This document shows, piece after piece, positions 1 through 64,000 of a stretch of DNA of 64,000 nucleotides (the first letter of the stretch is position 1; each line of letters begins with the position of its first letter). Below the pieces are notes generated by a model. It had not been told where the DNA came from. It saw nothing but the letters and a program-made list of their open reading frames with translations, and did not search any database. The DNA lies in NCBI GenBank assembly GCA_964426735.1, contig CAYRRP010000001.1, forward strand, positions 157,226-221,225, in the 5' to 3' direction. The position numbers were made by a program, and so were the translations under genes. The stretch is from an uncultured Candidatus Saccharibacteria bacterium. Its GTDB lineage: Bacteria > Patescibacteriota > Minisyncoccia > Phycocordibacterales > DATDWN01.

Positions 1-1382
1 ACGAAGATGCACCAAAAGATACAGAGTCTGCAGAGATTTGGAAAAATATTTTTGATGCGGCTGGTGTGACCGGTGAGCGTATTTATTTTATGCCTGCAAA
101 AAACAATTGGTGGAGTGCAGGAGACAACGGGCCATGTGGACCAGATACTGAAATGTTCTACGACCTTACCGGTTCTCATACATCTGGAATGACAAAGGAA
201 GAATATCTTCTTGCTGATGATAAGCAAGAAGTGGTGGAAATCTGGAATGATGTGTTTATGGAGTACCTCAAAAAAGATGGAGTGGTGGTAGGGAAGCTCG
301 CTTCACAAAATGTAGATACTGGTTCTGGTTTTGAACGTGTGACAGCTGTACTTCAGGGAAAAAATAATATTTTTGATACGGATATTTTCGATGCTGTGAT
401 GAGTGAAGCAGGGAAAATCACAAACAATCTCAAATCTCAGCGTATTATCTCAGACCATATGCGTACAGCGGTCTTTATGATTGCAGATGGTGTGGTGCCG
501 TCTAATACCGATCAAGGATATATTCTCCGTCGACTCATTCGTCGAGCAGTGTTCAATACAACCACTCGAGCGCTTTCTCGTGGTTCAATCACTTCAATTG
601 TTGAAGCACTCCTCGAAACATACAGTTCAGTATATGAAAACCTCTCTCCACAAAAAACAAAAATTATTGATGAGATTGTAAAAGAATCAGAAAAATTTGC
701 GAAGACAATTGAACAAGGAACAAAAGAGTTTGAGAAAATGGCTTCATCAGGAACTATCGACGCGTTTGTGTTATTTTCAAGTTATGGTTTTCCAATTGAT
801 ATGACTATTGAACTTGGTAAACAAAAAGGTATTGTTGTAGATGAGCAACATTTCAAAGAAGAATTCAAAAAACATCAAGAACTTTCACGTGTCGGTGCAG
901 AACAAAAATTCAAAGGCGGACTTGCTGGTACAGGTGAGATGGAAGTGAAGTATCACACTGCAACCCATCTCCTTCATCAAGCACTTCGAGATGTTCTCGG
1001 GGATACTGTTCAGCAAAAAGGATCAAATATTACCGCAGAAAGACTCCGGTTTGATTTTACCCACCCACAAAAAATGACTGATGAGGAAAAGAAAAAAGTG
1101 GAAGATATTGTAAATGAGAAAATTCAAGCGAAACTTCCAATGCAAAAAGTAGTGATGAAAAAAGAGGATGCTGAAAAGACAGGTGCACTCCACTTTTTCG
1201 GAGATAAGTATGGGGATGAAGTTTCTGTCTACTTTATCGGGGACTCTATTGACTCTGCATATTCAAAAGAATTTTGTGGAGGACCACATGTGACTAATAT
1301 TGGAGAGCTTGGAACTTTCAAGATTGCAAAAGAGGAAGCGGTTTCCGCTGGTGTTCGTCGTATTAAGGCAGTGCTGACATAG
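1..1382 (+). CDS. alaS: alanine--tRNA ligase, C-terminal portion (5' end lies upstream of window; frame is open from nt 3)
   Basis: WWSAGDNGPCGPDTEMFYD core motif, HxxxH editing-domain motif (HTATHLLHQALRDVLG), C-terminal CGGPHV; reading frame continues without stop to window start. Confidence 0.9.
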   Translation, partial: EDAPKDTESAEIWKNIFDAAGVTGERIYFMPAKNNWWSAGDNGPCGPDTEMFYDLTGSHTSGMTKEEYLLADDKQEVVEIWNDVFMEYLKKDGVVVGKLASQNVDTGSGFERVTAVLQGKNNIFDTDIFDAVMSEAGKITNNLKSQRIISDHMRTAVFMIADGVVPSNTDQGYILRRLIRRAVFNTTTRALSRGSITSIVEALLETYSSVYENLSPQKTKIIDEIVKESEKFAKTIEQGTKEFEKMASSGTIDAFVLFSSYGFPIDMTIELGKQKGIVVDEQHFKEEFKKHQELSRVGAEQKFKGGLAGTGEMEVKYHTATHLLHQALRDVLGDTVQQKGSNITAERLRFDFTHPQKMTDEEKKKVEDIVNEKIQAKLPMQKVVMKKEDAEKTGALHFFGDKYGDEVSVYFIGDSIDSAYSKEFCGGPHVTNIGELGTFKIAKEEAVSAGVRRIKAVLT

Positions 1383-1446
1383 AACTTCCATATAATGCTT
1401 GTTTTTGTACAATAATATAAAAATAAAATTGTGTTATAATAAATAA

Positions 1447-2637
1447 ATGTTATTTCGCTCATCTCATACACAAGGGGATATTTGTCTCATTCTTGATCTT
1501 GGCAATGCATCACTTGCAGGGTCATTGGTTTCTTTGAATACAGGAGTGCCTCCTGAGGCGTTGGCGACAGTTCGTCTTCCGCTTCATATCAGTATGCATG
1601 CTCATCCTGAAAAGCTTCAAGCCACGCTACTTTCTCAACTTGAAGAGGTGCTCCGTATCCTCCATGAGACTCACGTATCTCGTGGAGGCGTACGTATTAC
1701 AAAAGTGCTTTGTGTATGTGCATCTCCGTGGTATGTATCACGTACCAAACATATCACTATCACCAACGAAAAACCATTTTTTATTACAAAAAAGTTTCTT
1801 GATGATGTACTTCAAAAAGAAGTGGATGTATTTAGTGAAGAGCTGTCTCGTGGAGAACACGGCGAAGAATTTACCGCTGGTGTGATTGTAATGGAAAAGA
1901 CAATCGCCGATGCAAGAATAAATGGATACACTATCGATAATCCAATAGGGCAAAAAACAAATTCATGCAATATGACACTGTATCTCGGTGTTGGCTCAAA
2001 AGAACTCACCGAGCGGATAACAAACCAGATCCATGCATGCTTTCATGTAGATAGTGCTGATATACTCTGGCATTCATTTCCGTTGGTGGCTCATACGACA
2101 CTGTACACACTCTATCCTCATGAAAAAGATTATGTGCTATGTGATATTACGGGAGAGGTGACTGATATTACATTAGTCCATGATGGTGTGATTGGAAACA
2201 CAGTATCATTTCCTTCAGGTAAATTTTTTCTGATTCGCAAAATCGCACGTGCAATGAATGTTCCTACTGAGGTTGCAGAATCATTCCTTCATATGTGGCA
2301 ATCAGGTGACGCTGATGCACAAAGTGCCCAATCTATAGAACAAAGCATCACTGACGCAGAAAAAGAATGGGCAATCTATCTTGAGGATGCACTTGCTTCA
2401 TATGGTGCTATTGGTACATTACCGTACAAAATATTTCTTACCGCAGACAATGATGTCGCACCTCTCTTTATTAATTTTTTAAAAACAGAAAAAACAGATA
2501 CAACTGCTGTGTGGAGAAAGAATCTATCCGTCGTGTATATCTCAAAAGACATACTGACACCGTTTTATACATCAGGATCAGCACTGACGTTTGATGATTG
2601 TATTGCAATTGATTCGATTTTCCTGTCACGGTTCTAA
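1447..2637 (+). CDS. actin-like (ASKHA superfamily) ATPase, FtsA/PilM/Ppx-like; exact family unresolved
   Basis: N-terminal ILDLGNASLAG phosphate-1 like motif and later LCDITGEVTDITLV resembling DIGGGTTD of FtsA/PilM. Confidence 0.4.
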   Translation: MLFRSSHTQGDICLILDLGNASLAGSLVSLNTGVPPEALATVRLPLHISMHAHPEKLQATLLSQLEEVLRILHETHVSRGGVRITKVLCVCASPWYVSRTKHITITNEKPFFITKKFLDDVLQKEVDVFSEELSRGEHGEEFTAGVIVMEKTIADARINGYTIDNPIGQKTNSCNMTLYLGVGSKELTERITNQIHACFHVDSADILWHSFPLVAHTTLYTLYPHEKDYVLCDITGEVTDITLVHDGVIGNTVSFPSGKFFLIRKIARAMNVPTEVAESFLHMWQSGDADAQSAQSIEQSITDAEKEWAIYLEDALASYGAIGTLPYKIFLTADNDVAPLFINFLKTEKTDTTAVWRKNLSVVYISKDILTPFYTSGSALTFDDCIAIDSIFLSRF

Positions 2638-2701
2638 GTTATCCATTGCATTATGCAATATGTTATTGGTATGATACATAGCAAGAATAAGTACAAAACC
2701 T

Positions 2702-4111
2702 ATGAAGAAAAATATCGTACAAGATGTTGTGTTTCCAAAACGTTCTATACGAGACGTTGCACTTCCTTCGCGTAGAAAAGAAGCGACCCCTGCCGCACGT
2801 CCACAACCAAAGATTGTTCGACAAGATGTCTCTCATCAAGAAGAACCAAAAGAGGTTGTGAATGATTATGCATCTGCACCAGGCGAAATGCGTACACCTC
2901 CACATACACCACGTGCATCATATGCATTTGATTACAACAACACTCCACTTCCACACAAAGAATCAAAAATAGGTCTCTGGGCTTCTCTCGCTCTATTTAT
3001 TATTGCGCTTGGATTTGGTGTCTCTGCTTTATTTGTATCAGCTGAGGTTACCGTAGTTTCAAAAACAAAAGTTGTTCCTGTAAATGCACCATTAAATGCT
3101 TCAAAGGATAGACCAAGTGGTGAGTTTGGATACCAAGTTGTTTCCGTATCATCGACAGTGACAAAAACTGTTCCAGCAGGTGCATCTGCAAAAGTCGATA
3201 AAAAAGCAACTGGTACGATTATTGTATATAACAATGCAAGTGATGAGCCTCAAAAATTGATTGCAAACACTCGTTTTGAAACAGCGGACGGCAAAGTATT
3301 TCGTATTGCAAACCCAATCTCTATTCCAGGAAGAAAAACAGAAAATGGCAAGAAAGTACCTGGAAGCGTTGAGGTACTCGTTACTGCTGACCAGGCAGGG
3401 GAAAGTTACAACATGGATGTAGTAGAGTTTACTGTACCAGGTTTAAAAGGAGACCCACGATTCACGACAATCTACGCTCGATCTAAAACACCAATGACCG
3501 GAGGATTTTCTGGTGAAATGAAAGTTGTTGACCCTGCATTAGAAAAGACTACTCGCACAGAGCTAGAAAACTCATTAAAAACAAAACTTAAAAGCGATAT
3601 ACTTTCTCAGATTCCTGTCAATTTCATCTTATTTGATGATGGTATTTCATATACTACAGATGCATTATCACAGAAAAATACCGACAAAGCAGATGAAGTG
3701 TCACTTGAGCTCAAAGGTTCTGCTCATGCAGTAATATTTGATAAGGCATTATTGTCTAAAGCTATTCTCGATATGTATGCTGATTCTATCGCAGCAGAAG
3801 GACAAACACTCTCTATTACAAATTTGCAAGATCTTTCTTTTGTTCTTACAGGAAACACAAAGATTAGCCAATCTCTTACCACACCGATTACATTTACTGT
3901 TACAGGAGATGCTCAAGTAGAGTGGTTATTTGACGAATCAATGCTTAAAAATGACTTGCTTGGTATAAAAAAGACTGATGTTTCAAGCCTTTTACAGGCA
4001 AAATACCCATCAATTGAAAGCGCTCGTGTAAAGATTAGACCTTTATGGAAACGCTCATTTCCTGTCGATGAAAGCGAGGTAACTATCATTAAACAACCCC
4101 TTAAAAACTAA
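2702..4111 (+). CDS. hypothetical bitopic membrane protein (about 90-aa cytoplasmic N-terminus, one TM, large extracytoplasmic domain)
   Basis: long ORF, hydrophobic segment IGLWASLALFIIALGFGVSALFVSA; follows the actin-like ATPase gene. Confidence 0.4.
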   Translation: MKKNIVQDVVFPKRSIRDVALPSRRKEATPAARPQPKIVRQDVSHQEEPKEVVNDYASAPGEMRTPPHTPRASYAFDYNNTPLPHKESKIGLWASLALFIIALGFGVSALFVSAEVTVVSKTKVVPVNAPLNASKDRPSGEFGYQVVSVSSTVTKTVPAGASAKVDKKATGTIIVYNNASDEPQKLIANTRFETADGKVFRIANPISIPGRKTENGKKVPGSVEVLVTADQAGESYNMDVVEFTVPGLKGDPRFTTIYARSKTPMTGGFSGEMKVVDPALEKTTRTELENSLKTKLKSDILSQIPVNFILFDDGISYTTDALSQKNTDKADEVSLELKGSAHAVIFDKALLSKAILDMYADSIAAEGQTLSITNLQDLSFVLTGNTKISQSLTTPITFTVTGDAQVEWLFDESMLKNDLLGIKKTDVSSLLQAKYPSIESARVKIRPLWKRSFPVDESEVTIIKQPLKN

Positions 4112-4178
4112 GGTGGATACCCCCTGTTGACTTAAGTGGCTATCTTCTGCTACAATACTACCCATTGATTGAAAAGTA

Positions 4179-4400
4179 ATGCACAACCAAGAAAAAAAGG
4201 ATCTTAGTGTTTCAGGTGTCGTTGTTGAGGCTCTGCCAAATACTTTTTTTAGAGTACGGAGAGATGATACCGGCGAAGAGATGCTCACATATCTATCGGG
4301 TAAGATGCGTCTGCATCGAATCCGAGTTTTGGTGGGTGATAAGGTGGTAGTTGAGCTTGAACCATATGGTGGTAAAGGCCGTATCACTAAGCGGACATAA
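4179..4400 (+). CDS. infA: translation initiation factor IF-1
   Basis: LPNTFFRV...[23 protein letters not shown] matches IF-1 S1-like fold consensus. Confidence 0.9.
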
Positions 4401-4418
4401 TTTTTAATAATATTTACC

Positions 4419-4535
4419 ATGAAAGTCAAAGCATCAGTAAAAAAGCGATGTGCTCACTGCCAAGTTGTCCGAAGAAAGGGCTATGTGTATGTGGTGTGCA
4501 AAGCAAATGCTCGACATAAACAACGACAAGGATAA
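4419..4535 (+). CDS. rpmJ: 50S ribosomal protein L36 (not in supplied ORF track)
   Basis: translates to [38 protein letters not shown], the canonical L36 Zn-ribbon sequence; sits between infA and rpsM as in the conserved cluster. Confidence 0.85.
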
Positions 4536-4540
4536 TTTTT

Positions 4541-4921
4541 ATGCGTATACTCGGTATTACAATTCCAGATGAAAAACGACTCGAAGTAGGACTTACGGTA
4601 CTTTATGGTATCGGACGACCTCTTGCAAAAACTATCCTTGCAAAAGCAAAGGTTGATTTTGGTACAAAAGCAAAAGATTTGACTGTTGAACAAGAAAACG
4701 CTATTCGAAAGGAAGTTGAAGCGAATAAAATCGAAGGAGATCTCAAACGAGAAGTTGCTTCAAATATCAAACGACTCAAGGATATCAAAGCATATCGAGG
4801 CTCACGACATCAACGAGGACTTCCATCACGTGGACAGAGAACAAAGACAAACTCTCGAACACGACGAGGAAACGTACGAAAGACTATGGGTACTGGACGC
4901 CGAGCAGCAGATAAGAAATAA
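4541..4921 (+). CDS. rpsM: 30S ribosomal protein S13
   Basis: [33 protein letters not shown]... strong S13 similarity. Confidence 0.95.
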
Positions 4922-4925
4922 AAAA

Positions 4926-5357
4926 ATGGGAAAGAAAAAAATCGCAACAGCAAAAGATAACGGAGGAGATGGAGCAAAAGCTTCGAATGTTCCTGCTGTA
5001 TCAAAAAAGAAAGTTGATGTTGGTCAGCTTCATGTACAGTCAACATACAACAACACAATTCTCGTGTTGAGTGATGCAAAAGGTAATGTTCTTGCACAAT
5101 CTTCATCAGGAGCACTTGGTTTCAAAGGTGCAAAAAAAGGAACTCCTTTTGCTGCAGCGAAAGTAGGTGAAATTCTAGGAGCTAAAGCTTCTGTTATGGG
5201 CATGAAAGAGGTTGCTGTGGTTGTAAAAGGTGTAGGATCTGGACGAGAATCAAGTATTCGAGGGTTTATTTCAAAAGGTATTACTATTACATCAATCAAA
5301 GATGTAACTCCAGTACCACACAATGGGCCAAAAGCTAAAAAGCCACGACGAGTGTAG
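4926..5357 (+). CDS. rpsK: 30S ribosomal protein S11 (start at ATG 4926, not the upstream in-frame 4686)
   Basis: QSTYNNTILVLSDAKGNVLAQSSSGALGFKGAKKGTPFAA matches S11; the upstream extension overlaps rpsM in another frame. Confidence 0.95.
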   Translation: MGKKKIATAKDNGGDGAKASNVPAVSKKKVDVGQLHVQSTYNNTILVLSDAKGNVLAQSSSGALGFKGAKKGTPFAAAKVGEILGAKASVMGMKEVAVVVKGVGSGRESSIRGFISKGITITSIKDVTPVPHNGPKAKKPRRV

Positions 5358-5435
5358 CGAGATGAAAGAAACAAGATTAAAGAATCAGAGAAATCTCATT
5401 CATTAATCTTCAATCATTAATCAAAAATCAAAAAT

Positions 5436-6047
5436 ATGATAACCGGACCAAAATACAAAATAGCACGAAAACTTGGAGCTCCAGTGTTTGAAAAAACACA
5501 GACTCAGAAATACGCTCAACACCTTGAGCGTAAATCTCGTGTTAAAAAGAGTTTTGCTAAACCAAAATCAGAATACGCTTTTCAGCATAATGAAAAACAA
5601 AAAGCTCGAATGGTATACGGTATTTCAGAAAAACAATTTGCTAACTACGTAAAGTCTGCAGTTGAGAAAAAAGCATCTCGTGCAGTAAGTGCTATTTACG
5701 AATCTCTTGAACTTCGACTTGATAATGCAGTTGCTCGACTCGGGTTTGCACCCACACGCTTGGCTGCACGACAGATGGTATCTCATGGACATATTACAGT
5801 AAATGGTACAAAAGTTACTATTCCTTCATACAAACTTTCTTTAGGGGATGTGATTGGTGTCCGAAAAGGTAGCCTTGAAAAACCTTTGTTTGCCACATTC
5901 GAAGAACGCTTCAAAACAATCACTGTACCAGCATGGCTTGGATTTGATTTTTCTACAAAAACCGCAACTGTTCAGGGTATGCCTAAAATGGAAGGAGGGA
6001 ATGCATTGTTTGATCTTGGTGCAGTAGTTGAGTTTTATAGTCGATAA
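5436..6047 (+). CDS. rpsD: 30S ribosomal protein S4
   Basis: RLDNAVARLGFAPTRLAARQMVSHGHITVNG S4 domain. Confidence 0.95.
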   Translation: MITGPKYKIARKLGAPVFEKTQTQKYAQHLERKSRVKKSFAKPKSEYAFQHNEKQKARMVYGISEKQFANYVKSAVEKKASRAVSAIYESLELRLDNAVARLGFAPTRLAARQMVSHGHITVNGTKVTIPSYKLSLGDVIGVRKGSLEKPLFATFEERFKTITVPAWLGFDFSTKTATVQGMPKMEGGNALFDLGAVVEFYSR

Positions 6048-6062
6048 TACGGAAATATACGG

Positions 6063-6090
6063 TTGAAAATTTATATAAATAATGTATAAT
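6063..6090 (+). promoter_or_regulatory. sigma70-like promoter TTGAAA-N16-TATAAT inside the r-protein cluster, upstream of rpoA
   Basis: hexamers read directly at 6063-6068 and 6085-6090. Confidence 0.4.
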
Positions 6091-6118
6091 TTATAAACCA
6101 ATTTTTTAATAAATCATT

Positions 6119-7084
6119 ATGTCTGATTACACAATAGTATTACCATCAAAACCACGAATCGTCTCAGAAGAGAAGTTTTCTGGTGTATATGAAATCGACG
6201 GTCTTTACCCAGGTTACGGACACACACTCGGTAACTCACTTCGACGTATTATCCTCTCATCACTACCTGGTGCAGCGATTACTTCTGTAAAAATTGCAGG
6301 CGCTCCACATGAATTTTCAGTACTCACTGGTGTAAAAGAGGATGTAATCACTATTCTTCTTAACCTCAAGCAGGTACGAATGGCTATTGCATCATCTGAA
6401 CCACAGGTAGTTACTCTCAAAGTAAAAGGTGTAAAAAATGTAACCGCAGCTGATATCAAAGTATCTGGCCAGGTAGAAATCCTTAACCCAGAACAACCAA
6501 TCGCTACACTTACTGACAAGAGTTCAGAGCTCGATATCGAAATTGTAGTTGAAAAAGGTCTCGGTTTCGTAACTAAAGATGTTCGAGAAAAGAATCGAGT
6601 TGATATCGGTTCAATAGCTCTTGATGCTATCTTTACACCGATTCGACGTGTAAGTTACGAAGTAGAAAACATGCGAGTAGGTGATCGAACAGACTTCAAC
6701 CGACTTCGAATTGCGATTTCAACAGACGGAACACTTTCTCCGAAAGAAGCGCTTGAGCGATCAATTGAAATCATGATTAACCAACTTAAAGCTATTGTTG
6801 GTTTCAAAGAAGAGGAAGAAATGCCTCTCTCTAAGAATGTTGCTCTTGATGAAACAACATCAGCATCATCAAAAGAAGAAGATGAAGATTTTCTAAAAAC
6901 AAGAATTGAAAATCTTGATCTCTCAGTGCGAACACTTAACGCACTTTCAAATGCAAATATTCGAACAGTAGGAGGTCTTGCTCGAAAGAAAGAGTCTGAT
7001 ATTCTCGATATTGAAGGTATGGGTGCAAAAGGAGTGTCAGAAATCAAAAAAGCACTTGCGGAGCATGGCATCACGCTTAAATAG
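6119..7084 (+). CDS. rpoA: DNA-directed RNA polymerase subunit alpha
   Basis: N-terminal LRRIILSSLPG alpha-NTD and C-terminal SVRTLNALSNANIRTVGGL alpha-CTD. Confidence 0.95.
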   Translation: MSDYTIVLPSKPRIVSEEKFSGVYEIDGLYPGYGHTLGNSLRRIILSSLPGAAITSVKIAGAPHEFSVLTGVKEDVITILLNLKQVRMAIASSEPQVVTLKVKGVKNVTAADIKVSGQVEILNPEQPIATLTDKSSELDIEIVVEKGLGFVTKDVREKNRVDIGSIALDAIFTPIRRVSYEVENMRVGDRTDFNRLRIAISTDGTLSPKEALERSIEIMINQLKAIVGFKEEEEMPLSKNVALDETTSASSKEEDEDFLKTRIENLDLSVRTLNALSNANIRTVGGLARKKESDILDIEGMGAKGVSEIKKALAEHGITLK

Positions 7085-7101
7085 TCACTAGAAATAATAC
7101 A

Positions 7102-7449
7102 ATGAACCACCACAAAGCAAACAGAAAATTCGGACGAGTTACAAAGGTACGAAACGCACTCATGAAGTCGCTCGCACGCTCTTTGGTGTTGGAAGGTAAA
7201 ATCAAGACTACTGATGCAAAAGCTCGAGAACTTCGACCGATGGCTGAAAAACTTATTACAACTGGAAAACTTGGAACACTTGCTTCACGCCGAACACTTG
7301 TATCTCGAGTAGGAGTTGATGCTGCAGAAAAATTGGTAAAAGAAGTGTCTCCTCGATACTCTTCTCGAGCAGGAGGATATACTCGTATTACAAAGTTGCC
7401 AAGACGCGCAGGTGATGGTAGTCTAATGGCGTATATCGAATTAGTATAA
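7102..7449 (+). CDS. rplQ: 50S ribosomal protein L17
   Basis: SRAGGYTRITKL...GDGSLMAYIELV matches L17 C-terminus. Confidence 0.95.
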   Translation: MNHHKANRKFGRVTKVRNALMKSLARSLVLEGKIKTTDAKARELRPMAEKLITTGKLGTLASRRTLVSRVGVDAAEKLVKEVSPRYSSRAGGYTRITKLPRRAGDGSLMAYIELV

Positions 7450-7453
7450 ACCT

Positions 7454-7798
7454 ATGAAATACACACTCGACGCAGAAAACAAAAAACTCGGACGAATTGC
7501 AACAGAAATTGCAGTGCTTTTGATGGGTAAAAACAAAATCGACTTCGCTCGAAATGATATGCCTGAAACACAGGTTGAAGTAAAAAACGCATCAAAACTT
7601 TCTATTACAGATAAAAAAGCAGAACAAACTGTATATAAAACTTATTCAGGATATCCAGGTGGTCTTACTGTTAAGCCTCTTTCAAAGATTGCAGAACAGC
7701 GGGGATATGCAGAAGCGCTTCGACGAACAGTTTCTGGAATGCTTCCAAAAAACAAACTTCGAGCACGAATGCTTAAGAACCTAACAATAACCGAATAG
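7454..7798 (+). CDS. rplM: 50S ribosomal protein L13
   Basis: KLGRIATEIAVLLMGK...YSGYPGGL...SGMLPKNKL matches L13. Confidence 0.9.
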   Translation: MKYTLDAENKKLGRIATEIAVLLMGKNKIDFARNDMPETQVEVKNASKLSITDKKAEQTVYKTYSGYPGGLTVKPLSKIAEQRGYAEALRRTVSGMLPKNKLRARMLKNLTITE

Positions 7799-7802
7799 AA
7801 TT

Positions 7803-8207
7803 ATGGAAGATACAAAATCAGCAAAATACGTAGAGGCAGTAGGACGACGCAAAACAGCAGTTGCGCGTGTTCGACTTACACCTGCATCTAAAAACTCATT
7901 CCAGATCAATGAAAAAGATCTTGAATCGTATTTTCCTACAGAAGAGATGCGACTTATTGTAACTTCTGCAGTAAAAGAAGCAAAAGCGGGAACATACAAA
8001 GTATCTGCAAAGCTTATCGGCGGAGGTATCCACGCTCAGTCAGAAGCGCTTCGACACGCCATCTCACGAGCTTTGGTAAAAGAAGATCCACATACTCGAA
8101 CAACTCTTAAAAAAGCAGGAATGCTCAAACGAGATCCACGAGCTAAAGAACGACGTAAATTCGGTCTCAAAAAAGCTCGAAAAGCTCCTCAGTGGAGTAA
8201 GCGATAA
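7803..8207 (+). CDS. rpsI: 30S ribosomal protein S9
   Basis: GRRKTAVARVRL...GGGIHAQSEALRHAISRAL...KAPQWSKR. Confidence 0.95.
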   Translation: MEDTKSAKYVEAVGRRKTAVARVRLTPASKNSFQINEKDLESYFPTEEMRLIVTSAVKEAKAGTYKVSAKLIGGGIHAQSEALRHAISRALVKEDPHTRTTLKKAGMLKRDPRAKERRKFGLKKARKAPQWSKR

Positions 8208-8213
8208 AACAAA

Positions 8214-8239
8214 GAACTCCCGAAAGGGAGTTTTTGTTT
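8214..8239 (+). terminator. rho-independent terminator after rpsI (ACTCCCgaaaGGGAGT plus T-run)
   Basis: hairpin plus TTTTTGTTT read in sequence; near-identical hairpin re-used at 22240. Confidence 0.6.
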
Positions 8240-8339
8240 ATGCAACCTTCTATAAAATAACTTGACAAGTATAATAATATAATGTACCATATATAAGAGT
8301 AAGGTTCTTTGAACCTACAACATAACGAAGGAGCTGTGT

Positions 8340-8615
8340 ATGCGATACGAACAGGTGTATGATAAAGCTTTTGTAAGTGAACAAATTAGCGAAAGTGTTG
8401 TAGTTACGAGAAGATCCCTTGTAGACGAGTTGATGGCTCAAATTTGGGGTAAGTGGGTCCCTGGTGCAAGCATTGAATTTGAGCACAACTTTATAAGCAC
8501 CTATGACTTTAGAGACTCGACAGTAGAGTCTGTGGTTGCTGAGTTTACTGAAAAAGGTTGGTCTATTTCAGTTGAACGACTTGGACGCAGTAATTTCAGG
8601 TTCCTTGTAGCGTAG
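8340..8615 (+). CDS. hypothetical protein (91 aa)
   Basis: ORF with AAGGAG SD 7 nt upstream of ATG; promoter-like TTGACA/TATAAT at about 8263-8285; terminator hairpin 8714-8740. Confidence 0.45.
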   Translation: MRYEQVYDKAFVSEQISESVVVTRRSLVDELMAQIWGKWVPGASIEFEHNFISTYDFRDSTVESVVAEFTEKGWSISVERLGRSNFRFLVA

Positions 8616-8713
8616 TTTGTTTTTGCTTTCTTAGCTAGAAAGCGTTGTACTGGTGTAGTAAATGTGTGCCTCTGTGATAACTCACAGAAAAAGGTTTTCG
8701 GACCAAAAAGCAG

Positions 8714-8740
8714 GTCGTCCAACGGACGACTTTTTCTTTT
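8714..8740 (+). terminator. rho-independent terminator (GTCGTCCaacGGACGAC plus T10)
   Basis: read in sequence. Confidence 0.55.
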
Positions 8741-8820
8741 GTCCAATAATTTCATAATTAATTTTGCCGGAGACAGCAGGGTCTTTGATTTTATAAAAAT
8801 TTCGAGTATAATCCACTCGT

Positions 8821-9459
8821 ATGAATGACGACCAACTAAAAAAAGATTTAGAAGAATCACTTGAGGGTGAAGAAAAAGTGTCAAGGACAGTCCTTGACAC
8901 TAATGAATCTACTGAAGAAGTGGATGATGTTGTGTTTGAAGATAACACCGAAGTGACCGGTGCTGATTTTAATAAAAAATATAATGCTCTGAAGGGAAAA
9001 GTAAAAGAGCTTGAAGCGAAAGCCACAGAATACCTCAATGGTTGGCAGCGAGATAAAGCGGATTTTCTTAACCTCAGAAAAAAAGACGAAGAAGCTAAAA
9101 AGCAGGTAGCTTCATTTGCTAAAGAAGATTTAATCAATGAACTCATCCCGGTACTCGACAGTTTTGAGTCTGCAATGAAAAATAAAGAAGTTTGGGCAAA
9201 AGTGGATTCAAACTGGAGGGTAGGGGTGGAGTATATCGCATCTCAGCTCAACCAAACCCTTGAAAACAACGGTCTGAAGAAGGTGTATCCTTTGGGACAA
9301 ACCTTTGATCATACTCGTGACGAGGCTATCGAAATGCTCCCTACAGAGGATGAGAGTAAGGATGGGGTAGTGTTGGAAGTGGTCCAAACTGGCTACATGT
9401 TTGGTGACCGCCTCGTGAGACCACCAAAGGTTCGTGTTGGAGAATACAAAAAGGATTAA
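8821..9459 (+). CDS. grpE: nucleotide exchange factor GrpE
   Basis: GWQRDKADFLNLRKK and downstream GrpE dimerisation/β-domain pattern. Confidence 0.9.
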   Translation: MNDDQLKKDLEESLEGEEKVSRTVLDTNESTEEVDDVVFEDNTEVTGADFNKKYNALKGKVKELEAKATEYLNGWQRDKADFLNLRKKDEEAKKQVASFAKEDLINELIPVLDSFESAMKNKEVWAKVDSNWRVGVEYIASQLNQTLENNGLKKVYPLGQTFDHTRDEAIEMLPTEDESKDGVVLEVVQTGYMFGDRLVRPPKVRVGEYKKD

Positions 9460-9491
9460 GGTAGTAGAATTAAGAATAATAGTAATTGGTG

Positions 9492-9561
9492 TTTACATAG
9501 GGTACCCCTATGTAAACAATGTTTGTATAAGAGATGGATACATAGGGGTACCCTATGTAAA
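9492..9561. repeat. inverted pair of a 21-bp REP-like palindrome (TACATAGGG-TACC-CCTATGTA at 9494-9514 and 9539-9559), 24-bp spacer
   Basis: read directly; each copy is a near-perfect palindrome with a GGG/GGGG asymmetry, the two copies are reverse complements of each other. Confidence 0.8.
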
Positions 9562-9573
9562 GAAAAGTTAAAG

Positions 9574-9597
9574 CCAGAGACCCTCGAAGGTCTCTGG
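9574..9597 (-). terminator. hairpin CCAGAGACCctcgaaGGTCTCTGG, followed by a T-rich tract on the minus strand
   Basis: read in sequence; lies just downstream (minus sense) of ORF 9611-9871. Confidence 0.4.
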
Positions 9598-9610
9598 CGG
9601 TGGAACTGTT

Positions 9611-9871
9611 TTAGTGGCAAGTGTTAGCCCAATTCGCTATAGAGCGAAGGGTTTTCTGGAATGTTAGACTTTGGTATGGAGTAGACATCTCGGGGTCAAA
9701 GAGCAAAAACAGCTCATTGATGTCTTGATTGAGTTCACTTACTTGATCACTGTCCATATGCGCATCTGCGTTGATTCTTCTTGCGAGGATCAATCGAACA
9801 GTCTTTTCATCAATGTTTACTTCTTTTGATGTATCCCTGAGGATATCACGAACATTGTATTTGATAATCAT
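9611..9871 (-). CDS. hypothetical small protein (86 aa), possible helix-turn-helix (SKEVNIDEKTVRLILARRI); divergent from dnaK
   Basis: ORF between grpE and dnaK on opposite strand, bracketed by palindromic repeats; own terminator. Confidence 0.35.
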   Translation of the reverse strand: MIIKYNVRDILRDTSKEVNIDEKTVRLILARRINADAHMDSDQVSELNQDINELFLLFDPEMSTPYQSLTFQKTLRSIANWANTCH

Positions 9872-9926
9872 TCTAACAGTGAAGTTACTCTATAAAAATA
9901 GATTTGTCAAAACAAATGGTTATATA

Positions 9927-9965
9927 ACAGATTTTACATAGGGGTACCCTATGTAAAATCTGTTA
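9927..9965. repeat. third copy of the 21-bp palindrome, here with extended arms (39-bp palindrome AACAGATTTTACATAGGGGTACCCTATGTAAAATCTGTT) abutting the dnaK -35
   Basis: read directly. Confidence 0.8.
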
Positions 9966-9968
9966 AAC

Positions 9969-9996
9969 TTGCATAAAAAACAAAAGATATTATAAT
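9969..9996 (+). promoter_or_regulatory. dnaK promoter TTGCAT-N16-TATAAT
   Basis: hexamers at 9969-9974 and 9991-9996, about 55 nt upstream of dnaK ATG. Confidence 0.45.
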
Positions 9997-10048
9997 AGTT
10001 AACACGTTAAGTATTAATATTTATTAATAAAAATAACCACAAAATCAT

Positions 10049-11956
10049 ATGAGTAAGATTATTGGTATCGATCTAGGAACAACAAACTCAGCCGTGGCAG
10101 TCATGGAGGTAGGTGCTCCAAAAATCCTCGAAAACACAGAAGGTGCACGTACTACTCCATCTATCGTCGCGGTATCTAAAACAGGTGAACGCCTTGTTGG
10201 TCTTTTGGCTAAACGACAGGCAGTAACAAACCCAAAGAACACCATCTTTGGTATCAAACGATTCATCGGTCATTCGTATGAAGATACTGCAGTGCAGAAA
10301 GATAAAGGAATCGTACCATATGAAATGTCAAAATCTCCGTCTGGAGGTGTGCTCGTAACACTCAATGGTAAACAATACTCACCAGAAGAGGTGTCAGCGA
10401 TGATTCTCTCTAAACTCAAAGCAGATGCTGAAGCAAAGCTTGGAGAAAAAGTGACTCAGGCTATCATCACTGTACCTGCGTATTTCAATGACACACAGCG
10501 AAAGGCAACAAAAGATGCAGGTGCTATTGCAGGTCTCGAAGTACTTCGAATCATCAATGAGCCGACCGCAGCAGCACTCGCATATGGTTTTGATAAAAAT
10601 CGAAAGGATGAAAAGATTGTAGTTTTCGACTTCGGAGGAGGTACTTTTGACGTATCAGTACTTGAAGTAGATGTGGACGAAGTGGGTGGAGATATCAAAG
10701 TAAAAGCAACAGACGGAGACTCACATCTCGGAGGAAAAGATATTGATCAGAAAATCATCAACTACCTTGCGGATGAATTCAAAAAAGAATCAGGTATCGA
10801 TGTGCGCAACGATGCACTCGCACTCCAGCGACTCGATGAGGCAGCCGAGAAAGCGAAGATTGAGCTTTCAACTGCACTTGAATCAGAAGTAAATATTCCA
10901 TTCATCACTTCAGATTCTTCTGGTCCACGACATCTTTTGGTAAAAATCACCCGAGCAAAACTCGAAGAGCTTGCTGATGAATTTATCGAACGAGCAATGC
11001 AAATCACCAAACGAGCTATGGAAGCTTCTGGTTTCGATAAGTCTGCAATCAACGAAGTAATCCTCGTAGGAGGTCAGACTCGTATGCCAAAAATGGCAGA
11101 AAAAGTAAAAGAATTTTTCGGAAAAGAACCAAACAAATCTATCAACCCAGATGAAGTGGTAGCACTCGGAGCTGCGATCCAAGGAGGTATTCTTTCTGGA
11201 GACGTAAAGGACGTGCTTCTTTTGGATGTGATTCCACTTTCACTTGGTATCGAAACAATGGGAAATGTCTCTACAAAACTTATTGAACGAAACACCACTA
11301 TTCCAGCTTCAAAGTCTCAGGTATTTTCTACTGCAGCAGACAACCAGACTTCTGTAGAGATTCATATCACTCAAGGTGAGCGAGCGATGGCAGCAGACAA
11401 CAAGTCTCTTGGTCGCTTTATCCTCGATGGTATTCCACCTGCTCCACGAGGTATGCCTCAAATCGAAGTAACTTTTGATGTGGATGCAAATGGTATTCTC
11501 TCAGTAAAAGCAAAAGATAAGGCAACAAATAAAGAACAATCTATCCGTATTGAAGCACGCTCAGGGCTTTCAAAAGAAGATATTGAGCGTATGCAGAAAG
11601 ACGCAGAAGCTCATGCAGCAGATGATCAGAAAAAACGAGATATTGCTGAGGCAAAAAATATTGCAGAACAGATGATCTACACTGCAGAGAAAGCATTGAA
11701 AGACAATGGAGATAAAGTAAATGCAGAAATTAAATCTGGAGTAGAAGCAAAAATTGCAGAACTTAAGACAGCAAAAGACGGAAGTGATATTGATGTAATG
11801 AAAAAAGCTACAGAAGCCCTTTCAACTGAAATGTCTAAAATTGGTGAAGCAATGAGTAAAGCACACCCGGAACAAGCCTCAGGTGATGCCCCAAAAACTG
11901 AAGGGGAAAATGTAAGGGATGCGGAATTTGAAGAAAAAAAAGAGGAAGGTAAGTAA
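10049..11956 (+). CDS. dnaK: molecular chaperone DnaK (Hsp70)
   Basis: [24 protein letters not shown] and other Hsp70 signatures, 635 aa. Confidence 0.97.
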
Positions 11957-11962
11957 GCAGAA

Positions 11963-11996
11963 AGACCGGGAGCACATGGCTCACCGGTCTTTGGTA
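11963..11996 (+). terminator. rho-independent terminator after dnaK
   Basis: AGACCGGGAGCacatgGCTCACCGGTCT plus TTTGGT. Confidence 0.55.
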
Positions 11997-12287
11997 TTAA
12001 TCCAGTTTACTGAGATCATCCATGAGATAAATGGAGGCAGTTTTAACACCATCACCACGAACCTCCTTCGAAAAAACATTGGCTCCAGTCACTTTAGTGT
12101 ATCCTTGCTTTAGGATAAAGCGCTCCACTTTATTTCGATTCATCCCTGTGCCTGCCCTGAAATACGAAACATGACCGTTGGGATGTTGTAGTTCGACCAT
12201 GTATGTACTATCTTTTGTTCGGCTCATTTTTTCCTCTAAAATAACCCTACTTGAATTTAATGTTCCGTCAAGTATACTATCAATCAT
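11997..12287 (-). CDS. questionable antisense ORF (96 aa) in the dnaK-dnaJ spacer; start codon overlaps dnaJ ATG
   Basis: ORF-track ORF; no recognisable family; upstream region lies inside dnaJ. Confidence 0.2.
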
Positions 12288-13371
12288 GGCAAATAAAGAC
12301 TATTATCAAATTCTTGGTGTATCAAAAAACGCTTCAAAAGACGAAATTAAAAAAGCGTTTCGTACACTTGCACACAAATACCATCCAGACAAAGGAGGTG
12401 ATGCAGAAAAGTTTAAGGAAATAAACGAAGCGTACGGAGTGCTTTCTGATGATAAAAAGAAAGCGACCTACGACCAGTACGGCTCAGCAGATGCGGGGGC
12501 AGGCTTTGGTGGAGGCAATCCTTTTGGGGGTGGAGGTTTTGGTGGTTTTGATTTTTCTGGTTTTCAACAAGGTGGACAAGGCGCCTCATTTGAATTTGAT
12601 ATGGGAGACCTTTTTGGTGACATGTTTGGAGGAGGAAGACAGTCTCGAACACCTCGGGGCGCTGATATTCAAGTAGATCTTGAGCTTTCGTTTGAAGATG
12701 CGGTATTTGGTACAGAACATACGTTTACACTCAACAAAACATCAACCTGTGATCATTGTAACGGTAGTGGTGCAGAAAAGGGAAGTGAACTTCTTAAATG
12801 TTCAACCTGTGACGGAAAAGGAAAAGTGAAAGAGATAAAAAGTACGATTTTTGGTCAGTTTGAATCAGCCTCACTATGTCACACATGTCACGGAAAAGGG
12901 AAAGTTCCTAAGGTGAAATGTTCAGTATGTAAAGGTCACGGAGTGTACCGCAAACCAACAGAAATAAAAGTAAAAATTCCTGCAGGAATAAACGCAGGTG
13001 AAATGGTGCGACTTTCTGGTGGTGGAGAAGCTGTCGAAGGTGGAACATCTGGAGATTTGTATATTCGTATGCATATCAAAAAGCATCCACATTTTACAAA
13101 AGTTGACCACAACTTGGTAATGGATAAAAAAATAAAACTTACCGATGCATTGTTGGGTGCTACGTATGAAATTAAAACACTCGACGGAGACATCTCACTG
13201 AAAGTTCCTGAAGGTATTCAGCATGGAGAAATTCTTAAAATAAAAGGAAAAGGTGTACCATACGATGGATCAAAACGAGGTGATATCTTGGTGCGAGTAC
13301 TTATCGATATTCCTAAACTCTCAAAAAATAGTCGAAAGATAGCTGAAGAACTAAAAAAAGAAGGGTTTTAG
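12286..13371 (+). CDS. dnaJ: molecular chaperone DnaJ (start at ATG 12286, [12 protein letters not shown])
   Basis: J-domain HPD motif (YHPDKGG), G/F-rich region, four CxxCxGxG zinc-finger repeats. Confidence 0.95.
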
Positions 13372-13624
13372 ATATAAAAAAAGAGGTGACTGTTCGCAGC
13401 AGTACAACCTCTCAAGGAAAGCGATGTTCGAAGCAACGCTTTCCAGTATTCGCAAGCACTACGGGTCTGTGTATCCTGCATAGAGCGGATACTCTTTAAT
13501 AATACTCATCAAAGTAAGCTAAGTCAAGTATGCGTTTTGTTTATGGTAACCACAGTACATTTCTAGTAGATGTTACCGTCCTATCCACAAGGGCAACAGA
13601 AAAATATTTGCTATACTTATCTAT

Positions 13625-14080
13625 ATGAATTTTCCTACAGATGTTCTTATAATCGTCGGTATATTTTTAGTCGGTACTCTATTTACTTTTTTCATGGGAA
13701 AAAGTCGCGGTGTCTCGATCATACTTGCTCTGTTTGGATCAATACCTCTTTTCCAATCGTTTCCTTTTACACAACAACTAACTGTAGCCACAGGTGATTT
13801 TGCTCGTTCTATAAATGTAATTGGAATCTTTCTTGTATTCACTATCGGCTTATACTTCTTACTCAATCGCTATGTAGTAGGGGATTTTATCGAAGGCAAC
13901 TTTTTCAAATCAGTGATCTTTGGTATTGCATTTACCGCCATTATTCTTGCATTAGTACACTTTATCCTTCCTTTTGATCCGATTTATGATTTCAAACAAA
14001 ACGTTGATCAGTGGTTCGGAGGAAACTTCGGTATGTTTTGGTGGATACTCGCACCGTTGATGATTTTGTTGTTTGTATAA
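13625..14080 (+). CDS. hypothetical integral membrane protein (4-5 TM helices)
   Basis: highly hydrophobic 151-aa ORF. Confidence 0.5.
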   Translation: MNFPTDVLIIVGIFLVGTLFTFFMGKSRGVSIILALFGSIPLFQSFPFTQQLTVATGDFARSINVIGIFLVFTIGLYFLLNRYVVGDFIEGNFFKSVIFGIAFTAIILALVHFILPFDPIYDFKQNVDQWFGGNFGMFWWILAPLMILLFV

Positions 14081-14182
14081 GGTACTTTTTTAAACTATTT
14101 TTTAGAGAGGGTTCGATAAATGGCTCAATAAAGCCATTTATTTTGATGTTTGTAAAGTCAATAGAAAAACTGTGGATAAGTG

Positions 14183-14210
14183 TTGACAATTTAAATAAAA
14201 GGGGTAGAGT
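14183..14210 (+). promoter_or_regulatory. promoter-like TTGACA-N16-TAGAGT upstream of GC-rich secreted-protein gene
   Basis: same TTGACA/TAGAGT hexamer pair recurs at 21624-21653. Confidence 0.3.
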
Positions 14211-14277
14211 TTATAGTGTAAAAGGGACAGTAAAAAAGATCCCTTAAGTTCATTACAAAGAAAAGGAGGTGGACGCA

Positions 14278-15102
14278 ATGCCCACCAAAAATTTTGCGAT
14301 CGTATTTTTTTTGCTGGTGCTTTTGTGCACCAGCACGTCCGCAACCGCCCAGTTTTTGCCTGGCAATGAACTAAAAAATGTGTTGGGACCCTACCAGAAC
14401 CCCGTTGCGGTGTCTCTGGTTGAAAATGGGGGCACGATTGCCCTCAAGGTTCAGCTCACCGGGCCACAATGCATCCCGAGAATGTCTGCGTTTGCGCAGC
14501 TCGAGCGTCTGATTTCGGGTGACTGGGTACCACAAGGTCCCCAATTACCGGTCCAACTTGGAAACTTCGGTCGAGGTCCACTCGACAAGACGCTCCGGAC
14601 CGCTGGAGTGTTCATGGGATCAAACAACGAAAGTTTCCCGGCGGGCGACTACCGACTAATCAGCTTTGTCTGGTCGATCGGTGACTCAGAAAACACGAAG
14701 TGTCCGGTCTCTCAGTACATCACGTACAAAGAGACTCCCCACCTGCATATTGGTGCCGGCTTCAACGGTAAACTGTCCAGTGTAGGAAAGGCCAGCATCC
14801 CGTCGCTCAACGACGGCAAGTTGGATTTCCAAGCGATTTTGGTAAGTCGTACACGACTAACCATTTTCCAGGAATTCGGTTCCGAAAAAGTCGTCGGGTT
14901 CTCCGAGGATTACCCCGCGGGTAACTCTACGATTCGGACGAATCTCCATCCGGAGTTTCGGCCTGGCCTCTCCATCAAGGTGCACATCCTCGATCTCGAG
15001 TCTGGCGACTCAACTGTCGCCACGCTCTTCGAGCCGACACCGAATGTTCGTTTCAATGCTTTGCCCCGGAATACCGGAGGAAGCCAACCGGAGTGGCAAT
15101 AA
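14278..15102 (+). CDS. secreted hypothetical protein with signal peptide; markedly GC-rich (about 55%), probable horizontal acquisition (start ATG 14278 with AGGAGG SD)
   Basis: composition contrast with flanks read by eye; N-terminal hydrophobic signal FAIVFFLLVLLCTSTSATAQ; own promoter and terminator. Confidence 0.6.
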   Translation: MPTKNFAIVFFLLVLLCTSTSATAQFLPGNELKNVLGPYQNPVAVSLVENGGTIALKVQLTGPQCIPRMSAFAQLERLISGDWVPQGPQLPVQLGNFGRGPLDKTLRTAGVFMGSNNESFPAGDYRLISFVWSIGDSENTKCPVSQYITYKETPHLHIGAGFNGKLSSVGKASIPSLNDGKLDFQAILVSRTRLTIFQEFGSEKVVGFSEDYPAGNSTIRTNLHPEFRPGLSIKVHILDLESGDSTVATLFEPTPNVRFNALPRNTGGSQPEWQ

Positions 15103-15120
15103 TCACTCCATAACAATACA

Positions 15121-15152
15121 GCCGCCACACCCTCCAGGGTCTGGCGGCTTTT
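15121..15152 (+). terminator. rho-independent terminator (GCCGCCAcaccctccagggtcTGGCGGC plus TTTT)
   Basis: read in sequence. Confidence 0.6.
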
Positions 15153-15228
15153 ACCATATTTTTAAATTGAGCCTTATCCACAACTTTAAATTTTAAACAG
15201 TAGTGATTGTCTGTGGTATAATTTACTA

Positions 15229-15729
15229 ATGGGAATAACCAAAAAGATACTACTTATTTTTATTGGATTAATTTTTGTCGTAGCAAGTGGATTTGGTGGT
15301 TTTTATGTAATACAAAAACTTTTTATTACAAAGGCAGACATATTAGATCAACCAAAAGTGAGTACGGTATCTACTATAGAAGTAGAACGTGATGTATATA
15401 ACAAAATTCCAAAAGATTTTCCTAAAAATCTCATTCCTGAAGATGATATAGTTTCAATTATCGAAAGTTTTACAGTATCGGATACCCCAGAAAGAAAGCA
15501 ATACACTGTACGTTATATTAGTAAAAAAAATATTGCTGAAAATCAAAAATATTTTGAAACGTATGTAGCAAAAACCCCTGGTTTTTCTCTGACAACAGAT
15601 TTTTTAACAAATTCAACAACATTCTTATCAATGGGCATACGTAACAAAAAAACAGAAATAAATATTACAGTTAATTTAAATCAACAGTACGGGTATATTG
15701 TTGATGTAACAATGTTGCAACAACTATGA
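15229..15729 (+). CDS. small membrane-anchored protein (N-terminal TM, about 130-aa extracytoplasmic domain); partner of downstream giant gene (TGA/ATG overlap)
   Basis: paralogous to 19371-19847 (shared VESF.V....QYT.RYI.K motif and architecture). Confidence 0.55.
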   Translation: MGITKKILLIFIGLIFVVASGFGGFYVIQKLFITKADILDQPKVSTVSTIEVERDVYNKIPKDFPKNLIPEDDIVSIIESFTVSDTPERKQYTVRYISKKNIAENQKYFETYVAKTPGFSLTTDFLTNSTTFLSMGIRNKKTEINITVNLNQQYGYIVDVTMLQQL

Positions 15730-18700
15730 AAAAAAACTTTTTTGCATTAATAGTTATTTTTTTTATTAGCTTTGGTTTTTTTGATTTACCTGTAGTAGAA
15801 GCTCAGAGTTGTTCAAATGTTGGTTATGATTCTTGTGGAAACTATACGTCTCGGTCTTGTAGTGGTGCTACAAGTTGTTCGGTTACAGATTTAGGAAATG
15901 GATCTTGTTACCAAACATGTACATGTCCAGTTTTAACCCTTCAAGGTTCTAGCTTCAGTGGATGGACATCAGGAACGTTTCAAAATGGACAACAGTTTTG
16001 TACAGCTATGTACGAGGGTCCTGCATGTCAGATAAGTGGTGGTAGTGGAGCATCTATATCTTTTCCTGCATACGCTTGTGGTACTGTAAACAACAATCCT
16101 TCATCAGTATGTAATAACAATGGAATTTGTGAATCTGGAGAAAACAGCACATATTGTCCTCTTGATGGTTGTCCTCCACCAACTTCATCTTTTTTTACAC
16201 TTTCTGTAAGTCCTGCAACAAGATCTGTTCTTAACGGAGAGCTTGCTAATTTCACTCTAACTATTACACCTTCAGTGTCTCCTACAACAGGACTTGGTGA
16301 TGTACGTGCTGTTGGTGCATACACATTACCTGTACCAATTCCTGGATGTCCAAGTGGAGCAACTTGTACATATCAAGGTGGTAGTAACACTATACAAGTT
16401 ACTGAAGATACAACTTCTGGAGGAGTAGATTTTGCTGTAGCAGCATCAAAAGGTGTCATTGTTGCACCTTCAACAGTAAGTCCAGCTACATATCAACTAA
16501 ATTTTTCAGCAGTAAATCCTTTTAACCAAACAAAAACCGCCACCGCCACCCTCATCGTAAGCTCAGGTATAAACGGAGCAACCTGTCTCTCTATCGACTC
16601 TCAAGTAGGAGGTGTATCAACATCATCATTCTCTCCAGGACAACAATTTACTCTTGTTGCACGTCTACGTAATACAGGTACTAAAATATGGGACAACGTA
16701 TATACCAGTGCATCAGATCAAGAACATTTCCTCGGAGCATGGAATCCTGGAGGTGATCCATGGGGTCCAGGTTCTGGCAGAACACGCCTCCCAAACGGTA
16801 CTGCTATACCACCCAATGGGGAAGTAACCTTTACACGTACACTAACTGCACCTTCTACACCAGGTACCTATGATTTTCAGTTTGCTATCGTTGAAGATGC
16901 TGTTCAATGGATCACTGCACCTGGTGCTGTGTGTGTGAAGTCGGGAGGGGTGACGGTGGTTGCTTCTATGCCAAACCTTACTGCAGGTACTGTCACACCA
17001 ACAAGCACAAGTATAAACACTGCAACAACCTTTTCATCCACTATTTCAAACTCAGGTTCAGGATCAACAGGAGCATCTTTCTCAAACTTCTTTCAAGTAG
17101 CAACAGCAGCAAATGGAGGAGGTACTGTAACAGACCTTAGTGCTACCACCATGTCTACTCTCGCATCTGGAGCGACCGGCACAGCCACATCTCCGTCATA
17201 TACCTTTACTACAGCCGGAACATATTCGGTTCGTGCATGTGCAGATAAGACAAATTCATCAAATACTGGTTCAATTAACGAAACTAATGAAAGTGACAAC
17301 TGTGGAAGTTGGACGACAGTCACCGTAGGTAATGGTACAAACAACGCTTCATGTACTGCTATCACACCTTCAAAAACAACCGTAACTCCTGGTGAAGTAT
17401 TTAGTGCGAGTGTGACCATGTACAACAACGGAACAAACACATGGTCTCCAAACGACATGCGTGCTGATGTGAGTGGAGTAAATAACTATCATATTACTGT
17501 ATCACCATGGGCTTCCACTTGGAATTGGGGAAGAGCAGCGGTCTCATCAAACATAAATCCAGGGTCATCAACCACATTTACCATACCGCTTACTGCGCCA
17601 AGCACTGCAGGAACATATAACCTATCAACGCAAATGCTTCAAGAAGGTGTTGAGTGGTTTGGTGCATTATGTAATGCAGGGACAATTACAGTAAGTAACC
17701 CAAATACATGCGATCCTTCTGCGGTAGGAACAAACCAAATGGTTGGATGTGTGTATACAGGAATGAACTTTAACTCACTTGCACCCATATCAGCGTTGAC
17801 AGCTCCAGCTCTCTCAAGTCCTGCTCCATCATCAGCATCACCGTTACCATGGACAAACTGGGGCGGAGGAGGTCCTGGATCACTTACGGATAACTATTCA
17901 GTTCGATGGAAAGGAAATTTTAACTTTTCAGCTGGCAATTATACCTTCAGTGTTGATTCTGATGATGGATCTCGAGCATATTTTGACGACAATGGCGATG
18001 GAAATCCTGATAGTGGATATCTAGTGAGTGCGTGGTATGACCGTGGAAGTGGAGTTGTTGTATCTGGAAGCCCTGTTGCGGTGACAGCTGGAGTACATCG
18101 TCTTGTGTATGAAATGTATGAAAATGGTGGCGGATCAGTGTATAACTTATCATGGACAAGTACCGCACCTTCTCCGATTACGGTAAGTATATCTCCATAC
18201 TATACATCGATCACAAACTATCCAACCATCAGTGACAACAGTATCTACTGGACAACCACTGGAAACCCAGACTCGTGTACCACTTCAGGATCGAGTCCAT
18301 GGAGTACGGCAATCATTGTTCCTATTGCAAGCGGAAATCAATATCAAGGAAACTATCCAGGTACAGGAACATATACATACAACATCACTTGTACAAAATC
18401 AGGTGTGTCAAATGCGACAGCATCAATCACCGTACCTGTATCAAGTACACCTCTTCCGAGTGGAACACTTACTCCAGCTTCTCCGAGCTGTACAATAGCT
18501 TCTGGTGCAAGCTCATGTACTGTAAATCTCTCATGGACAACCACAAACCCTATCGGCACATCAGTACTAACCAGTAATACTTCAAACACAGGAGCATCAG
18601 CACCAAATACAACAGTCTCATCAGGAAACTCTGGGACAAACGTAGCAGTAACGGTGCCATACAGTAGCCGAGTGTTTACCTTGTATAACAACTCGTCACT

Positions 18701-19331
18701 ACTTGCAACAAGTAACGCTTCTGCAAGTTGCGTGAGTGGTACCACATGGAACGGAAGTATCTGTGCACCAAATACACCAATAACCGTAAGTATATCTCCA
18801 TACTATACATCGATCACAAACTATCCAACCATCAGTGACAACAGTATCTACTGGACAACCACTGGAAACCCAGACTCGTGTACCACTTCAGGATCGAGTC
18901 CATGGAGTACGGCAGTGATCAGTCCGATCAGTGGTGGGATGCAGTATCAGGGAAGTTATCCTGGGGTTGGAACTTATACATACAATATTACGTGTATGAA
19001 GGCGGGTGTTTTGAACGCATCTGCTTCTGTAAGTGTGGCTGTCTCTACTGCACCTCCAACACAATATACGATTACTGTAACAAGACCTGTTGGTGGAACT
19101 GTTACCACTGTAGACACATTCATCTCTTGTGGAGCAACCTGTACTCGTCAATATACAGGAGGATCAACCGTTACACTTCAAGCAGTTCCGAGTACTTCAT
19201 ATTGGAAATTTGTAGGGTGGGGAGGAGCATGTAGTGGTCAGGGTGTAGGAAACTGTACGATTACGGTATCAGGAAACACTGCAGTCACTGCAACATTTAG
19301 ACCTAAAGCACTTCTGTATCAAGAGTTCTAA
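15726..19331 (+). CDS. giant secreted Cys-rich surface protein (1201 aa): signal peptide, Cys-rich head, two Ig-like β-sandwich modules, PA14 domain, duplicated ISPYYTSITNYPTISDNSIYWTTTGNPDSC module, C-terminal InlB-B-repeat-like domain
   Basis: PA14-like segment YSVRWKGNFNFSAGNYTFSVDSDDGSRAYFDDNG...; C-terminal CGATCTRQY...VGWGGACSGQGVGNCTITV motif typical of divergent InlB B-repeat domains; S/T-rich low-complexity linkers. Confidence 0.8.
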   Translation: MKKNFFALIVIFFISFGFFDLPVVEAQSCSNVGYDSCGNYTSRSCSGATSCSVTDLGNGSCYQTCTCPVLTLQGSSFSGWTSGTFQNGQQFCTAMYEGPACQISGGSGASISFPAYACGTVNNNPSSVCNNNGICESGENSTYCPLDGCPPPTSSFFTLSVSPATRSVLNGELANFTLTITPSVSPTTGLGDVRAVGAYTLPVPIPGCPSGATCTYQGGSNTIQVTEDTTSGGVDFAVAASKGVIVAPSTVSPATYQLNFSAVNPFNQTKTATATLIVSSGINGATCLSIDSQVGGVSTSSFSPGQQFTLVARLRNTGTKIWDNVYTSASDQEHFLGAWNPGGDPWGPGSGRTRLPNGTAIPPNGEVTFTRTLTAPSTPGTYDFQFAIVEDAVQWITAPGAVCVKSGGVTVVASMPNLTAGTVTPTSTSINTATTFSSTISNSGSGSTGASFSNFFQVATAANGGGTVTDLSATTMSTLASGATGTATSPSYTFTTAGTYSVRACADKTNSSNTGSINETNESDNCGSWTTVTVGNGTNNASCTAITPSKTTVTPGEVFSASVTMYNNGTNTWSPNDMRADVSGVNNYHITVSPWASTWNWGRAAVSSNINPGSSTTFTIPLTAPSTAGTYNLSTQMLQEGVEWFGALCNAGTITVSNPNTCDPSAVGTNQMVGCVYTGMNFNSLAPISALTAPALSSPAPSSASPLPWTNWGGGGPGSLTDNYSVRWKGNFNFSAGNYTFSVDSDDGSRAYFDDNGDGNPDSGYLVSAWYDRGSGVVVSGSPVAVTAGVHRLVYEMYENGGGSVYNLSWTSTAPSPITVSISPYYTSITNYPTISDNSIYWTTTGNPDSCTTSGSSPWSTAIIVPIASGNQYQGNYPGTGTYTYNITCTKSGVSNATASITVPVSSTPLPSGTLTPASPSCTIASGASSCTVNLSWTTTNPIGTSVLTSNTSNTGASAPNTTVSSGNSGTNVAVTVPYSSRVFTLYNNSSLLATSNASASCVSGTTWNGSICAPNTPITVSISPYYTSITNYPTISDNSIYWTTTGNPDSCTTSGSSPWSTAVISPISGGMQYQGSYPGVGTYTYNITCMKAGVLNASASVSVAVSTAPPTQYTITVTRPVGGTVTTVDTFISCGATCTRQYTGGSTVTLQAVPSTSYWKFVGWGGACSGQGVGNCTITVSGNTAVTATFRPKALLYQEF
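16536..16960 (+). repeat. 425-bp block apparently 100% identical to 20525-20949 in the paralogous gene (encodes an Ig-like module ATATLIVSSG...KSGGVTVV)
   Basis: boundaries read base-by-base; identical encoded peptide and identical nested ORFs 16612-16827 / 20601-20816 in the ORF track. Confidence 0.85.
18182..18914 (+). repeat. intragenic direct duplication: 129 bp identical at 18182-18310 and 18786-18914, followed by diverged continuation (module repeated twice in gene 1, once in gene 2)
   Basis: read in sequence. Confidence 0.8.
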
Positions 19332-19370
19332 ATATACACAGAAGACCTTCTGTCGTGATATACTTTTTCT

Positions 19371-19847
19371 ATGCATTACATACGTACATTTTTCATCTCG
19401 CTTTGTGTTGTACTCCTTGTTCTCGTCATTTTTTTGACTGGAGTACACCTCTTTTCTATGGAACAAGAAGACACAAGCACATTACCATCTACAACTGACA
19501 CGACTTCTACTCTCAAACGTGATGCATTGAATACATACCCGGATTCATTTCCTGCCAAACTCATTACTGAGAAAAATATCTCTGTTGTTGAGAGTTTTTC
19601 TGTAGATACAGAAAATCAGATTCAATACACCTACCGATATATCACTAAACTCTCTGCCGTAGAAAACTATACACACATCACTTCATTTATGAATACAGAA
19701 GGGTGGAAAAAAGGGACACCAGCTCAGTTTCCTTCGGGATGGAGTATCGATTTTTTCAAAGGGAACGACGTGTTATCAGCAACATATTCTGTAAATACCC
19801 AAACAAAGACCTCGGTTATCGATATAACACTTCTTAAGGATAAATAG
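19371..19847 (+). CDS. small membrane-anchored protein, paralogue of 15229-15729
   Basis: same architecture; precedes second giant gene by 5 nt. Confidence 0.55.
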   Translation: MHYIRTFFISLCVVLLVLVIFLTGVHLFSMEQEDTSTLPSTTDTTSTLKRDALNTYPDSFPAKLITEKNISVVESFSVDTENQIQYTYRYITKLSAVENYTHITSFMNTEGWKKGTPAQFPSGWSIDFFKGNDVLSATYSVNTQTKTSVIDITLLKDK

Positions 19848-19852
19848 CAGAT

Positions 19853-21508
19853 ATGAAAAAATACACACTTTTTATCATTAGTCTGGTTATAGCTTTCACC
19901 TTTTTCGGATTACCTAAAGCACTCAATGCACAGTCATGTAGTGATGAGTGTGCAATGTTTGGTACATGTAAAGCAAATTCGCGATCGTGTGGTGGTGAAC
20001 AGACATGTACTGTCAACAGTACCTATACAAATGCTGATGGAGAATCATGTACGGAGTACTCATGTAGTTGTGACAGTACAACCGTACAAGGTACATCATA
20101 CAGTGGATGTGTTGGTTCGTATCTACAAAGCAATCTCGAGTGTCAGTATTATGGCTCATTTTGTCAGTATACTGACCCTGTTCCATATGGATATATTCGT
20201 ACAGAATGTACTACATCAGGTAATGAAGAAACACAGACAGATTTTTCTATCACTCTATCGCCAAACACACGAAGTATTGTAAATGGAGAAACAACCGTAT
20301 TTTCAGTTACTATTGCGCCAATCAGTAATGTAGACGGTCGTACTCTTTCGATGTCAGTATCCGGATGTCCTACAGGAGCTACATGTACTCTCAGTGGTGG
20401 GAATACCGCAACATTTGCAAACCCTGCAGTAGCTCTTACAAAAACACTGACGATCACTTCTACATCTGCTCAACCACACACATACACAATCACTGTAAGT
20501 GCCACAACAAACAACGTGACCCGCACCGCCACCGCCACCCTCATCGTAAGCTCAGGTATAAACGGAGCAACCTGTCTCTCTATCGACTCTCAAGTAGGAG
20601 GTGTATCAACATCATCATTCTCTCCAGGACAACAATTTACTCTTGTTGCACGTCTACGTAATACAGGTACTAAAATATGGGACAACGTATATACCAGTGC
20701 ATCAGATCAAGAACATTTCCTCGGAGCATGGAATCCTGGAGGTGATCCATGGGGTCCAGGTTCTGGCAGAACACGCCTCCCAAACGGTACTGCTATACCA
20801 CCCAATGGGGAAGTAACCTTTACACGTACACTAACTGCACCTTCTACACCAGGTACCTATGATTTTCAGTTTGCTATCGTTGAAGATGCTGTTCAATGGA
20901 TCACTGCACCTGGTGCTGTGTGTGTGAAGTCGGGAGGGGTGACGGTGGTATCAGGAAGTCCAATTACAGTAAGTTTGGCAGCATACTATCCATCGATCAC
21001 AAACTATCCAACCATCAGTGACAACAGTATTTACTGGACAACCACCGGCAATCCAGACTCATGTACGCCATCAGGATCAGCTCCATGGAATACTGCAGTG
21101 ATTAGTCCAATCAGTAGTGGCAACCAATATCAAGGAAATTACCCAGATACAGGCACATATACATACAACATCACCTGTACAAAAGCAGGTGTACCAAACG
21201 CAACAGCATCTGTCACTGTACCAGTATCGCGCGTATCTCAGTATACCCTTACCGCAATCAAGCCTATTGGTGGAAGAATTGTTACAGCTGATGCACATAT
21301 TTCTTGTGGATTTACATGCAGTCACCAGTATGCCGAGGGTTCATCAGTTATACTTCAAGCTATTCCTGATACTACATACTGGAGATTTGTAGGGTGGGGA
21401 GGAGCATGTAGTGGTCAGGGAACAGGGAATTGTACGGTTACAATGAACGGAAATGTAACCGTAAGTGCTCAATTCAAGCCTCGATCTCTCTTTTATCAAG
21501 AATTCTAG
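19853..21508 (+). CDS. second secreted Cys-rich surface protein (551 aa): different Cys-rich head, shared identical Ig-like block, one ISPYY-type module, C-terminal InlB-B-repeat-like domain
   Basis: signal peptide MKKYTLFIISLVIAFTFFGLPKALNAQ; shares 425-bp identical block and C-terminal ...YQEF end with 15726-19331. Confidence 0.8.
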   Translation: MKKYTLFIISLVIAFTFFGLPKALNAQSCSDECAMFGTCKANSRSCGGEQTCTVNSTYTNADGESCTEYSCSCDSTTVQGTSYSGCVGSYLQSNLECQYYGSFCQYTDPVPYGYIRTECTTSGNEETQTDFSITLSPNTRSIVNGETTVFSVTIAPISNVDGRTLSMSVSGCPTGATCTLSGGNTATFANPAVALTKTLTITSTSAQPHTYTITVSATTNNVTRTATATLIVSSGINGATCLSIDSQVGGVSTSSFSPGQQFTLVARLRNTGTKIWDNVYTSASDQEHFLGAWNPGGDPWGPGSGRTRLPNGTAIPPNGEVTFTRTLTAPSTPGTYDFQFAIVEDAVQWITAPGAVCVKSGGVTVVSGSPITVSLAAYYPSITNYPTISDNSIYWTTTGNPDSCTPSGSAPWNTAVISPISSGNQYQGNYPDTGTYTYNITCTKAGVPNATASVTVPVSRVSQYTLTAIKPIGGRIVTADAHISCGFTCSHQYAEGSSVILQAIPDTTYWRFVGWGGACSGQGTGNCTVTMNGNVTVSAQFKPRSLFYQEF

Positions 21509-21538
21509 TACTGTAAGCAATTTCTTTCATAAGTGAGA

Positions 21539-21575
21539 TAAAACCCCGCTTTTATCGCTCAGCGGGATTTTATAT
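21539..21575 (+). terminator. rho-independent terminator after second surface-protein gene
   Basis: AAAACCCCGCttttatcgctcaGCGGGATTTT plus T-rich. Confidence 0.5.
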
Positions 21576-21623
21576 TACACGGCTCAATAAAGCCATATAA
21601 TATAAAAATTCTAAAAAAAGTCC

Positions 21624-21653
21624 TTGACAAAAAGGGTAGGGGTGTGCTAGAGT
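21624..21653 (+). promoter_or_regulatory. promoter-like TTGACA-N18-TAGAGT
   Basis: read in sequence; same hexamers as 14183-14210. Confidence 0.3.
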
Positions 21654-22222
21654 ATAAGGGACTCAAACATCGTATGTTGAGTCTTTTCATTAGGGTCAAA
21701 CCACCCTTCATTCCGGATACGTCAGAATTACTACTTAAAAAACGTCTTATTTTAAATTTTACCGCTATTAGTTTGTTTATGGTTTTCTCAACAGTTGCAG
21801 GTGTTCACACTCCAGTAACTATTACAGAAGCTCCTACAATGGAAGTCCAAGTAAAAAACCAAGCTCTTAGAAAAGAAAATATAGAAAAGAAGATGTCTAC
21901 AGAAGAGTACGTGCGAAATCATTTCGCCGATACTCCGATTCTTGCAGAGATTGCACGATGTGAATCTCAATTTCGTCAGTTCGATAAGAACGGTGAAGTA
22001 TTGCGAGGTGTAGTAAACGATCGTGACGTCGGAGTAATGCAGATTAACGAGTATTATCACTTGGAGACTGCTGAAAAGACAAATATCGACATCTATACCC
22101 TTGAAGGAAACCTTGAGTACGGACGAAAACTTTATGAAAAGTTCGGTACCGATCCATGGAATGCTTCTAAACCTTGTTGGGGTAAAAATCTTGAACAGCT
22201 TGCTGTTGAAGTAAAAGCCTAA
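21644..22222 (+). CDS. membrane-anchored lysozyme-like / lytic transglycosylase (SLT-like) domain protein; true start probably downstream of 21644
   Basis: ARCES...(about 22 aa)...GVMQIN pattern resembling SLT catalytic E-S ... GLMQ motif; N-terminal hydrophobic helix. Confidence 0.45.
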   Translation: MLEYKGLKHRMLSLFIRVKPPFIPDTSELLLKKRLILNFTAISLFMVFSTVAGVHTPVTITEAPTMEVQVKNQALRKENIEKKMSTEEYVRNHFADTPILAEIARCESQFRQFDKNGEVLRGVVNDRDVGVMQINEYYHLETAEKTNIDIYTLEGNLEYGRKLYEKFGTDPWNASKPCWGKNLEQLAVEVKA

Positions 22223-22239
22223 GCAAACTTAAAAACAAA

Positions 22240-22264
22240 AAACTCTCGAAAGGGAGTTTTTTGT
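22240..22264 (+). terminator. rho-independent terminator (AACTCTCgaaaGGGAGTT plus T6)
   Basis: near-copy of the rpsI terminator hairpin. Confidence 0.55.
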
Positions 22265-22272
22265 TGTATATA

Positions 22273-22306
22273 AAACCCCCGCCTTCGTTAACAAACGAAA
22301 GCGGGG
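22273..22306 (-). terminator. convergent minus-strand terminator for 22319-22804
   Basis: CCCCGCtttcgtttgttaacgaaGGCGGGGG followed by TTTT on minus strand. Confidence 0.5.
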
Positions 22307-22318
22307 AAATCCATCTAC

Positions 22319-22804
22319 CTACTGAACAGTTTTCATGAATCTGTTGATGCTCGCAATGAGCTGGTCCTCAGAATACGGTTTTCTCTCTATCACACAGATA
22401 GTTCGATCATGCGGGAAAAAACTGTGCACATCTTCTTGAGCAGACCGGACATTCTGCGTGTAGATAATAGTAGGTATATGGTAGTTATAACGACGCAAGT
22501 ACCATAACAGATGCATCGATGCTTCATCGTCATACAAAGGATCCTCATCATGAAGCGTTGGAATCTTTTGAACAAGCTCATTACGTAAACCATTACCACT
22601 GACCATCTCTTGTATAAAAAAGGAATGCTCCATCACTAGAATGTCTGGTGAAGAAATAGGGATGATATGGGCAACAGCTTCGTCTAAGCTGTTGAGTGGG
22701 ACAATTTCAGCACCAACAAAAGCTTCCTCAAGAACTTTCACAATCTGAGAGATTTCACCGGGGTTAAAAACCCCAACAACCATAATTTTTTTCTTTTTCG
22801 ACAT
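22319..22804 (-). CDS. hypothetical protein, possibly degenerate CheY-like receiver fold
   Basis: MVVGVF...α/β alternation pattern but no acidic pocket residues; weak. Confidence 0.35.
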   Translation of the reverse strand: MSKKKKIMVVGVFNPGEISQIVKVLEEAFVGAEIVPLNSLDEAVAHIIPISSPDILVMEHSFFIQEMVSGNGLRNELVQKIPTLHDEDPLYDDEASMHLLWYLRRYNYHIPTIIYTQNVRSAQEDVHSFFPHDRTICVIERKPYSEDQLIASINRFMKTVQ

Positions 22805-23176
22805 ACTTTGTGCTCCTCTGTTATTTATATCATGTCAGCTTATATACGCAACATACATAAAAAACAATTATCTAGCGTGCATTCCTATGCGGGGGACCTT
22901 AGTAGTACATGTCGCACAATATATCTTTTGTACATGCTACGCCTGAGTAAATACACTTTAATTTAAATCATTTTGGATTTTAAAATCTGGGATTAATATA
23001 TTTATATATAAAAATAATCCCACTCTCCCCTAAAGGTGGAACTCTTTTTTCTTCTCTTTTTATTTGTACCCTTTTATTAATATTTCCTATTTTTGCTTGC
23101 CTCAAAATTTCTGTTCCCGATAGGGAAGTCCCCTATTCTTTTTGACCAGATAGAGTACTTTAGTCCAAAAAAATTA

Positions 23177-24436
23177 CTACGCATTTTTTCCTGCCACATA
23201 TCCTGTAGTCCAACAAAGTTGCAATGAGAAGCCTCCGGATGGTCTATCTATATGGATCATATCTCCAGTAAGAAAAAGATTGTTGATGTTAGTAGATCGC
23301 ATAGTTTTGGTATCGATCTCTCGAATATCGACTCCACCATCGGCAACTACCGCTTTATCGAAACCAAGAAGCCCTGAAATTGACACCGGTAAGGCTTTGA
23401 GAAGTCGAACGATATCTTTACGCATCTCTTTGGTCACACTGTGTGTTTTTATTTCCGGATCTATATGTGGCAATAAGCCGAGAAGCACTCGTGATGTACC
23501 TTTTGGTGCAATCTCAGAAAACACATTTTTAAGTGCTTTGTTTTTATGTTCATCAAATATCTTAATAATATATTTTTCAAGTGTACCAAGATCTTTGTCA
23601 GGGTACGTATCTATACACAGCGTCACCAATCCTTTATGAAGCAAATCAGCTACTTCTTTTGCAGAGTTTAAGATAAGAGGGCCAGAGAGACCAAAATGAG
23701 TACACAATACTTTACCTTTTTTCGTACACGCTTTAACTCCATCAACAAAAAACGAAAGTTTCACTGGATGCTCGAGAGAACCAAGTGAAATACCGGCGAG
23801 TTCTTTGACCCAAGCATCTTCCACCGTGATTGGTACGATGGTTGGTGTCGGTTCGTGTATCGTATGTCCAAGCGAAGCGAGCCATCCAAACCCATCTCCA
23901 GTTGACCCAGTTTCAGGGTGGGAGAGTCCTCCTGTTGCGATCACCACAGACTCCCCTTCAAACACTCCATTTTTTGTAATTATTTTTGAAATATTTTTTT
24001 CTTTAATTTCAAGTGAATATACCGGATTATCTGTCACCACCTTCACGTTATTTTCTTTCAAGAAATTAATTAACGTATTACACACATCAAGTGCTTTTTC
24101 TGACTTTGGAAATGCTCTTTTTCGTGCTTCCACAAAAAGGGGAAGTCCCCTACCCTCAAAAAATTCAAATGTTTCTTTTACACCAAATATTGAAAAAGGA
24201 GAATACAAAAAATCTTTCGCTTCTTTATACTGTGAAAGAAGCGTATGAATATCTCGCTCATCGTTGGTGATATTACACCTTCCCCCTCCGGTGATTCGGA
24301 GTTTTTCTCCCAGGCGTTTATTTTTCTCGATCAAAAGCACACGTTTTCCACGTGACCCTGCTACACCTGCAGCCATCATACCTGACGCTCCTCCACCGAT
24401 AACCACCACATCAAATTTTTCTTGAATAGTACTCAT
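23177..24436 (-). CDS. HI0933/BaiN-family NAD(P)/FAD-dependent oxidoreductase (flavoprotein)
   Basis: FDVVVIGGGASGMMAA...RVLLIEKNKRLGEKLRITGGGRCNITN. Confidence 0.8.
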   Translation of the reverse strand: MSTIQEKFDVVVIGGGASGMMAAGVAGSRGKRVLLIEKNKRLGEKLRITGGGRCNITNDERDIHTLLSQYKEAKDFLYSPFSIFGVKETFEFFEGRGLPLFVEARKRAFPKSEKALDVCNTLINFLKENNVKVVTDNPVYSLEIKEKNISKIITKNGVFEGESVVIATGGLSHPETGSTGDGFGWLASLGHTIHEPTPTIVPITVEDAWVKELAGISLGSLEHPVKLSFFVDGVKACTKKGKVLCTHFGLSGPLILNSAKEVADLLHKGLVTLCIDTYPDKDLGTLEKYIIKIFDEHKNKALKNVFSEIAPKGTSRVLLGLLPHIDPEIKTHSVTKEMRKDIVRLLKALPVSISGLLGFDKAVVADGGVDIREIDTKTMRSTNINNLFLTGDMIHIDRPSGGFSLQLCWTTGYVAGKNA

Positions 24437-24444
24437 GCGACATG

Positions 24445-24849
24445 TTACCAATTAAGAACTGTAATCGTGAGCTGAAGTGCTGTTGCAAAACACACCCACA
24501 GAAGATACGGAATATTGATCCGTGCCACCCAAGGTATCCGACCCTGTGTGATACGTATCGCCCAAATCAAGGTTCCAAGGACGAGTAGAATATCAATCGA
24601 TGCAAACGGTAGGTTGTTGAGTCCAAACTGTATCGGTGTAAATGCGAGATTGAAAATAATATTGAGTGCAAAAGGGAGAGCTACTTTTCCCGGCAATCTT
24701 TTTTTGAAAAACTGTACAAACACATACCCAAAAGAAATCGCAATAAGGATATAAAGCACTGTCCACACAGGCCCAAAAATCCATGAAGGTGGCGCCCAGC
24801 TTGGCTGTATCCATTCCATATACTGAGTGTAGTTTTGCATAAAGTACAA
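24445..24849 (-). CDS. tspO: TspO/MBR family tryptophan-rich sensory protein
   Basis: W.PPSWIFGPVWTVLYILIAIS, five TM pattern, Trp-rich. Confidence 0.8.
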   Translation of the reverse strand: MYFMQNYTQYMEWIQPSWAPPSWIFGPVWTVLYILIAISFGYVFVQFFKKRLPGKVALPFALNIIFNLAFTPIQFGLNNLPFASIDILLVLGTLIWAIRITQGRIPWVARINIPYLLWVCFATALQLTITVLNW

Positions 24850-24884
24850 AAAACAGAGGATATCCTCTGTTACATTATGAATAA

Positions 24885-25286
24885 TTATTCTGTTGTCACA
24901 CCGTCAAAGTCCGCCTCATTTTCCATCGCTTCAGTTTTTGTTGCTCGAACAATACCATCTTTGTGATGAGAAGGAGCGTAGATTGTGTAAAATTTTAATG
25001 ATTCAGAGTCTGATGTATTGATAACATTGTGTTCTGTCCCTGCAGGTACTACGATCGCATCACCATCAGTTACTTCATACTCAGTCTCACCTACCACCAC
25101 TTTTCCTTTCCCAGCATCAAATCGGAAAAACTGATCATTCTCCTCGTGTACCTCTGAGCCGATATCCTCACCAGGGAGCAGTGACATAAGCACAAGCTGC
25201 ATATGCTTTCCGGTATACAAAACATGACGAAAGTCTGTATTATCTTTTGTTAAATCTTCAATATGCCCAAAGTATCCTTTTTTCAT
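24885..25286 (-). CDS. cupin-domain protein
   Basis: cupin motifs G(X)5HXH-like ...EVHEEND...PAGTEHNVIN. Confidence 0.55.
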   Translation of the reverse strand: MKKGYFGHIEDLTKDNTDFRHVLYTGKHMQLVLMSLLPGEDIGSEVHEENDQFFRFDAGKGKVVVGETEYEVTDGDAIVVPAGTEHNVINTSDSESLKFYTIYAPSHHKDGIVRATKTEAMENEADFDGVTTE

Positions 25287-25298
25287 AGATATATATAA

Positions 25299-25844
25299 TT
25301 AACTCTTAATTTCTGTAAACGTAACGTTTGTAGGGAGTACAAACTTTGATTCATCAACACTCCAATCTTGGCAGTCATAATCACCGATCTGTGATGCATT
25401 GAAACTGTATGTTCCTGAAGTACCTGTATCAACCACAGCATCTCCTCCCACTACTTCCACAACTTTTGCTTTAAAACCTTTACCTGCCATAAGAGAAGAC
25501 CATGTGTACGTAAAGTTATCACGTACAATCATCGATGTATCAACTTTCATACCTTGCACTGTTGTTGAGAATTCTCCACGAATTCGATCTTTATCGATAA
25601 ATACAGTACCCTTGCTTGTCATATCACCTACATACTGGTCGACTGTACACTGATACGAACCTCCTTGTTTTAGAAGTTCACTAAATGCCATTTTTTTACC
25701 TGCTGGCTGGGTTCCTCCCGCAAGACTACTTGCATCTTCTACTACAGGAGTAGCATCTTTTCCTGTATACATATACACACCACCTCCGATCACTACCAAC
25801 ACCGCGAGGATTATCCCCATTATTTTTGTATTCATCATATGCAT
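25299..25844 (-). CDS. hypothetical membrane-anchored protein
   Basis: N-terminal TM (IMGIILAVLVVIGGGVYMY); no family recognised. Confidence 0.4.
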   Translation of the reverse strand: MHMMNTKIMGIILAVLVVIGGGVYMYTGKDATPVVEDASSLAGGTQPAGKKMAFSELLKQGGSYQCTVDQYVGDMTSKGTVFIDKDRIRGEFSTTVQGMKVDTSMIVRDNFTYTWSSLMAGKGFKAKVVEVVGGDAVVDTGTSGTYSFNASQIGDYDCQDWSVDESKFVLPTNVTFTEIKS

Positions 25845-25860
25845 CTAGTATACCAAAAAA

Positions 25861-26565
25861 TTAGCTATTTAAGTAGTATTCAAGTGTATACATCCAATCA
25901 ACATCATCTTCTCCACTCTCACGTTTTTGTTTGAGAAGCCATTCGAGATATCCGCGATCGGTTTGCACCACCTCAGCAATCATCTTGTCTTTATATTTTC
26001 CAAAATTAAATTTTTTATAGAGCGACGGCACACTCGAAATCTCAATCATTTTTTGTATCGCAGAATCTTCGTCACCTGTTGTTTCTTGTATTTTTGAAAG
26101 GAGTCTTTGAAACACTGCATAGAGAACATGTACATCACCTTCTGCATCATGTGCATTTCCTGACACTTCGAGATCAAGATAATACCGAAGATACTGAAGA
26201 TTGTACTCTGGGATTATTCCCCCACTATCGAGATGTCGAGCCACTCGAAGCGTACAGATAAATTTCGGAATTTCCATACCTTCTCGCTTGAGCATTTCAA
26301 GATCAAACAAAGCGTTATGCGCTACCAGAACACCTGTTGAAAGAAGTGTTTGGAGTGTATAAGCAAACTCACTCCCAATAAAAGGCTGCTTGTCTGCAAG
26401 CATTTTGTTAGTGATATGTGTAATACTCATTGATTTGACCGACATCGGTAGAGGAGGTTTAAAATATCCAACCTTTACCTCATCACCGACTCGATAACAC
26501 ACCTGAGCGAGCCGATCAGTTTTTTCAATCCCTGTTGTTTCAGTATCAAGAAAAATAAGTTGCAT
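25861..26565 (-). CDS. DEDDh 3'-5' exonuclease (DnaQ/epsilon-like) with C-terminal KYKDK...GYLEWLL domain; start at MQLIFLDTETTG
   Basis: Exo I FLDTETTG, Exo III HNALFDLEML motifs. Confidence 0.75.
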   Translation of the reverse strand: MQLIFLDTETTGIEKTDRLAQVCYRVGDEVKVGYFKPPLPMSVKSMSITHITNKMLADKQPFIGSEFAYTLQTLLSTGVLVAHNALFDLEMLKREGMEIPKFICTLRVARHLDSGGIIPEYNLQYLRYYLDLEVSGNAHDAEGDVHVLYAVFQRLLSKIQETTGDEDSAIQKMIEISSVPSLYKKFNFGKYKDKMIAEVVQTDRGYLEWLLKQKRESGEDDVDWMYTLEYYLNS

Positions 26566-26589
26566 ATAGACAGTATACTTGCTTTTTGT

Positions 26590-26650
26590 ATTTAAAAAAA
26601 GAAAAACCACCACCCGCCGGTGGTCTTTCCGGTTGGTTGGTGGTGGTTTG
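26590..26650 (-). terminator. strong minus-strand rho-independent terminator (CCACCACC...GGTGGTGG hairpin plus T-run) after GC-rich mini-gene
   Basis: read in sequence. Confidence 0.5.
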
Positions 26651-26652
26651 GG

Positions 26653-26889
26653 TCACTTCGCCTTGGGAGGCGGTGTGACCGGTCGATATGTACACGGAGC
26701 AAGCACATCGTCTGGGTCGCAGTGCAACCCAAACCCCTGTAGCCGAGCTGGCTGCTCGACTTTTCTGACTGGAACTGGCGTCTTGCCGAATTGAGAAAAC
26801 TTCGGCTCACCAATCAAACACCAGAGAAACCCCGCGATTCCAAAAAACAGTATGACCCACGAAAGAGGATCTTTTACTTTTACTTTCAT
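26653..26889 (-). CDS. GC-rich small membrane protein (78 aa, MKVKVKDPLSWVILFFGIAGFLWCLIG...), AAAGGAGAG SD
   Basis: internal start with strong SD; local GC about 58%; ORF-track long form 26653-27126 probably over-extended. Confidence 0.4.
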   Translation of the reverse strand: MKVKVKDPLSWVILFFGIAGFLWCLIGEPKFSQFGKTPVPVRKVEQPARLQGFGLHCDPDDVLAPCTYRPVTPPPKAK

Positions 26890-27383
26890 TTTCTCTCCTT
26901 TTGTTACACTCAGAGACCTAAATACTTGGCCGTCGCCGAGGCGACGAACGCCAAAATCGGGTACGGACACAGGAAAAGGGGTATCAGGAGTGTACGCTCT
27001 GGCTCTTTCAGACGCGTATGAAAAGCGACAATTACTGTCGACAAAATCAAAATTGTTGTCAGGAAAGCTCCTATTACAAAAAAAACAGCTGAGATCATTT
27101 GATCCCTCCCATACATACAGTACCATACTTTATATATATGTCAAAACTCTTAAAACTTTTCTTTTTATAGCATATATGTTATCTTACATACTGCACATGC
27201 AGGACATGTGCTCGTGGGAAATTTCAACACTCCCGCGATAACCCGCAACGTGAGACCTCGAAGTTTGAGGTCTCACTCCACCACTACGCAACGCCTCAGG
27301 ATCCATCTTCCAATCACTGAGGCCTTGCTTGGTGGTTTTTTGTTTCAACTAACTTCGAATGCACTGAGGAAGTACTTTCTCAT

Positions 27384-28298
27384 TTACCGAAACACAGCTT
27401 TGCCACCATTTTTAAGTACAAATACAAGCTCTCCTTTAGAAGTAAACTCGAAACTCACTGCATTTTCAAAAATCTTCTGAAAGACACTTTCTTGAGAACC
27501 ATCGCAATACATGAGGGTTGAAATCATTTTACTAAACATAATTTTACTTCCTGTCACTGCATAGTTTCCACCAAGTCCATTACAATCAGTTGTTGCTCCA
27601 AACGTTCCATCTGCCTTAAACGTTACACTAAATACACCATCTTTTTTAGGAAATGTCTGACCATCCGCAGTCGTAAATACACTGACCCAATTCCACTTTT
27701 TCATATCCAGCTTCATCACTTTTGGATCCGCTTCACCTTCAAAATTTTGCACTACTTCGCCAAATTGCAATGTCGCAGGATCGAGTTTCAACCAAAGACT
27801 TTTCCCAAGAGATGGCCGTACAGAAAAATCTTCACCAGGCTTTCGTACTGCATAATTTACCACCACAATACTTCCCTCCCCTTTGTTGGTACTCTGTGGA
27901 GCGATGCGATCACCGATAAAAGTTGCTTGTGTACCGACATATCCATCAGGTGTATTAAGCGCACCTGCTCCATAGTAAAAAGTTCCACTTCCACCGGTCT
28001 CTTGTGTGAGAAGGGAAAAAATATCTTCTCGTCCATCACCATTTAAATCAGTGGTAAGTTCATTACCAAAATATCGAGTGACCACTTTTGCACTTGAGTT
28101 TGGTATCGCTACTTCGGACACTCCGTCTTTCAAGGTGACCATCTCACCATTTACTGAATATGTTGCATTCTTCGGATCAGTCACCACTTCTTTGATAGCA
28201 GGCTCACCCTGCTTTTCATTGTAAATGAATTTATTTAATGCAAAAAACCCACCGACCAAAACCGCGATTGCTATGAGTATGTAAATTATTGTTTTCAT
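27384..28298 (-). CDS. secreted/anchored protein with C-terminal META (HslJ-like, DUF306) domain
   Basis: TTDCNGLGGNYAVTGSKIMFSKMISTLMYC... META pattern; N-terminal TM/signal. Confidence 0.55.
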   Translation of the reverse strand: MKTIIYILIAIAVLVGGFFALNKFIYNEKQGEPAIKEVVTDPKNATYSVNGEMVTLKDGVSEVAIPNSSAKVVTRYFGNELTTDLNGDGREDIFSLLTQETGGSGTFYYGAGALNTPDGYVGTQATFIGDRIAPQSTNKGEGSIVVVNYAVRKPGEDFSVRPSLGKSLWLKLDPATLQFGEVVQNFEGEADPKVMKLDMKKWNWVSVFTTADGQTFPKKDGVFSVTFKADGTFGATTDCNGLGGNYAVTGSKIMFSKMISTLMYCDGSQESVFQKIFENAVSFEFTSKGELVFVLKNGGKAVFR

Positions 28299-28489
28299 AT
28301 GATTGTATGTACAGCCAACTGTCCAGACTTACCGGAAAGTTATTATATAAATATTAGACTACCTTTTCTAATTTCATATTGAATTATATCATAGTCAACT
28401 TATATTTTTTATCACACACGTTACTTGGAATAAATAAATATATGTTGTATAATATACCTTAGGTGTAAAATTTAGTTACGGAGGTCCTT

Positions 28490-29374
28490 ATGGACAAGAG
28501 TATATTGATCGTTGAAAAACCCACACTGACCGAAACCTCGGCAAATGAAGACATCTGGCTGAATCAGAGTAATTTGGAGTTGGCGACATATGCAGCTCAA
28601 TATCTGGGCTATACAAAGCTTTCGGATAGGGTTGCTGCACGTCAAACCGATTATCACAAAAAAGTCGAGGTTTTTAACCAGACGAATCGATTACCTAAAG
28701 CCTTGTTGGCTGCAGAAATCGATACTTTCTCATTGGACTCAGTGAGTAAATACCAAAATACAATGATCCGACAAGCTTGGATGAAGTTCATTCTTAATCC
28801 AGGAGAGTGCTATATGTGGGCCCATGTGTACTTCTTGACGCCAGTCATAGCAACCCTCATGTTTCTACTTGGCTGGCTCAATGAATGGCAGTCGGTTCTA
28901 CTGGCGACACTATTTCAGTTACCACTAGCACGTTCCATAACAAAAGAGTTGGCTTCATACTGGAAGGAAGATAAAGGGTTTCTACTATGGGCTTCCTGTC
29001 TTGCCCTGTCTCCAATTACGAGCCTGATCCTTGTAGTCCTAGGCTACGGAAAAGGCTGGTCTGCTGTTACTTTCATTGCCGCTCTTTTTTGTGTGTTTTG
29101 TTTCTACGGTGAAGCTATCAAGCAACTCAGAAACACTAAAATTCACTGGGTGCGAATTCCAGTCAAGTCATACAACGAAGAAATTCCTCTTTTCGTGATC
29201 AGCAAGATGAGGCAGATTCACGAACTGTGTCCGTCAGCGGAGTTTTTTGTTGAAAAACTAGAGGCAGATATTTATCTGCCCGACCCGTTCCTTGTTGTAA
29301 CAAACCCACCCGTAAGACAAGAATTCTACGTTGAGGTTTGGGATGAACCGAAGTTTGAAGCAAAACATACGTAG
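28490..29374 (+). CDS. hypothetical polytopic membrane protein (moderately GC-rich)
   Basis: ACGGAGG SD; several hydrophobic helices. Confidence 0.45.
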   Translation: MDKSILIVEKPTLTETSANEDIWLNQSNLELATYAAQYLGYTKLSDRVAARQTDYHKKVEVFNQTNRLPKALLAAEIDTFSLDSVSKYQNTMIRQAWMKFILNPGECYMWAHVYFLTPVIATLMFLLGWLNEWQSVLLATLFQLPLARSITKELASYWKEDKGFLLWASCLALSPITSLILVVLGYGKGWSAVTFIAALFCVFCFYGEAIKQLRNTKIHWVRIPVKSYNEEIPLFVISKMRQIHELCPSAEFFVEKLEADIYLPDPFLVVTNPPVRQEFYVEVWDEPKFEAKHT

Positions 29375-29436
29375 TTATCGAAGGTCTGAGTGGTGATAAC
29401 ACCACTCAGGCCTTTTACTTTACATAAAAAGTCTCT

Positions 29437-30048
29437 TTACTTGAGCTTGATGTGATTTTTCTTTAGTTCATGATGAACTTTTTGATAATCAGGAATCGTT
29501 TTTTCGACCAAAGCCCAAAACTTTTTTGAATGATTGAGTTGTCCGAGGTGGCAGAGCTCATGCACGATGATATAGTCCGCATGATGCGGTGGCAAAAGTG
29601 CGATTTTATAATTAAAATTCAAATTCCCTTTTCTCGAACAACTCCCCCATCGTGTCTTTGTGTTTTTGATACTGATCCGCCTAATCTTAAATGTATAAAA
29701 AGTATTGAAATACTTGAGACGCTCAGTCACCAAGACTCGTGCCTTTTCTTTGTATACGAGATACCGTTCCCTTTCTTGTTTTTTAGTGAGCTTTTGAGCC
29801 TGTATTCGCCCTTTTCCAAGCTTCTCCTCCAACGCCCTAAAATGCTTAATTTTTGCCAAAATCCACCCTGCCCGACTTTGTAGCATCTGCTCGACAAAAG
29901 CCTCACCCAAGCGCCCCCAGAGCCTCTCTGGCACGGTCAAAGAGACCTCCCCACCAATACTTACCGTCACCCGCACCGCCTTCGCCTGAGTGCTAATTTT
30001 AAGGGTATATGAGATTGTTTGAGATCCGAGGTGGATTTGCTTTTGCAC
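29437..30048 (-). CDS. DUF45/YgjP-like (COG1451, M48-related) zinc metallohydrolase
   Basis: WGSCS...DYIIVHELCHLGQLNHSKKFWALV (HExxH). Confidence 0.75.
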   Translation of the reverse strand: MQKQIHLGSQTISYTLKISTQAKAVRVTVSIGGEVSLTVPERLWGRLGEAFVEQMLQSRAGWILAKIKHFRALEEKLGKGRIQAQKLTKKQERERYLVYKEKARVLVTERLKYFNTFYTFKIRRISIKNTKTRWGSCSRKGNLNFNYKIALLPPHHADYIIVHELCHLGQLNHSKKFWALVEKTIPDYQKVHHELKKNHIKLK

Positions 30049-30050
30049 AA

Positions 30051-30821
30051 TTATTGTATTTCTAAAAATAATGGTAAGTGGTCTGAAACTATATCTGGTA
30101 AAACTTCAAAATTTTTTACTTCAATATCATTAGATGTCAAAATATAATCTGCAAATTTTTCTTCTTTTGGATAATGCTCACTTCGTGTAGAAGTGACTTT
30201 ATATTTCTTAACGAGGTTCACCATATCTTCCTCAAGCACAGCAATTGCATTACCATCATGTACAACATTAAAATCGCCACATAAAATATTTTTCTGTGCA
30301 CTACTTCCAAAAAATTCTTTAATCTTTTGAGACTGCTCCAGTCTTTCTGGCGTATCTTTTTTATGGGAGTTACGTTGCCATAGTCCGTGTAAATTTAAAA
30401 TAGTAAAAAATGAAGAGTCTGTATTTGCAATTTTTACCCACTGACACCGACCAGAAACAAGATCTCCACCTTTATGATACGGACTCTCCGGATGACTCCT
30501 GAAGCCACCATGATCAAGAACTTGATATTTTTTTCTTACAAAGATAACCTGCCCACAACCAACATCAGGTGACAACATCTCACCATGAAAATAGGATTCT
30601 TCTGGATCACGATATATGTAGGCATTAAAGTCACTCAAGATATTTTGTAGTTCAGAAAAAAGATTAAGCCTACCACCTTGAATGGGCGAAAATTCTGCAT
30701 CAGACCCAAACAAGCAATCTTGAAAACAAAACACATCAACATCATCTTTTTGTTTTGCGACAAATTGCATAAGAGGCTCAAACAACTTCCCTCCCCATAA
30801 GTTTAATGTGATGAGTTTCAT
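30051..30821 (-). CDS. endonuclease/exonuclease/phosphatase (EEP) family protein
   Basis: MKLITLNLWGG, LCGDFN, SDHLP motifs. Confidence 0.7.
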   Translation of the reverse strand: MKLITLNLWGGKLFEPLMQFVAKQKDDVDVFCFQDCLFGSDAEFSPIQGGRLNLFSELQNILSDFNAYIYRDPEESYFHGEMLSPDVGCGQVIFVRKKYQVLDHGGFRSHPESPYHKGGDLVSGRCQWVKIANTDSSFFTILNLHGLWQRNSHKKDTPERLEQSQKIKEFFGSSAQKNILCGDFNVVHDGNAIAVLEEDMVNLVKKYKVTSTRSEHYPKEEKFADYILTSNDIEVKNFEVLPDIVSDHLPLFLEIQ

Positions 30822-30861
30822 AATACTTATTTTCTTAAATTAATTTAAGAAAATTAATTTT

Positions 30862-32121
30862 TTATAAAAATTTTCTTAGAGATTTTCCTAATTTTTCAAT
30901 AACCCCCACAACAAGAGCATTGCCCATAATAAACGCTCTTTTTGTATCAGGAACTTTCTCACCATCAATCGTTAGTGCTGTATGGTTATCTGGAAACATA
31001 TTTAACCGCTCTAATTCTACAGGAGTAAGTCTACGTAATTTTCCGGACTTAGTTTTGATTACATGTTTAAAACGGGAAGGAGAACTTCCACCTTCACCGG
31101 TCACTATTGTTCTTGAAGGTTTATCTAATGAATCAGGAAAAATCATTGGCCCTTCAGCATAATGGTATTCAAAACCATCTTTTGATTTTCTTTCCTCTTT
31201 CTTACCTCCTTTTAGATACTCCCACTGTTTTTTATCTTTATCTTTTATGAAAAATTCTGGGGAAATTTTTGATTCATCATGAATAAGCACATCTTTGAGT
31301 AACATATGCTCACCCTCATAAACAGGTATTGTTTTTACAGTATGAACTTTTCCGTCAATCATAATACCTGTATTTTGAAAAGGACTAATTGTCGGTTTGT
31401 TGGAAGAAAAATTATCAGATATATCTTGCAAGTTTTCTCCTAGTTCAAAACTCTTTAATTCTACATCTCCTTCCTTTACTTTAAATGCGCTTGCAATGAC
31501 ACCAGTATTATAAATCCAATTACTTATATCTTTCTCTTTTTTAAGTAGATTAAAAACTTTACTACCTTTTTTATAACCTAAAATAAACACTCTTCTTCTT
31601 CTTTGAGGTAGCCCATAGTCTGCAGCATTAATTACTCGCCACTCAACAATATAACCTAACTCAGAAAGTGATGCCAACATCACGGCAAAATCTCGACCTC
31701 TTTGTTTTGCAGGTGACTTTAATAAACGATCAACGTTTTCTAGCATCAGGAAATCTGGTGCCTTTGTCTTTTTTTTCTTTAAAATATTATAAATTGACCA
31801 CCAGAGGACACCTTTTTTCCCATAAATACCTTCCGCTTGATTTAAAGTTCTTGCAACAGAATAATCTTGACAAGGAAATCCACCGACAAGCAAGTCGTGG
31901 TCTGGAATCTGTTGAAAATCTTTTTCGACGACTTCTTGAATATCTTCACAAGAGTGACCTTCCGAACCAAAGTTTCTTTTATATATTTGAGAAGCGTATT
32001 GTTTAGTGACTCCTGGCTCCCACTGACTACTCCATATAGTCTTAAATTCAGCAGTGGCTTCGAGCCCCAAACGAAAACCACCTACACCAGCAAATAACTC
32101 CACGACTCTTATTTTTTTCAT
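30862..32121 (-). CDS. DNA (cytosine-5)-methyltransferase (type II R-M, M subunit)
   Basis: motif I ELFAGVGGF, motif IV GGFPCQDYS, ENV, QRRRRVFILG. Confidence 0.9.
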   Translation of the reverse strand: MKKIRVVELFAGVGGFRLGLEATAEFKTIWSSQWEPGVTKQYASQIYKRNFGSEGHSCEDIQEVVEKDFQQIPDHDLLVGGFPCQDYSVARTLNQAEGIYGKKGVLWWSIYNILKKKKTKAPDFLMLENVDRLLKSPAKQRGRDFAVMLASLSELGYIVEWRVINAADYGLPQRRRRVFILGYKKGSKVFNLLKKEKDISNWIYNTGVIASAFKVKEGDVELKSFELGENLQDISDNFSSNKPTISPFQNTGIMIDGKVHTVKTIPVYEGEHMLLKDVLIHDESKISPEFFIKDKDKKQWEYLKGGKKEERKSKDGFEYHYAEGPMIFPDSLDKPSRTIVTGEGGSSPSRFKHVIKTKSGKLRRLTPVELERLNMFPDNHTALTIDGEKVPDTKRAFIMGNALVVGVIEKLGKSLRKFL

Positions 32122-32158
32122 ACCGCAATATTATCAGATAAATATAAGTTGATCAAGC

Positions 32159-33553
32159 TTAATCTTGTTTGTTTTCTATGGCTTGTTGAATATATTTCGC
32201 ATTAAGCCAAAAACACCGCTTCATTTCTTGAGTTTTTTGAGGTGTCTCAACTGTATCTTGTGCATTTTTACCATGCGGACGTACATGTGCAACACTACTA
32301 TCTTTAATTTTTGGTAGCTTTGTGTACTCACCATCACGTATACAGTCAATTGTTTTTTGCCATACACGTTCAGCCTCGGGAAGGTCTTTTGTTGGAAAAT
32401 TCCAAAATGTCACTTTTTTCAAAATAATATCATCGTTATTTTTTTGTTTTTGAAACACTACAAATAAAAACTTCTTTGTTTCCAATTGTAAATGAAAGTC
32501 TGACATCACTTCTTCCTCATCATCTTGCCATACTTGAGTAATTAAATCTTTGTAATCAAAGGCAGGAAACGAGATTGATTCTTTTAAAGTCCCTGTATGT
32601 TCTAAAGTAATTACTTTAAGAGTTATGTTTGCCTTATCAAACTCCTCAATTTTATCTGAATCTACATCAAGAATTCGGTTTACAATAAGTCTTTTATAGT
32701 TTTTTGCTATATTTGTAAGATTATCATCTAGATTAGAAAGTATCTCCTTATCTGTTTTGCCAATAAACCTAGAAAATCTTTCTTTAATAGTATCTTCTAT
32801 TGTTTCGATTCGTCTTTGTTTTTTAAAAATTGAATCAGTATTTGATTTATTTCCCAGTAGTTTCGTTTGAACAATATAGTTTATATATTGCTGTTTAAAA
32901 GAAAAAGCTCGTGGTTTTGCTGGTATACGTGCACCACCTGGTTGGTCTCTAACAGTACGACTATTTGCTGCTTTAGTACAAGCACCTAAATAATAAGTGT
33001 CTCCTTCTGATAACAAATGAGCTTCACCTCGTTTAATTTTAGCAACAATATACTCCCAATCTTTTTGAATTTGAAAAACGTCTTCGTTAGAAAGGTTTTC
33101 TATTAGATTAAGTAAGTGAACAAACTTAAATTTATAATCCAAAATACTTTGACTCTGCACCCACAAGTAAAACATAAGTAGCAAGGTTTTGTTTTTTTTC
33201 AAAAATGAACTACTTTCCCAAGTTTCTTTTACTATTTCATCATAGTTTATCATCGAAAACACAAGACGTTCCTTTGAAGAATACTGATTTTTAGTATGTT
33301 TTTTAAGAGGTGTAGTTTTTAACTCAACTCCAGCAATATTAAAATCTGGTTGATTTAGATTGTCATTTTTCTTACCAAAAATATAAAATTCAATTAATTG
33401 ACCAAGGAGACCTTTCTTTTTATCTTTATGTGTAAAGATTTCTTTCTCAATAGTCTCGATTTCTTCTTTGGATACAACCTCACGTAAAGATTTATTTAGT
33501 ATAATTTTCGCTTGTTCTAGAACTTGTTCTTTTGTTTGGTAATCTTTATTCAT
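32159..33553 (-). CDS. Sau3AI/MutH-family restriction endonuclease (type II R-M, R subunit; GATC-type by family)
   Basis: KGLLGQLIEFYIFG...QPDFNIAGVELKTTPLK matches MutH/Sau3AI catalytic D..E.K region; 464 aa similar to Sau3AI; adjacent C5-MTase. Confidence 0.7.
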   Translation of the reverse strand: MNKDYQTKEQVLEQAKIILNKSLREVVSKEEIETIEKEIFTHKDKKKGLLGQLIEFYIFGKKNDNLNQPDFNIAGVELKTTPLKKHTKNQYSSKERLVFSMINYDEIVKETWESSSFLKKNKTLLLMFYLWVQSQSILDYKFKFVHLLNLIENLSNEDVFQIQKDWEYIVAKIKRGEAHLLSEGDTYYLGACTKAANSRTVRDQPGGARIPAKPRAFSFKQQYINYIVQTKLLGNKSNTDSIFKKQRRIETIEDTIKERFSRFIGKTDKEILSNLDDNLTNIAKNYKRLIVNRILDVDSDKIEEFDKANITLKVITLEHTGTLKESISFPAFDYKDLITQVWQDDEEEVMSDFHLQLETKKFLFVVFQKQKNNDDIILKKVTFWNFPTKDLPEAERVWQKTIDCIRDGEYTKLPKIKDSSVAHVRPHGKNAQDTVETPQKTQEMKRCFWLNAKYIQQAIENKQD

Positions 33554-33563
33554 ACAACTTTTA

Positions 33564-34229
33564 TTATATATATGTTTTTATATCTCTAAAACCATTACTA
33601 TCTGCCGAAACAATAATATGACTAATAAGAGTAATGTCCAAAATTTTACTAGCGTATATTAATTTTTTCGTAATCTCAATATCATCATGAGATGGTTCTA
33701 AATCTCCAGAAGGGTGATTATGTGCAACGATGATTGAAGCAGCGTTGTTTTTAATAGCACCCTCAAATACTTCACGTGGATGAACCAGGCTTTCATTTAG
33801 AGTTCCAATTGAAATAATCTCTCTTTTTATTTCTTGATTTCTGCTATCTAAGTAAAAAACAACAAAATGTTCTTTCTTACTTCCTCTAATATCTTCCATC
33901 CGCTCCCAAACATCTTTTGGAGAAAGTAAGATAGAATTTTGCTTACCTTTTAGAATACGCTTTCCGAGTTCAAAACATGCCAGTATCTCACAAGCTTTAA
34001 CAACACCTAATCCATGAATCTTTTTTAACTCATCAATAGTAACATCTAAAATTCTTTCTCCTTCAAACTCTTTTAGAATTTTTTGAGATAGTTTTAAAAC
34101 ATTTAAATCTTTTGTGCCAGTACGAAGTAAGATTGCCAAGAGTTCTGAATCAGATAATTTCCCTGGACCATATTTTTCCAACTTTTCCCTTGGTCTATCT
34201 AATTTAGGAATGTCTTTGATTTTTAGCAT
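33564..34229 (-). CDS. radC: RadC-like JAB-domain protein
   Basis: HNHPSGDLEPSHDD JAMM motif, N-terminal HhH. Confidence 0.85.
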   Translation of the reverse strand: MLKIKDIPKLDRPREKLEKYGPGKLSDSELLAILLRTGTKDLNVLKLSQKILKEFEGERILDVTIDELKKIHGLGVVKACEILACFELGKRILKGKQNSILLSPKDVWERMEDIRGSKKEHFVVFYLDSRNQEIKREIISIGTLNESLVHPREVFEGAIKNNAASIIVAHNHPSGDLEPSHDDIEITKKLIYASKILDITLISHIIVSADSNGFRDIKTYI

Positions 34230-34252
34230 ATTTTAAATCCTATTTATAAGTA

Positions 34253-34747
34253 TTAAAATTTAGCAGAACTTCTTACTTTTGCTTCAAAAATTTTAACAAC
34301 TTTTTCTTTCGGACAAATTCTTATGTTATAAGGTATTTTGTACTTCTTACTACATGGGACGCAAATCCATTTATTAACTTCTTCATCTAAAACATAATCA
34401 CATTTTTGACAATAAGGACCTCCCACCCATATCTTTCTATCTTTAAAATTTTTATCAAAACCAAGAAATACATGCCAGTTAACTTTGTACAACTCTTTAA
34501 CACCATAATCATTTAAAATATTTTTTGGTTTTTTGTCGTTAAATAAGCGAGGTTTTAATTTAAATCGTTTATTTAAATTAAAAAAAATAATAACCAGTAC
34601 TGTTAGTAATAAAACTAACCATACAGGGACAGAATATTTAATCACCGTTCTAACACCATCCTTTAACCAGGATACTATTATTACACTAAAAACCCCAAAA
34701 ATAATTTTCCAATGATCATATACAATTGAAAAAAAATTTCTATCCAT
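34253..34747 (-). CDS. hypothetical membrane protein with C-terminal zinc-ribbon (CxxC...CxxC)
   Basis: two TM helices then CQKCDYV...CVPCSKK. Confidence 0.4.
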   Translation of the reverse strand: MDRNFFSIVYDHWKIIFGVFSVIIVSWLKDGVRTVIKYSVPVWLVLLLTVLVIIFFNLNKRFKLKPRLFNDKKPKNILNDYGVKELYKVNWHVFLGFDKNFKDRKIWVGGPYCQKCDYVLDEEVNKWICVPCSKKYKIPYNIRICPKEKVVKIFEAKVRSSAKF

Positions 34748-34754
34748 GGTTAGC

Positions 34755-34994
34755 TTATTTAATTCTCAAAAGAATTTGACGTAAGAAGGACTCTAAATTA
34801 TTAATTTTATTTTCTAAGTTTTCTATTTTTTTTTCAACTTTTCCAATCTGTGCACCTGAATTAAAGTACTCCAACACACCCACAGGGTTTTTACAAATTG
34901 AACATTGAACAAAAAATAGCTTATAATTTGAACCAATCGGCACCTGCTCTACTAATTCAAACGAAAAACTTTTACAGTGTGCACATTTTGACAT
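34755..34994 (-). CDS. small zinc-ribbon plus coiled-coil protein (79 aa)
   Basis: CAHCKS...CSICKN then heptad-like KKIENLENKINNLESFL. Confidence 0.4.
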   Translation of the reverse strand: MSKCAHCKSFSFELVEQVPIGSNYKLFFVQCSICKNPVGVLEYFNSGAQIGKVEKKIENLENKINNLESFLRQILLRIK

Positions 34995-35099
34995 GTTTTT
35001 ATAATTAGTATTTTATTAAATATATTCTATATATTAGCATTTAAACTATACCTGTTAGCACTTGCAATTTTTATAAAATATGGTATTAAGAGTTAAGAA

Positions 35100-35978
35100 A
35101 TGGAGAAAGTGATGGTCAGCAAAGATACTTACGGACTTGGTCCAGTCAATGGACATGCTGTGGGGCGAATTCTGAAGGAGGCTGTACGGAGAGCCACTGT
35201 GGCTATCCGCAATGAACGCCTCATGTTTGAGGCTCACACGAAGAAAAGTTACAGTGGCACCATGGATGATGTATTCACCAGTGCCGACACCAAGGCTCAA
35301 GAGATTTATCTCCGAACCTTTCGTGAATGCTTCCCTTTCTGTGGCGTGATTGGTGAGGAAAATTCACTCATCATCAAACCCAAGAAAGAGTGCTCGGTAT
35401 ACTTTACCGTCGACCCGCTCGATGGAACAAAAGCCTTCATCCGGCGTCAGTCCGATGGTGTGGGTACAATGGTGGCAATGGTGCACAAAGGGAAAGTCAT
35501 CTCTGCGTATGTCGGCGACATCAACACTGAAGAGGTCTACGGCTACCGCCCTGGATCTAACAAGGTACATCGGATTACCCGCCTCGACACCTTTGAAAAA
35601 CTGAGTGATACGGGTAAGGGTGACTTGAGCAAGACGTACGCCTTGCTCCGTGATCCGATCGATCAGTACTCATCCACCACCAGAAACACGCTCGGTCAGT
35701 TCAAGAATTACGAGGTGACAGGTTCGAGCATCGGCATCTGGATGGCAAAACTCTGGAAAGGAGAGGTCGGCGCTTTATTTCTGAAGCCTGGCTGGGAAAC
35801 GCCCTGGGATTCGACGCCGATTATCGGGATTTCTTTGAAGCTTGGATACGTGTTCCTTAGGCCGACAACAAAAGGCTCTTGGAAAAAGTACAACCCTGTC
35901 CTCCCGATGGAAAAATACCGTCGGGAACATGACACCATGGTCGTCCACAAACACGACTTGAAGTTCCTAGGTCTTTAA
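35100..35978 (+). CDS. inositol monophosphatase / CysQ-family phosphatase
   Basis: FTVDPLDGTKAFI and WDSTPIIGI motifs; GC about 50%. Confidence 0.7.
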   Translation: MEKVMVSKDTYGLGPVNGHAVGRILKEAVRRATVAIRNERLMFEAHTKKSYSGTMDDVFTSADTKAQEIYLRTFRECFPFCGVIGEENSLIIKPKKECSVYFTVDPLDGTKAFIRRQSDGVGTMVAMVHKGKVISAYVGDINTEEVYGYRPGSNKVHRITRLDTFEKLSDTGKGDLSKTYALLRDPIDQYSSTTRNTLGQFKNYEVTGSSIGIWMAKLWKGEVGALFLKPGWETPWDSTPIIGISLKLGYVFLRPTTKGSWKKYNPVLPMEKYRREHDTMVVHKHDLKFLGL

Positions 35979-35985
35979 TGTTCCG

Positions 35986-36017
35986 AAATGACCCGCACTT
36001 GTTGCGGGTCATTTTTA
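35986..36017 (+). terminator. rho-independent terminator after IMPase gene
   Basis: GACCCGCActtgtTGCGGGTC plus ATTTTTAT. Confidence 0.55.
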
Positions 36018-36020
36018 TCC

Positions 36021-36068
36021 TTTACACCCCCTTTTAAATATGATTAATTTATGAGGAGATTGTTCTTA
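36021..36068 (+). promoter_or_regulatory. promoter (TTTACA-N16-ATTAAT) plus 33-bp 5'-UTR segment AAATATGATTAATTTATGAGGAGATTGTTCTTA, exactly repeated at 37381-37413
   Basis: exact 33-bp repeat and same -35 geometry read in sequence. Confidence 0.5.
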
Positions 36069-36094
36069 AAATTCACAGCGAGAAAAAGGATGGC

Positions 36095-36646
36095 GTGACA
36101 ATGACATTCGATACTTACAAAACAGTTGTTCGAGAAAATTCTGGCTTTAGAGAAGTGGTGGAAGCGCTTGCAGGCCACTTTGCACTGGAGGTACCTGGAG
36201 GTTTTCCCACCCTTACGAATTGGTTTAGTCGCCACTATGTAGCATGGTCAACAACCTTCATTCACCAGAGTTACGATGATGTGCCCGCATCAGAAAACTG
36301 GACGGACTCACTATGTTTTCTTTCATTGATCGATCTAATGAAAAGCATAGGCACAGTGGCTCATCGTATAACTGAAGAGGAAAATGATCCCGTCTCATTA
36401 TTCAAGGGTGTCATCAGACGTTCCGAGAAGGGTTGTTTTCTTTACTTCCAGAACATTTTCACGGTGAAGCGCACCGAAACTAATAGTTACCATATAACCA
36501 TCCATAAGTACCCATCGGAGTTTTTTCACTTCATTGTTATGGATGATTCTGAGCTTCTCAGCTTCGTCGTCCGCAACCAGATAATGATTAATGGCGTCCA
36601 ACTGGAACTTCCGCCAGAAGCACACCTCAGTGACTTTACCGACTAA
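36095..36646 (+). CDS. hypothetical protein P1 (183 aa; GTG start), first of three tandem genes of similar size
   Basis: own promoter and palindromic terminator (36656-36693); shares NW(F/V)..R and C-terminal INGV.L motifs with neighbours. Confidence 0.5.
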   Translation: MTMTFDTYKTVVRENSGFREVVEALAGHFALEVPGGFPTLTNWFSRHYVAWSTTFIHQSYDDVPASENWTDSLCFLSLIDLMKSIGTVAHRITEEENDPVSLFKGVIRRSEKGCFLYFQNIFTVKRTETNSYHITIHKYPSEFFHFIVMDDSELLSFVVRNQIMINGVQLELPPEAHLSDFTD

Positions 36647-36655
36647 GATCCCCTA

Positions 36656-36693
36656 CCCCCGACCGATACATATCGGTCGGGGGTTGATTTTTT
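36656..36693 (+). terminator. terminator CCCCCGACCGATAcaTATCGGTCGGGGG plus T-run; diverged copy after P3
   Basis: read in sequence. Confidence 0.6.
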
Positions 36694-36750
36694 AATAAAG
36701 GAATGGTTTAGTGTATATCGAGAAGTTCATTTTTTGGAGGAATAAAACAA

Positions 36751-37317
36751 ATGGATGTGAGAGATTTTCGGGTCATGACTCAAAGACATGCCCCATGGTT
36801 GCTCAATTGGGTTGCATCTCGAACAGGTCAATTTAGACTGCGTACTGAAACAACCAAGTTTTTCGAAGCACTAATTGCGCCAAAAGTTAAAGCTATCATT
36901 GAAAAACCATGGCAGACTTTGGACATTAACGAAAATCCTTCCCCGCAAATCAAAGGTAGTTCATATGGAGACATCTTCATTCGACACTACTACACAGTAA
37001 TATGGAGAAAAAACGACGAGGACACAGTCCAGCATACCGGTGCAGTTGATCTTGCTGATCTTAATGTCGACAAACTTTTGATGCGTATGTTTGACGATTG
37101 CCAGCAAAATGACACTCTGTGGGTTATGGCGGTTGTGAAGACGGTTTATGAAATTAACAAAACCCGTCTTCTTGAACCGAAACACACATTTGTGATATAT
37201 CCTTGCGAAGAACGCAATTTCATGTCTTGGGTCGATCAACACAAGGAGTCGATCAATCAAACCCTCGCTCAACGACAACTCACGCTTTCGAGCTACAGTG
37301 TCGTGGCTCTCAGGTAG
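36751..37317 (+). CDS. hypothetical protein P2 (188 aa)
   Basis: GGAGG SD; terminator 37325-37362; weak shared motifs with P1/P3. Confidence 0.5.
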   Translation: MDVRDFRVMTQRHAPWLLNWVASRTGQFRLRTETTKFFEALIAPKVKAIIEKPWQTLDINENPSPQIKGSSYGDIFIRHYYTVIWRKNDEDTVQHTGAVDLADLNVDKLLMRMFDDCQQNDTLWVMAVVKTVYEINKTRLLEPKHTFVIYPCEERNFMSWVDQHKESINQTLAQRQLTLSSYSVVALR

Positions 37318-37324
37318 CAACAAA

Positions 37325-37362
37325 ACACCCCATCCGAGCTTCCGGATGGGGTGTAGTTTTTT
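37325..37362 (+). terminator. terminator ACACCCCATCCGagcttcCGGATGGGGTGT plus T6
   Basis: read in sequence. Confidence 0.6.
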
Positions 37363-37365
37363 ACC

Positions 37366-37413
37366 TTTACACTCAACACTAAATATGATTAATTTATGAG
37401 GAGATTGTTCTTA
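37366..37413 (+). promoter_or_regulatory. second copy of promoter/5'-UTR module (TTTACA-N16-ATTAAT plus identical 33 bp)
   Basis: read in sequence. Confidence 0.5.
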
Positions 37414-37426
37414 CGAAAGGTGTCTT

Positions 37427-37987
37427 GTGATAATAAATTTTTTTGAAGAATTTCCTGATGAGATCAAAGCATGGGTGAGGAGAGTTGTTTTGCAGATTGT
37501 GCGTTATTATAACAGCACACAACGACAATCAGAAGATACTCTGGACGTAGAAAAGTTTTTTAAACATTATCTGGAAACTTCCACATTTCAAAAAAGCTCC
37601 ACTTTCCCATCACCTATCAACGGAAGAAGAAATGCTTTTTTTCTTTTGTGGCAAGATGCTTCATGTAGTCATCCTACCCTTACACATAGCTTAATCCCTG
37701 GGACTACCTTATTTGCAGGAGATGAACCTCATAAGCTAGTACTGGATATCGCAGAGCACTGCTTGAGAGCCAACACTTCTGCTCACTTTATTGCGGTTAT
37801 ACATGTCGTATATCATCGCAACAGACAAAGCTACAACCATAACATCGATGTACATCTGCACACCGATGAGTATTATCACGAAGTACTCAGACACAACCCT
37901 GACCTGGCACGGAAACTCACAAATAGAGGCACACTCATCAATGGGGTACCCTTGAGGATTCCACAGAGACAAACTAACTCAATTTGA
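37427..37987 (+). CDS. hypothetical protein P3 (186 aa; GTG start)
   Basis: shares promoter module, terminator type and C-terminal LINGVPL motif with P1. Confidence 0.5.
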   Translation: MIINFFEEFPDEIKAWVRRVVLQIVRYYNSTQRQSEDTLDVEKFFKHYLETSTFQKSSTFPSPINGRRNAFFLLWQDASCSHPTLTHSLIPGTTLFAGDEPHKLVLDIAEHCLRANTSAHFIAVIHVVYHRNRQSYNHNIDVHLHTDEYYHEVLRHNPDLARKLTNRGTLINGVPLRIPQRQTNSI

Positions 37988-38029
37988 CCCCTTGGCCGAA
38001 TAATATCGGTCGGGGGTTGATTTTTTATC

Positions 38030-38578
38030 TCATTTCCCTTTCAATTTCTCCACCTCCTCTACCAGTTTTTTGAGTGTGTTTTGAATCATATCGAGATCAA
38101 TCTCTTTCTGCTTTTCTGCTTTCTGCTGCATAGTATCTGTGTCTTTTTCAATCTCATCGACATCAGTCTGGATTTCTTCGATATCTTCAGAAATTTCATC
38201 GACATCTTCCTGGATCACATCAATATCCTTTTCGATACCTTCAACATCTTCTTGGATTTCATCAACATTTTCCTGAATAACATCGATATCTTTTTCAATT
38301 CCCTCGACGTCTTCTTGGATTTCATCGACATCTTCTTTAATCTCTTCAATATCTTCCTCAACATCCTCCAAACTTTCTGTGTTTTGATTGACCGTCATCT
38401 GAATAAAAATAGCGAGATAGATCGCCTCAAGTGAGACAAGTGTCGTAAGGACAAGAAGTATCGTATCAAAAGCTACATCAAAGAAATACAATGAAAACAT
38501 TGCAATAAAAAAGACAGTATGAGCGACTACTGATGCTTTTGAGCCGACCCATTGTGTAAATTTTTTGTCCCAATTCAT
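38030..38578 (-). CDS. DUF1003-like membrane protein with C-terminal acidic coiled-coil tandem repeats
   Basis: N-terminal FD....LL.L..SL.A..LA..IQMT.NQ pattern like DUF1003; 22-aa repeats EDVEGIEKDIDVIQE(N/D)VDEI. Confidence 0.55.
   Translation of the reverse strand: MNWDKKFTQWVGSKASVVAHTVFFIAMFSLYFFDVAFDTILLVLTTLVSLEAIYLAIFIQMTVNQNTESLEDVEEDIEEIKEDVDEIQEDVEGIEKDIDVIQENVDEIQEDVEGIEKDIDVIQEDVDEISEDIEEIQTDVDEIEKDTDTMQQKAEKQKEIDLDMIQNTLKKLVEEVEKLKGK
38150..38346. repeat. 66-bp tandem repeats (about 3 units) inside DUF1003-like gene
   Basis: read in sequence. Confidence 0.7.
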
Positions 38579-38581
38579 AGA

Positions 38582-38794
38582 CTATGAAACGATAAGATTA
38601 TAGAGGTTTACAATTCCATCCCAGGCAATCAGTGTGTACGTAATAATAAAATGAGAGATAGTAAGCATCGGCGGAGACTGGAGGATTGCAAGCACATCGA
38701 CATGAAAAGCAAACTGAAGTGTCAGGAGTGCAACAATAACCAATACAAACGTGGAAATAAAACCTTTTTGTGATACGACTAGAGCCTCTTTCAT
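38582..38794 (-). CDS. possible small hydrophobic protein
   Basis: ORF only. Confidence 0.25.
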   Translation of the reverse strand: MKEALVVSQKGFISTFVLVIVALLTLQFAFHVDVLAILQSPPMLTISHFIITYTLIAWDGIVNLYNLIVS

Positions 38795-38881
38795 ACATAT
38801 ACTATACCACACTATATACATAATTAGAATCATTGACTAAAATAACTATTTATTATATTTTTTAAACAGGAGTACAGAATC

Positions 38882-39151
38882 ATGCTGTTAGGTGAGTGGG
38901 CAAAAAATTACATAGAAAATATTGTACGGGCGACACACCCGTACACACCTATTGATCCAGAAAAAATTCTCCAAGTTTTGGAGAGGATGAATTTCAACTA
39001 CGATTTTGGAGAACCTATCGACACTATCAACATTGACACTCTCAATGGTATAGGTCAAATGCTTCACACCATGACGGTTGGTGCACTACATTTATCACAC
39101 CATGAAAAGACGGGGTGTATGCACCCAGGGCTTAAACGCATAAACCTGTGA
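38882..39151 (+). CDS. hypothetical protein (89 aa)
   Basis: AGGAG SD; followed by hairpin/T-run 39165-39195. Confidence 0.4.
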   Translation: MLLGEWAKNYIENIVRATHPYTPIDPEKILQVLERMNFNYDFGEPIDTINIDTLNGIGQMLHTMTVGALHLSHHEKTGCMHPGLKRINL

Positions 39152-39244
39152 AGTATACCCTCCCAGAGGCGCCGGTATCCCCGGCGTCTTTTGTTGACAA
39201 AAAATTCAAAAAATGTTTTTTATAAGGAGGAGACAAAGAGAAAC

Positions 39245-39589
39245 ATGATAAAAGTTCGTACTTTTGAGAGAATTATTATTCTCGATATCTTAGGTTCAAC
39301 AACAGATGTTGAACTCACGAAAAAAGGCGACTTGAATGCATTACTTCGAGAAATTGATGAGTGTTACAAGCAAAACCATCGACAGATTGTTGTAAACCTT
39401 GAAGGAGTCTGCCACATCGATACTGATGCTGTCGCAACCCTTGTCACGAGACGAAGCTCACGAGAAAATCTGACTATACGCTTCTACAACATGCAACAAA
39501 AGGTGAGACATTCCCTGCGAAGTTCGGGATTTTTGACGGTCTTTCAGGTTTTCGAGTCACAGAGAGAAGCTGTACAAAGTTTCAACTAA
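39245..39589 (+). CDS. STAS-domain anti-sigma-factor antagonist (SpoIIAA-like); start ATG 39245 with AAGGAGGAG SD
   Basis: ...IVVNLEGVCHIDTDAVATLV...FYNMQQKVRHSLRSSGF pattern. Confidence 0.65.
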   Translation: MIKVRTFERIIILDILGSTTDVELTKKGDLNALLREIDECYKQNHRQIVVNLEGVCHIDTDAVATLVTRRSSRENLTIRFYNMQQKVRHSLRSSGFLTVFQVFESQREAVQSFN

Positions 39590-39622
39590 AAAGAGTGCCC
39601 TTACCGGGCGCTCTTTTCTTTT
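39590..39622. terminator. bidirectional terminator between STAS gene and M23 peptidase gene
   Basis: AAGAGTGCCCttaccGGGCGCTCTT plus TTCTTTT. Confidence 0.55.
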
Positions 39623-39628
39623 ACACAA

Positions 39629-40915
39629 TTACAACTCAGGGAGGTATTCCATTGGATCAAGATATGCTTTGATATCAGCAATCGGCATTTTTGCACTTTT
39701 ACATGCGCGACTATTTACATGATTTTCTACACGCACACCTTGAGATGCATATACTCCAAGGTGAAGATGTGGGCCTGTAGAGTATCCTGTATTCCCGCTA
39801 TACCCGATCACATCACCTGTTGCCACACTTTGACCCTCAACCGCTTTAATCACTGAAAGATGTCCGTACACAGATGAAAGTCCGTTGGGATGTTTGACCA
39901 TCACCCATTTTCCAAATGAATAACACCCTTTCACCAAATCAGTATTTCCTGTTCCTGCCACCACACCTTCAAGAACACTTTTTACTGGAGTACCTATTGA
40001 TGCTCCAAAATCAACTCCATTATGCGAACCAGATACATACAAACGCTTTGATGCAGAAGTCTTTCCGAAGCGTTGAGTGATAATCACCTTATCAAGTGGC
40101 CATGAGAGTACACCTGGACGAGAGCTTGGGAGACGTGTCGGATCAATCTCAAGTTGGAGTTGGGACTCATACGCAAACAATTCTTTTTCAAATGCAGCCT
40201 TTTGCTCTTCTTTTTGTTTGAGAAGTGTTTTATATGCAGCCTCAGTATTTTTTGTCTGAGCAAGTATTTTTGCTTTTTCTTGTTTATTATATTCAACTAT
40301 TTTTTTCTGATCCTCAAGGTTTTCTTGAAGCAACTTGAGTCGTTCTTTTTCTGCTTCTGTTTTTGTTTTTTTGTCAGCCAGGTTACCTTTAAGATCAACC
40401 AAATCTTCTGTTTTTATTTTGATTTGTTTTTGTACTTGCTTCACATTATCTATACCATTCCACATATCAGTAAATGTTTTGTATTGCAGGAAATTTTCTA
40501 TAGGTGTTTCTACTTCTGTTTGATACATTTGATTCATAAGCTCTTTGATCAGCTCTGTATTAAGCTCAATCTGCTGTGCAGTTGTCTTGATTGTACTTCC
40601 AAGTTCATCAATAGTAAGATTACTTTTACTTATTTTTCGTTCTGTAAGTGTTAAGTCGGTTGTTACTTTTTTTTGAGTCACATCGAGAGTCTTAATCGTA
40701 TTTTGGAGTGTTTTCGCCTCCTTTCCTACTCGCTCTACTTCTTTGTTGTAGAGATTTATCTCCGCTTCAAGAGCTTTAATCTGATTGTTTCGTTCCTCTA
40801 TTTTTGTTTGGAGTTCTTCAGCTTTGTTTTGTGCAAAAGTGATAGGTGTAAAAAAAAGCACACCAAGTAGACAAGCAAGAGCAATAAAAATGCTGTGAAG
40901 AGGATGTAAACGCAT
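39629..40915 (-). CDS. M23-family peptidase with long N-terminal coiled-coil (EnvC-like)
   Basis: HNGVDF and GNTGYSTGPHLHLGV M23 motifs; signal/TM then heptad-rich region. Confidence 0.8.
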   Translation of the reverse strand: MRLHPLHSIFIALACLLGVLFFTPITFAQNKAEELQTKIEERNNQIKALEAEINLYNKEVERVGKEAKTLQNTIKTLDVTQKKVTTDLTLTERKISKSNLTIDELGSTIKTTAQQIELNTELIKELMNQMYQTEVETPIENFLQYKTFTDMWNGIDNVKQVQKQIKIKTEDLVDLKGNLADKKTKTEAEKERLKLLQENLEDQKKIVEYNKQEKAKILAQTKNTEAAYKTLLKQKEEQKAAFEKELFAYESQLQLEIDPTRLPSSRPGVLSWPLDKVIITQRFGKTSASKRLYVSGSHNGVDFGASIGTPVKSVLEGVVAGTGNTDLVKGCYSFGKWVMVKHPNGLSSVYGHLSVIKAVEGQSVATGDVIGYSGNTGYSTGPHLHLGVYASQGVRVENHVNSRACKSAKMPIADIKAYLDPMEYLPEL

Positions 40916-41005
40916 AAACCTTAGTATATCAAAAAAGAAGCTTCGGTAAAAATACCTTTATAGCAAGCCATATTTTTGCACCTCATTTTATATAGATAAA
41001 AACAC

Positions 41006-41035
41006 TTGACAATACTAGTATTATCATGTTATTAT
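41006..41035 (+). promoter_or_regulatory. promoter TTGACA-N18-TATTAT driving the candidate ncRNA
   Basis: read in sequence. Confidence 0.4.
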
Positions 41036-41042
41036 ACTATGG

Positions 41043-41306
41043 TAGTAAAAGGTAGTACATAACAAGGCGAGGCTGCTTCGACAGTCCTTCCAGATTGGTT
41101 TACCTGTTGTAAACCTGAGGTCCAACCTCATTAAAAATGCAATTTGCCACCTCCAGCGGAGAGTGGCGCAGGAAGATAACCAAAGGACGAATAGTTTAGG
41201 GCACACATGTTTCAATTAAGTAAACATGGCGTTATTCCAAACTTACTAGACGGCGGACTTCACTGCAATTCAAGCCGAGACACTCACGTGTACTCGGCTT
41301 CTTTGA
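41043..41306 (+). ncRNA. candidate structured ncRNA (about 265 nt) of unknown class, bounded by promoter and intrinsic terminator
   Basis: no credible ORF; multiple local hairpins (GGUUUACcuguuGUAAACC, UGAGGuccaaCCUCA, nested GCCAC-CUCCagcGGAG-GUGGC); terminator AGCCGAGACACtcacGTGTACTCGGCT plus UCUUUG. Confidence 0.3.
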
Positions 41307-41341
41307 TTACAAAATCTTAATCGCTTTTTAATACGAATAAA

Positions 41342-41380
41342 GCCTCGAAACATTTTACTGTTCCGAGGCTTTGTTTATTT
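41342..41380. terminator. bidirectional hairpin terminator GCCTCGAAACAttttacTGTTCCGAGGC plus T-rich
   Basis: read in sequence. Confidence 0.45.
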
Positions 41381-41430
41381 GTACTAAATTGTCCTGCAAA
41401 CCAAGACAACTTTTAATTTTTGAGAGCAAG

Positions 41431-41756
41431 TTACTTGCCGTTTTTGCTATTGTCTCTGATGAGGTTGGCCATCAGGACATCGACGATCGATCCGCCATTA
41501 CCACCAGCAGTGCTGCCGTTGACGAGGACATCGGGGACAATTTTCATCCCCTTTTCCCCGGCCGTGGCCAAAGCTTGAGCGACCTGGACGATGGCGTAGT
41601 TGCCCGCATCCATGGACTCAATCTTCTGCTTGATCACCTTGGCTTCAGCTTCGCCGATCGCAAGGTCCACTTGTAGAGGGCCAGGAAGAGAACAGCAGCA
41701 ACTACTCCAAATAATGCCAAGGCATTATCTTGGAAAATATTTTCAATTCCGTTCAT
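41431..41756 (-). pseudogene. SPFH/band-7 (flotillin/HflC-like) gene remnant: N-terminal TM segment (41756-41634) fused by frameshift/internal deletion to the C-terminal tail (41670-41431)
   Basis: MNGIENIFQDNALALFGVVAAVLFLALY in one frame, ...AIGEAEAKVIKQKIESMDAGNYAIVQVAQAL... in another; the whole SPFH core is missing. Confidence 0.5.
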
Positions 41757-41908
41757 GGAACGTCCTTTTCTTTTATTTTACAACGAACAGCTGGAATTTA
41801 CATTACATAATATATATTATTTGTCAATATTGAATATATTACAATATATTGTATTTAAAATACTTGACTTATTACATATACGTCATATCATACAATTGAA
41901 AGGTAAAT

Positions 41909-42091
41909 ATGTCACAACTTCGAGAAATTGGTACTGTCCTCGTTCTTTCTGCTGGACTATTATGGTTAATCTCTTCGGTGCGGAATTCCTACGGCGATCA
42001 TAGACCGAATGAGACTGAACGGTTGCTGAAAACGCTCACAATGGCAGTTATCGGAATCGGTCTTCAAACCATCCCCCGATCAAGAGATTAA
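41909..42091 (+). CDS. possible small membrane protein (60 aa)
   Basis: TTGACT promoter-like and AAAGG SD; TM-like LVLSAGLLWLISS. Confidence 0.3.
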   Translation: MSQLREIGTVLVLSAGLLWLISSVRNSYGDHRPNETERLLKTLTMAVIGIGLQTIPRSRD

Positions 42092-42100
42092 ACTTCTCAA

Positions 42101-42130
42101 ATCGGCACCTCGCAGTGAGGTGCCGATTTT
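42101..42130. terminator. hairpin terminator ATCGGCACCTCgcagtGAGGTGCCGAT plus TTT
   Basis: read in sequence. Confidence 0.5.
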
Positions 42131-42136
42131 AACTTC

Positions 42137-43600
42137 CTATAAAACCTCAATCGCCTTTTGGATACGTGACATTGACTCTTCTTTCCCCAGAAGTGCGAGG
42201 AGTGTAAACGGATCCGGAGATTTTTCTCGCCCTGAAAGTGCAACACGTGTTGGCCAGAGTACTTGTCCCCTTCCTTCAGTGTTTGCATAATCCCAAATCA
42301 AGGCTTTTACAGCTTCTGCATCGGTAAAACTTTCATCACTGCCTGTTTTGATAAGTTCACGTACTTGAGAAAGTCTCTCTTTTGTTTTTTCTGCATCTTT
42401 TTCATCTTTCCAGAATAATATATCTTTTGAATATTCTGGGGCTTTGAAAAAATATATAAAATCTCCTTCAGCAAAAAAAGTTGCAACATCTGACCATTTT
42501 TCCAAACGTTCAATAATCAAACTCGAGACTCTCTTGAGCATATCTTCATTAAAACCTGGAAGAGCTTTAATTTCCTTTGGAATAAAGCCAAGGAGTGTGG
42601 CAAACTGCTCATCTACACTCAATTTCTTAATATGTTCACGGTTAATCCAGTTGAGTTTTTCTTCATTAAGTCCCGCGCCTGAGTGTTGAATTTTTGAAAT
42701 ATCAAAAGTATCTATTAATTCTTCGCGAGAAAATATCTCTTGGTCAGTACCTGGATTCCACCCAAGAAGTGCAAGGAAGTTTATAAACGCATCTGCGAGA
42801 TAACCTTCTTTTCTATATTCAAGCAAATCTTTTGCACCATCTCGCTTAGAAAGTTTCTTCTTTCCATCAGGAGCCATGATTGGCGGTAAGGTGGCAAAGA
42901 CTGGAGTATCCACACCAAGTGCCTCATACAGTGAGAGAAATTTTGGTGTTGAAGAAATAAATTCTTGCCCACGCATTACATGTGTCACATTCATTTCAAT
43001 ATCATCAACAATGTGTGCAAAGTTGTATGTTGGATATCCATCTGATTTGATCAAAATAAAATCATCAAGAGCTTCTTCTCCTGCAGAGAGATCTCCCCAT
43101 ACCGCATCGTTCCATTCATATCGTTTGAGTGTTGGTACTTTAAACCGAAGTGGTTTGGTACCATCCCATACTTCTGTAGTATCTTTTCGATGTTCACGAT
43201 ACAAAAAGGGACGCTTTTCTGCTTCCGCTTTTTGACGCAACACCTCAAGCTCCTCCTCAGTGTATGGATCTGCGTATGCGAAACCTTTATCAATCAAAAT
43301 TTGTGCATATTTTTTATACACATCAAGACGCTCTGATTGTATTGTAGATCCGAAAGGGTTTTCCATATCTGGGCCAAAATCCCAAGTGAGCCCAAGCCAT
43401 TTGAGTGATTCCTGAATATGAGAAATCGAACCTTCTACTTCTCGTTCTTTATCTGTATCTTCTATACGAAGAATAAATGTTCCATTGTTTTTTCGAGCCC
43501 AAAGCCAAGCGTACAATGCAGTACGAACACTACCGACATGCATAAAACCCGTCGGTGACGGTGCGAAGCGAGTGACAACATGGTTATCGTGATTTTTCAT
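42137..43600 (-). CDS. gltX: glutamate--tRNA ligase (start at MKNHDNHVVTRFAPSPTG, not the 43684 extension)
   Basis: RFAPSPTGFMHVGS (HIGH), KLSKRDG (KMSKS). Confidence 0.9.
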   Translation of the reverse strand: MKNHDNHVVTRFAPSPTGFMHVGSVRTALYAWLWARKNNGTFILRIEDTDKEREVEGSISHIQESLKWLGLTWDFGPDMENPFGSTIQSERLDVYKKYAQILIDKGFAYADPYTEEELEVLRQKAEAEKRPFLYREHRKDTTEVWDGTKPLRFKVPTLKRYEWNDAVWGDLSAGEEALDDFILIKSDGYPTYNFAHIVDDIEMNVTHVMRGQEFISSTPKFLSLYEALGVDTPVFATLPPIMAPDGKKKLSKRDGAKDLLEYRKEGYLADAFINFLALLGWNPGTDQEIFSREELIDTFDISKIQHSGAGLNEEKLNWINREHIKKLSVDEQFATLLGFIPKEIKALPGFNEDMLKRVSSLIIERLEKWSDVATFFAEGDFIYFFKAPEYSKDILFWKDEKDAEKTKERLSQVRELIKTGSDESFTDAEAVKALIWDYANTEGRGQVLWPTRVALSGREKSPDPFTLLALLGKEESMSRIQKAIEVL

Positions 43601-43651
43601 AAAAATAAAGTTTGAATTTTGATAAGTAAGCCGAGATTTGATTAATGATAT

Positions 43652-43712
43652 TAGATTAAGGATTAATGAATGGGATTTTCTCATATTCCTTAATCTTTAA
43701 TCCTTAATCTAG
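43652..43712. repeat. 15-bp perfect inverted repeat TAGATTAAGGATTAA ... TTAATCCTTAATCTA separated by 31 bp between murG and gltX
   Basis: read in sequence. Confidence 0.6.
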
Positions 43713-43721
43713 TTTCTCTTC

Positions 43722-44849
43722 CTACTTCTGGTGTTCAAGCGCAATATTAAGTATCTCAGTGGCTATTTTTCGAGCAGCATCTGGGTGTTGTGATATTTTT
43801 GTCGCTTCAGACATCTGTGCCAACACTGACGGATTATCAAGCAGCCGATCAACCTCTGCTGATAAGATATTACCAGAAAGATTGGCTTCTTCAAGGACGA
43901 TTGCCGCTCCTGTTCGTGCATATGCGTATGCATTCATTCTTTGGTGATTACCATTTGATTTGGTAATAGGGATAACAATAGCCGGTTTTTCCCATGAAGC
44001 GATTTCAAACAATGATGATCCGGCACGCGAAATCACGAGACTTGCCGCTCCAGCAGACATCCGTAATGCAAGATTGTTGAGGTAATCAAACGGTTGATAT
44101 CGTTTTTTAAACTCATTTGTCAACAACACTACATCTGCTGTGTTTTTAACCATCTGAAAATTATTTTTTCCTGTTTGATGAATGATTTGGTACTTTTGAA
44201 CAAGACGTGGAAGTGCATCAACAATCGTATCATTGATGAGTTGCGCTCCTTGAGAGCCTCCGATCACAAGAATCGTAGGAATATGTGGATCAAGTCCGAG
44301 ATACTCATGTGCACCAGAAGACAATGCATGACTAATATCTTTACGGATTGGATTTCCTGTATATGCGGTTTTGCCTTGAGGGAAATATTTTGCTGAATCT
44401 GGATATGAAATAGCGATACGTGTAGCAAACTTCCCTGCCCATGCATTTACTCTACCTGGAACACTATCTGATTCATGGATCACTACTGGAATCTTTAATA
44501 GCTTACCTGCAAGAAGCGCCGGAAAACTCGCGTACCCACCTTTACCAAAAATCACATCAGGATAGATCGTAAAGATCGTCCACAATGACACAACCACTCC
44601 CCATGCTGTCTTAAACATATCCACAATATTCATGAGTGAAAAATACACACGAAGTTTACCTGCTGTATTTTTCTTAAAGGTGACTCCGTGTTCGAACAAC
44701 AACCCTTCGTTGTACGGAGAGTTTGACATGTAAAAAAGTTCCAGACCAATAAGTTTATGTTCTTTTGCCAGCTGATTTATTTCTTCAACAATCGCAATGA
44801 TTGGATAAAAATGACCACCTGAACCTCCACCAGTAAATAAAATTTTCAT
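43722..44849 (-). CDS. murG: undecaprenyldiphospho-muramoylpentapeptide β-N-acetylglucosaminyltransferase
   Basis: ILFTGGGSGGHFYP and GT28 C-terminal pattern. Confidence 0.9.
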   Translation of the reverse strand: MKILFTGGGSGGHFYPIIAIVEEINQLAKEHKLIGLELFYMSNSPYNEGLLFEHGVTFKKNTAGKLRVYFSLMNIVDMFKTAWGVVVSLWTIFTIYPDVIFGKGGYASFPALLAGKLLKIPVVIHESDSVPGRVNAWAGKFATRIAISYPDSAKYFPQGKTAYTGNPIRKDISHALSSGAHEYLGLDPHIPTILVIGGSQGAQLINDTIVDALPRLVQKYQIIHQTGKNNFQMVKNTADVVLLTNEFKKRYQPFDYLNNLALRMSAGAASLVISRAGSSLFEIASWEKPAIVIPITKSNGNHQRMNAYAYARTGAAIVLEEANLSGNILSAEVDRLLDNPSVLAQMSEATKISQHPDAARKIATEILNIALEHQK

Positions 44850-44950
44850 TCTGTTAGAAATATGAAATCACAGATAACCTGCAACTCCTTTGTATATTAA
44901 TGTGTAATAATTCGACTTTCATACTCATTTGATTTCCGTTATTTCTAACG
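44850..44950. repeat. about 101-bp element with about 20-bp terminal inverted repeats (CGTTAGAAATAACGGAAATCA ... TGATTTCATATTTCTAACAG in gene sense) exactly filling the ftsW-stop / murG-start gap; second copy at 56016-56119
   Basis: both copies read base-by-base; shared internal blocks (GTCGAA.TATTACA, TTAATA, TATCTGTGAT). Confidence 0.75.
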
Positions 44951-44953
44951 CGA

Positions 44954-46087
44954 TTAGTGTTTTTTTCGTGCTGTTTTAGAAATATTTAAAATAATTCCCG
45001 CTTGAGCAAGTGTAATAAATAATGCAGTTCCTCCGTGACTGACAAACGGTAACGTAATACCCGAAAGTGGTAAAATTCCCACCATCGCTCCAATATTTAC
45101 AAACGCCTGCGATATGATGAGTATAACAATTCCCACAATCAAAAGTCTACCGAAGGGATCCGGAACAGACACAGCAATCTTGAGTCCACGTAATGCAAAA
45201 AATACAAATAAAAGCACCAATAACGTACTTCCAATGAAACCGAATTCTTCTGCAGAAACAGCAAAAATTGAATCCCCAATCGGTTCAGGCAAAAAATTAA
45301 ACTTCTGAATGCTTTGTCCAAAACCTCGACCATACAAACCTCCAGAACCGACTGCAATCAACGACTGCTGTATTTGATATCCACTTCCTTGTGCATTGTC
45401 TTGTGGACTCATAAATGTGGTGATACGTGCTTTGACGTACGGACGTGTATACGCCACAACCCCCAAACCAATAACACCAATTATTCCGAGCAGAAGTAGG
45501 TGTTTCCAGCGTCCACCTCCAGCGAGAAATACAGCAAACCCAGCTGATACCGCAACAATCAAGGTGTCTGTATCAGGTTGTGCAAGCAGTACTGCGCCGA
45601 CAATCCCTGTCACCACTACAAACGGCAAAAGTCCATGCGTAATTGTTTTTATATTTTCTTTTGCGCGTGCTACCCATGCAGCAAAATAAATCACATATGC
45701 GATTTTCAAAAATTCGGCAGGTTGAAATGAAATAACTTTAAATGTCACCCATCGTTTTGCACCTCCATGACTCAGACTGAGACCTGGTACAAATACGAGT
45801 AATGTGAGTACGACACCGATAATAAAGATGAAAAAAGCGTTTTTCTTGTAAAAATGAAAAGGGATTTTTGATGTCACTAGACATGCGAGAGATCCGAGAA
45901 ATAACCCGAAAAAAGTTTGGTTGAATGCGACGTTTGCATATTTAATGCTATTTTTTGAAAGCAATCCCAGTGACGCTGAGCTAAATATAAGAAAACCCGC
46001 CACCACAAGAATGATGAGTGAGATGAGAAAAGGGATGTCGACTTTGATGCCCGTCTTAAACATAAAAATATCAAAAAACTTAAGCAA
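44954..46087 (-). CDS. ftsW: SEDS-family peptidoglycan glycosyltransferase FtsW/RodA
   Basis: 10-TM SEDS pattern, ...PEPIGDSIFAV.AEEFGF... Confidence 0.85.
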   Translation of the reverse strand: MLKFFDIFMFKTGIKVDIPFLISLIILVVAGFLIFSSASLGLLSKNSIKYANVAFNQTFFGLFLGSLACLVTSKIPFHFYKKNAFFIFIIGVVLTLLVFVPGLSLSHGGAKRWVTFKVISFQPAEFLKIAYVIYFAAWVARAKENIKTITHGLLPFVVVTGIVGAVLLAQPDTDTLIVAVSAGFAVFLAGGGRWKHLLLLGIIGVIGLGVVAYTRPYVKARITTFMSPQDNAQGSGYQIQQSLIAVGSGGLYGRGFGQSIQKFNFLPEPIGDSIFAVSAEEFGFIGSTLLVLLFVFFALRGLKIAVSVPDPFGRLLIVGIVILIISQAFVNIGAMVGILPLSGITLPFVSHGGTALFITLAQAGIILNISKTARKKH

Positions 46088-47144
46088 TCATTGTTAATAT
46101 CGTTCCGAGTATTGCACACACAACCCCAATAATCCAATATCGCATAACGATTTTTTCACGTGACCAACCGAGTGCTTCGAAGTGGTGATGGAGTGGAGCG
46201 ACTCGAAACACTCGTTTTTTATTGAAATTTTTATACACAAAAATTTGAATAATTACGGAAAGCGTGGTGGCAACAAGCGGAACAGCGATAATAGGTAAAA
46301 ACAACACTGAATTTGTGAGAAATGCTACGACAGAGAGTGTGACGGTCAGACTCAAAATACCTGTTTCTCCCATATAAAATCGAGCGGGTGGGATGTTAAA
46401 CCATAAAAATGCAAGTGTCGCTCCCCCTACGACCGCACAGAATGCAGCAAGATCAATCTGGTTATTGAAATACGCAATCACACCATAGGCGGTAAAAATT
46501 GTCGCCATGATGCCTCCTGCGAGCCCATCCATACCATCGATTACACTCGTCGAAAATGTACCGAGCATAACTGCAATAAAAAAAGGTATAAAGAGTAATC
46601 CTAACTCAAGCTCACCTCCAAATGGTATGTGAATCGTTGTTGCTTCAAGTTTAATATAAAACCACAAACTAATAGCGAGTCCAATCAGTATAACCGAGAT
46701 AATTTTTATTTTTCTATACACAAGACCATCTTTTGCATATGATCCTTTGCCTGATATCTGGAGCATATCATCTACGAGTCCAATAAGTGCAGTTAGTACA
46801 AGTGTCGCAAGCGGTATCAGTGTTTGATTACGCGAAAGAAAGTTCAATTTTTCCGTGAGACTGTTGGGAAACAGTGCTGCCAACACAAACATAACTGCTA
46901 CAGTACATAACACAGAAAACCATATGATTACTCCACCGACTCGCGGAGTACTAATCTCTTTTGCTGTATTATGGATTCGATTAAATTCTTGTGATGTTGA
47001 TTCGGGATTATCGGATGCTGTTCGAGGATTTTTCTTCCACATCTTATACGCATAAAAATAATGCGTAAAAAACGGTGTTATCGTGATACCGATAATAAAA
47101 GAAAGAATGCTTGGAATGAGGACTTTGAGTACGTCGATGTTCAT
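46080..47144 (-). CDS. mraY: phospho-N-acetylmuramoyl-pentapeptide transferase
   Basis: VIDGMDGLAGG and PLHHHFEALGWSE motifs. Confidence 0.9.
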   Translation of the reverse strand: MNIDVLKVLIPSILSFIIGITITPFFTHYFYAYKMWKKNPRTASDNPESTSQEFNRIHNTAKEISTPRVGGVIIWFSVLCTVAVMFVLAALFPNSLTEKLNFLSRNQTLIPLATLVLTALIGLVDDMLQISGKGSYAKDGLVYRKIKIISVILIGLAISLWFYIKLEATTIHIPFGGELELGLLFIPFFIAVMLGTFSTSVIDGMDGLAGGIMATIFTAYGVIAYFNNQIDLAAFCAVVGGATLAFLWFNIPPARFYMGETGILSLTVTLSVVAFLTNSVLFLPIIAVPLVATTLSVIIQIFVYKNFNKKRVFRVAPLHHHFEALGWSREKIVMRYWIIGVVCAILGTILTMIA

Positions 47145-47224
47145 GAGATACAGTATAACAATATAGATACAATAAGTGAATGTATAAGAATTGAGTATGT
47201 CTGTATTGCAGGACGATGGAGGGT

Positions 47225-47761
47225 TTATTTCAGGATTTTAACTATTCCCATTAATGCCTCTGGCTTATTGTCTGGATTTTTAAATCTCCATAAATACTCC
47301 TCTAAGTGCGGTTCAGCACTTAATTTAGATTCATCGAGCTTTTGAGCTTTAATCATCTGATTTGGATCAAAAAAAACGAATAGATCAATCCTTAATCTAT
47401 ACCCCCTATCAAACAAAGTATTTTCATAAAAACGACGAATATCTTCTGAAAATGATTCTCCTATAATTACCCCATTTTCAATAATCACTTCTCCTGCTTG
47501 GATATCAGGTCTATACGGTTCAAATTCTTCATATGCAACACCTTTCCTATCTGGATCATATTTGTCAGTTCCCGTTTTCAAAATAATACCCACTAAATCA
47601 TCAAGGGTATACTGGGGATGATCTGCAATACTTAACGCTCGTACAAGAAATTTTCCTTCAAAATTTTCAGACACTACTTTATCTATTTTCTCTCCGATTG
47701 CTAAATAATCAGGTTGTGAATCTATAGAGTATTCAGGAATACTTACTTCAATTATTTTCAT
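47225..47761 (-). CDS. hypothetical protein (178 aa)
   Basis: ORF between asnB and mraY; no family recognised. Confidence 0.4.
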   Translation of the reverse strand: MKIIEVSIPEYSIDSQPDYLAIGEKIDKVVSENFEGKFLVRALSIADHPQYTLDDLVGIILKTGTDKYDPDRKGVAYEEFEPYRPDIQAGEVIIENGVIIGESFSEDIRRFYENTLFDRGYRLRIDLFVFFDPNQMIKAQKLDESKLSAEPHLEEYLWRFKNPDNKPEALMGIVKILK

Positions 47762-47770
47762 ATAATTTTA

Positions 47771-49636
47771 CTACACTATAAAAACCTTATACCAAAGAGC
47801 GAGCATATATAAAATGTAGATATGTCTCGCATTGTCTTTTTTGTTTTCAATATGATCTGAAATCAGGTTTTCGATAAAGAATGTATCGAGATGCTCCTTC
47901 ACGTACTCTGACTCCCGAATGGTTTTATACACGGGACACATCGGGTCACGAAGCCAAGTACGAATCGGTGTCGGGAAGCCGAGTTTTCGTCGATGACGAG
48001 TCTCTTCGGGAATAATTCCCGCAAATGCTTCTCTGAGTGCGTATTTTGTTACTCCTGCCTGCGCAGGTAGGCCCCCTTTCCATTTAAAAGAATCAGGGAG
48101 AGTGCGTGCAAGCTTCGCTACTTCAATATCAAGAAATGGCACACGAAGCTCGAGCGAGTTCGCCATAGTCATTTTGTCTGCTTTTGCCAAGATATCCCCT
48201 ACAAGCCACGTGTGGATGTCGATGTACTGCATTTTCTGCGAGTCACTCCCTGTTGCTTTTTTGTAGAGTCCATCGAGGGTGTGCTTTTTTGGTTGTACAC
48301 CTTTCCATAATCTATCTATTTGTGCACTCGTAAAGATAGATGCATTACCGATATACCAATCTTCGAGTTTTTGAAGCGCTCTCTTTGCGTGATTCTTACC
48401 CCAAAATTCAAACGGTACTTTTGTAAGCAGTGTGAGAAACCATGTGGGTACCCATGAAAGTTTTTTTTGATCGATAGGTTGAAGATAAATATTGTATCCA
48501 CCGAAAAGCTCGTCTGCTCCTTCTCCTGAAAGTACTACAGTTACTTTTTTTCGCGCTTCTTTTGCTACAAAATAGAGACCGATTGCTGAAGGGTCTGCCA
48601 CCGGTTCGTCAAAATGCCACACAAGCTTCGGTAACACATCAAAATAGGTTTTTGGATCAATGGTAATTTCCGTATGTTCGGTACCGAGAAAATCAGATGT
48701 GGTTGCTGCCTCTTTTCCTTCAGTAAGTACATCAAAGCCTACTGTAAATGTTTTGAGTACTCTTTTCTTTTCACTATTGACTGTCGACTCATGACTGATG
48801 ACTTCATTCATAAGCGAAGCTATTATGGATGAATCCACTCCCCCTGAGAGAAATGAACCGACCGGTACATCACTGATCATATGATGCGCCACAGAATCAC
48901 GAAGTGTATCTACAATCTCTTTTTTTGTTTCTTCAAAATTACGTGTAGTGTCAGGTGCAAAATCAAAATCCCAATAACGCTCGATTGTATGTGTACTTTT
49001 TTTTGTATCAATAGTAAGCGTGTGACCCGGTTTAAGTACAAAAATATCTTTAAAGAAGGTCTCTTCTATTGGGTTATACTGAAATCTCAAATAGTTAAAT
49101 ACCGCTTCATGGTTTACTTCTTTTTTATATTCTGGGTGTTCAAGAATACTTTTTATCTCTGATCCAAACGCCTTAATCTCAGTACCTACTCGCCAAAAAT
49201 ACAATGGTTTAATACCAAAAAAGTCTCGGGCAATAAATATTTTTCCTGTTTCTTTATTGTAGATAGCAAACGCAAACATACCTCGCAAACGAGAAACAGA
49301 CTTTGGGCCATGTGCTTCATACATTTGAAGGATCACTTCTGTATCAGAATGAGTCTTAAAGATTCTTCCTTCAGCCAAAAGTTCAGCTCGAAGTTCTTTG
49401 TAGTTATAGATTTCTCCATTGAAAAAGATAAGGAGACTTCCATCGACATTTTCGATAGGTTGCTTCCCTGCAGAGATATCAATAATGGAGAGACGACGCA
49501 TACCGAGCGCTACTCGATCATCAGAAAAAAAGCCGTCCTGATCTGGGCCACGATGATGAATCACCTCTGTCATTTTCTTAATCAGAGCTCGTTTTTCTGT
49601 TGTTTGTGCGCCTATAACGCCTGCGATTCCACACAT
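47771..49636 (-). CDS. asnB: asparagine synthase (glutamine-hydrolysing)
   Basis: MCGIAGV Ntn-amidotransferase start; SFLSGGVDSS PP-loop. Confidence 0.9.
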   Translation of the reverse strand: MCGIAGVIGAQTTEKRALIKKMTEVIHHRGPDQDGFFSDDRVALGMRRLSIIDISAGKQPIENVDGSLLIFFNGEIYNYKELRAELLAEGRIFKTHSDTEVILQMYEAHGPKSVSRLRGMFAFAIYNKETGKIFIARDFFGIKPLYFWRVGTEIKAFGSEIKSILEHPEYKKEVNHEAVFNYLRFQYNPIEETFFKDIFVLKPGHTLTIDTKKSTHTIERYWDFDFAPDTTRNFEETKKEIVDTLRDSVAHHMISDVPVGSFLSGGVDSSIIASLMNEVISHESTVNSEKKRVLKTFTVGFDVLTEGKEAATTSDFLGTEHTEITIDPKTYFDVLPKLVWHFDEPVADPSAIGLYFVAKEARKKVTVVLSGEGADELFGGYNIYLQPIDQKKLSWVPTWFLTLLTKVPFEFWGKNHAKRALQKLEDWYIGNASIFTSAQIDRLWKGVQPKKHTLDGLYKKATGSDSQKMQYIDIHTWLVGDILAKADKMTMANSLELRVPFLDIEVAKLARTLPDSFKWKGGLPAQAGVTKYALREAFAGIIPEETRHRRKLGFPTPIRTWLRDPMCPVYKTIRESEYVKEHLDTFFIENLISDHIENKKDNARHIYILYMLALWYKVFIV

Positions 49637-49745
49637 ATGTTAATACGTTATTACCTATGTTTTAAGTATAACGGAAAAGTTCTTTTTAACCAAAATAGTT
49701 GACAGAATTGCTAAATTTATATTAAATATGCAAGGAAGGAAAATT

Positions 49746-49952
49746 ATGAGACGCCGCTTCACAAAAACTGATGGAAGCCTTTGGTCACTAGATGAACGAA
49801 GTGCATTAACATTAGAATTACTCACAACAGTCACGACAGAGGATGGATCCAGAACCATCACGATTGAGAACGTAACAGATCAACAAGTACAAGAAGTACT
49901 TGAACACAACAATTTTACATCGGAAGAAGCTCCAATCAGACGCTACTACTAA
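49746..49952 (+). CDS. hypothetical small protein (68 aa)
   Basis: AAGGAAGGA SD; terminator hairpin 49974-49999. Confidence 0.35.
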   Translation: MRRRFTKTDGSLWSLDERSALTLELLTTVTTEDGSRTITIENVTDQQVQEVLEHNNFTSEEAPIRRYY

Positions 49953-50006
49953 CCAACATTGAAAACTACTGGGGTAGTAGTTTTCTTTTGCCAAATTGTA
50001 GAGTTT

Positions 50007-50951
50007 CTATTGTTTGATGTATTGAAGGGTAGAAGAAGCCAACGCTATCACATCAGAAAATCTTCCTTCAGTCGTCGAACCCAACACCACAATCGCAATC
50101 GGTCTTCCAAAACCCGCATCAAATACTACTGCAAGATTTCCACCTGCCAGATTTGTAAAACCAGTTTTTGATGCAATTACATTAGGAATATCACTCAACA
50201 TATTATTTGTATTTACTGCTTCATGTGAATACTGAGCTGAATATACTGTCTCCTTTGGAATCCGTGTTGCTTCGAGGAGTTCTGGATACTGCTCAAGAAT
50301 ATACCCAAACAAAAGTGCCACTTCTTCTGCAGACCCATACCCGCCAGCCAACGTATCACTCACATCAAGACCAGTTTCATTGGAAAAAGACATTGTTGAA
50401 AGTTGAAGGCGTTTTGCATACACATTCATTTCATCAATAAACTCTTTTCTTCCGAGTGTATAGTCTTTTGTGCCGAGTTTAAACGCACCTGCGACAGATG
50501 CGATTGAGCGCGCACCATCATTGGAAGAAACAATGAGTGAAAAATCAAGAAGGTCTGACAACGCAAACACTTCCCCATCTCGCAAACCTGTATCACCCTC
50601 TTCCACAAGAAATTCTTTTTTTACAGTGACCGTACTATATTGAGGAAGCAGTGTGCGCGCCACGAGTGCAGACATTACTTTAGTCAGTGATGCAAGAGGG
50701 CGTGAGACATTCGAATTTTTCTCTGAAATCACTTTTTGATCAACAATATCCCATACTATAAATGATTGTGCTTGAACTGCCGGAACCGAAAAAGAAACTT
50801 GGGTTGTAGATTTTTGATCTCCAGTGATCTGTTCCTTGCGTGCATCTACTTGGTATATCAAAAAACCGAGACCAACAATCAGTCCCACAAGAACAATATT
50901 AAAAGCAAATAACGGTATGCTTATATCGTTTTTTTCTGTCTGTTGTTCCAT
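50007..50951 (-). CDS. dacA: D-alanyl-D-alanine carboxypeptidase (S11 PBP5/6-like)
   Basis: SLTKVM (SxxK), SSND (SxN), KTG triad; N-terminal TM. Confidence 0.8.
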   Translation of the reverse strand: MEQQTEKNDISIPLFAFNIVLVGLIVGLGFLIYQVDARKEQITGDQKSTTQVSFSVPAVQAQSFIVWDIVDQKVISEKNSNVSRPLASLTKVMSALVARTLLPQYSTVTVKKEFLVEEGDTGLRDGEVFALSDLLDFSLIVSSNDGARSIASVAGAFKLGTKDYTLGRKEFIDEMNVYAKRLQLSTMSFSNETGLDVSDTLAGGYGSAEEVALLFGYILEQYPELLEATRIPKETVYSAQYSHEAVNTNNMLSDIPNVIASKTGFTNLAGGNLAVVFDAGFGRPIAIVVLGSTTEGRFSDVIALASSTLQYIKQ

Positions 50952-51487
50952 TATTCTTCAGTTTGTTGAAGTGCACTACTTCGATGATCAATTTCTTTCT
51001 TAACCGCTTCGTATTCAGGTAATTCCTGCACAGATGTAATACCTAAGTATTTTAACGCATCTGAGGTCGGTGTGTACAGGAATATCCTCTCATCGAGTTT
51101 ACTTGGTATTTTTTCAATTAATCCACGCAATAAAAGGTTTCGAATCGAAAATCCTGCGTTTACTCCTCGAATATATTCGATTTCTTTTCGAGTAACCGGA
51201 CTTTTATAAGCCACAATCGCCAATGTTTCGAGAGACGCTTGTGACAAATCTTTAGATAATTCATCTTTAACTATTTTTTCAATCAACGCTGAAGCATTCG
51301 GGTTTGTAACAAGTGAATACTCTCCTCTGTTTTCCAAAAGCGTAATTCCACGAGAACCAAGAGACTCTTTAAGTACACCGAGACCAGAAAGTACTTCTTC
51401 TTCAGAAACTTCAAGCCATGCCGAAAGATCCGCGAGTGACACCGGTTCATTTTTATAAAATAATATTGATTCTATGTTTTGTTGCAT
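50951..51487 (-). CDS. scpB: segregation and condensation protein B
   Basis: ETLAIVAYKSPVTRKEIEYIRGV winged-helix pattern. Confidence 0.85.
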   Translation of the reverse strand: MQQNIESILFYKNEPVSLADLSAWLEVSEEEVLSGLGVLKESLGSRGITLLENRGEYSLVTNPNASALIEKIVKDELSKDLSQASLETLAIVAYKSPVTRKEIEYIRGVNAGFSIRNLLLRGLIEKIPSKLDERIFLYTPTSDALKYLGITSVQELPEYEAVKKEIDHRSSALQQTEE

Positions 51488-51553
51488 TGTAAAGGTTGAG
51501 ATAAGAGTTGTGAGATCAGAGACATGAATTACTGTATAAGTATTTTCTCATAA

Positions 51554-51595
51554 CTCGTATCTCTTGTCTCGTATCTCTTGTTTTGTATCTCTGAC
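51554..51595. repeat. 14-bp tandem repeat CTCGTATCTCTTGT x2 plus degenerate third unit in scpA-scpB spacer
   Basis: read in sequence. Confidence 0.7.
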
Positions 51596-51597
51596 AA

Positions 51598-52386
51598 TTA
51601 ATATCGTGGCACTCCTACCATTGCAGTCTCCATTTCAATATCATGAAAAGGCCGATCTTGCTTTACCTGTATCACCCCTTGTTTCACCAGCTCGAGCATG
51701 GCAAGGAAATGCACCACCACTGCGACCTTTTCTTGCTTCCCGACACCAGCAAACTCCTTGAAATTAAGTTTGAGATGACGACCAATACGGTCTGTAAGGC
51801 TCACAATCGCCTCCTCAAGACTGATTACCTTGCGAACGGTCGTATGTGCCACCACTTTTGGTTTTGGCATGTTTTCCAGTACACGCATGATCGCTTCTTT
51901 GAGCGTAGTAAGATTTGTCCTTTTGTCAGGAGCAAATACTATAGTTGTTTGTTTTTTAGGTATTGATGAAAAAAGAATACGTTTTCCAAACAACTTTTTC
52001 AATTGCTCAGCTTTATGTTTATATTCTTGATGAAGTGTAAGTCGCACCTCCAAATCATCTATATTTCTTTCTTCTTCTTCAGACAAAGAAAGCGTAGGGA
52101 GCAATGATTTTGATTTTATGAGTACCAATGTAGACGCAATCAAAATAAATGACGCCGAATCAGAGAGTGGAAAATCCGTTTGACTTCGTACATACTCGAC
52201 ATAATCATCCGCAACTCGTGCAAGCGAAATATCACTAATCGAAAGCTTTCGTTTCTCAATCATAGTGAGAAGCACATCAAGTGGCCCCTCAAACACATCT
52301 GTTTTTACATTGTAGTCGATTGTATCCACCTTTGTATCATACCGTAAAATACCGAGACACTCTATAACCACTGTCCCCAGATACAT
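51598..52386 (-). CDS. scpA: segregation and condensation protein A
   Basis: FEGPLDVLLTMIEKRKLSISDISLARVADDYVEY. Confidence 0.85.
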   Translation of the reverse strand: MYLGTVVIECLGILRYDTKVDTIDYNVKTDVFEGPLDVLLTMIEKRKLSISDISLARVADDYVEYVRSQTDFPLSDSASFILIASTLVLIKSKSLLPTLSLSEEEERNIDDLEVRLTLHQEYKHKAEQLKKLFGKRILFSSIPKKQTTIVFAPDKRTNLTTLKEAIMRVLENMPKPKVVAHTTVRKVISLEEAIVSLTDRIGRHLKLNFKEFAGVGKQEKVAVVVHFLAMLELVKQGVIQVKQDRPFHDIEMETAMVGVPRY

Positions 52387-52431
52387 TTGAATACACCACC
52401 TCAGGTATTTTATACAAAAATACCCAGGGAA

Positions 52432-52491
52432 AATACATAGGGTACCCCTATGTATTAAATATGCTTGTTACATAGGGGTACCCTATGTAAT
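52432..52491. repeat. inverted pair of the same 21-bp REP-like palindrome (52434-52454, 52469-52489), 14-bp spacer, upstream of scpA
   Basis: read directly; sequences identical to the copies at 9494-9559. Confidence 0.8.
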
Positions 52492-52496
52492 AAAAA

Positions 52497-52524
52497 ATCG
52501 CCCAAGGAATAACCCTTGGGCGAT
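52497..52524 (-). terminator. minus-strand terminator ATCGCCCAAGGgttatTCCTTGGGCGAT plus T6 after GNAT gene
   Basis: read in sequence. Confidence 0.6.
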
Positions 52525-52527
52525 TGC

Positions 52528-53124
52528 TTACGCGAGATACTTTTCTTTGTACACTTTCCATAAAGGCAGAAAATCTTCTCGAAATACTGCAGTGAGCACC
52601 AAGTCTACAAGGTTGCCGTTTACAAACACATGCTTCTTCTGACGACCTTCTTCCTTGTACCCACACTTAGCATTAAAGCCTAGACTCAACTGATTGAATT
52701 CAAGTGCAGTCGAACAAATCTTTCGTAAGTTCAACTCATTGAATGCATGGTTGAGAAAAAGCATCTTTGCTTCAGTGCCATACCCTTTTCCTCGCCACTC
52801 TTCTTTACCGATAAGTGCACCGGTGGTAGCGGTACGATCTTTCCAGTTAATAGAGTGCAGACCCATAACACCGATCACCTGATCGGTATCCATGAGTACG
52901 ATGACGAGTACAACTTCTTTTGTACTATCTTTTGATATCTTTTTGATCCACTCTTCTTCAGAAATCAAGGAGTGTGGAAATTGATTGCTGATCATTCGTC
53001 GGACGTCAGGATCATTTGCATACCGTTGCAAAGTAGGTGCATCAGTGAGTTCAACAGGACGCATGTAGATGCGTTTACCTCTCAAAAACACGACGGGTTC
53101 TTTTTTCTCGACAGTTTCAGACAT
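52528..53124 (-). CDS. GNAT-family N-acetyltransferase
   Basis: ...VIGVMGLHSINWKDRTATTGALIGKEEWRGKGYGTEA acetyl-CoA binding pattern (Q/RxxGxG/A). Confidence 0.75.
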   Translation of the reverse strand: MSETVEKKEPVVFLRGKRIYMRPVELTDAPTLQRYANDPDVRRMISNQFPHSLISEEEWIKKISKDSTKEVVLVIVLMDTDQVIGVMGLHSINWKDRTATTGALIGKEEWRGKGYGTEAKMLFLNHAFNELNLRKICSTALEFNQLSLGFNAKCGYKEEGRQKKHVFVNGNLVDLVLTAVFREDFLPLWKVYKEKYLA

Positions 53125-53362
53125 ATTTTCTCCTTTGAAAGAACAATTCGCTTACAAAAAACCGTAGCTTCTGTAAAGCCACGGATTCTTTAGGAGAGTA
53201 AAGAGATTGTCGACTACAGGAGCCGTGGCAACACAGAAATATAGATAAAATACCCGAAGATTGAGGTACCTCGGTGGGTTTTTCGCATATTTGGCTGTGT
53301 TGCACATCTTTTCATTGCTTTTTTATAGTAAATAAAATGTAGATATTTGTCAATAAAATTAC

Positions 53363-53392
53363 TTGACAAATATATATTATATGGTATATAAG
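53363..53392 (+). promoter_or_regulatory. promoter TTGACA-N18-TATAAG
   Basis: read in sequence. Confidence 0.4.
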
Positions 53393-53399
53393 GGTAAAG

Positions 53400-53618
53400 T
53401 TCTTTGATATCCCCTTACGGAAGATGATATGTGCATATACCCGCTGTATATACATATCGTCTTCTGTAAGGTCAGAAACCTTCAGAGACGTTTTCCCCGA
53501 AGAGAAGGGGTCTTGGAAAAAAGAGGGTCGCAAGACCCTAGCAAGACTTGCACATACACCTGAACCACTCTGTGGCAGGCAAACGTATGTGTAAGTACAC
53601 ACCCTTAAGGAGGGAAAA
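53400..53618 (+). promoter_or_regulatory. about 219-nt highly structured 5' leader (candidate cis-regulatory RNA / riboswitch of unknown class)
   Basis: long imperfect hairpin 53411-53472, CCCCgaagagaaGGGG, GGGTCgcaaGACCC (GNRA loop), CACATAC...GTATGTG enclosing CCACtctGTGG; ends in strong SD TAAGGAGGG. Confidence 0.3.
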
Positions 53619-53849
53619 ATGTTTATTCTATTCCGCGATGGTGGGCGGGAAAGTATTGAATTTGCTGGGGTGTATAGCACCCTCAGCAACGCTATAGCCG
53701 CAGTACCTGCCAACATGGGGGACTGGATTATCGAGGTTGATGTCGACCCAAACCCGAGTCTGGAGTTTCGTTACAACAAACCTCCATCCACCCGGAGGTT
53801 TGAAATCATTTGTGGGAGGAAGGTTACCATTGATATTCTCACTCGGTAA
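53619..53849 (+). CDS. hypothetical small protein (76 aa)
   Basis: excellent SD; terminator 53856-53886 in + orientation; antisense ORFs lack these. Confidence 0.5.
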   Translation: MFILFRDGGRESIEFAGVYSTLSNAIAAVPANMGDWIIEVDVDPNPSLEFRYNKPPSTRRFEIICGRKVTIDILTR

Positions 53850-53855
53850 CCATGC

Positions 53856-53886
53856 GCCGGTGACCCTTTGGGTCACCGGCATTTTG
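53856..53886 (+). terminator. rho-independent terminator GCCGGTGACCCtttGGGTCACCGGC plus ATTTT
   Basis: read in sequence. Confidence 0.6.
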
Positions 53887-53964
53887 TATATATATTTTCC
53901 TTAGTACCCATTTTGGTGAAAATATTTCAAACCTCTTCCCTTCCTTATTTCATAATAAATTGTA

Positions 53965-54657
53965 TTACTCTTCTACTGCTTTCATCTCTTTTTTAAAGTC
54001 TAACATTAACTTAGCCAATTTAAACTTTATCCCTTTTGAATTGTTATACACCAACACCTTCTTTTGTAATTCAGAATTAAAGTATGCAAACAATGGAACA
54101 TTAAGCTTATTCCATCCTTTCATTTTTAATAACGTCTCCGCCAGATCATCAGTAACTGTTGTTGCAACCGCAACTTCACTATCATCTGCCATCTCCTTAA
54201 AAAGCTCATATCCTGTTCGTATTGATTTTGGAGCAAAATGAGTTGGTATGAATATATCAAACTTATAGTAGCCAAATATAAACCCTTTTTCCATATCGCC
54301 CTTAGCGTATGTCGACTCCCATGCACCTCCTTCAAAAAAGTGATGTATGAAAGATTCTTTACTTATTGGCTCTCTATCTCTTCTACTTATAGCATCAGCA
54401 TACCATTGATATATAGTTTCAAAATCTTCAGATTTAAGAGAATTTTTTAAGATTTCAGTTGAAAGTAACTGTTCTGGAACAACATCAACCGATTCAGTTT
54501 CCTCTGTTGTATATTCTTTTTTGTCAAAAGAATTTGATTGGTTACCAAAACTAGGATCTAAATACTCTAAAGCATCATCATTTAAAACATCTTCTCCATC
54601 TGTTTGTTCATGGGATACTGTACTTGCAGAGACACTATCACTGGATTCAAATTTCAT
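53965..54657 (-). CDS. hypothetical protein (230 aa), acidic N-terminus
   Basis: ORF only. Confidence 0.4.
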   Translation of the reverse strand: MKFESSDSVSASTVSHEQTDGEDVLNDDALEYLDPSFGNQSNSFDKKEYTTEETESVDVVPEQLLSTEILKNSLKSEDFETIYQWYADAISRRDREPISKESFIHHFFEGGAWESTYAKGDMEKGFIFGYYKFDIFIPTHFAPKSIRTGYELFKEMADDSEVAVATTVTDDLAETLLKMKGWNKLNVPLFAYFNSELQKKVLVYNNSKGIKFKLAKLMLDFKKEMKAVEE

Positions 54658-54668
54658 ATTTTTTTATA

Positions 54669-56015
54669 TTAAAACCCATCCGTGCTTAACTTTTCATCAA
54701 TTCGGTTCATGTCTCGAGGGAACATTGTTGCTTCTCGAATATTTTTTAGACCCAAGATTTGCATAGTGATACGTTCTGCTCCAAACGCAAATCCTCCTTC
54801 AGGTGGTACCCCATACTTGAATGCCTGGAGAAACATCTTTATTTTCTCTGGATCCATATTCCACAACTCAACATGCTTCATGAGTTGGTCGTAGTTATTT
54901 ATTCTTCGTCCACCAGAAAGCCACTCAACACCTCGACAGATCAAATCCATACCCTCATTACATTCAGGATTTTCAGGGTTTGGGTACACATAAAAAGGTT
55001 TCTTTCGAGTCGGATATCCGTAAATAAATACGAAGTCAGAACCAGTCTCTTCTTTGATAATCTCTGATATCTCTCGTTCATCCTGAGGGTTTGTGTCTTT
55101 CTCCCCTCGCACATCACGACCAGATTTCTGGAAGATTTTTTCCTGAACTTCAGCAAGAGAAAGCGTTGGTGTTTTTTCAATCATCACCGGAAGAGTTGCT
55201 CCAAGAGTTTTGATATGATCAGCATTTTTGAGTTCTATTTGTTTCAAAATAAATCGAACTGTCTCTTCAGCCATATCTCGCACATCTTTCCATGAATCAA
55301 TAAACGCCATTTCAGCATCGAGAGAAACAATTTCCGTGAGATGTCGTGTGGTTGAAGACGGTTCTGCACGAAACACTTTGTTTACAGAAAAACATCGCTC
55401 AAATGCCGACATCACAATCTGTTTATACAACTGTGGCGACTGAGACAAGTACGCTTTTTTATCAAAATAATCTACCTGAAATACCTCTGCCCCACCCTCT
55501 GCGGTAGCAGGAGTAATCGAAGGAGCCTGGAATTCAAAGAAATTATTTCGCTTCATAAACTCTCTAAAAGAATCAATGACAGTCTCTTGTACTTTGAAAA
55601 TTGCCTGCAATTTTGGCTGACGCAACACAAGCGCTCGGTTGTCGAGCTCTGTAGTCAAATCAACATTGTACCCGTCGATAGACATATCAAAAGGAAGCGG
55701 CGCAGCTTCTGCAAGCACTTCCAACCCTGTCACCTCCAATTCAACATCTCCATTTACTACCCCTGCTTTAATATTTTTCTCTGGTCTTTTATTTACAATA
55801 CCCTGAATACTGAGCACCCACTCAAGACGCACATCTTTTATTGCACTGATTGCCTCAATATGATTTGGTAATACAACACACTGAACCATTCCTGTCATAT
55901 CACGAAAATCAAGGAAAACCATTTTTCCTTGGTCTCGGCGGACTGCCACCCAGCCTTTCACAAGCACTGTTTCTCCAATATGAGTATTGAGATCTTTAAT
56001 ATATGTTCGATTCAT
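54669..56015 (-). CDS. class IIb aminoacyl-tRNA ligase, aspartate- or asparagine-specific (AspRS archaeal-type / AsnRS)
   Basis: N-terminal OB fold (VLVKGWVAVRRDQGKMVFLDFRD), motif 2 FRAEPSSTTRHLTE, motif 3 GGFAFGAERITMQILG. Confidence 0.85.
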   Translation of the reverse strand: MNRTYIKDLNTHIGETVLVKGWVAVRRDQGKMVFLDFRDMTGMVQCVVLPNHIEAISAIKDVRLEWVLSIQGIVNKRPEKNIKAGVVNGDVELEVTGLEVLAEAAPLPFDMSIDGYNVDLTTELDNRALVLRQPKLQAIFKVQETVIDSFREFMKRNNFFEFQAPSITPATAEGGAEVFQVDYFDKKAYLSQSPQLYKQIVMSAFERCFSVNKVFRAEPSSTTRHLTEIVSLDAEMAFIDSWKDVRDMAEETVRFILKQIELKNADHIKTLGATLPVMIEKTPTLSLAEVQEKIFQKSGRDVRGEKDTNPQDEREISEIIKEETGSDFVFIYGYPTRKKPFYVYPNPENPECNEGMDLICRGVEWLSGGRRINNYDQLMKHVELWNMDPEKIKMFLQAFKYGVPPEGGFAFGAERITMQILGLKNIREATMFPRDMNRIDEKLSTDGF

Positions 56016-56119
56016 CCTGTTAGAAATAGAACATCACAGATAGCTTTCTGTAATTCCTAAAAGTATTAACTTGTAATAGTTCGACGTAGTACGTAGTGAT
56101 TTCCGTTATTTCTAACGGG
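56016..56119. repeat. second copy of the TIR-bounded element, exactly filling the HAD-gene stop / tRNA-ligase start gap
   Basis: see 44850-44950. Confidence 0.75.
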
Positions 56120-56149
56120 ATCATACGAAAAATATACCACACCAACACT

Positions 56150-56899
56150 CTAAAGCCAAGATTGTATCAGTTTTTCTGTATGAGCTGGGTTTTGTACTTT
56201 TATACATTCTACTCCTGTAGAAATCGCTGGGTAATCATTACCCCCAGGAAACAAGGCATCTCCTACAAATATAATCTCCGCATCAGTAAGTTTCAAATAC
56301 TCTTGCAATCGGTCAATCGCTGTCGCTTTATTTGCACCTAATGCAGTAATATCGATAGTCGTCATACCTCCAATCTGGATATTAAACTCTGGAATTATTT
56401 TTTTGAGCTCTCGCACTATTTCTTCTCGTTTTTTATGATCCGAATCCCAAAGAGCTTTTACAGACACAGGTGCATTTTGTCCGAGGGCAGAAAAACTCAT
56501 TTGTGAACCTCGATCTTCAAGACGCTCTCCGTATATTTCCGCAGGAAAAACAATCGGAACATGATTGAGTACTGTAGAAAACGCATGTGTAATTTTTTGT
56601 TTTTCTTCGGGAGTAAGGTCTCTTGAAAATACACATGTCCACATATTATTTTCATAAACATACAGACGTGTACCTGATGTTGGCATCAAATACAGATTAT
56701 GAAAACAATCATGATGAGTAAATGGAGCAAGTACTTGCTTTTCAAATTGAGGAAAATTGCCTCCAGAAATAATTGCTACTTTTTTAATACTCAATAACCG
56801 CTCTACAAGCTCAACCATCGAGTGAGTGAGTGATGATTTACTCTCTGCAAGAGTCGAATCTAAGTCAAATATAATAAGTTTTGCTTCTGTAAAAGACAT
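56150..56899 (-). CDS. HAD-IIB hydrolase, eukaryotic-type phosphomannomutase-like
   Basis: IIFDLDSTL motif I, K..IISGG, GDALFPGGNDY motif IV region. Confidence 0.65.
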   Translation of the reverse strand: MSFTEAKLIIFDLDSTLAESKSSLTHSMVELVERLLSIKKVAIISGGNFPQFEKQVLAPFTHHDCFHNLYLMPTSGTRLYVYENNMWTCVFSRDLTPEEKQKITHAFSTVLNHVPIVFPAEIYGERLEDRGSQMSFSALGQNAPVSVKALWDSDHKKREEIVRELKKIIPEFNIQIGGMTTIDITALGANKATAIDRLQEYLKLTDAEIIFVGDALFPGGNDYPAISTGVECIKVQNPAHTEKLIQSWL

Positions 56900-56906
56900 A
56901 GATATA

Positions 56907-58805
56907 TTATACCGTAAGCATAGCTAATAGTTTATCTAGTGCAATAGTCGCGACTCCGACTTTGTCATCTGCTGCACCATAATATATATACATCTCACCG
57001 TTTCGTTCTATAATCCCACATGGAAACACTACATGTGACACAACACCTTTTTGCTCATATTCTTCAAGAGGTTCAAAGAATGGTATAGCTGTTCGAGCTC
57101 TCACAATAGTAGGATTTTCAAGATCAAGAAGTACACATCCTACTCGATATGTCGTACTCGATGAGACACCATGATACAACACAAGCCACCCTTCTTTTGT
57201 TTTGATTGCAGGTGTCGATATACCAACCTTTCCTCCATCCCACATCCCTTTTCGTGGAGAAATGATGTCGATACATTCTTTAAGTACGATTTCATCAAGA
57301 CGTAAACTTGGTACAAAATCTGCACACACATGATTGCCAATACGATGGATAATCATATACGCACCACCGATAGGTTCTGGAATAAAGATAGCGTCTTTAT
57401 CAACAATCCCTTCAGGACTAATCGCCCGAGGCATTTCCCATTTGTCCCATGCTTGTGCAAGAAAATCTTGTATTGAAATCGAGGTTACAGCGACTCGAGG
57501 AGTTACACCATTGTAGGCTGTGTACAACATATAGATTGTATCTTCCACTCGTATCAACCGGGGATCTTCACACCCATGAGCACCACCATTTGGATTGAGT
57601 TCAAATGGCGCACGAGGAACATAAATCGGTGCGTCATGTCGATAATCTATCGACAACCCGTCACGTGACGTAGCATACCCGATTGTTGATATATTCCCTT
57701 CTGCAACCGCTCGATACAAAATATGAACAGTACCGTCAATATCAATCGCACCAGGGTTCAGTGTCCCTCCTGCTTCAAATACCATCCCTGGACGCGGAAT
57801 AATAATCGGATTACCAGCATATCGCACAATCGAATCCATATGTGGATTACTGATACTCTTCAGTAAATTTTCCAACGGTATGGTCGCTTTACAACAATGA
57901 GTATCTGATGCTCCATAATAGATAACAAAATTATCTTTTTCTATTTCTGCACCAGTTGGAAATGTAATATGTGCCACTTGTCCGATTTTTTCATAATATG
58001 CTTCAGGTACCATACACGGACCCTTTGTTCTCCCGATCACTTTTCGTGGATTCTCAAGATCAAGTAATACAATTTCAACACCAAATACCGGATTTCCATT
58101 GGTATAATTTTGGACATGTGAATATGCAACAAGCCACCCTTCTTTTGTCTTGACGGGTGTCGAACCGAGTTCCAAATGATCATACTCACTACGCCTCAAA
58201 GAAAGCTTATGTGCATCAAGCGTCTGCACCCACGTGTTCCAATAGGCTTCATTCCAGATATCTTCAACAGTATCAAATTCTGCATAACAAATATCTGAAG
58301 GTGGGATGTCGGTATGATATGACAAGAGTACCGCCACTTTTCCATTTATTTTTTCGGGAAACATAACCATCGCTTTCGCATTAAATGGAGTAACCTTGTG
58401 ACGTTCATCTACAGTTTTTAAGTCTTTAGTGAGTGCAACAGCTACCTTGATGTTATCCGCACCAAACGGCACATCACTCAGCGCTGTATAAAATACATAA
58501 TACGTATCTCCGAGTTTAGTGACTCGAGGATCTTCACATCCATATCGGTCATACGGTTCTTGTGGTGCCACCAACACACTTCGATCTGTATACAACACAC
58601 CATCAGACGACGAAGCACTCCCGATAACCGATACGCTCATATGAGGCTCTCGTAATTCATCTGGTTCTGACATTGCCCGATATACCAAAAATTTCTTATC
58701 ACCATGCTGTACTGGAGACGGATTAAATGCTGCATATGCTTCCCATGGATGTTCTTTCTTCGGAGACAACAGTGGATTGTACTCAAACCGGTTCAATGTA
58801 AACAT
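56907..58805 (-). CDS. tandem double GH130-family glycoside phosphorylase (β-mannoside phosphorylase-like)
   Basis: two YGCEDPRV / HGCEDPRL motifs each within a roughly 300-aa module. Confidence 0.65.
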   Translation of the reverse strand: MFTLNRFEYNPLLSPKKEHPWEAYAAFNPSPVQHGDKKFLVYRAMSEPDELREPHMSVSVIGSASSSDGVLYTDRSVLVAPQEPYDRYGCEDPRVTKLGDTYYVFYTALSDVPFGADNIKVAVALTKDLKTVDERHKVTPFNAKAMVMFPEKINGKVAVLLSYHTDIPPSDICYAEFDTVEDIWNEAYWNTWVQTLDAHKLSLRRSEYDHLELGSTPVKTKEGWLVAYSHVQNYTNGNPVFGVEIVLLDLENPRKVIGRTKGPCMVPEAYYEKIGQVAHITFPTGAEIEKDNFVIYYGASDTHCCKATIPLENLLKSISNPHMDSIVRYAGNPIIIPRPGMVFEAGGTLNPGAIDIDGTVHILYRAVAEGNISTIGYATSRDGLSIDYRHDAPIYVPRAPFELNPNGGAHGCEDPRLIRVEDTIYMLYTAYNGVTPRVAVTSISIQDFLAQAWDKWEMPRAISPEGIVDKDAIFIPEPIGGAYMIIHRIGNHVCADFVPSLRLDEIVLKECIDIISPRKGMWDGGKVGISTPAIKTKEGWLVLYHGVSSSTTYRVGCVLLDLENPTIVRARTAIPFFEPLEEYEQKGVVSHVVFPCGIIERNGEMYIYYGAADDKVGVATIALDKLLAMLTV

Positions 58806-58823
58806 AAAGTAAATAATTAATGA

Positions 58824-59903
58824 TTAAGAACGAAGAGAAGTAAGTAATTCGGATAATGATGTTTGTGCCACGCAAATATGTTTATCTCCTCCACCATAGT
58901 AGACATGCAACACATCCCCTTTCACTACCGCACCGCATGCATACACCACACCTGGTTTCCAGTCATTTTCATACCATTCATCTGAGGTAAGTATTGGCTG
59001 AGCAGATCGTCCAATAATCCGAGTAGGATTATCTAGATCAAGAAGCATTGCTCCAAGCTTATACCGATGATCACCATGACTGCATGCATGGTAGAGCAAC
59101 AACCAACCTTCTTTAGTTTTAATTGGTGGTGGACCAGCTCCACGCATCTGATTATCCCAAAATTCTTCTCTCCCTGGCTGAGGTCCTGGTTTTCGTGGAC
59201 TACTGATTGGGGTCAGTCGTGCATCGAGAGAATCGACATACTCAATCATAACTTCAGGTACAATACTATGTATAATTGCAAATTTTCCATGTATTTTTTC
59301 AGGAAAAAGTACCCAATTTTTATGCACTGCTTTCTCTGGAGAAATGAGAACTGGTTCTGACCAATTCCAACGCTTATGCACAAGATCGTGTTTTAAAATA
59401 GAAATCACACCGATACGGATTGAACCCCAATTATCAAATGCACTAAAGGTTACGTAGATTCGTTCATCAATACAAACCATGCGAGGATCTTCACATCCAC
59501 CAAAACTTCCCCCTGAGGGATACAGGATAGGATCATAACGCTGTGGAGTTAGTGAATATTCCGGATACCCTATTGAAAATACAGGATAATTTTCATGATC
59601 ATCAAAATGTAAACCATCCTTACTTGATGCATATCCAAGACGAGACACTCCATCTCCTCCTACTGCTCGGTAGATAATATGCACTCTTCCATCATCATCA
59701 GTAAATGCGGTAGGGTTAAAGGTTTCTCCTGCTTGCCAATCCACATACGGTCGAGGAGAGAGTAGTGGATTTTTGGAATGTCGTTGTAAGTCAGTATGTT
59801 TTTTATTTTTCTTCTTTTGAAAAGACTCCGGCTTTGTGGTGATATAAAAAAATACAATGATTGTAAGAAAAAGTATGAGTCCGATTGTATAAAAGAAAAT
59901 CAT
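58824..59903 (-). CDS. membrane-anchored GH130-family glycoside phosphorylase
   Basis: GGCEDPRMV motif; N-terminal TM. Confidence 0.65.
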   Translation of the reverse strand: MIFFYTIGLILFLTIIVFFYITTKPESFQKKKNKKHTDLQRHSKNPLLSPRPYVDWQAGETFNPTAFTDDDGRVHIIYRAVGGDGVSRLGYASSKDGLHFDDHENYPVFSIGYPEYSLTPQRYDPILYPSGGSFGGCEDPRMVCIDERIYVTFSAFDNWGSIRIGVISILKHDLVHKRWNWSEPVLISPEKAVHKNWVLFPEKIHGKFAIIHSIVPEVMIEYVDSLDARLTPISSPRKPGPQPGREEFWDNQMRGAGPPPIKTKEGWLLLYHACSHGDHRYKLGAMLLDLDNPTRIIGRSAQPILTSDEWYENDWKPGVVYACGAVVKGDVLHVYYGGGDKHICVAQTSLSELLTSLRS

Positions 59904-59906
59904 ATA

Positions 59907-60263
59907 TTATGTTTGTACACGTCCATATTTATCATCAACTCGCACAATATCATCATCATCAAACTCACCTGTTGATATTTCGAGAAATACAAGTGGAGTA
60001 TGTCCCCCTTCTGCACGATGGTGTATCCCTGCATCGATAGTATACGTATCACCCTCATGAGCTTCAGTACGAACATCACCTACAGTCACAAAACCTGTCC
60101 CTTTTACTATGACCCAAAATTCACTTCGATGTTTATGATGCTGGAGACTGAGCGCTTCACCGGGATTGACTGTAATCATCTTTACAGTACATGAGGTGTT
60201 CCTCACAAACTCATCAAAAAATCCCCATGGTCGCTTATACTGTTGTGGAGAAAGTACGTTCAT
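59907..60263 (-). CDS. cupin-type mannose-6-phosphate isomerase (type II PMI C-terminal-domain-like)
   Basis: RPWGFFDEF...VKMITVNPGEALSLQHHKHRSEFWVIVKGTG. Confidence 0.6.
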   Translation of the reverse strand: MNVLSPQQYKRPWGFFDEFVRNTSCTVKMITVNPGEALSLQHHKHRSEFWVIVKGTGFVTVGDVRTEAHEGDTYTIDAGIHHRAEGGHTPLVFLEISTGEFDDDDIVRVDDKYGRVQT

Positions 60264-60344
60264 AGATGCCTATAGTATAGCTCCAAAAACACAGGTTTAA
60301 ATACTACACCTGTGTATAACTACATAATTCTTTTTTATACAACC

Positions 60345-61298
60345 TTAGTACAATTTTACTCCTATCACTTCCTTCACTTCTTCCATCTTCTTAATTGCTT
60401 TTTCTCGAGCACGTTGACCACCTTCTTTGAGCACATCAAGTACATAGTCCGTATCAGATGCGAGTTGAGCGCGTTTTTCACGCAGCGGTGTAATAAATGC
60501 TTTCAAGTCAACAATGAGAGCTTCTTTAAGAGCTTTATACTTTCCTTTGTTCTCTTCATACAAAGATGCTAATTCTGCCTCTGTTTTGAAAAGCTTATGT
60601 ATTGCGTATACGTTTTCAGGAACATCACCACCTGAATCAGTGACGATAGACATTACTGCTTTTTCTATCTCCGCGTCACTTGCGAAAAGTGGAATCGTGT
60701 TTCCATAACTTTTTGACATTTTTCGTCCATCAATACCCGGAACAACCGCAACTTCAGAAATAATTTTTGCTTCAGGAAGTTTCAAAACATCAGATGCAAA
60801 TACATGATTAAACTTAAGAGCAGTATCACGTGTATATTCAACGTGTTGTTTCTGGTCTTGTCCTACAGGTACTACATCAGTATCGTACAGTAAGATATCA
60901 GCAGCCATAAGCATAGGATAATTAAATGTCCCCACAGAAATCTCTTTATCTTTTGCCTCAGCATCTTTGTATGCATGAGCTCGCATCAAATACGGCATCG
61001 TAGTGATCGTATCAAAAATCCACGCAAGCTCAGTGTGTTCAGGAACATCAGATTGTTTAAAGATGAGTGATTTTTGTGGATCAAGTCCAAGCGCTAAATA
61101 GTCGAGGGCAAGATCAACAATCTGCTGTTTCATTTCTGTTTTATCTTGAGTCAAGTTGAGCGCATGATAATCAGCAATCATATACATTGCAGTATATTCA
61201 TCCTGCATATCTACAAACTGCTTCATTGCACCAAAATAATTACCAATATGTGGTCGTCCTGTTGGTTTTACTCCTGAAAGTAAGATTTTTTTGTTCAT
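60345..61298 (-). CDS. trpS: tryptophan--tRNA ligase
   Basis: KPTGRPHIGNYFGA (HIGH), KMSKS present. Confidence 0.9.
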   Translation of the reverse strand: MNKKILLSGVKPTGRPHIGNYFGAMKQFVDMQDEYTAMYMIADYHALNLTQDKTEMKQQIVDLALDYLALGLDPQKSLIFKQSDVPEHTELAWIFDTITTMPYLMRAHAYKDAEAKDKEISVGTFNYPMLMAADILLYDTDVVPVGQDQKQHVEYTRDTALKFNHVFASDVLKLPEAKIISEVAVVPGIDGRKMSKSYGNTIPLFASDAEIEKAVMSIVTDSGGDVPENVYAIHKLFKTEAELASLYEENKGKYKALKEALIVDLKAFITPLREKRAQLASDTDYVLDVLKEGGQRAREKAIKKMEEVKEVIGVKLY

Positions 61299-61375
61299 AG
61301 AAAAATCATATCATGAATCAATTAAAAATTCATATTGAGCAAGTCGTAAAGCAATAGTATACTAGGTACACTTAT

Positions 61376-63193
61376 ATGATAAAAAACGACTCAACAAAAG
61401 ACAATAATTCATTATCAAACTTTACAGATTTAATAAAAAATTCGTGGCGCATTGGAAAACTTGTATGGGAACAAACTCCTTGGATACTTTTTTTCATGCT
61501 CATATCTACACTCAGCATAGGTGTGTTACCAGTATTTGCATCCCAAGCATTGGGAACTTTAATTGATACGATTATTGAAGCTATTAAACTCAGTTCGATT
61601 GATACCGTATATCCCGCACTCTTTTGGTTTGCAGTATTTACCACACTCCCATCACTGATCCGAGTATTGTACCGTTTCCTTGATCGGCACTTATTTCTTC
61701 GCCTGCAGGATTTTCTGGACATACTCATGCTCAAAAAAAGAGGTTCGTTTGATATCTCTCAATATGAAGACACTACATTTCAAGACAGACTTCAACGTGC
61801 ATTCAATAATGGTAACTATCCTCTCATCGCTGTAGCTGATGGACAGCTTCGCAATCTAGAAATAATCGCGGGAATTATTGTAAGCTCTATAGCTACCATC
61901 GCAATTGATTGGAGAGTATTTCTGATAGTTCTCGTCACTTCAATACCTGAATTTTGGGTAGAAATCAAATACGGCAGCAAGCTCTGGTCAATCAATATGA
62001 AGAACAGTTACGAACAACGTCGCTATCAAGACTTACGACGCTTCTTTACTTCACGTACCTCTGTTATAGACGGTAAACTCAGTCAAGTCGGAGATAAGTT
62101 TTTGCAAGAAATAAAGAAAATTTTGACAGGATTCACTGACGAGCAACTTTCAAGTGAAAGCTGGAAAAGTTCAGCAAAACTTTTTACTAGTGCATTTAGC
62201 ATGATTGGTTTATTTATTGGGACCACCCTTATCGTCCAAGAATCTATAGCCGGAGCAGTGGCTATCGGTACTGTAGTGTTTATGTTTCAAACTTTAAGTC
62301 GTATCAACGGCTGGGCATCAAGTATGCTTTCAAACACTGCTCGTCTACTCGAACGCAACCTATATGTTACAGATATTTTTGGTGTATTAGATGAAAAACC
62401 GACAATGATGCAGCCAGAAAAACCTGTAGCATTTGAACTTTCAAATGCACCAACAATTGTATTTGAAAATGTTTCTTTTGCATACCCATCGGAACCAGGC
62501 AAAACAATTCTAAAAAATATAAATCTCACCATCAAACCTGGAGATAAACTTGGTCTTGTTGGAAACAATGGGTCAGGAAAATCAACAATTGTACGACTTC
62601 TTCTCCGTATCCACGACCCAATCTCTGGAAGAATTACTGTAAACGGAATTGACTTACGAGATATTAATACTGAAGACTGGTGGAAATATTTAGGTGTACT
62701 CTTGCAAGATTTCACTACATACAACTTTACCGTTAAAGAATCTATTGCCGTAAGTGAACAAGGAGAAATTAATCAAGAAAGAATCGAAAAAACTGCTCAA
62801 CAAAGTACAAGTATGAGTTTTATTCAAGATCTAAAAGATACCTATGACCATATGATTGGAGTGGAGTTTGGTGGCATAGAACCATCAAAAGGCCAGCGAC
62901 AAAAACTTGCAATCGCTCGTGCACTCTACAAAGGTACTCGACTACTTGTACTCGATGAACCTACCGCATCAATCGATGCAGAATCAACAAGTACAATCTT
63001 TAGAGAATTAGAAAATCTTGATAAAAATACTTCTGCAATACTTATCTCACACAACTTCGCAACCATAAAAAAAGCTGACATGATTGTGGTATTAAAAGAC
63101 GGAGAAATTATAGAACAAGGTACACACGAAGAACTTCTTAATCTCAAAGGAAACTACGCAGACGCATATCAAAAACAAAAGAGTGAGTTTTAA
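61376..63193 (+). CDS. ABC transporter permease/ATP-binding fusion (exporter type)
   Basis: 6-TM N-terminus, Walker A GNNGSGKST, signature PSKGQRQK (LSGGQ-like), Walker B LLVLDEPTAS. Confidence 0.85.
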   Translation: MIKNDSTKDNNSLSNFTDLIKNSWRIGKLVWEQTPWILFFMLISTLSIGVLPVFASQALGTLIDTIIEAIKLSSIDTVYPALFWFAVFTTLPSLIRVLYRFLDRHLFLRLQDFLDILMLKKRGSFDISQYEDTTFQDRLQRAFNNGNYPLIAVADGQLRNLEIIAGIIVSSIATIAIDWRVFLIVLVTSIPEFWVEIKYGSKLWSINMKNSYEQRRYQDLRRFFTSRTSVIDGKLSQVGDKFLQEIKKILTGFTDEQLSSESWKSSAKLFTSAFSMIGLFIGTTLIVQESIAGAVAIGTVVFMFQTLSRINGWASSMLSNTARLLERNLYVTDIFGVLDEKPTMMQPEKPVAFELSNAPTIVFENVSFAYPSEPGKTILKNINLTIKPGDKLGLVGNNGSGKSTIVRLLLRIHDPISGRITVNGIDLRDINTEDWWKYLGVLLQDFTTYNFTVKESIAVSEQGEINQERIEKTAQQSTSMSFIQDLKDTYDHMIGVEFGGIEPSKGQRQKLAIARALYKGTRLLVLDEPTASIDAESTSTIFRELENLDKNTSAILISHNFATIKKADMIVVLKDGEIIEQGTHEELLNLKGNYADAYQKQKSEF

Positions 63194-63237
63194 TATAAAA
63201 AAATCCGCCGTCATAAAGACGGCGGACAAGATATCGT

Positions 63238-64000
63238 TCACATGCACACATTACTACCATGTTGCATATATTCATTCCATTGTGCCCGAAATTCAGGCGA
63301 ACTGGCGAGTAACTCATTCAACTTACCTACACCCACAATCTTCCCTTTGTCGAACATGTAAATTCGATCAAAGAGAAAAAGAAGATGAAGCCGATGAATT
63401 GACGAGATAATAGTCTTCCCTTTAAAACCATTGAAGATATTCTGATACACTTGCATTTCTGTAGTGCTATCTAGACTACTTGTAGGTTCATCAAGAAGGA
63501 CAATATCCTTACCTTCACACGCAAGGAGCCCGCGAGCAAGTGCAAGACGCTGCTGCTGACCACCTGACAAGTTTACTCCTTTCTCGTTAATCAATGAATC
63601 AAGACCGTTCGGAAGACTTGAAATCACGTCAGTAAAACAAGCCATTTCCGTAAACCGATTGACGACCAACTGATCATAGTCTGCACCCAGTGTGATATTA
63701 CCGAGGATTGTAGTTGAAAATATATCTGGATTTTGCGGCACAAGTGCGATTGCTCGACTGATACCTTCAAAACCTTCTTCGATACGTACCCCATCGACAC
63801 TCAAGTCGAGAGTTTGCGGTGGACACAACCCCCTCATTGCTTTGAGGAAAGTTGTTTTACCACTTCCACTTCCACCCACGAAAGCAATCTTCGCTCCTCG
63901 AGCAATTGAAAGTGACACATCATCAAGATGCATGTCCCCTTCTTCGCCATGGTAAGAGAAGGATAGATTGTTGATGTCTAACTTCTGCCACCCTGCAGGC
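63238..64000 (-). CDS. ABC transporter ATP-binding domain (C-terminal part; gene continues beyond window end)
   Basis: Walker A GGSGSGKTT, LSGGQQQR, ILLDEPTSSLD; frame open to 64000. Confidence 0.8.
   Translation of the reverse strand, partial: PAGWQKLDINNLSFSYHGEEGDMHLDDVSLSIARGAKIAFVGGSGSGKTTFLKAMRGLCPPQTLDLSVDGVRIEEGFEGISRAIALVPQNPDIFSTTILGNITLGADYDQLVVNRFTEMACFTDVISSLPNGLDSLINEKGVNLSGGQQQRLALARGLLACEGKDIVLLDEPTSSLDSTTEMQVYQNIFNGFKGKTIISSIHRLHLLFLFDRIYMFDKGKIVGVGKLNELLASSPEFRAQWNEYMQHGSNVCM

Follow-up and report, generated by a model that had tools for sequence, protein, structure and literature searches.

The adhesin operons of Mycoplasma genitalium (MgpB/MgpC, or P140/P110) and M. pneumoniae (P1/P40-P90) are accompanied by MgPar and RepMP repeats, respectively; the donors are promoterless partial copies scattered over the genome, and the segments exchanged are variable, exposed regions. 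Among the sap paralogues of Campylobacter fetus, a common identical block supports RecA-dependent rearrangement; there the block is the 5' end of the genes, and the switch is a promoter inversion. In TraA of Myxococcus xanthus, a protein with a MYXO-CTERM sorting tag, specificity is set by a variable PA14-like domain itself.

We analyzed a locus that shares features with each of these systems. In the window, the 64,000-nucleotide stretch of DNA under study, positions 15229-21508 hold two tandem gene pairs on the plus strand, each with a small gene (S1 or S2) followed by a large one (L1 or L2) (Table 1). All four open reading frames proposed in an earlier note on this DNA were confirmed, as was the overlap of the S1 stop with the L1 start (ATGA); S2 and L2 are separated by 5 nt. 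Each S protein has one N-terminal transmembrane (TM) helix, which in S1 spans approximately residues 3 to 35 and is followed by a disordered Ser/Thr/Pro-rich linker and an ectodomain. Both L proteins begin with a hydrophobic signal-peptide-like segment, their only hydrophobic segment, followed by A-Q-S-C, and they contain 36 and 22 Cys (3-4%). The description of the small proteins as membrane-anchored and the large ones as secreted and Cys-rich therefore holds. S1 and S2 are 40% identical over 75 residues by BLASTP and 27% identical in global alignment. The promoter-like site in the L1-S2 spacer and the promoter region of S1 have a 17-nt stretch in common, a mark of the duplication junction, and the two cassettes are old, divergent alleles in tandem.

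Table 1. Features of the locus and its surroundings, numbered from the first letter of the window
Feature	Position	Strand	Remarks
18-nt palindrome ATGGCTCAATAAAGCCAT, left copy	14120-14137	+	TM151/U edge of variable island
Promoter-like site after left palindrome	14183-14210		TTGACA-N16-TAGAGT
U	14269-15102	+	277 aa; N-terminal signal-peptide-like segment; hypervariable island member
Terminator-like hairpin 3' of U	15121-15152		
Promoter-like site before S1	15194-15222	+	TAAACA-17-TATAAT, TG-extended -10; consensus match only
S1	15229-15729	+	166 aa; small type-II membrane protein
L1	15726-19331	+	1201 aa; large secreted Cys-rich protein
L1 signal peptide	15726-15803	+	
L1 Cys-rich head	15804-16193	+	
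L1 Ig1	16194-16535	+	with CPSGATC
L1 NBR1-type Ig 'A'	16536-16960	+	425-bp block
L1 CARDB	16962-17315	+	
L1 NBR1-type Ig 'B'	17316-17693	+	
L1 PA14	17694-18164	+	
L1 ISPYY module 1	18165-18485	+	
129-bp exact duplicate, copy 1	18183-18311	+	in ISPYY module 1
L1 Ig-like	18486-18773	+	
L1 ISPYY module 2	18774-19055	+	
129-bp exact duplicate, copy 2	18786-18914	+	in ISPYY module 2
L1 B-repeat domain	19056-19328	+	terminal YQEF
Promoter-like site in L1-S2 spacer	19335-19364	+	spacer of 39 nt; TG-extended -10
S2	19371-19847	+	158 aa; small membrane-anchored protein, same family as S1
L2	19853-21508	+	551 aa; large secreted Cys-rich protein
L2 Cys-rich head	19931-20242	+	signal peptide precedes
L2 Ig1	20243-20524	+	with CPTGATC
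L2 NBR1-type Ig 'A'	20525-20949	+	425-bp block
L2 ISPYY module	about 20957-21265	+	
L2 B-repeat domain	to 21505	+	terminal YQEF
Terminator-like hairpin 3' of L2	about 21544-21572		
Palindrome ACGGCTCAATAAAGCCAT, right copy	21579-21596	+	L2/D edge of variable island
Promoter-like site after right palindrome	21624-21653		TTGACA-N18-TAGAGT

We assigned Pfam domains when the score exceeded the curated gathering threshold, and the PA14, CARDB, Ig-like, and InlB-B-repeat domains named in the earlier note all did. CARDB (PF07705) scored 36.7 bits for L1 residues 413-530 (cutoff 22.7; profile positions 2-98 of 101). N_BRCA1_IG (PF16158; cutoff 28) scored 31.5 bits for the domain in the identical block described below, 38.9 for L1 531-656, and 28.9 for L2, and Flg_new_2 (PF18998, 'divergent InlB B-repeat'; cutoff 23.6) scored 35.6 for L1 and 43 for L2, with precomputed matches also on record for P0001, P0002, P0004, and P0005. 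The PA14 match (PF07691) in L1 is marginal, at 28.4 bits for residues 657-813 and 26.5 for the full protein against a cutoff of 24, and only profile positions 43-79 align; the typical RW.G...G.Y.F..DDG motif is present. The Pfam search found no PA14 domain in L2, and L1 is the only large protein annotated here that has one.

In their signal peptide, specialized N-terminal domain, and variable number of Ig-like stalk domains, the L proteins resemble Gram-positive MSCRAMM/stalk-type adhesins, and as in those adhesins the conserved C-terminal region is a natural candidate for the anchor. Unlike them, L has no LPXTG motif, C-terminal hydrophobic segment, or charged tail: every L protein examined terminates in YxEF-COOH directly after a globular B-repeat domain, with no NCBIfam sorting-signal match. 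L also differs in its Cys-rich head, which has no assigned fold, and in the dedicated small membrane protein encoded directly upstream. The ectodomain of S1 has a putative Mog1/PsbP/DcrB-like fold; sequence identity of S to DcrB, PA1624, and DUF1795 (Eag) is only 4-14%, and S has no sequence match in Pfam, NCBIfam, or the PDB. Unlike these proteins, S is anchored by a TM helix rather than a lipid, and no known member of that group is paired with a large secreted Ig-domain protein. We rejected a polymorphic toxin/immunity pair, given the variable N terminus and conserved C terminus of L and the upstream position of the small gene, which together reverse the expected polarity; the Pfam search of the cassette proteins found no toxin domain.

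The two L genes share an exact block, identical at 425 of 425 positions as the earlier note had supposed, which lies in frame (L1 codons 271-412, L2 codons 225-366) and spans the final strand of Ig1 and an entire NBR1-type Ig domain. Its edges are sharp on both sides, and the in-register flanks are 22-40% identical, which is random. At conserved four-fold codons, the third positions of L1 and L2 match at a frequency of 0.99 within the block and 0.37-0.62 outside it, so the identity of the block is far beyond chance; synonymous sites are near saturation outside, with zero differences inside. Judged from these alignments, the data show that a whole NBR1-type Ig domain passed very recently and non-reciprocally from one old paralogue to the other, leaving the block behind, in keeping with the earlier proposal of recent recombination or gene conversion. 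The predicted internal 129-bp perfect duplication of L1 is also present, within a 233-bp repeat of 84.5% identity. Together with a 40-nt exact repeat (18205-18244 = 18808-18847 = 20991-21030) and a 36-nt one (19208-19243 = 21385-21420), it suggests further short conversion tracts.

The few available orthologues bear on the direction of the exchange. In L2, Ig1 and the block are collinear with P0002 (58% and 53% identity). In the orthologues of L1 (L018 and P0003), the domain found at L1 531-656 comes immediately after Ig1. Because these orthologues lack the block at that position, it looks native to L2, the likely donor, and imported into L1, the likely recipient. Donation of a whole domain by L2 describes the event better than homogenization of two equivalent domains, although an older NBR1-A-like domain in L1 may have been overwritten by the L2 copy. 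In diverged strains, one contig stops exactly 30 nt into the equivalent of the block (L047, 83% strain) and another 45 nt into it (L048, 77% strain). Given that the L2-type copy was not recovered from either sample, recurrent homogenization at the same boundary is circumstantial.

The cassettes lie in an island that varies between strains, in keeping with the variable adhesin system proposed in the earlier note. The neighborhood (grpE)-dnaK-dnaJ-TM151-U-S-L-D-...-HI0933, with one S-L pair, was found in L003, L005, L011, and L018, and its inner part, U-S-L-D, in L001. The 18-nt palindromes at the island edges, expected by chance 0.02 times per window, are placed identically in L003, L005, L011, and L018. 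Two S-L pairs are present here and one in 8/8 other genomes in which an S-family gene adjoins L. In L017, L018, L022, and L023, the gene immediately upstream of L belongs to the S family; in L024 to L028, L is preceded by a small N-anchored protein, whose gene abuts or overlaps that of L in L025 and L027. Not every L requires its own S, since none separates the two tandem L genes of L026. Overall, the S-L pair is a conserved Patescibacteria (Parcubacteria-type) module whose syntenic island is hypervariable from strain to strain, and this two-gene surface module is previously undescribed.

Two comparisons indicate how the island varies. The flanks of L005 and L011 are 98.0% and 97.8% identical, whereas from TM151 to approximately residue 195 of L these genomes are 70-81% identical in patches or unalignable. 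On this evidence, the segment from the TM151 gene to the L head is replaced between strains with about 98% identical flanks, in the manner of S-layer cassette switching in Clostridioides difficile and of the C. fetus sapA homologues, in which a surface-protein cassette is replaced between conserved flanks. Unlike the block of C. fetus, the one here lies inside the genes as a direct repeat, and each gene is served by a promoter-like site of its own. Compared to L018, the window is 75% identical in U, 71% in Ig1, and 76% in NBR1-B but only 37% in S and 34% in the head, and L018 is 63% (S) and 53% (head) identical to L011; as read from these values, modules are reassorted between genomes. U has no Pfam match and is 20-36% identical between allele types. 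The L head is the most constrained part of the protein within one allele type (96-99% amino acid identity, dN/dS 0.03-0.05 at dS 0.2-1.06), a pattern indicative of discrete specificity types that homologous recombination swaps, rather than of immune-evasion-style drift. S and the head co-vary (Mantel rho 0.55, p 0.02), no more strongly than the head and Ig1 (rho 0.76), and plain physical linkage can explain this.

We think it reasonably probable that the locus is a two-gene surface module in which old alleles stand in tandem and L2 recently passed a domain to L1. S would be a type-II membrane protein with its ectodomain serving as a membrane-proximal protein-binding scaffold. L would be exported through Sec, probably disulfide-bonded, and built of a Cys-rich head, an Ig-like stalk of varying domain number and type, and a conserved C-terminal B-repeat domain that, with the tail, may hold L on the cell envelope. 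The stalk would then hold the head away from the cell as a tip that recognizes a ligand or partner, and S, often translationally coupled to L, could be its membrane-side partner, acting as an anchor or as an assembly or folding factor. If S instead binds the head, the orientation of L is reversed. Heads would be discrete, internally constrained types exchanged between strains by homologous recombination, with homology arms provided by the flanks and the 3' half of L, both of which are conserved. Judging by domain types (PA14, CARDB, Ig-like), architecture, and lifestyle, the L locus probably sets what the cell attaches to, and with two cassettes in one genome, two specificities would be displayed. 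Several protein adhesins are needed for epibiotic growth of cultivated Saccharibacteria (PMC10633639).

Alternatively, L could have a structural role, as an exposed envelope or S-layer-like protein, or be a phage receptor; its strain-level types would then reflect phage-driven selection, and the tandem copy and exchange would be by-products of envelope diversification. A conserved anchoring end with a variable exposed end and cassette-type replacement between strains do resemble S-layer switching, and the secreted U in the same island is hypervariable as well. We regard this reading as unlikely. S-layer proteins are typically Cys-poor, unlike L, and domain searches of L found neither an SLH nor a CWB2-type anchor. 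The domains PA14 and CARDB typify adhesins and glycan-binding proteins, and the strong constraint on the head within a type suggests specific binding, not mere surface decoration.

Less probable still is self or kin recognition, in which the polymorphic head would mediate homotypic recognition, as in M. xanthus TraA/TraB. Both systems have a polymorphic surface protein with Cys-rich regions and a PA14-type domain (here in L1), a co-transcribed partner gene, and, under this reading of L, allele types that set specificity; the L types are discrete, constrained within type, and very different between types. Unlike in TraA, variability resides in a separate, Cys-rich head, and of the family members examined only one contains PA14. 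Homology to TraA or TraB is absent, as is a MYXO-CTERM, and two different types per genome are unexpected for identity tags.

The earlier note had drawn a parallel with adhesins that are phase- or antigen-variable. Its proposal of recent recombination is supported, as is the variability of this surface-protein locus; the parallel with programmed switching is not supported. Strict phase or antigenic variation, in which the expressed adhesin would switch frequently with L2 or the block as donor cassette, would account for the exact 425-bp block and the 129-, 40-, and 36-nt tracts in diverged paralogues and for the recurrence of a block boundary in diverged strains, yet we consider it very improbable. 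Across the window, the scanned ORFs include no reverse transcriptase, transposase, or site-specific recombinase. We rejected a diversity-generating retroelement, which would need the reverse transcriptase and whose TR/VR repeats differ at adenines and are typically much shorter than these 100% identical ones. An invertible promoter or site-specific-recombinase switch was rejected because the repeats are direct, no inverted repeats of at least 30 nt occur in 14000-23000, and no recombinase was found among those ORFs. Slipped-strand variation was rejected because short tandem repeats were not reported for the locus and L012, L013, L014, and L015, which include 94% relatives, have the same A8 tract at the start of L1 as the window. 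Three assemblies of the strain share one arrangement with only two SNPs. Like the Mycoplasma operons, this locus has two co-transcribed surface-protein genes in a small-genome, host-dependent bacterium, and non-reciprocal homologous exchange with repeated copies has left identical blocks in diverged sequence. Unlike in Mycoplasma, with which there is no sequence homology, both copies in the window are complete tandem genes with their own promoter-like sites, and what was exchanged is a domain of the stalk. The heads, which would be the natural target, lie outside every exchanged tract, have not been swapped between the paralogues, and keep the low dN/dS given above.

An assembly or binning artefact, in which the alleles of two strains at a single-copy locus were joined side by side or polishing equalized the domains, is hardly credible even for a strain-hypervariable locus in a metagenome-assembled contig with repeats of a kind at which assemblers fail, because short-read assemblies made independently end at the edges of the repeat and read through the L1-S2 junction. 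L012 matches window 5874-16565 at 100% and ends 30 nt (k-1) into the block, and L013 ends at its last base, as a true two-copy repeat predicts for k=31 contigs. The L1 stop, spacer, and S2 start are unique sequence with no repeated 31-mer at the junction, and L016, an independent contig reported in three samples, matches 19214-20554 at 100%, covering the L1 3' end, S2, and the L2 5' end. The path A-R-B-R-C allows one traversal only. L013 carries two synonymous SNPs within the block, which is therefore read data and not a polishing product. Because the two block copies lie in the same orientation 3,989 bp apart, RecA-type deletion could readily act on them, which would give a single chimeric gene with the L1 head and the L2 tail.

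The earlier note described two consecutive modules of a small gene followed by a large one, and all four ORFs were confirmed. Each module, or cassette, pairs a small membrane-anchored protein (S1 or S2) with a large secreted Cys-rich protein (L1 or L2) made up of a signal peptide, a Cys-rich head, Ig1, an Ig-like stalk that includes ISPYY modules, and a C-terminal B-repeat domain. The S1 stop and the L1 start overlap as reported (ATGA), and a gap of 5 nt separates S2 from L2. Self-BLASTN of the region, proposed earlier as a check, returned the 425-bp block common to L1 and L2 as the sole 100% match, and a base-by-base extension test established that the claimed identity is exact. The edges of the block are sharp: no extension by even one base is possible on either side, and the in-register flanks are 22 to 40% identical, as in random sequence. 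Both genes read the block in frame (L1 codons 271 to 412, L2 codons 225 to 366). The 129-bp perfect duplication within L1 is also real and sits within a 233-bp repeat of 84.5% identity; two further short exact L1/L2 repeats measure 40 nt (three copies) and 36 nt (in both C-terminal domains).

Coordinates of features in the window
Feature	Position	Strand	Length
TM151 (conserved island flank)	13625-14080		151 aa
Palindrome, TM151|U edge	14120-14137		18 nt
U	14269-15102
S1 (ORF)	15229-15729		166 aa
L1 (ORF)	15726-19331		1201 aa
Block, copy in L1	16536-16960		425 bp
Internal duplication in L1, first copy	18183-18311		129 bp
Internal duplication in L1, second copy	18786-18914		129 bp
YxEF terminus of L1	19317-19328
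S2 (ORF)	19371-19847		158 aa
L2 (ORF)	19853-21508		551 aa
Block, copy in L2	20525-20949		425 bp
YxEF terminus of L2	21494-21505
Palindrome, L|D edge	21579-21596		18 nt
D (conserved island flank)	21644-22222		192 aa
Low-GC island	~29400-34250
C5 cytosine methylase	30862-32121	minus
MutH/Sau3AI-like endonuclease	32159-33553	minus
Region of three tandem ORFs	36035-37987
Tandem ORF, first	36095-36646		~185 aa
Tandem ORF, second	36751-37317		~185 aa
Tandem ORF, third	37427-37987		~185 aa
Exact repeat, first copy	36035-36068		34 nt
Exact repeat, second copy	37380-37413		34 nt

Pfam searches, also suggested earlier, upheld the PA14, Ig-like, and InlB-B-repeat calls above curated cutoffs. L1 contains PA14 (with marginal coverage of the profile), CARDB, two NBR1-type Ig domains, and a "divergent InlB B-repeat", and L2 contains one NBR1-type Ig domain and the B-repeat; Pfam matches nothing in the head, Ig1, or the ISPYY modules. 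As a measure of divergence between L1 and L2, we used third-position identity at conserved four-fold codons, which is 0.37 in the head, 0.39 in Ig1, 0.55 in the ISPYY modules, 0.62 in the C-terminal domain, and 0.99 in the block. Given the low values outside the block, L1 and L2 are old paralogues and the block is very young, which bears out the earlier proposal of recent recombination between otherwise diverged paralogues.

A tandem arrangement with an exact repeat might arise during assembly, so we examined short-read Logan assemblies (k=31) containing the window strain as an independent check. One contig (L012) is 100% identical to window positions 5874-16565 and ends 30 nt (k-1) inside the block; a second (L013, 14370-16960) stops on the last base of the block and carries two synonymous SNPs within it. 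A third (L016, reported in three samples) matches 19214-20554 at 100%, starts within the 36-nt repeat, covers the 3' end of L1, a 39-nt spacer, S2, and the 5' end of L2, and stops 30 nt into the block. The L1-S2 tandem junction is therefore unique sequence that has been independently confirmed. All contig breaks fall at exact repeats, as predicted for a real two-copy repeat, and an assembly artefact is very unlikely to be the source of the tandem arrangement.

Comparison with related proteins and loci indicates the direction of transfer. L2 Ig1 is most similar to that of P0002 (58%); apart from itself, the block is matched best (53%) by the domain that comes next in P0002 (residues 228-350), and the L2-P0002 nucleotide alignment continues over the left edge of the block. 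For L1 Ig1, the most similar counterparts are in L018 (72%) and P0003 (61%), where the domain immediately after Ig1 is of the NBR1 type (76% and 51% identical, respectively, to L1 residues 531-656). The nucleotide alignment with L018 covers window positions 16170-16595 and then jumps to 17340-17693, and the extra segment in L1 relative to its orthologues consists of the block plus CARDB. Because these orthologues lack that segment and L2 is collinear with P0002, the block appears native to L2, and it was most likely copied from L2 into L1. Its left edge lies in the homologous last strand of Ig1 (NQTK/TATATLIVSS versus NVTR/TATATLIVSS) and its right edge at the domain end (GGVTVV), so that the tract is one structural unit. 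The window thus records a recent, directional transfer of one domain, a dated case in which an entire domain passed from one surface-protein gene to its paralogue within a minimal genome, and it predicts specific recombinant products that can be searched for in long-read metagenomes. In two diverged strains, contigs end 30 nt (L047, an 83% strain; window-equivalent 16565) and 45 nt (L048, a 77% strain; 16580) into the block-equivalent, which hints that these strains share this repeat or mosaic boundary and may have a second block copy; if so, homogenization would have occurred repeatedly, as in concerted evolution.

In the C-terminal domain, L1 and L2 both match L017 (71% and 74%, respectively) better than they match each other (61%). 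The second cassette was therefore not copied recently; it is either an ancient duplicate or a captured allele. A TG-extended -10 promoter-like site precedes each cassette, and the 17 nt that the sites before S2 and S1 have in common mark the duplication junction.

The closest named relative is a "Candidatus Parcubacteria bacterium" MAG, and related loci all come from Patescibacteria MAGs except for one short contig binned as Nitrospira. The window itself has the gene content of an ordinary chromosome (alaS, rpoA, ribosomal proteins, grpE-dnaK-dnaJ, murG, ftsW, mraY, and aminoacyl-tRNA synthetases). The gene order (grpE)-dnaK-dnaJ-TM151-U-S-L-D...HI0933 is kept in L003/L004, L005-L010, L011, and L018, and its inner part, U-S-L-D, is seen in L001/L002; each of these loci has one S-L pair. 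A genome scan with full-length L2 found no relatives, the chosen peptides being hypervariable; alignment with the conserved C-terminal domain worked, and a scan with it (one genome per species) added 12 loci. An S-family gene lies immediately upstream of L in L017, L018, L022, and L023. L024-L028 are more distant; there, L is preceded by a small protein with an N-terminal anchor, whose gene abuts or overlaps L in L025 and L027. In L026 (6950-12622), two L-type genes lie in tandem without an intervening S gene. L019 and L021, a pair of L-type genes in another Parcubacteria MAG (ant_bin.105), match at ~90% identity at their two ends and diverge in the middle; we rejected them on these grounds as a second exact-block case, and they may be paralogues or a strain mixture. 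Together with L026, they indicate that L gene multiplication recurs in the phylum. Exact-sequence look-ups of L1, L2, and P0001 gave no match, and only P0001 and P0014 led back to the source contig. A homology query with the L1 head and Ig1 found nothing, and the block domain had nothing above 51% partial identity in JGI metagenomes. The two cassettes of the window are tandem divergent alleles of this conserved two-gene surface module.

The earlier suggestion of a variable locus was borne out between strains. L005 and L011 are 98.0% identical across grpE-dnaK-dnaJ and 97.8% identical from within L (~residue 195) onward; across TM151, U, S, and the L head they share only patches of 70 to 81% identity and are otherwise unalignable; this segment has been replaced at the strain level. 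Across eight cassettes, pairwise amino acid identities were 20 to 36% for U (one pair 75%), 23 to 46% for S (one pair 63%), and 22 to 43% for the head (one pair 53%), compared with 60 to 89% for TM151, 57 to 100% for the C-terminal 90 residues of L, and 65 to 100% for D. The window and L018 are similar in U (75%), Ig1 (71%), and NBR1-B (76%), yet differ in S (37%) and head (34%), for which L018 resembles L011 instead (63% and 53%); modules have, by these identities, been reassorted between genomes. In Mantel tests, S co-varied with the head (rho 0.55, p 0.02) and the head with Ig1 (rho 0.76, p 0.0008), and none of the three co-varied with the C-terminus, indicating that the 5' half is one linkage unit decoupled from the 3' half. 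The co-variation would be compatible with functional S-head pairing and is no proof of it; as a sign of interaction it is weakened by the stronger head-Ig1 linkage.

U has an N-terminal signal-peptide-like segment and no Pfam match, is hypervariable like S and the head, and occurs in L011 as two very different copies (5650-6432 and 6676-7443). Of the island flanks, TM151 has four or five hydrophobic segments and no Pfam match; D is membrane anchored and weakly resembles SLT (lytic transglycosylase), scoring below the Pfam cutoff.

Within an allele type, the head is strongly constrained. The L1-type allele is also present in L014 (~93% nucleotide identity), L047, and L048, whose heads are 99, 96, and 97% identical to the window at the protein level at dS values of 0.20, 0.44, and 1.06, respectively. 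Head dN/dS is 0.03 to 0.05 in these comparisons, versus 0.13 to 0.17 for the S ectodomain, 0.11 to 0.20 for U, and 0.16 to 0.18 for Ig1; such low values argue against drift under continuous diversifying selection. Judged by substitution rates, the heads fall into discrete types of long standing, and purifying selection on each type is strong, as would be expected if they were alternative binding specificities.

The suggestion of a phase- or antigen-variable system was not supported: no dedicated machinery was found, four other assemblies have the same A8 tract at the start of L1, and the head is constrained. There are no inverted repeats at the locus, and the ORFs scanned across the window include no gene for a reverse transcriptase, transposase, or recombinase. 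Readings of the locus as a DGR, SSR, invertible-switch, or toxin/immunity system were tested and rejected.

An 18-nt palindrome, ATGGCTYNATARAGCCAT, is confined to the two island edges (TM151|U and L|D) in the window and every close relative (L005 5934 and 9887; L011 5499 and 10407; L018 5931 and 10415; L003 8424; L001 4651; L017 10385), against a chance expectation of 0.02 per window. A TTGACA...TAGAGT promoter-like site lies 43 to 61 nt downstream of every copy. The palindrome may be a shared operator. We rejected it as a cassette-exchange site, since observed replacement breakpoints fall elsewhere.

All L-type proteins (434 to 1201 aa; the window, L001, L003, L005, L011, and L017-L028) end in Y-x-E-F-COOH directly after the B-repeat domain (YQEF, YIEF, YEEF, YHEF, YKEF, or YLEF), preceded by an (R/K)P(R/K)xL-like stretch. 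None of the NCBIfam sorting-signal models match the L proteins, and we found no description of the terminus in the literature; in Patescibacteria, it could serve as a C-terminal motif for retention or recognition that has yet to be described. Literature searches on CPR gene conversion, Flg_new_2, and YQEF found nothing relevant.

These features suggest how the module might work. L would be exported by Sec, stabilized by disulfide bonds, and retained via its conserved B-repeat/YxEF end, with the head held out on the Ig stalk to act as the tip for recognition; S, whose translation is often coupled to that of L, would be its membrane-side partner, an anchor or assembly factor. Head types might provide alternative attachment specificities swapped by homologous recombination, and two cassettes would then give two specificities. 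Saccharibacteria are documented as naturally competent (PMC10633639 and its preprint); on partner attachment outside Saccharibacteria, the searchable literature only mentions "large beta-rich adhesin-like proteins" (PMC4508563). Deletion of 3,989 bp through the direct 425-bp repeat could also occur and would leave a chimeric gene, with a predicted product of 597 aa. A bolder reading is tentative and on balance doubtful: the S-L pair would be the host- or partner-recognition device of Parcubacteria-type Patescibacteria, with one specificity per head type, swaps by transformation and homologous recombination, dual specificity in the tandem, and the invariant YxEF on the B-repeat as a new sortase-independent retention signal for this phylum, possibly acting via a Mog1/PsbP-like S. 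Recombining modular surface proteins are a known kind. This locus adds a new family whose S, head, and YxEF terminus are described in neither databases nor literature, which Parcubacteria-type genomes conserve as a variable island in synteny, whose heads fall into discrete types, and in which one whole domain was cleanly transferred in one direction between tandem alleles. The locus is a concrete, testable candidate for partner-cell recognition and attachment by uncultivated Parcubacteria, with a mutable YxEF motif and a partner protein of known fold class open to binding tests.

Three further observations concern related proteins and the rest of the window. P0006 (801 aa, from Logan; PG_binding_1 and DUF4214) shares 74% identity with part of L2 over an ISPYY-type module and also has a PKD-like "ISASP..." module, as in P0003-P0005, indicating that stalk modules are shuffled into other cell-wall-associated proteins. 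The low-GC island (0.31 to 0.34 versus ~0.39), which encodes an Exo_endo_phos nuclease, a YgjP-like metallopeptidase, and RadC besides the methylase and endonuclease, is probably an acquired restriction-modification system. The three tandem ORFs of ~185 aa have no Pfam match, and the exact 34-nt repeat lies upstream of the first and third.

Follow-up and report, generated by a model that had tools for sequence, protein, structure and literature searches.

A seven-gene array in the analysed stretch of DNA (64,000 nucleotides of a Candidatus Saccharibacteria contig, in the following called the window) was initially annotated as a possible decayed integrative element. It carries a restriction-modification pair together with radC and several small genes, which raises the question of which of these genes belong together, how they entered this genome and why radC is found beside a restriction system.

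Composition and borders of the array

The ORF list confirmed seven ORFs at 29437-34994, all co-directional on the minus strand and separated by gaps of only 2-40 nt. Their products are two Zn-ribbon proteins, one of 79 aa and one of 164 aa that is a membrane protein, full-length RadC, a Sau3AI-family endonuclease, a C5-methyltransferase, an EEP-fold protein and a YgjP/DUF45 hydrolase. The families named in the initial annotation agree with the Pfam, NCBIfam and PDB matches, apart from the term nuclease for the EEP-fold protein. We consider it rather probable that the region 30051-35050 was acquired horizontally, as a defence island in the chromosome of a bacterium of the CPR/Patescibacteria type (CPR, candidate phyla radiation), and that its core, a RadC-endonuclease-methylase cassette, moves between CPR lineages as a unit.

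The GC content of 30051-35050 is 31.3%, compared with 40.4% and 39.6% in the remainder of the window, and for 33564-35000 a value of 28.9% was measured, close to the 28% given before. The GC3 values of the island genes (0.18-0.25; mean of the window genes 0.33, sd 0.09) belong to the lower tail of the window distribution but are still inside its range. The neighbours of the island are unusually GC-rich, which heightens the contrast. The left border is formed by an AT-rich divergent intergenic region (34995..35099), recognised from the sequence and the GC profile and presumed to contain the promoter. It separates the array from a GC-rich inositol-monophosphatase-like gene (35100-35978, + strand). 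A scan for promoter-like motifs (33 matches versus 22±4 expected) gave no excess over what AT-rich DNA yields by itself, and a terminator scan was equally uninformative.

On the right side, the composition shifts abruptly at 30050 on reading the sequence. The last gene of the array encodes a YgjP-like/DUF45 HExxH metallohydrolase (29437..30048, minus strand; PF01863, 1e-40; HELCH163). Its GC content of 43% and GC3 of 0.48 are host-like, and its first 210 nt are indeed GC-rich (50% versus 39% in the remainder), as had been noted. In the distant relative L005 the DUF45 protein is only 43% identical and its gene is syntenic with a META-domain gene, whereas RadC, endonuclease and methylase of this locus are 79, 75 and 69% identical to those of the window. 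Because of the host-like GC content and this far lower identity, the right limit of the island is placed at the stop codon of the EEP gene and the start codon of the DUF45 gene (30050). The DUF45 gene is host backbone, a resident gene marking the border, which may be co-transcribed with the island across the 2-nt gap. The acquired character proposed for the AT-rich segment is supported, and DUF45 is no part of the island cargo.

As reported before, a domain search of the seven ORFs and the neighbouring genes revealed no recombinase. No tRNA or Rfam family was detected across the 64 kb, and the direct repeats found around the island, for which a search had been proposed, were short and did not exceed chance level. 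Recombinase, repeats and a conserved junction sequence were all looked for as traces of a mobility mechanism, and none was found.

The restriction-modification pair

The 464-aa protein encoded at 32159..33553 (minus strand) reaches 431 bits against the NCBIfam model NF040973 (Sau3AI family type II restriction endonuclease; cut-off 300 bits). Its residues 24-411 match the Sau3AI structure 4pxg (E=3.5e-55), its C-terminal domain matches the structures 2reu and 7xm0 (about 2e-12), and PADLOC identified it as REase_II (2e-81). It consists of an N-terminal MutH-like catalytic domain, in which D70, E77 and K79 are present, and a C-terminal Sau3AI-type effector domain. The earlier suggestion of a Sau3AI/MutH-like enzyme is thus well supported. 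Its gene contains no GATC site. The endonuclease is followed, as annotated, by its cognate partner, a C5-cytosine DNA methyltransferase of 419 aa (30862..32121, minus strand; PF00145, 8e-67; TIGR00675, 242 bits; PADLOC MTase_II PDLC03329, 540 bits over the full length) with a complete set of catalytic motifs (FxGxG, PCQ, ENV, QRRRR, GN). Among relatives the methylase gene is invariably located directly downstream of the endonuclease gene. Over its whole length, the methylase shares 45-49% identity with methylases adjoining Sau3AI-family endonucleases in Clostridium and Mesomycoplasma. By these matches the pair is assigned to the Sau3AI type of restriction-modification and represents the ordinary core of the island.

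From family membership and site avoidance, GATC is predicted as the target. It is the most depleted 4-bp palindrome in 22 cassettes (86 observed versus 199 expected, O/E 0.43; flanks of these cassettes 0.73), which are related and so do not represent 22 independent tests. Across the whole window, the GATC depletion is only mild (O/E 0.74). Judging from the family, the methylase would most likely produce GAT(m5C) and thereby shield the host DNA, and the endonuclease, with its MutH-like catalytic and second effector domain, would most likely cut unmodified incoming GATC. The system resembles Sau3AI (Staphylococcus aureus 3A) and the annotated Sau3AI-family systems of Firmicutes and Mycoplasma in its two MutH-like domains, the D-x6-E-x-K motif, the alignment of about 390 residues with 4pxg, the score above the NCBIfam equivalog cut-off and the Dcm-type C5-methyltransferase partner. 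However, the window enzyme is only about 35-40% identical to characterised enzymes, and its specificity is a predicted one. It also differs in the fixed gene order, endonuclease then methylase with RadC ahead; RadC was absent from the Sau3AI-family loci of Firmicutes and Mycoplasma that were examined.

The RadC cassette and its accessory genes

RadC (33564..34229, minus strand) scores 232 bits against NF000642 (cut-off 180 bits) and is a full-length protein with UPF0758_N (HhH-type) and JAB domains and the JAB motif HNHPSGx6SHDD. In more than 35 CPR-type loci a RadC of about 80% identity precedes the same endonuclease-methylase pair, directly or at a short distance. This applies to 19 of the 23 genome loci (72-82% identical, 58% in L025) and to 16 of the 19 metagenome loci with a RadC of at least 70% identity, and as the loci were picked by similarity to the window endonuclease or RadC, these counts describe one RadC clade and not all CPR bacteria. 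DNA homology with the 23 genome loci extends from the start codon of RadC to the stop codon of the methylase. The cassettes have a GC content of 28-37% in flanks of 27 to 47%; in the GC-richer hosts (42-47%) there is an abrupt fall whose position coincides with the start codon of RadC, and the interior of RadC shows no mosaic. The three proteins are 75-85% identical between genomes, syntenic flank genes 31-64%, and the genes flanking the cassette are mostly unrelated from locus to locus. No conserved cassette ends were found among the 23 homologous loci. RadC had been regarded as frequent cargo of integrative elements. From its position in dozens of CPR loci it is instead the conserved first gene of the cassette and would be its promoter-proximal gene.

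Two small genes precede RadC. The first gene of the array (34755..34994, minus strand) encodes Zn79, a 79-aa Zn-ribbon protein with a C-terminal coiled coil (CAHC...CSIC), and the second (34253..34747, minus strand) TMZn164, a 164-aa membrane protein whose N-terminal region is strongly hydrophobic (residues 34-62) and whose C-terminus carries a Zn-ribbon (C113/C116/C129/C132) in which the motif KYKIPYNIRICP is invariant. Both contain two CxxC pairs. Zn79 has no match in Pfam, NCBIfam or PADLOC and only four homologous clusters among 5.8 billion proteins. The TMZn164 family is small as well (67 clusters with E<=1e-3 in 1.84 billion representatives), and its AlphaFold model is poor (pLDDT 44). 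In eight retrieved loci, about six of them non-redundant (L107, L108, L109, L110, L112, L113, L117, L118), a Zn79 homologue immediately precedes a TMZn164 homologue. In three independent loci (L107, L110, L112) the TMZn164 homologue is flanked by the hsdM and hsdS genes of a type I system. Members of the family also occur upstream of RadC in the window and L113, beside C5-methylase and ThaI systems in L111 and L121, and in L118 on a small contig that encodes Rep. The two genes are not generic but a rare conserved pair recurring inside restriction-modification operons. Type I restriction operons can hold embedded accessory genes, such as that of the anticodon nuclease PrrC within the EcoprrI hsd locus. 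The pair resembles these by its position between hsdM and hsdS, but it shows no sequence or domain similarity to known examples or PADLOC models, and in the window it precedes RadC and a type II system. Tentatively, the pair is regarded as a probable self-contained accessory module of abortive-infection or toxin-antitoxin-like character.

The EEP-superfamily (endonuclease/exonuclease/phosphatase) protein (30051..30821, minus strand) matches PF03372 (4e-9) and weakly PF14529 (7e-5), and a C-terminal SDH motif is present. These matches support superfamily membership alone, and the term nuclease was an over-call. A PDB search gave no informative match and the structure model is poor. Among about 100 loci, L011 alone contains a relative (42% identical), next to a gene for a reverse transcriptase. 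The EEP gene is cargo of the AT-rich island and does not belong to the conserved cassette.

In other genomes, genes for Gabija, OLD, AIPR/AbiU, an SNF2 helicase, AAA_15, an ORC-like ATPase or an SF1 helicase are located between RadC and the endonuclease. The loci L006 and L009 have a common upstream context and different inserts. Downstream of more distantly related RadC genes lie restriction systems of type I, type III or type IIG, or toxin-antitoxin pairs. Within the first four co-directional genes downstream of RadC, 36 of the 38 non-redundant loci contain restriction-modification, toxin-antitoxin or abortive-infection genes, and defence matches are far fewer in the genes upstream. This pattern corresponds to a defence island or a hotspot whose inserts are exchangeable, and not to a decayed integrative element.

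Alternative explanations and comparison with known hotspots

The trio could also be explained by vertical inheritance of a conserved housekeeping radC with an ancestral CPR restriction system beside it, its similarity being due to purifying selection and its AT-richness gene-specific. RadC relatives of 61-69% identity look native, since their GC content matches that of their hosts (e.g., 56/56%, 51/53%); DUF45/META or upstream genes are common to several loci, and the island GC3 lies inside the window range. The GC step at the RadC start, the high identity of the trio compared with syntenic neighbours, the otherwise unrelated flanks and the wide range of CPR groups under which cassette-bearing records are labelled make this explanation highly improbable. 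Hardly more probable is an integrative or conjugative element that has lost its recombinase, with the restriction pair, RadC, Zn-ribbon, EEP and DUF45 genes as miscellaneous cargo. It would account for the AT-rich segment and its sharp borders, mobile elements are known to carry short RadC-like proteins as cargo (PMC12458937), and the Rep-encoding contig holds a relative of the Zn-ribbon pair. However, neither an integrase or transposase nor an att repeat or tRNA is present in the window island, the 23 homologous loci lack conserved ends, and a viral contig collection yielded no relatives of the endonuclease, of RadC, of EEP or of the membrane Zn-ribbon protein. Moreover, the window RadC is of the full-length HhH and JAB type and not the short form of mobile elements, and DUF45 belongs to the host backbone.

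More weight, although still rather unlikely, is given to RadC as a working component which, with its DNA-binding HhH and nucleic-acid-processing JAB fold, cooperates with restriction systems by processing restriction products or incoming single-stranded DNA or by limiting self-damage in a new host. Such a role would explain why it has been kept as the first gene of many diverse restriction operons (type I, II, III and IIG). RadC is intact in all cassette copies and better conserved (about 80%) than endonuclease (about 74%) and methylase (about 72%), which is explained by a selected function no less well than by passive hitch-hiking. In many loci there is an overlap between its stop codon and the start of the following gene, RadC is transferred together with the pair, and the Zn-ribbon genes are linked both to RadC and to restriction operons. 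Against this, the pair lacks an adjacent RadC in four of the 23 loci (L016, L017, L020, L021), as do the examined Sau3AI-family systems of Firmicutes and Mycoplasma; RadC has no PADLOC match and no established biochemical function, and a positional explanation is more parsimonious than a single partner serving systems with unrelated mechanisms (restriction-modification, toxin-antitoxin, Abi). RadC/ArdB antirestriction modules occur on mobile elements (PMC12458937), and these moron modules and the RadC domains of polyvalent proteins also link a RadC-family JAB domain to restriction and anti-restriction conflict (PMC12458937, PMC5512222). They are short JAB-only forms or fusions on conjugative elements and prophages, on the attacker's side, whereas the window RadC is the full-length housekeeping form (NF000642 equivalog) and heads the restriction operon of a defender.

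A conserved gene frame with interchangeable defence systems inside, and with different inserts at the same site in related genomes, as in L006 and L009, is known from E. coli pan-genome islands (PMC10121019), P2/P4 hotspots (PMC9122126) and the hotspots of Acinetobacter and Pseudomonas (PMC11723918, PMC12629846). In contrast to these, the frame found here, RadC with the restriction-modification pair, is itself a defence system and the mobile unit, it occurs without phage, satellite or integrase, and its hosts are CPR bacteria, for which a literature search found no such hotspot described. In Staphylococcus aureus, radC is an integration hotspot of Tn554-family transposons (PMC12889061), so that there, too, the radC locus recurrently receives foreign DNA. 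However, Tn554 disrupts radC by inserting into it via TnpA/B/C, whereas the window radC is intact and insertions are located downstream, without a recombinase. As part of a mobile defence island, RadC would most likely be the leader and anchor of the hotspot, co-transcribed and co-transferred with the restriction genes and outside their chemistry. The window copy of the cassette would have picked up the two-gene Zn79-TMZn164 module upstream of RadC and the EEP-fold gene downstream, and in other genomes the slot just after RadC is the entry point for added defence modules.

Gene content and borders of the island

Seven co-directional open reading frames (ORFs) were found on the minus strand between positions 29437 and 34994 of the window. 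They are separated by gaps of just 2-40 nt, and their arrangement is apparently operon-like. In order of transcription they encode a 79-aa protein (34994-34755), a 164-aa protein (34747-34253), RadC (34229-33564), an endonuclease of 464 aa (33553-32159), a methyltransferase of 419 aa (32121-30862), an endonuclease/exonuclease/phosphatase (EEP)-fold protein of 256 aa (30821-30051) and a YgjP/DUF45 protein of 203 aa (30048-29437). The genes assigned to named families are intact. The window, in which DnaK, GluRS, asparagine synthase and an ABC transporter are encoded as well, is part of a chromosome, and the nearest relatives of its genes are found in records labelled as CPR (candidate phyla radiation)/Patescibacteria metagenome-assembled genomes. 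Its contig is present in three sequencing runs (SRR14271372, SRR14271373 and SRR14271366).

The initial annotation had described an AT-rich island, and the region 30051-35050, which is fully taken up by six genes, indeed has a GC content of 31.3% compared to about 40% on either side, a contrast sharpened by immediate neighbours whose GC content is unusually high for this genome. On the right, the island ends sharply between the stop codon of the EEP gene and the GTG start of the DUF45 gene, where GC jumps to about 50%, in agreement with the GC-rich N-terminal part noted earlier for the DUF45 gene. On the left, the island is bounded by the intergenic region 34995-35099, which precedes an inositol-monophosphatase-like gene of 50% GC. 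At third codon positions, the island genes have a GC content of 0.18-0.25, which is in the lower tail of the window genes (0.33±0.09) and not outside of it. Promoter-like sites are about as frequent as AT-rich DNA predicts, and the terminator scan found none inside the array, an uninformative result. A perfect 10-bp inverted repeat, CTGAGTGGTG-TTAT-CACCACTCAG, is located at 29386-29409 between the convergent DUF45 gene and the gene at 28490-29374. Read from the sequence and unflagged by the terminator scan, it is probably a shared terminator hairpin.

Further features were observed close to the island. A 57-nt direct repeat (36012-36068 and 37357-37413, 86% identical) lies just 5' of the first and the third of three tandem genes of about 185 aa on the plus strand (36095-36646, 36751-37317 and 37427-37987), which have no Pfam match and about 18% mutual identity. 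The repeat resembles a leader or promoter common to the members of a rapidly diverging tandem family adjoining the island. The minus-strand gene at 38030-38578 encodes a 182-aa protein with an N-terminal membrane segment and a highly acidic, repetitive coiled coil ('DVDEIQEDVEGIEKDI' repeats), whose similarity to DUF948 is sub-threshold only. The GC-rich segment 26620-27380 (up to 48%) has overlapping ORFs on both strands and holds only a 157-aa ORF without family.

The assignment of the 464-aa protein to the Sau3AI/MutH family was confirmed. It matches the NCBIfam model NF040973 (Sau3AI family type II restriction endonuclease) with 431.4 bits (equivalog cut-off 300) over residues 5-459 and model positions 1-474 of 475, and it contains an N-terminal MutH-like catalytic domain (PF02976, 9e-29) and a C-terminal Sau3AI effector domain. 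Residues 24-411 align with the full-length Sau3AI crystal structure 4pxg (E=3.5e-55) and residues 250-414 with the Sau3AI C-terminal-domain structures 2reu and 7xm0. The D-x6-E-x-K motif, inside PDFNIAGVELK, consists of D70, E77 and K79, and the catalytic residues of E. coli MutH bear the same numbers. The next gene on the same strand encodes a C5-methyltransferase, as proposed. Its five diagnostic motifs I, IV, VI, VIII and X are all present (FAGVGG10, PCQ83, ENV128, QRRRR173 and GNA400). PF00145 and TIGR00675 match with 226 and 242 bits, both over their cut-offs, and the PADLOC MTase_II model PDLC03329 matches over the full length with 540 bits. Its identity to methylases adjacent to Sau3AI-family endonucleases in Clostridium and Mesomycoplasma (three Firmicutes/Mycoplasma records) amounts to 45-49% from end to end and to 32-36% in the variable region. 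The pair thus adds a member to the Sau3AI family and is routine when taken alone.

Horizontal spread of the RadC-endonuclease-methylase cassette

The third gene, previously called a RadC-like JAB protein, encodes a full-length RadC. It scores 231.9 bits against the NF000642 equivalog (cut-off 180) and consists of the HhH-type domain PF20582 (UPF0758, residues 4-80) and the JAB domain PF04002 (residues 103-210), whose metal motif (H-x-H...S-x-x-D) is intact (HNHPSGDLEPSHDD from residue 170). A genome scan with one genome per species revealed 23 loci, here given L numbers like all other fetched loci, with an endonuclease 65-77% identical to that of the window; the titles of their records all name CPR groups or are plainly mislabelled. 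In all loci of sufficient extent, the endonuclease is followed by the methylase. In 19 of the 23, RadC precedes the endonuclease on the same strand, with 72-82% identity (58% in L025). It had been regarded as frequent cargo of integrative elements; instead, it moves with the pair.

DNA homology to the window sets in at the RadC start codon, give or take a few bases, and ends at the methylase stop codon, and the genes outside these ends are mostly unrelated between loci. GC content is 28-37% in the cassettes and 27-47% in the host flanks, and in GC-richer hosts it drops exactly at the RadC start. A crossover inside radC, giving a mosaic gene, was ruled out, as the whole gene is AT-rich. In loci sharing syntenic flank genes, these flanks are 31-64% identical, compared to 75-85% for the trio. 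Between the window and L005, the DUF45 gene and a META-domain gene are 43% identical, whereas RadC, endonuclease and methylase reach 79, 75 and 69%. Taken together, the homology limits, the GC content and the divergence of the flanks show that RadC, endonuclease and methylase spread horizontally as one unit. Vertical inheritance of the trio is very unlikely.

An integrative element in decay, as initially proposed, would account for the low GC content and for the lack of an integrase, and these observations stand together with the family calls. No Pfam or NCBIfam domain of an integrase, recombinase or transposase was detected in the seven ORFs or the adjacent genes. Around 29400-35050, a scan for att-like repeats in direct or inverted orientation returned only short low-identity pairs at chance level, and tRNA and Rfam scans (Rfam at gathering threshold) gave zero hits in the whole 64-kb window. 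Homologous loci have no conserved junction sequence in common. The viral contig collection contained zero relatives of the endonuclease, EEP, RadC or the 164-aa protein. We consider the decayed element very unlikely, and the view of DUF45 as its cargo was not upheld either. The DUF45 family call itself is sound (PF01863, 140 bits, cut-off 26, covering only profile positions 91-207 of 207; HExxH motif HELCH from residue 163). The low identity to the L005 copy next to the much more similar trio identifies DUF45 as resident backbone. In L005, L014 and L025, DUF45 homologues recur 3-8 kb beyond the methylase, which fits a resident gene on the right of this site in one host lineage.

The EEP gene belongs to its superfamily according to PF03372 (36.9 bits, cut-off 24.5, residues 4-248) and the conserved C-terminal catalytic His (SDH starting at residue 246); the label nuclease exceeds this evidence, and the substrate may be DNA, RNA, a lipid or a phosphoinositide. 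The PDB sequence search gave no informative match, and the structure model was too poor for a fold search (pLDDT 46). For the small proteins, EEP and DUF45, searches in PADLOC, NCBIfam and PDB sequences gave nothing informative. Among the fetched loci the sole EEP relative is found in L011, three genes past the methylase and adjoined by a reverse transcriptase gene. EEP is cargo of the AT-rich island outside the conserved frame. A conserved EEP-DUF45 pair was ruled out, as a winged-helix gene and not DUF45 follows the homologue in L011. There, the segment 13118-17093 downstream of the methylase encodes an RVT_1 reverse transcriptase (448 aa), an uncharacterised 341-aa protein, the EEP homologue (42%) and the winged-helix protein. 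This reverse transcriptase module is possibly retroelement-like or associated with defence. The window EEP has a weak Pfam match to 'endonuclease-reverse transcriptase'.

Among the 4-bp palindromes in 22 cassettes, GATC is depleted most strongly (86 observed vs. 199 expected), with an observed/expected ratio (O/E) of 0.43 compared to 0.73 in their flanks. The endonuclease and RadC genes of the window contain zero GATC sites. In the window as a whole, GATC depletion is only mild (O/E 0.74), which is consistent with a fairly recent acquisition. GATC is the predicted target in view of this avoidance, the homology of the methylase and the characterised members of the NF040973 family, which cut GATC. 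The methylase would turn GATC into GAT(m5C), and the two-domain endonuclease would cut unmodified GATC of incoming DNA. In L024 (10001-11398) and L025 (10001-11217) the Sau3AI-type endonuclease is broken into two ORFs and the methylase is intact. These are decaying copies in which an orphan methylase is left.

Defence genes and the Zn-ribbon pair around RadC

About half of the loci contain one or two additional co-directional genes between RadC and endonuclease, packed stop-to-start, which are different defence systems in different loci. The inserts are Gabija GajA and GajB (L019), an OLD nuclease (L010, L015 and L031), AIPR/AbiU (L006, L011 and L024), a SNF2 helicase with an uncharacterised 461-aa protein (L005 and L022), an AAA_15 ATPase (L009), an ORC/Cdc6-like ATPase (L023), an SF1 helicase (L033) and a PDC-M43A-like protein with a HATPase_c protein (L027). 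L006 and L009 have upstream chromosomal genes in common and differ in their inserts. Gabija, OLD, AbiU/AIPR, SNF2, type I, III and IIG systems and Phd-ParE occur between or after RadC and the restriction genes, and the island is a defence hotspot with inserts varying between genomes of equal flanks. Whether or not a locus carries an insert, no integron-like junction motif was found at the RadC 3' end or 5' of the endonuclease; the ~12 C-terminal residues of RadC are variable in all loci.

The insert of the 461-aa protein and a SNF2-family helicase (ZorD/DpdE/DrmD-like) is located between RadC and endonuclease in L005 (6630-9994) and L022 (6591-9982) and after the methylase in L016 (12782-16011). 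The 461-aa protein has zero Pfam or PADLOC matches, and the pair is a candidate for an uncharacterised defence system. Several inserts have no known domain, like this SNF2 partner and the ORC-like ATPase. The compact frame, which collects defence systems, could serve as bait for new defence genes in CPR bacteria, which have very small genomes and are mostly without CRISPR.

A reciprocal metagenome scan with RadC revealed 80 loci (61-82% identity), 38 of them non-redundant with at least 1.5 kb downstream; this sample comprises the RadCs most similar to that of the window, i.e., one clade. Where RadC is at least 70% identical, the Sau3AI-type pair lies downstream in 16 of 19 loci. Downstream of RadCs with 62-68% identity other defence genes were found (17 of 19 loci), mostly type I hsdM/hsdS/hsdR, but also type III, type IIG, Phd-ParE, Fic, AIPR and a Schlafen/AlbA2 ATPase. 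The GC content of these distant RadCs matches that of their hosts, so they look native. In total 36 of the 38 loci are defence-positive downstream. PADLOC identified REase_II in 12 and MTase_II in 11 of 65 downstream proteins, and upstream any one family matches at most 3 of 77. From this asymmetry, the 3' side of radC appears to be a strongly preferred place for restriction-type immunity within the sampled clade, and one RadC sub-clade now seems to be part of a mobile cassette. Just 5' of RadC, an HTH and SocA/Panacea antitoxin-like gene with a small partner gene recurs in L004 (6688-7780), L009 (6168-7301) and L006 (7248-7532). Defence or toxin-antitoxin genes can therefore flank RadC upstream too, in a position like that of the two small proteins in the window.

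These two proteins, called small Zn-ribbon proteins before, contain two CxxC pairs each, and the 164-aa protein (TMZn164) has an N-terminal membrane segment. They have zero matches in Pfam, NCBIfam and PADLOC and are rare, with four to six clusters in a search of 5.8 billion proteins; a full HMM search gave 67 clusters at 50% identity for the TMZn164 family. Wherever a homologue of the 79-aa protein occurs, a TMZn164 homologue adjoins. In type I systems, the pair is flanked by hsdM and hsdS (L107-109, L110 and L112); it also lies directly upstream of RadC as in the window (L113) and, together with a Rep gene and a DUF2726 protein, on a contig of 4 kb (L118). In L107, RadC and a Phd-ParE pair precede the entire type I operon. 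Distant TMZn164 members were found beside a C5-methylase (L111) and beside a C5-methylase and a ThaI endonuclease (L121), the latter preceded by a different small double-CxxC protein. Such recurrence within restriction operons does not fit generic element cargo, as initially assumed, and is the pattern expected of an embedded accessory module. By its gene contexts, the pair is a candidate for a new abortive-infection or toxin-antitoxin-type module inside restriction operons. The predicted structure of TMZn164 was too poor for a fold search (pLDDT 44).

RadC and restriction-type immunity

The RadC-led frame resembles the defence hotspots of E. coli, Pseudomonas, Acinetobacter and P2/P4 elements (PMC10121019, PMC9122126, PMC11723918, PMC12629846). 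Unlike these, it is itself a mobile defence system, without phage or integrase. RadC has been tied to anti-restriction modules on mobile elements (PMC12458937), and processing of nucleic acids has been put forward for its JAB domain (PMC5512222). Tn554 has a hotspot at the radC locus of S. aureus (PMC12889061); in contrast to such insertions, radC of the window is intact and full-length, and tnpA, tnpB and tnpC are absent. Our literature search found no report linking RadC to restriction systems in CPR bacteria or to hsd genes, nor one of a full-length RadC heading restriction operons, which none of the studies cited here describes.

As the promoter-proximal gene, RadC would supply the expression context and mark the site of further module addition. 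RadC is widespread, conserved and competence-induced in several model bacteria, and to our knowledge it is still without known function. Tentatively, it might be a dedicated partner or gatekeeper of restriction-type immunity in CPR/Patescibacteria, and no stray 'DNA repair' gene, acting on DNA together with these systems. What suggests this role, which we regard as possible and rather doubtful, is that RadC heads the mobile cassette as well as type I, III and IIG restriction operons. It is likewise conceivable, with low confidence, that RadC processes nucleic acids as a step in defence or in establishing the systems safely.

The island described initially is confirmed and has an ordinary core, and its initial interpretation is partly right; on comparative-genomic grounds, the frame and the Zn-ribbon pair are best seen as leads. 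The added value lies in a conserved, mobile and insert-accepting RadC-endonuclease-methylase frame and in a restriction-embedded Zn-ribbon pair, which is a rare and sharply defined candidate accessory module. The very strong, directional linkage of RadC to restriction systems is a concrete, testable lead, and a gatekeeper role, if true, would for the first time place the long-enigmatic RadC family in a functional context.

What the first reader, a model, noticed from the sequence alone, without database searches (positions are those of the whole stretch)
36020..38030. Triplet of separately transcribed ~185-aa unknown proteins with duplicated promoter/5'-UTR and terminator modules
Three consecutive genes of 183, 188 and 186 aa each have their own promoter and their own strong palindromic terminator. 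The first and third share an exact 33-bp upstream segment (AAATATGATTAATTTATGAGGAGATTGTTCTTA) with identical -35 TTTACA spacing, similar GAAAAGG-N6-GTG start contexts and near-identical CCCCCGACCGATA/TATCGGTCGGGGG terminators. The proteins share only short motifs (NW[FV]..R near the N-terminus, INGV.L near the C-terminus, a central [TV][VY].[RI].[RK]...YH.I..H block), consistent with fast-diverging paralogues. The block is GC-richer than its surroundings and sits between an IMPase-family gene and the AT-rich R-M island. This layout is reminiscent of immunity-protein or anti-defence gene arrays, but no family could be assigned.
Basis: partly seen in the sequence, partly recalled or inferred. 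Interest (0 to 1): 0.7.

Follow-up and report, generated by a model that had tools for sequence, protein, structure and literature searches.

The report
Variable three-gene cassette array, Saccharibacteria

Summary
Genes A (36101-36646), B (36751-37317) and C (37427-37987) each have an intrinsic terminator and a conserved promoter-like upstream region. A and C share an exact 33-nt promoter/5'UTR core and an exact 24-nt terminator half. Neither is expected by chance.

A and C are distant homologues (BLASTP 2e-6). B is only a probable remote relative. The family is tiny: 13 hits among 1.84 billion representative proteins, one of them spurious. The only relative whose record names an organism is a Candidatus Saccharibacteria MAG. 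Pfam, NCBIfam, PADLOC, PHROGs and PDB gave no significant match, and PDB and BFVD fold searches gave none.

Ten related loci show A only, B only, A+B, C-like+B and A+B+C. A strain-level relative lacks C. The A/C frame is conserved across lineages whose synonymous sites are saturated, while the ORF inside is near-random at DNA level. One genome pair shows a sharp recombination mosaic. The genes are under purifying selection (dN/dS about 0.16-0.23), but dN is 3-10 times that of neighbours.

My reading: self-contained promoter-ORF-terminator cassettes of a fast-evolving accessory protein family, reshuffled by recombination at the shared frames. An immunity or anti-defence role is untested and unsupported. 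There is no adjacent toxin, no mobile element and no viral relative. Interest is moderate to low.

The parts
35100..35978 (+). IMPase-family gene (context). It is itself present or absent among relatives and has an unusually high GC3 (0.59).
   Evidence: Pfam Inositol_P 4e-15. Present in L004, L016 and L017; absent in L006, L007, L008 and L019. GC3.
35985..36019 (+). Intrinsic terminator of the IMPase-like gene. Its T-run is the left edge of the first copy of the repeated module.
   Evidence: 13-bp stem plus T-run (I7, 4). The direct repeat D1 starts at 36012.
36012..36068 (+). Promoter/5'UTR module, copy 1. My reading: -35 TTTACA 36021-36026, 17-nt spacer, TG 36041-36042, -10 TTAATT 36044-36049, and the start of the 5'UTR (GGAGATTGTTCTTA). 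The exact 33-mer is 36036-36068.
   Evidence: The core is conserved in A/C-type cassettes of five other genomes. The promoter reading is an inference, and the consensus scan did not flag it. The IMPase-like gene and B show a similar -35/17/TGn/-10 pattern.
36101..36646 (+). Gene A, 181 aa (alternative GTG start at 36095 gives 183 aa). A-type member of the A/C clade, with a conserved C-terminal tail ...VVRNxIxINGVQLELPxEAHxxDFxD.
   Evidence: Orthologues of 39-58% identity (57% and 39% by tblastn; 37-58% by global alignment) in L006, L007, L016 and L017. No TM segment.
36655..36694 (+). Terminator module, copy 1 (ACCCCCGACCGATA/TATCGGTCGGGGGT plus a T-run). Its tail, TTGATT 36684-36689, doubles as the likely -35 of gene B.
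   Evidence: Conserved in 8 cassettes, with 87% of cells paired and mostly G.U-compatible changes.
36684..36750 (+). Promoter/5'UTR of gene B (TTGATT-17-TGg-TTTAGT, then the conserved TCGAGAAGTTCATTTT leader and a GGAGGA ribosome-binding site). It differs from the A/C module.
   Evidence: Conserved upstream of B in L004, L006, L007, L008, L013 and L020. The promoter reading is an inference.
36751..37317 (+). Gene B, 188 aa. B-type clade, next to the convergent coiled-coil gene in every relative that carries B, except where C is inserted.
   Evidence: dN/dS 0.158 against the strain-level relative L013.
37325..37362 (+). Gene B's own terminator (ACACCCCATCCG/CGGATGGGGTGT plus a T-run). The T-run is the left junction of the C cassette.
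   Evidence: (I12). The empty site in L013 reads ...GGTGTGTATTTTTTACA|TCA(stop of the coiled-coil gene).
37357..37413 (+). Promoter/5'UTR module, copy 2 (-35 TTTACA 37366-37371, -10 37389-37394). The exact 33-mer is 37381-37413.
   Evidence: 86% identical both to copy 1 and to the module of the C-like cassette in L008.
37427..37987 (+). Gene C, 186 aa, GTG start. Highly divergent member of the A/C clade (18% identity to A). Its closest relative is P0018 in L008 (29-32%), which occupies the A position there.
37989..38027 (+). Terminator module, copy 2. The three left-arm substitutions (C>T, C>T, A>G) keep pairing as G.U on the + strand transcript only.
38030..38578 (-). Convergent, highly conserved coiled-coil membrane-protein gene (context). 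It forms the right boundary of the variable locus.
   Evidence: 90-94% aa identity to relatives and dN/dS 0.02. Only coiled-coil-type Pfam hits.

Best explanation
A, B and C are real, soluble, separately transcribed proteins of one small family known so far only from Saccharibacteria-like genomes. The family has two deep clades: A/C-type and B-type. The genes lie in a strain-variable hotspot between YgjP/IMPase and a conserved convergent coiled-coil gene.

Each gene is a self-contained cassette of promoter, short 5'UTR, ORF and intrinsic terminator. The A/C-type cassette has a lineage-wide conserved frame: a TTTACA-17-TGn-TTAATT promoter plus GGAGATTGTTCTT leader on the left, and a CCCCCGACCG...CGGTCGGGGG-TTGATTTTTT terminator on the right. 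The ORF inside the frame is replaced by alleles so divergent that their DNA is near-random.

Shown:
- The frames are conserved.
- The ORFs diverge far faster than the neighbouring genes.
- All presence/absence combinations exist.
- C is missing from a strain-level relative.
- One genome pair is a recombination mosaic whose breakpoints lie in the promoter and in the 3' end of the ORF.

Inferred:
- The frames serve both as expression signals and as homology (or T-run microhomology) for recombination. Saccharibacteria are naturally competent (PMC10633639).
- Alleles are therefore swapped and cassettes added or deleted. C would be an extra A/C-class cassette added after B's terminator in this strain, not a recent copy of A.

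Function (inferred, low confidence, about 0.25-0.3): a non-enzymatic binding protein. Its conserved C-terminal tail would contact a constant partner, and its variable N-terminal and central part would track a fast-changing target, as in immunity-like, defence or host-interaction roles.
For: Repeats and terminators.

Family size and restriction: 13 hits in 1.84e9 representatives, one of them spurious. Word-based searches found only 1-3 proteins each. The single genome-contig hit is a Candidatus Saccharibacteria MAG.

Homology: A-C homology rests. P0018 bridges A and C, because it has an A-like ...FTD end.

Copy-number states:
- L004, L019, L020: B only.
- L006, L007, L016: A+B.
- L013: B with an A terminator upstream and no C.
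- L008: C-like+B.
- L017: A only, with the remnant of B's terminator.

Frame conservation: the 33-nt core matches 33/33 between window A and C and 30/33 in L008. Synonymous sites of neighbouring genes are saturated (dS 1.7-3.3).

ORF divergence:
- Window A vs C DNA is 30-45% identical inside the ORF (a shuffled control gives 30%) against about 75% at the 5' frame in the sliding-window profile and 85-86% for the repeated modules themselves.
- L016 vs L017: IMPase 3' end 83-87%, promoter 98%, ORF centre 40-50%, last ~100 nt plus terminator 100%.

Selection and protein properties:
- B has dN/dS 0.158 at dS 0.30, against 0.025 for the adjacent gene. dN is 0.30-0.46 against 0.04-0.14 for neighbours.
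- aa identity is 32-57% against 79-94% for neighbours.
- No TM or signal-like segment.
- No residue with catalytic character is conserved across the clades. Only M1, one Pro and one Trp are invariant.
- Natural competence and homologous recombination in Saccharibacteria: PMC10633639.

Against: Other weaknesses:
- B's membership of the family is not statistically established.
- Promoters are read from consensus and conservation only, and the scan tool did not flag the A or B promoters.
- Exact identity of the 33-mer could reflect purifying selection, recent duplication or gene conversion. The data do not separate these.
- Insertion of C versus its loss in six other lineages rests on parsimony, and the junctions are not clean to the nucleotide.
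- dN/dS below 1 gives no sign of positive selection at whole-gene level.
- Only about ten related loci exist, mostly short metagenomic contigs.
Confidence: 0.55

Rival explanations
1. Orphan immunity or anti-defence gene array. Each protein would neutralise a different toxin or defence/counter-defence factor, and the array grows by cassette acquisition.
For: - The proteins are small, soluble, fast-evolving and individually dispensable, and copy number varies.
- The locus is a hotspot that elsewhere takes up an R-M/RadC island (window) and lies a few kb from Fic/RhuM genes in L004 and L017.
- The repeated promoter-bearing intergenic frame resembles, from my own recollection of the literature, the rAID immunity arrays of Bacteroidales.
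Against: - No toxin-like gene adjoins the array in the loci whose flanking genes were annotated.
- No Imm, antitoxin or PADLOC model is matched.
- No recombinase, phage or plasmid genes were found, and no relatives or modules in IMG/VR.
- dN/dS is 0.16-0.23.
- The family is confined to one narrow lineage, whereas immunity families usually spread widely.
Confidence: 0.2
2. Ordinary lineage-specific ORFan paralogues under relaxed constraint. An old A-like gene duplicated with its signals, and the copies drift and are lost at random. The conserved frames would simply be good promoters and terminators kept by selection for expression, with no role in exchange.
For: - dN/dS is several-fold higher than in neighbours but below 1.
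- Each gene is missing in some lineage.
- No function is detectable.
- Conservation of the frame across lineages is enough to explain A/C frame similarity without any transfer.
Against: - The L016/L017 mosaic has 98-100% identical frame and 3' ORF around a 40-50% identical centre, on an 83-87% background. Drift cannot produce that; recombination is needed.
- The ORFs are intact in the A-, B- and C-type copies that were read.
- The A-type C-terminal 45 aa are nearly invariant.
- L008 has a C-like allele in the A slot.
Confidence: 0.2
3. Small transcription regulators or adaptors. An N-terminal three-helix bundle would bind DNA, and the conserved sequence just downstream of the -10 would be their operator, giving autoregulated paralogues.
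For: - The AF2 models begin with three helices followed by beta strands in both A and B.
- The 15-20 nt around the predicted transcription start are the best-conserved non-coding bases of the locus.
Against: - The N-terminal part is the variable part in A-types, while the proposed operator is constant.
- B has a different leader.
Confidence: 0.07
4. Degenerate FHA-like phosphopeptide-binding domain in the C-terminal half of A/C-type proteins.
For: The A/C profile gives faint hits to Rad53 FHA1 (E 0.08-0.45). The alignment matches ..VKR.. with FGR and ..ING.. with LNG.
Against: - The hits are not significant.
- Only Rad53 is hit, not the many other FHA structures.
- Pfam FHA is not hit by any member.
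- The pThr-binding Ser85, His88 and Asn107 equivalents are not kept.
- AF2 places two confident helices (139-158, pLDDT 82-90) where FHA has strands.
Confidence: 0.03

Closest known systems
Recombinase-associated acquired interbacterial defence (rAID) orphan-immunity arrays of Bacteroidales (recalled from the literature, not tested here)
   Same: Arrays of small, unrelated or very divergent ORFs. Each is preceded by a repeated intergenic sequence that carries its own promoter. Gene content varies between strains.
   Different: No tyrosine recombinase and no mobile-element context. None of the genes matches an immunity family, and there is no cognate toxin system. The array has only 1-3 genes. 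The proteins belong to one family confined to one lineage. Each cassette also carries its own terminator.
Integron gene cassettes
   Same: Modular ORF units bounded by conserved, partly palindromic sequences. They are added or lost one at a time at a fixed chromosomal site.
   Different: Integron cassettes are usually promoterless and end in attC sites recombined by IntI at attI. Here no integrase is annotated in the 27-50 kb region. The palindromes are plain GC-rich hairpins followed by T-runs, that is, intrinsic terminators. Every unit has its own promoter.
Flexible genomic islands or hotspots with allelic replacement by homologous recombination in the conserved flanks (for example capsule or O-antigen loci)
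   Same: Conserved flanks, hyperdivergent centre, mosaic breakpoints, and several alleles at one chromosomal slot.
   Different: The scale is a single 550-bp ORF, and the 'flanks' are only its promoter and terminator (about 40-60 nt). The product is a cytoplasmic protein of unknown function, not a surface structure.
Anti-defence gene islands of phages and plasmid leading regions
   Same: Small fast-evolving ORFs, some with repeated upstream promoter elements.
   Different: The location is chromosomal, between housekeeping genes and syntenic across lineages. No relatives were found in viral contigs. There are no PHROG hits.

Membership tests
Polymorphic-toxin immunity / orphan immunity arrays | Match to a known immunity or antitoxin protein family | tested here: not met
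   Pfam, NCBIfam and PADLOC gave no hit for A, B or C or for their relatives at meaningful E-values. One B member hit RelB at E 0.035.
Polymorphic-toxin immunity / orphan immunity arrays | Adjacent or nearby cognate toxin gene or toxin-delivery locus | tested here: not met
   The neighbours are an IMPase-like gene, a coiled-coil membrane protein, STAS, an M23 peptidase and GltX. Fic/RhuM genes lie about 4-7 kb away in L004 and L017 only and are absent from the window.
Polymorphic-toxin immunity / orphan immunity arrays | Protein binds and neutralises a toxin | not testable with these tools
   Needs co-expression or binding assays.
Anti-defence islands of mobile elements | Located on a phage, plasmid or integrative element | tested here: not met
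   The chromosomal context is syntenic in the four relatives with long flanks (L004, L008, L016, L017). No family member or module was found in IMG/VR. No PHROG hit.
Integron cassette array | IntI integrase with attI, and attC at each cassette end | tested here: not met
   No integrase or recombinase domain among the annotated genes from 27 to 50 kb. The cassette-end palindromes are GC-rich stems followed directly by T-runs.
Intrinsic (Rho-independent) terminators | GC-rich hairpin followed by a T-run directly after the stop codon, with pairing kept in relatives | tested here: met
   Stems of 11-13 bp plus T-runs follow A, B, C and the IMPase-like gene. For the A/C terminator, 87% of cells pair in 8 sequences against 27-59% when the register is slid. 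Changes are mostly G.U-compatible on the + strand, with one compensatory change. The 3' arm is almost invariant, so the shuffle control is uninformative.
Sigma-70-type promoter with extended -10 | -35 hexamer, 17-nt spacer, TGn, -10 hexamer, conserved in orthologous positions | tested here: inconclusive
   TTTACA-17-TGA-TTAATT lies upstream of A and C, and the T.TACA, TG and ATTTAT columns are invariant in 7 cassettes. The -10 matches TATAAT in only 3 of 6 positions, and the consensus scan reported a different pairing for copy 2 and nothing for copy 1. There are no transcript data.
One protein family comprising A, B and C | Significant pairwise or profile similarity | tested here: inconclusive
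   Met for A-C: BLASTP 2e-6 and hhalign 1.3e-4. Not significant for B vs A/C: E 0.012-0.12. Among 457 local ORFs, the best non-B hit of the B HMM is C, and B-type ORFs rank 3rd-4th for the A/C HMM.
FHA domain | Conserved Gly-Arg, Ser-x-x-His and Asn-Gly residues, and an 11-strand beta-sandwich | tested here: not met
   Only the Arg and the final NG align. Ser, His and Asn are not kept. There is no Pfam FHA hit. The AF2 model is helical in that segment.

The most novel reading that the evidence does not exclude
The conserved promoter and terminator frames form a recombinase-independent, transformation-driven cassette system. In naturally competent Saccharibacteria, about 40-60 nt of shared regulatory sequence on each side of an ORF would be enough to swap, add or delete alleles of a hypervariable specificity protein, for example immunity against toxins of rival epibionts, phage or host factors. 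This would be a minimal functional analogue of integron or rAID arrays.
Probability: 0.15. Interest if true: 0.7.

Novelty: new variant of a known kind. Interest (0 to 1): 0.35.

Why it matters
Saccharibacteria are obligate epibionts with tiny genomes, so accessory genes that are kept yet turned over quickly are good candidates for strain-specific interactions with hosts, phages or competitors. This locus offers a compact, well-delimited example: a 1-3 gene array with conserved expression frames and swapped ORFs. Cultivated, transformable relatives could be used to test it if they carry the family.

If the frames really mediate exchange, homologous or microhomology recombination at promoter/terminator-sized sequences would be able to do the work of dedicated cassette recombinases. 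If not, this is simply one more lineage-restricted family of unknown function in a variable hotspot.

Tried and rejected
- **Family assignment.** Pfam, NCBIfam, PADLOC and PHROGs were scanned with the single proteins, and Pfam was also scanned member by member for the two family alignments. Nothing consistent emerged. The hits PH_alsin 0.014, RelB 0.035 and similar are noise.
- **Structure.**
  - afdb50 was not available.
  - The model of B was too weak to search (pLDDT 56).
- **PDB sequence profiles.** B gave nothing. A/C gave faint Rad53-FHA1 hits, rejected on residue conservation, lack of other FHA hits and a conflicting predicted secondary structure.
- **Wider relatives.**
  - The protein-pattern scan of JGI metagenome contigs found nothing.
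  - A DNA scan for the terminator module found four chance hits in unrelated GC-rich or unrelated contexts.
  - Viral contigs were negative for both modules and both protein clades.
- **RNA elements.** Rfam at gathering thresholds and tRNA scans of the window found nothing. I looked by eye for an anti-SD pairing between the conserved TTGTTCTT leader and the ribosome-binding site. It is not consistent across cassettes, so I dropped it.
- **Module origin.** C's promoter module is 86% identical both to A's and to L008's. Its 5' part is slightly closer to other lineages and its 3' part is identical to A. The numbers are too small to call a copy of the resident A module, an import or gene conversion.
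- **Literature.** A search for a described hypervariable Saccharibacteria locus of this kind found nothing relevant.


Full report
**1. What is in the sequence.**

The region holds three same-strand ORFs:
- A, 36095/36101-36646
- B, 36751-37317
- C, 37427-37987

Upstream lies an IMPase-family gene, 35100-35978 (Pfam Inositol_P 4e-15). Downstream lies a convergent coiled-coil membrane-protein gene, 38030-38578.

The repeat finder reports two direct repeats:
- a 57-nt repeat, 36012-36068 vs 37357-37413, 86% identical
- a 39-nt repeat, 36656-36694 vs 37989-38027, 85% identical

None is expected in shuffles, even with three mismatches allowed.

Hairpin-plus-T-run terminators follow the IMPase-like gene, A, B and C. 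Eleven were found in 4 kb against 2.9 expected. B has its own, unrelated terminator and upstream region.

Three details need correcting:
- A most likely starts at ATG 36101, giving 181 aa. That is the deposited gene call, and it matches the orthologue N-termini.
- The R-M island (30.05-35.0 kb: EEP nuclease, C5 methylase, Sau3AI/MutH-like endonuclease, RadC) lies upstream of the IMPase-like gene, so the triplet is not between the two.
- The block's bulk GC (0.42) is only slightly above the window mean (0.39). Its GC3 (0.36-0.46) does exceed that of core genes (0.27-0.31).

**2. Are the three proteins related?**

A and C are distant homologues. BLASTP gives E 2e-6 at 18% identity, and the A-family profile against C gives 1.3e-4.

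B is not significantly similar to either:
- E 0.012 to C, and nothing to A
- Profile-profile E 0.045-0.12

Some weaker evidence points to a relationship. A joint alignment is collinear over the full length. Among 457 local ORFs, the best non-B hit of a B-type HMM is C, and B-type ORFs rank third and fourth for the A/C HMM. The AF2 models of A (pLDDT 69, pTM 0.65) and B (pLDDT 56) show the same order of helices and strands. Both models were built from the same six-sequence alignment, so this is not independent evidence.

I treat B as a probable remote paralogue. None of the proteins has a hydrophobic segment.

**3. How widespread is the family?**

- Word-indexed searches of 5.8 billion proteins found only the query itself for C, one relative for A and two for B.
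- A full HMMER profile search of 1.84 billion cluster representatives found 13 proteins, one of them a spurious repeat protein.
- The one hit in 185,579 species genomes is a Candidatus Saccharibacteria MAG.
- Metagenome and viral collections gave no relatives and only chance matches to the DNA modules.

**4. Comparative anatomy of the locus.**

Ten related loci were recovered:

| Locus | Content |
|---|---|
| L004 | IMPase, B, coiled-coil gene |
| L006, L007 | YgjP, A, B, coiled-coil gene |
| L016 | IMPase, A, B, coiled-coil gene |
| L017 | IMPase, A, remnant of B's end plus terminator, coiled-coil gene |
| L008 | YgjP, degenerate promoter, C-like gene (P0018), B, coiled-coil gene |
| L019, L020 | B only, behind a promoter that fuses an IMPase-type -35 to B's own -10 and leader |
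| L013/L014 | A terminator, B, coiled-coil gene, with no C |

L013/L014 is a strain-level relative: B is 91% identical at protein level and dS is 0.30.

So every combination exists, each gene is dispensable in some lineage, and C after B is unique to the window strain. The empty site in L013 reads TTTTTTACA followed directly by the stop codon of the coiled-coil gene. In the window the C cassette sits between B's T-run and that stop codon, and it ends in its own T-run. Six other lineages (L004, L006, L007, L008, L013, L016) have B directly followed by the coiled-coil gene, so parsimony favours insertion in the window lineage. The junctions are not clean to the nucleotide.

Independent k=31 assemblies from the source samples break exactly at the 33-nt repeat. 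They are consistent with the A-B-C order.

**5. Conserved frames, hyperdivergent ORFs.**

The A/C promoter/5'UTR core is conserved well beyond this genome:
- identical between window A and window C
- 30/33 in L008
- 26/33 in L007
- similar in L016 and L017

Left-arm changes keep pairing through G.U or a compensatory change.

This conservation holds between genomes whose neighbouring genes have saturated synonymous sites (dS 1.7-3.3) and 76-84% nucleotide identity.

Inside the frame the picture reverses. Window A vs C DNA is 30-45% identical, and a shuffled control gives 30%. L008 carries a C-like allele in the slot where other genomes carry A, within the same frame. P0018 bridges A and C, because it has an A-like ...FTD terminus.

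The clearest case is L016 vs L017:

| Segment | Nucleotide identity |
|---|---|
| IMPase 3' end | 83-87% |
| Promoter module | 98% |
| ORF centre | 40-50% |
| Last ~100 nt of the ORF plus terminator | 100% |

This is a recombination mosaic. Deletions that fuse promoter modules (L019, L020), a tandem degenerate module (L008) and a stranded terminator (L017) show that rearrangements use these short regulatory sequences as breakpoints.

**6. Selection.**

| Comparison | dN/dS or dN |
|---|---|
| B, window vs L013 | dN/dS 0.158 (dS 0.295) |
| Adjacent coiled-coil gene, same pair | dN/dS 0.025 |
| A and B, deeper comparisons | dN 0.30-0.46 |
| Neighbouring genes, deeper comparisons | dN 0.04-0.14 |

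Amino-acid identities are 32-57% for A, B and C against 79-94% for neighbours.

The genes are therefore real and constrained, but much less so than their neighbours. Whole-gene dN/dS gives no sign of positive selection. In A-types the last ~45 residues are almost invariant, while the N-terminal two-thirds vary. Across all clades only the initiator Met, one Pro and one Trp are invariant. That argues against a shared catalytic site.

**7. Interpretation.**

What is shown: three monocistronic cassettes of a lineage-restricted, fast-evolving family lie in a strain-variable hotspot. The A/C class has a conserved expression frame and exchangeable ORF content.

What is inferred:
- The frame reads as an extended -10 promoter, TTTACA-17-TGn-TTAATT. 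A similar -35/17/TGn/-10 pattern appears upstream of B and the IMPase-like gene, but there are no transcript data.
- The frames double as recombination substrates. This is plausible because Saccharibacteria are naturally competent and integrate DNA by homologous recombination (PMC10633639).

The protein function is unknown. My best guess, at about 0.25-0.3, is a non-enzymatic binding protein. Its constant C-terminal tail would contact a conserved partner, and its variable part would follow a changing target, as in an immunity-like, defence or host-interaction role.

No defining feature of those systems was met in the tests available.

**8. Verdict.**

The system is best filed as a new, small, lineage-specific gene family organised as promoter-ORF-terminator cassettes in a plasticity hotspot. 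It resembles integron or rAID-style arrays in layout but lacks their machinery. It is of interest mainly to people working on Saccharibacteria genome dynamics, so I score it moderate to low.

Noticed in passing
window 30051-34994: AT-rich island (26-35% GC, GC3 about 0.2). It holds an EEP-family nuclease, a C5 DNA methylase, a Sau3AI/MutH-like type II endonuclease (PADLOC REase_II 2e-81), RadC, a 164-aa membrane protein and a 79-aa protein matching phrog_9414. The island is absent from this position (between the YgjP gene and the IMPase gene or cassette array) in L004, L008 and L017, so it is a strain-specific insertion into the same hotspot.
   Followed up: partly
window 35100-35978, and L004, L016, L017: The IMPase-like gene has GC3 0.59 (core genes 0.27-0.31). 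It is itself present or absent among relatives. It is 90% identical to the L004 copy, with lower dS (1.06) than its neighbours (1.7-2.2), which suggests separate or more recent exchange.
   Followed up: partly
L016 1-1110 vs L017 7506-8620: Sharp recombination mosaic in the A cassette. The promoter is 98% identical and the last ~100 nt of the ORF plus the terminator are 100% identical. The ORF centre is only 40-50% identical, and the background is 83-87%. The proteins P0009 and P0013 share their last 33 residues exactly.
   Followed up: yes
L013 684-760: A roughly 72-nt insert with inverted-repeat ends (TTTCGAC...GTCGAAA) lies between the stop codon of B and B's terminator in the strain-level relative. 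The window lacks it. It may be a miniature palindromic element.
   Followed up: no
L008 9160-9235: A degenerate copy of the L006/L007-type promoter module sits in tandem with, and just upstream of, the window-type module that drives the C-like gene. It looks like a scar of earlier cassette turnover.
   Followed up: partly
L017 8555-8630; L019 130-200; L020 500-576: B has been deleted in L017, leaving its last few codons and terminator. In L019 and L020, B is driven by a hybrid of the IMPase-type -35 region (CTTGCA..TATAAAATATGGT) and B's own -10 and leader. This indicates deletions between promoter modules.
   Followed up: partly
window 38030-38578 (-): The convergent 182-aa protein has N-terminal hydrophobic segments and tandem acidic repeats of about 21 aa (EDVEGIEKDIDVIQENVDEIQ...). 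It is 90-94% conserved across lineages (dN/dS 0.02). Its repeats cause an N-gap in the L017 assembly. Its many Pfam and PADLOC hits are coiled-coil noise.
   Followed up: partly
window 38882-39589: The 89-aa ORF and the STAS-domain gene downstream of the coiled-coil gene also diverge quickly (25-38% identity to L004, against about 80-90% for M23, GltX and MurG). The variable zone therefore extends beyond the triplet.
   Followed up: no
window 36051-36098 and 37396-37446: The conserved module contains an ATG (TTTATGAGG) that opens short upstream ORFs of about 15 codons, in a different frame from A and C. These are probably meaningless if transcription starts downstream of it, as the promoter reading implies.
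   Followed up: no
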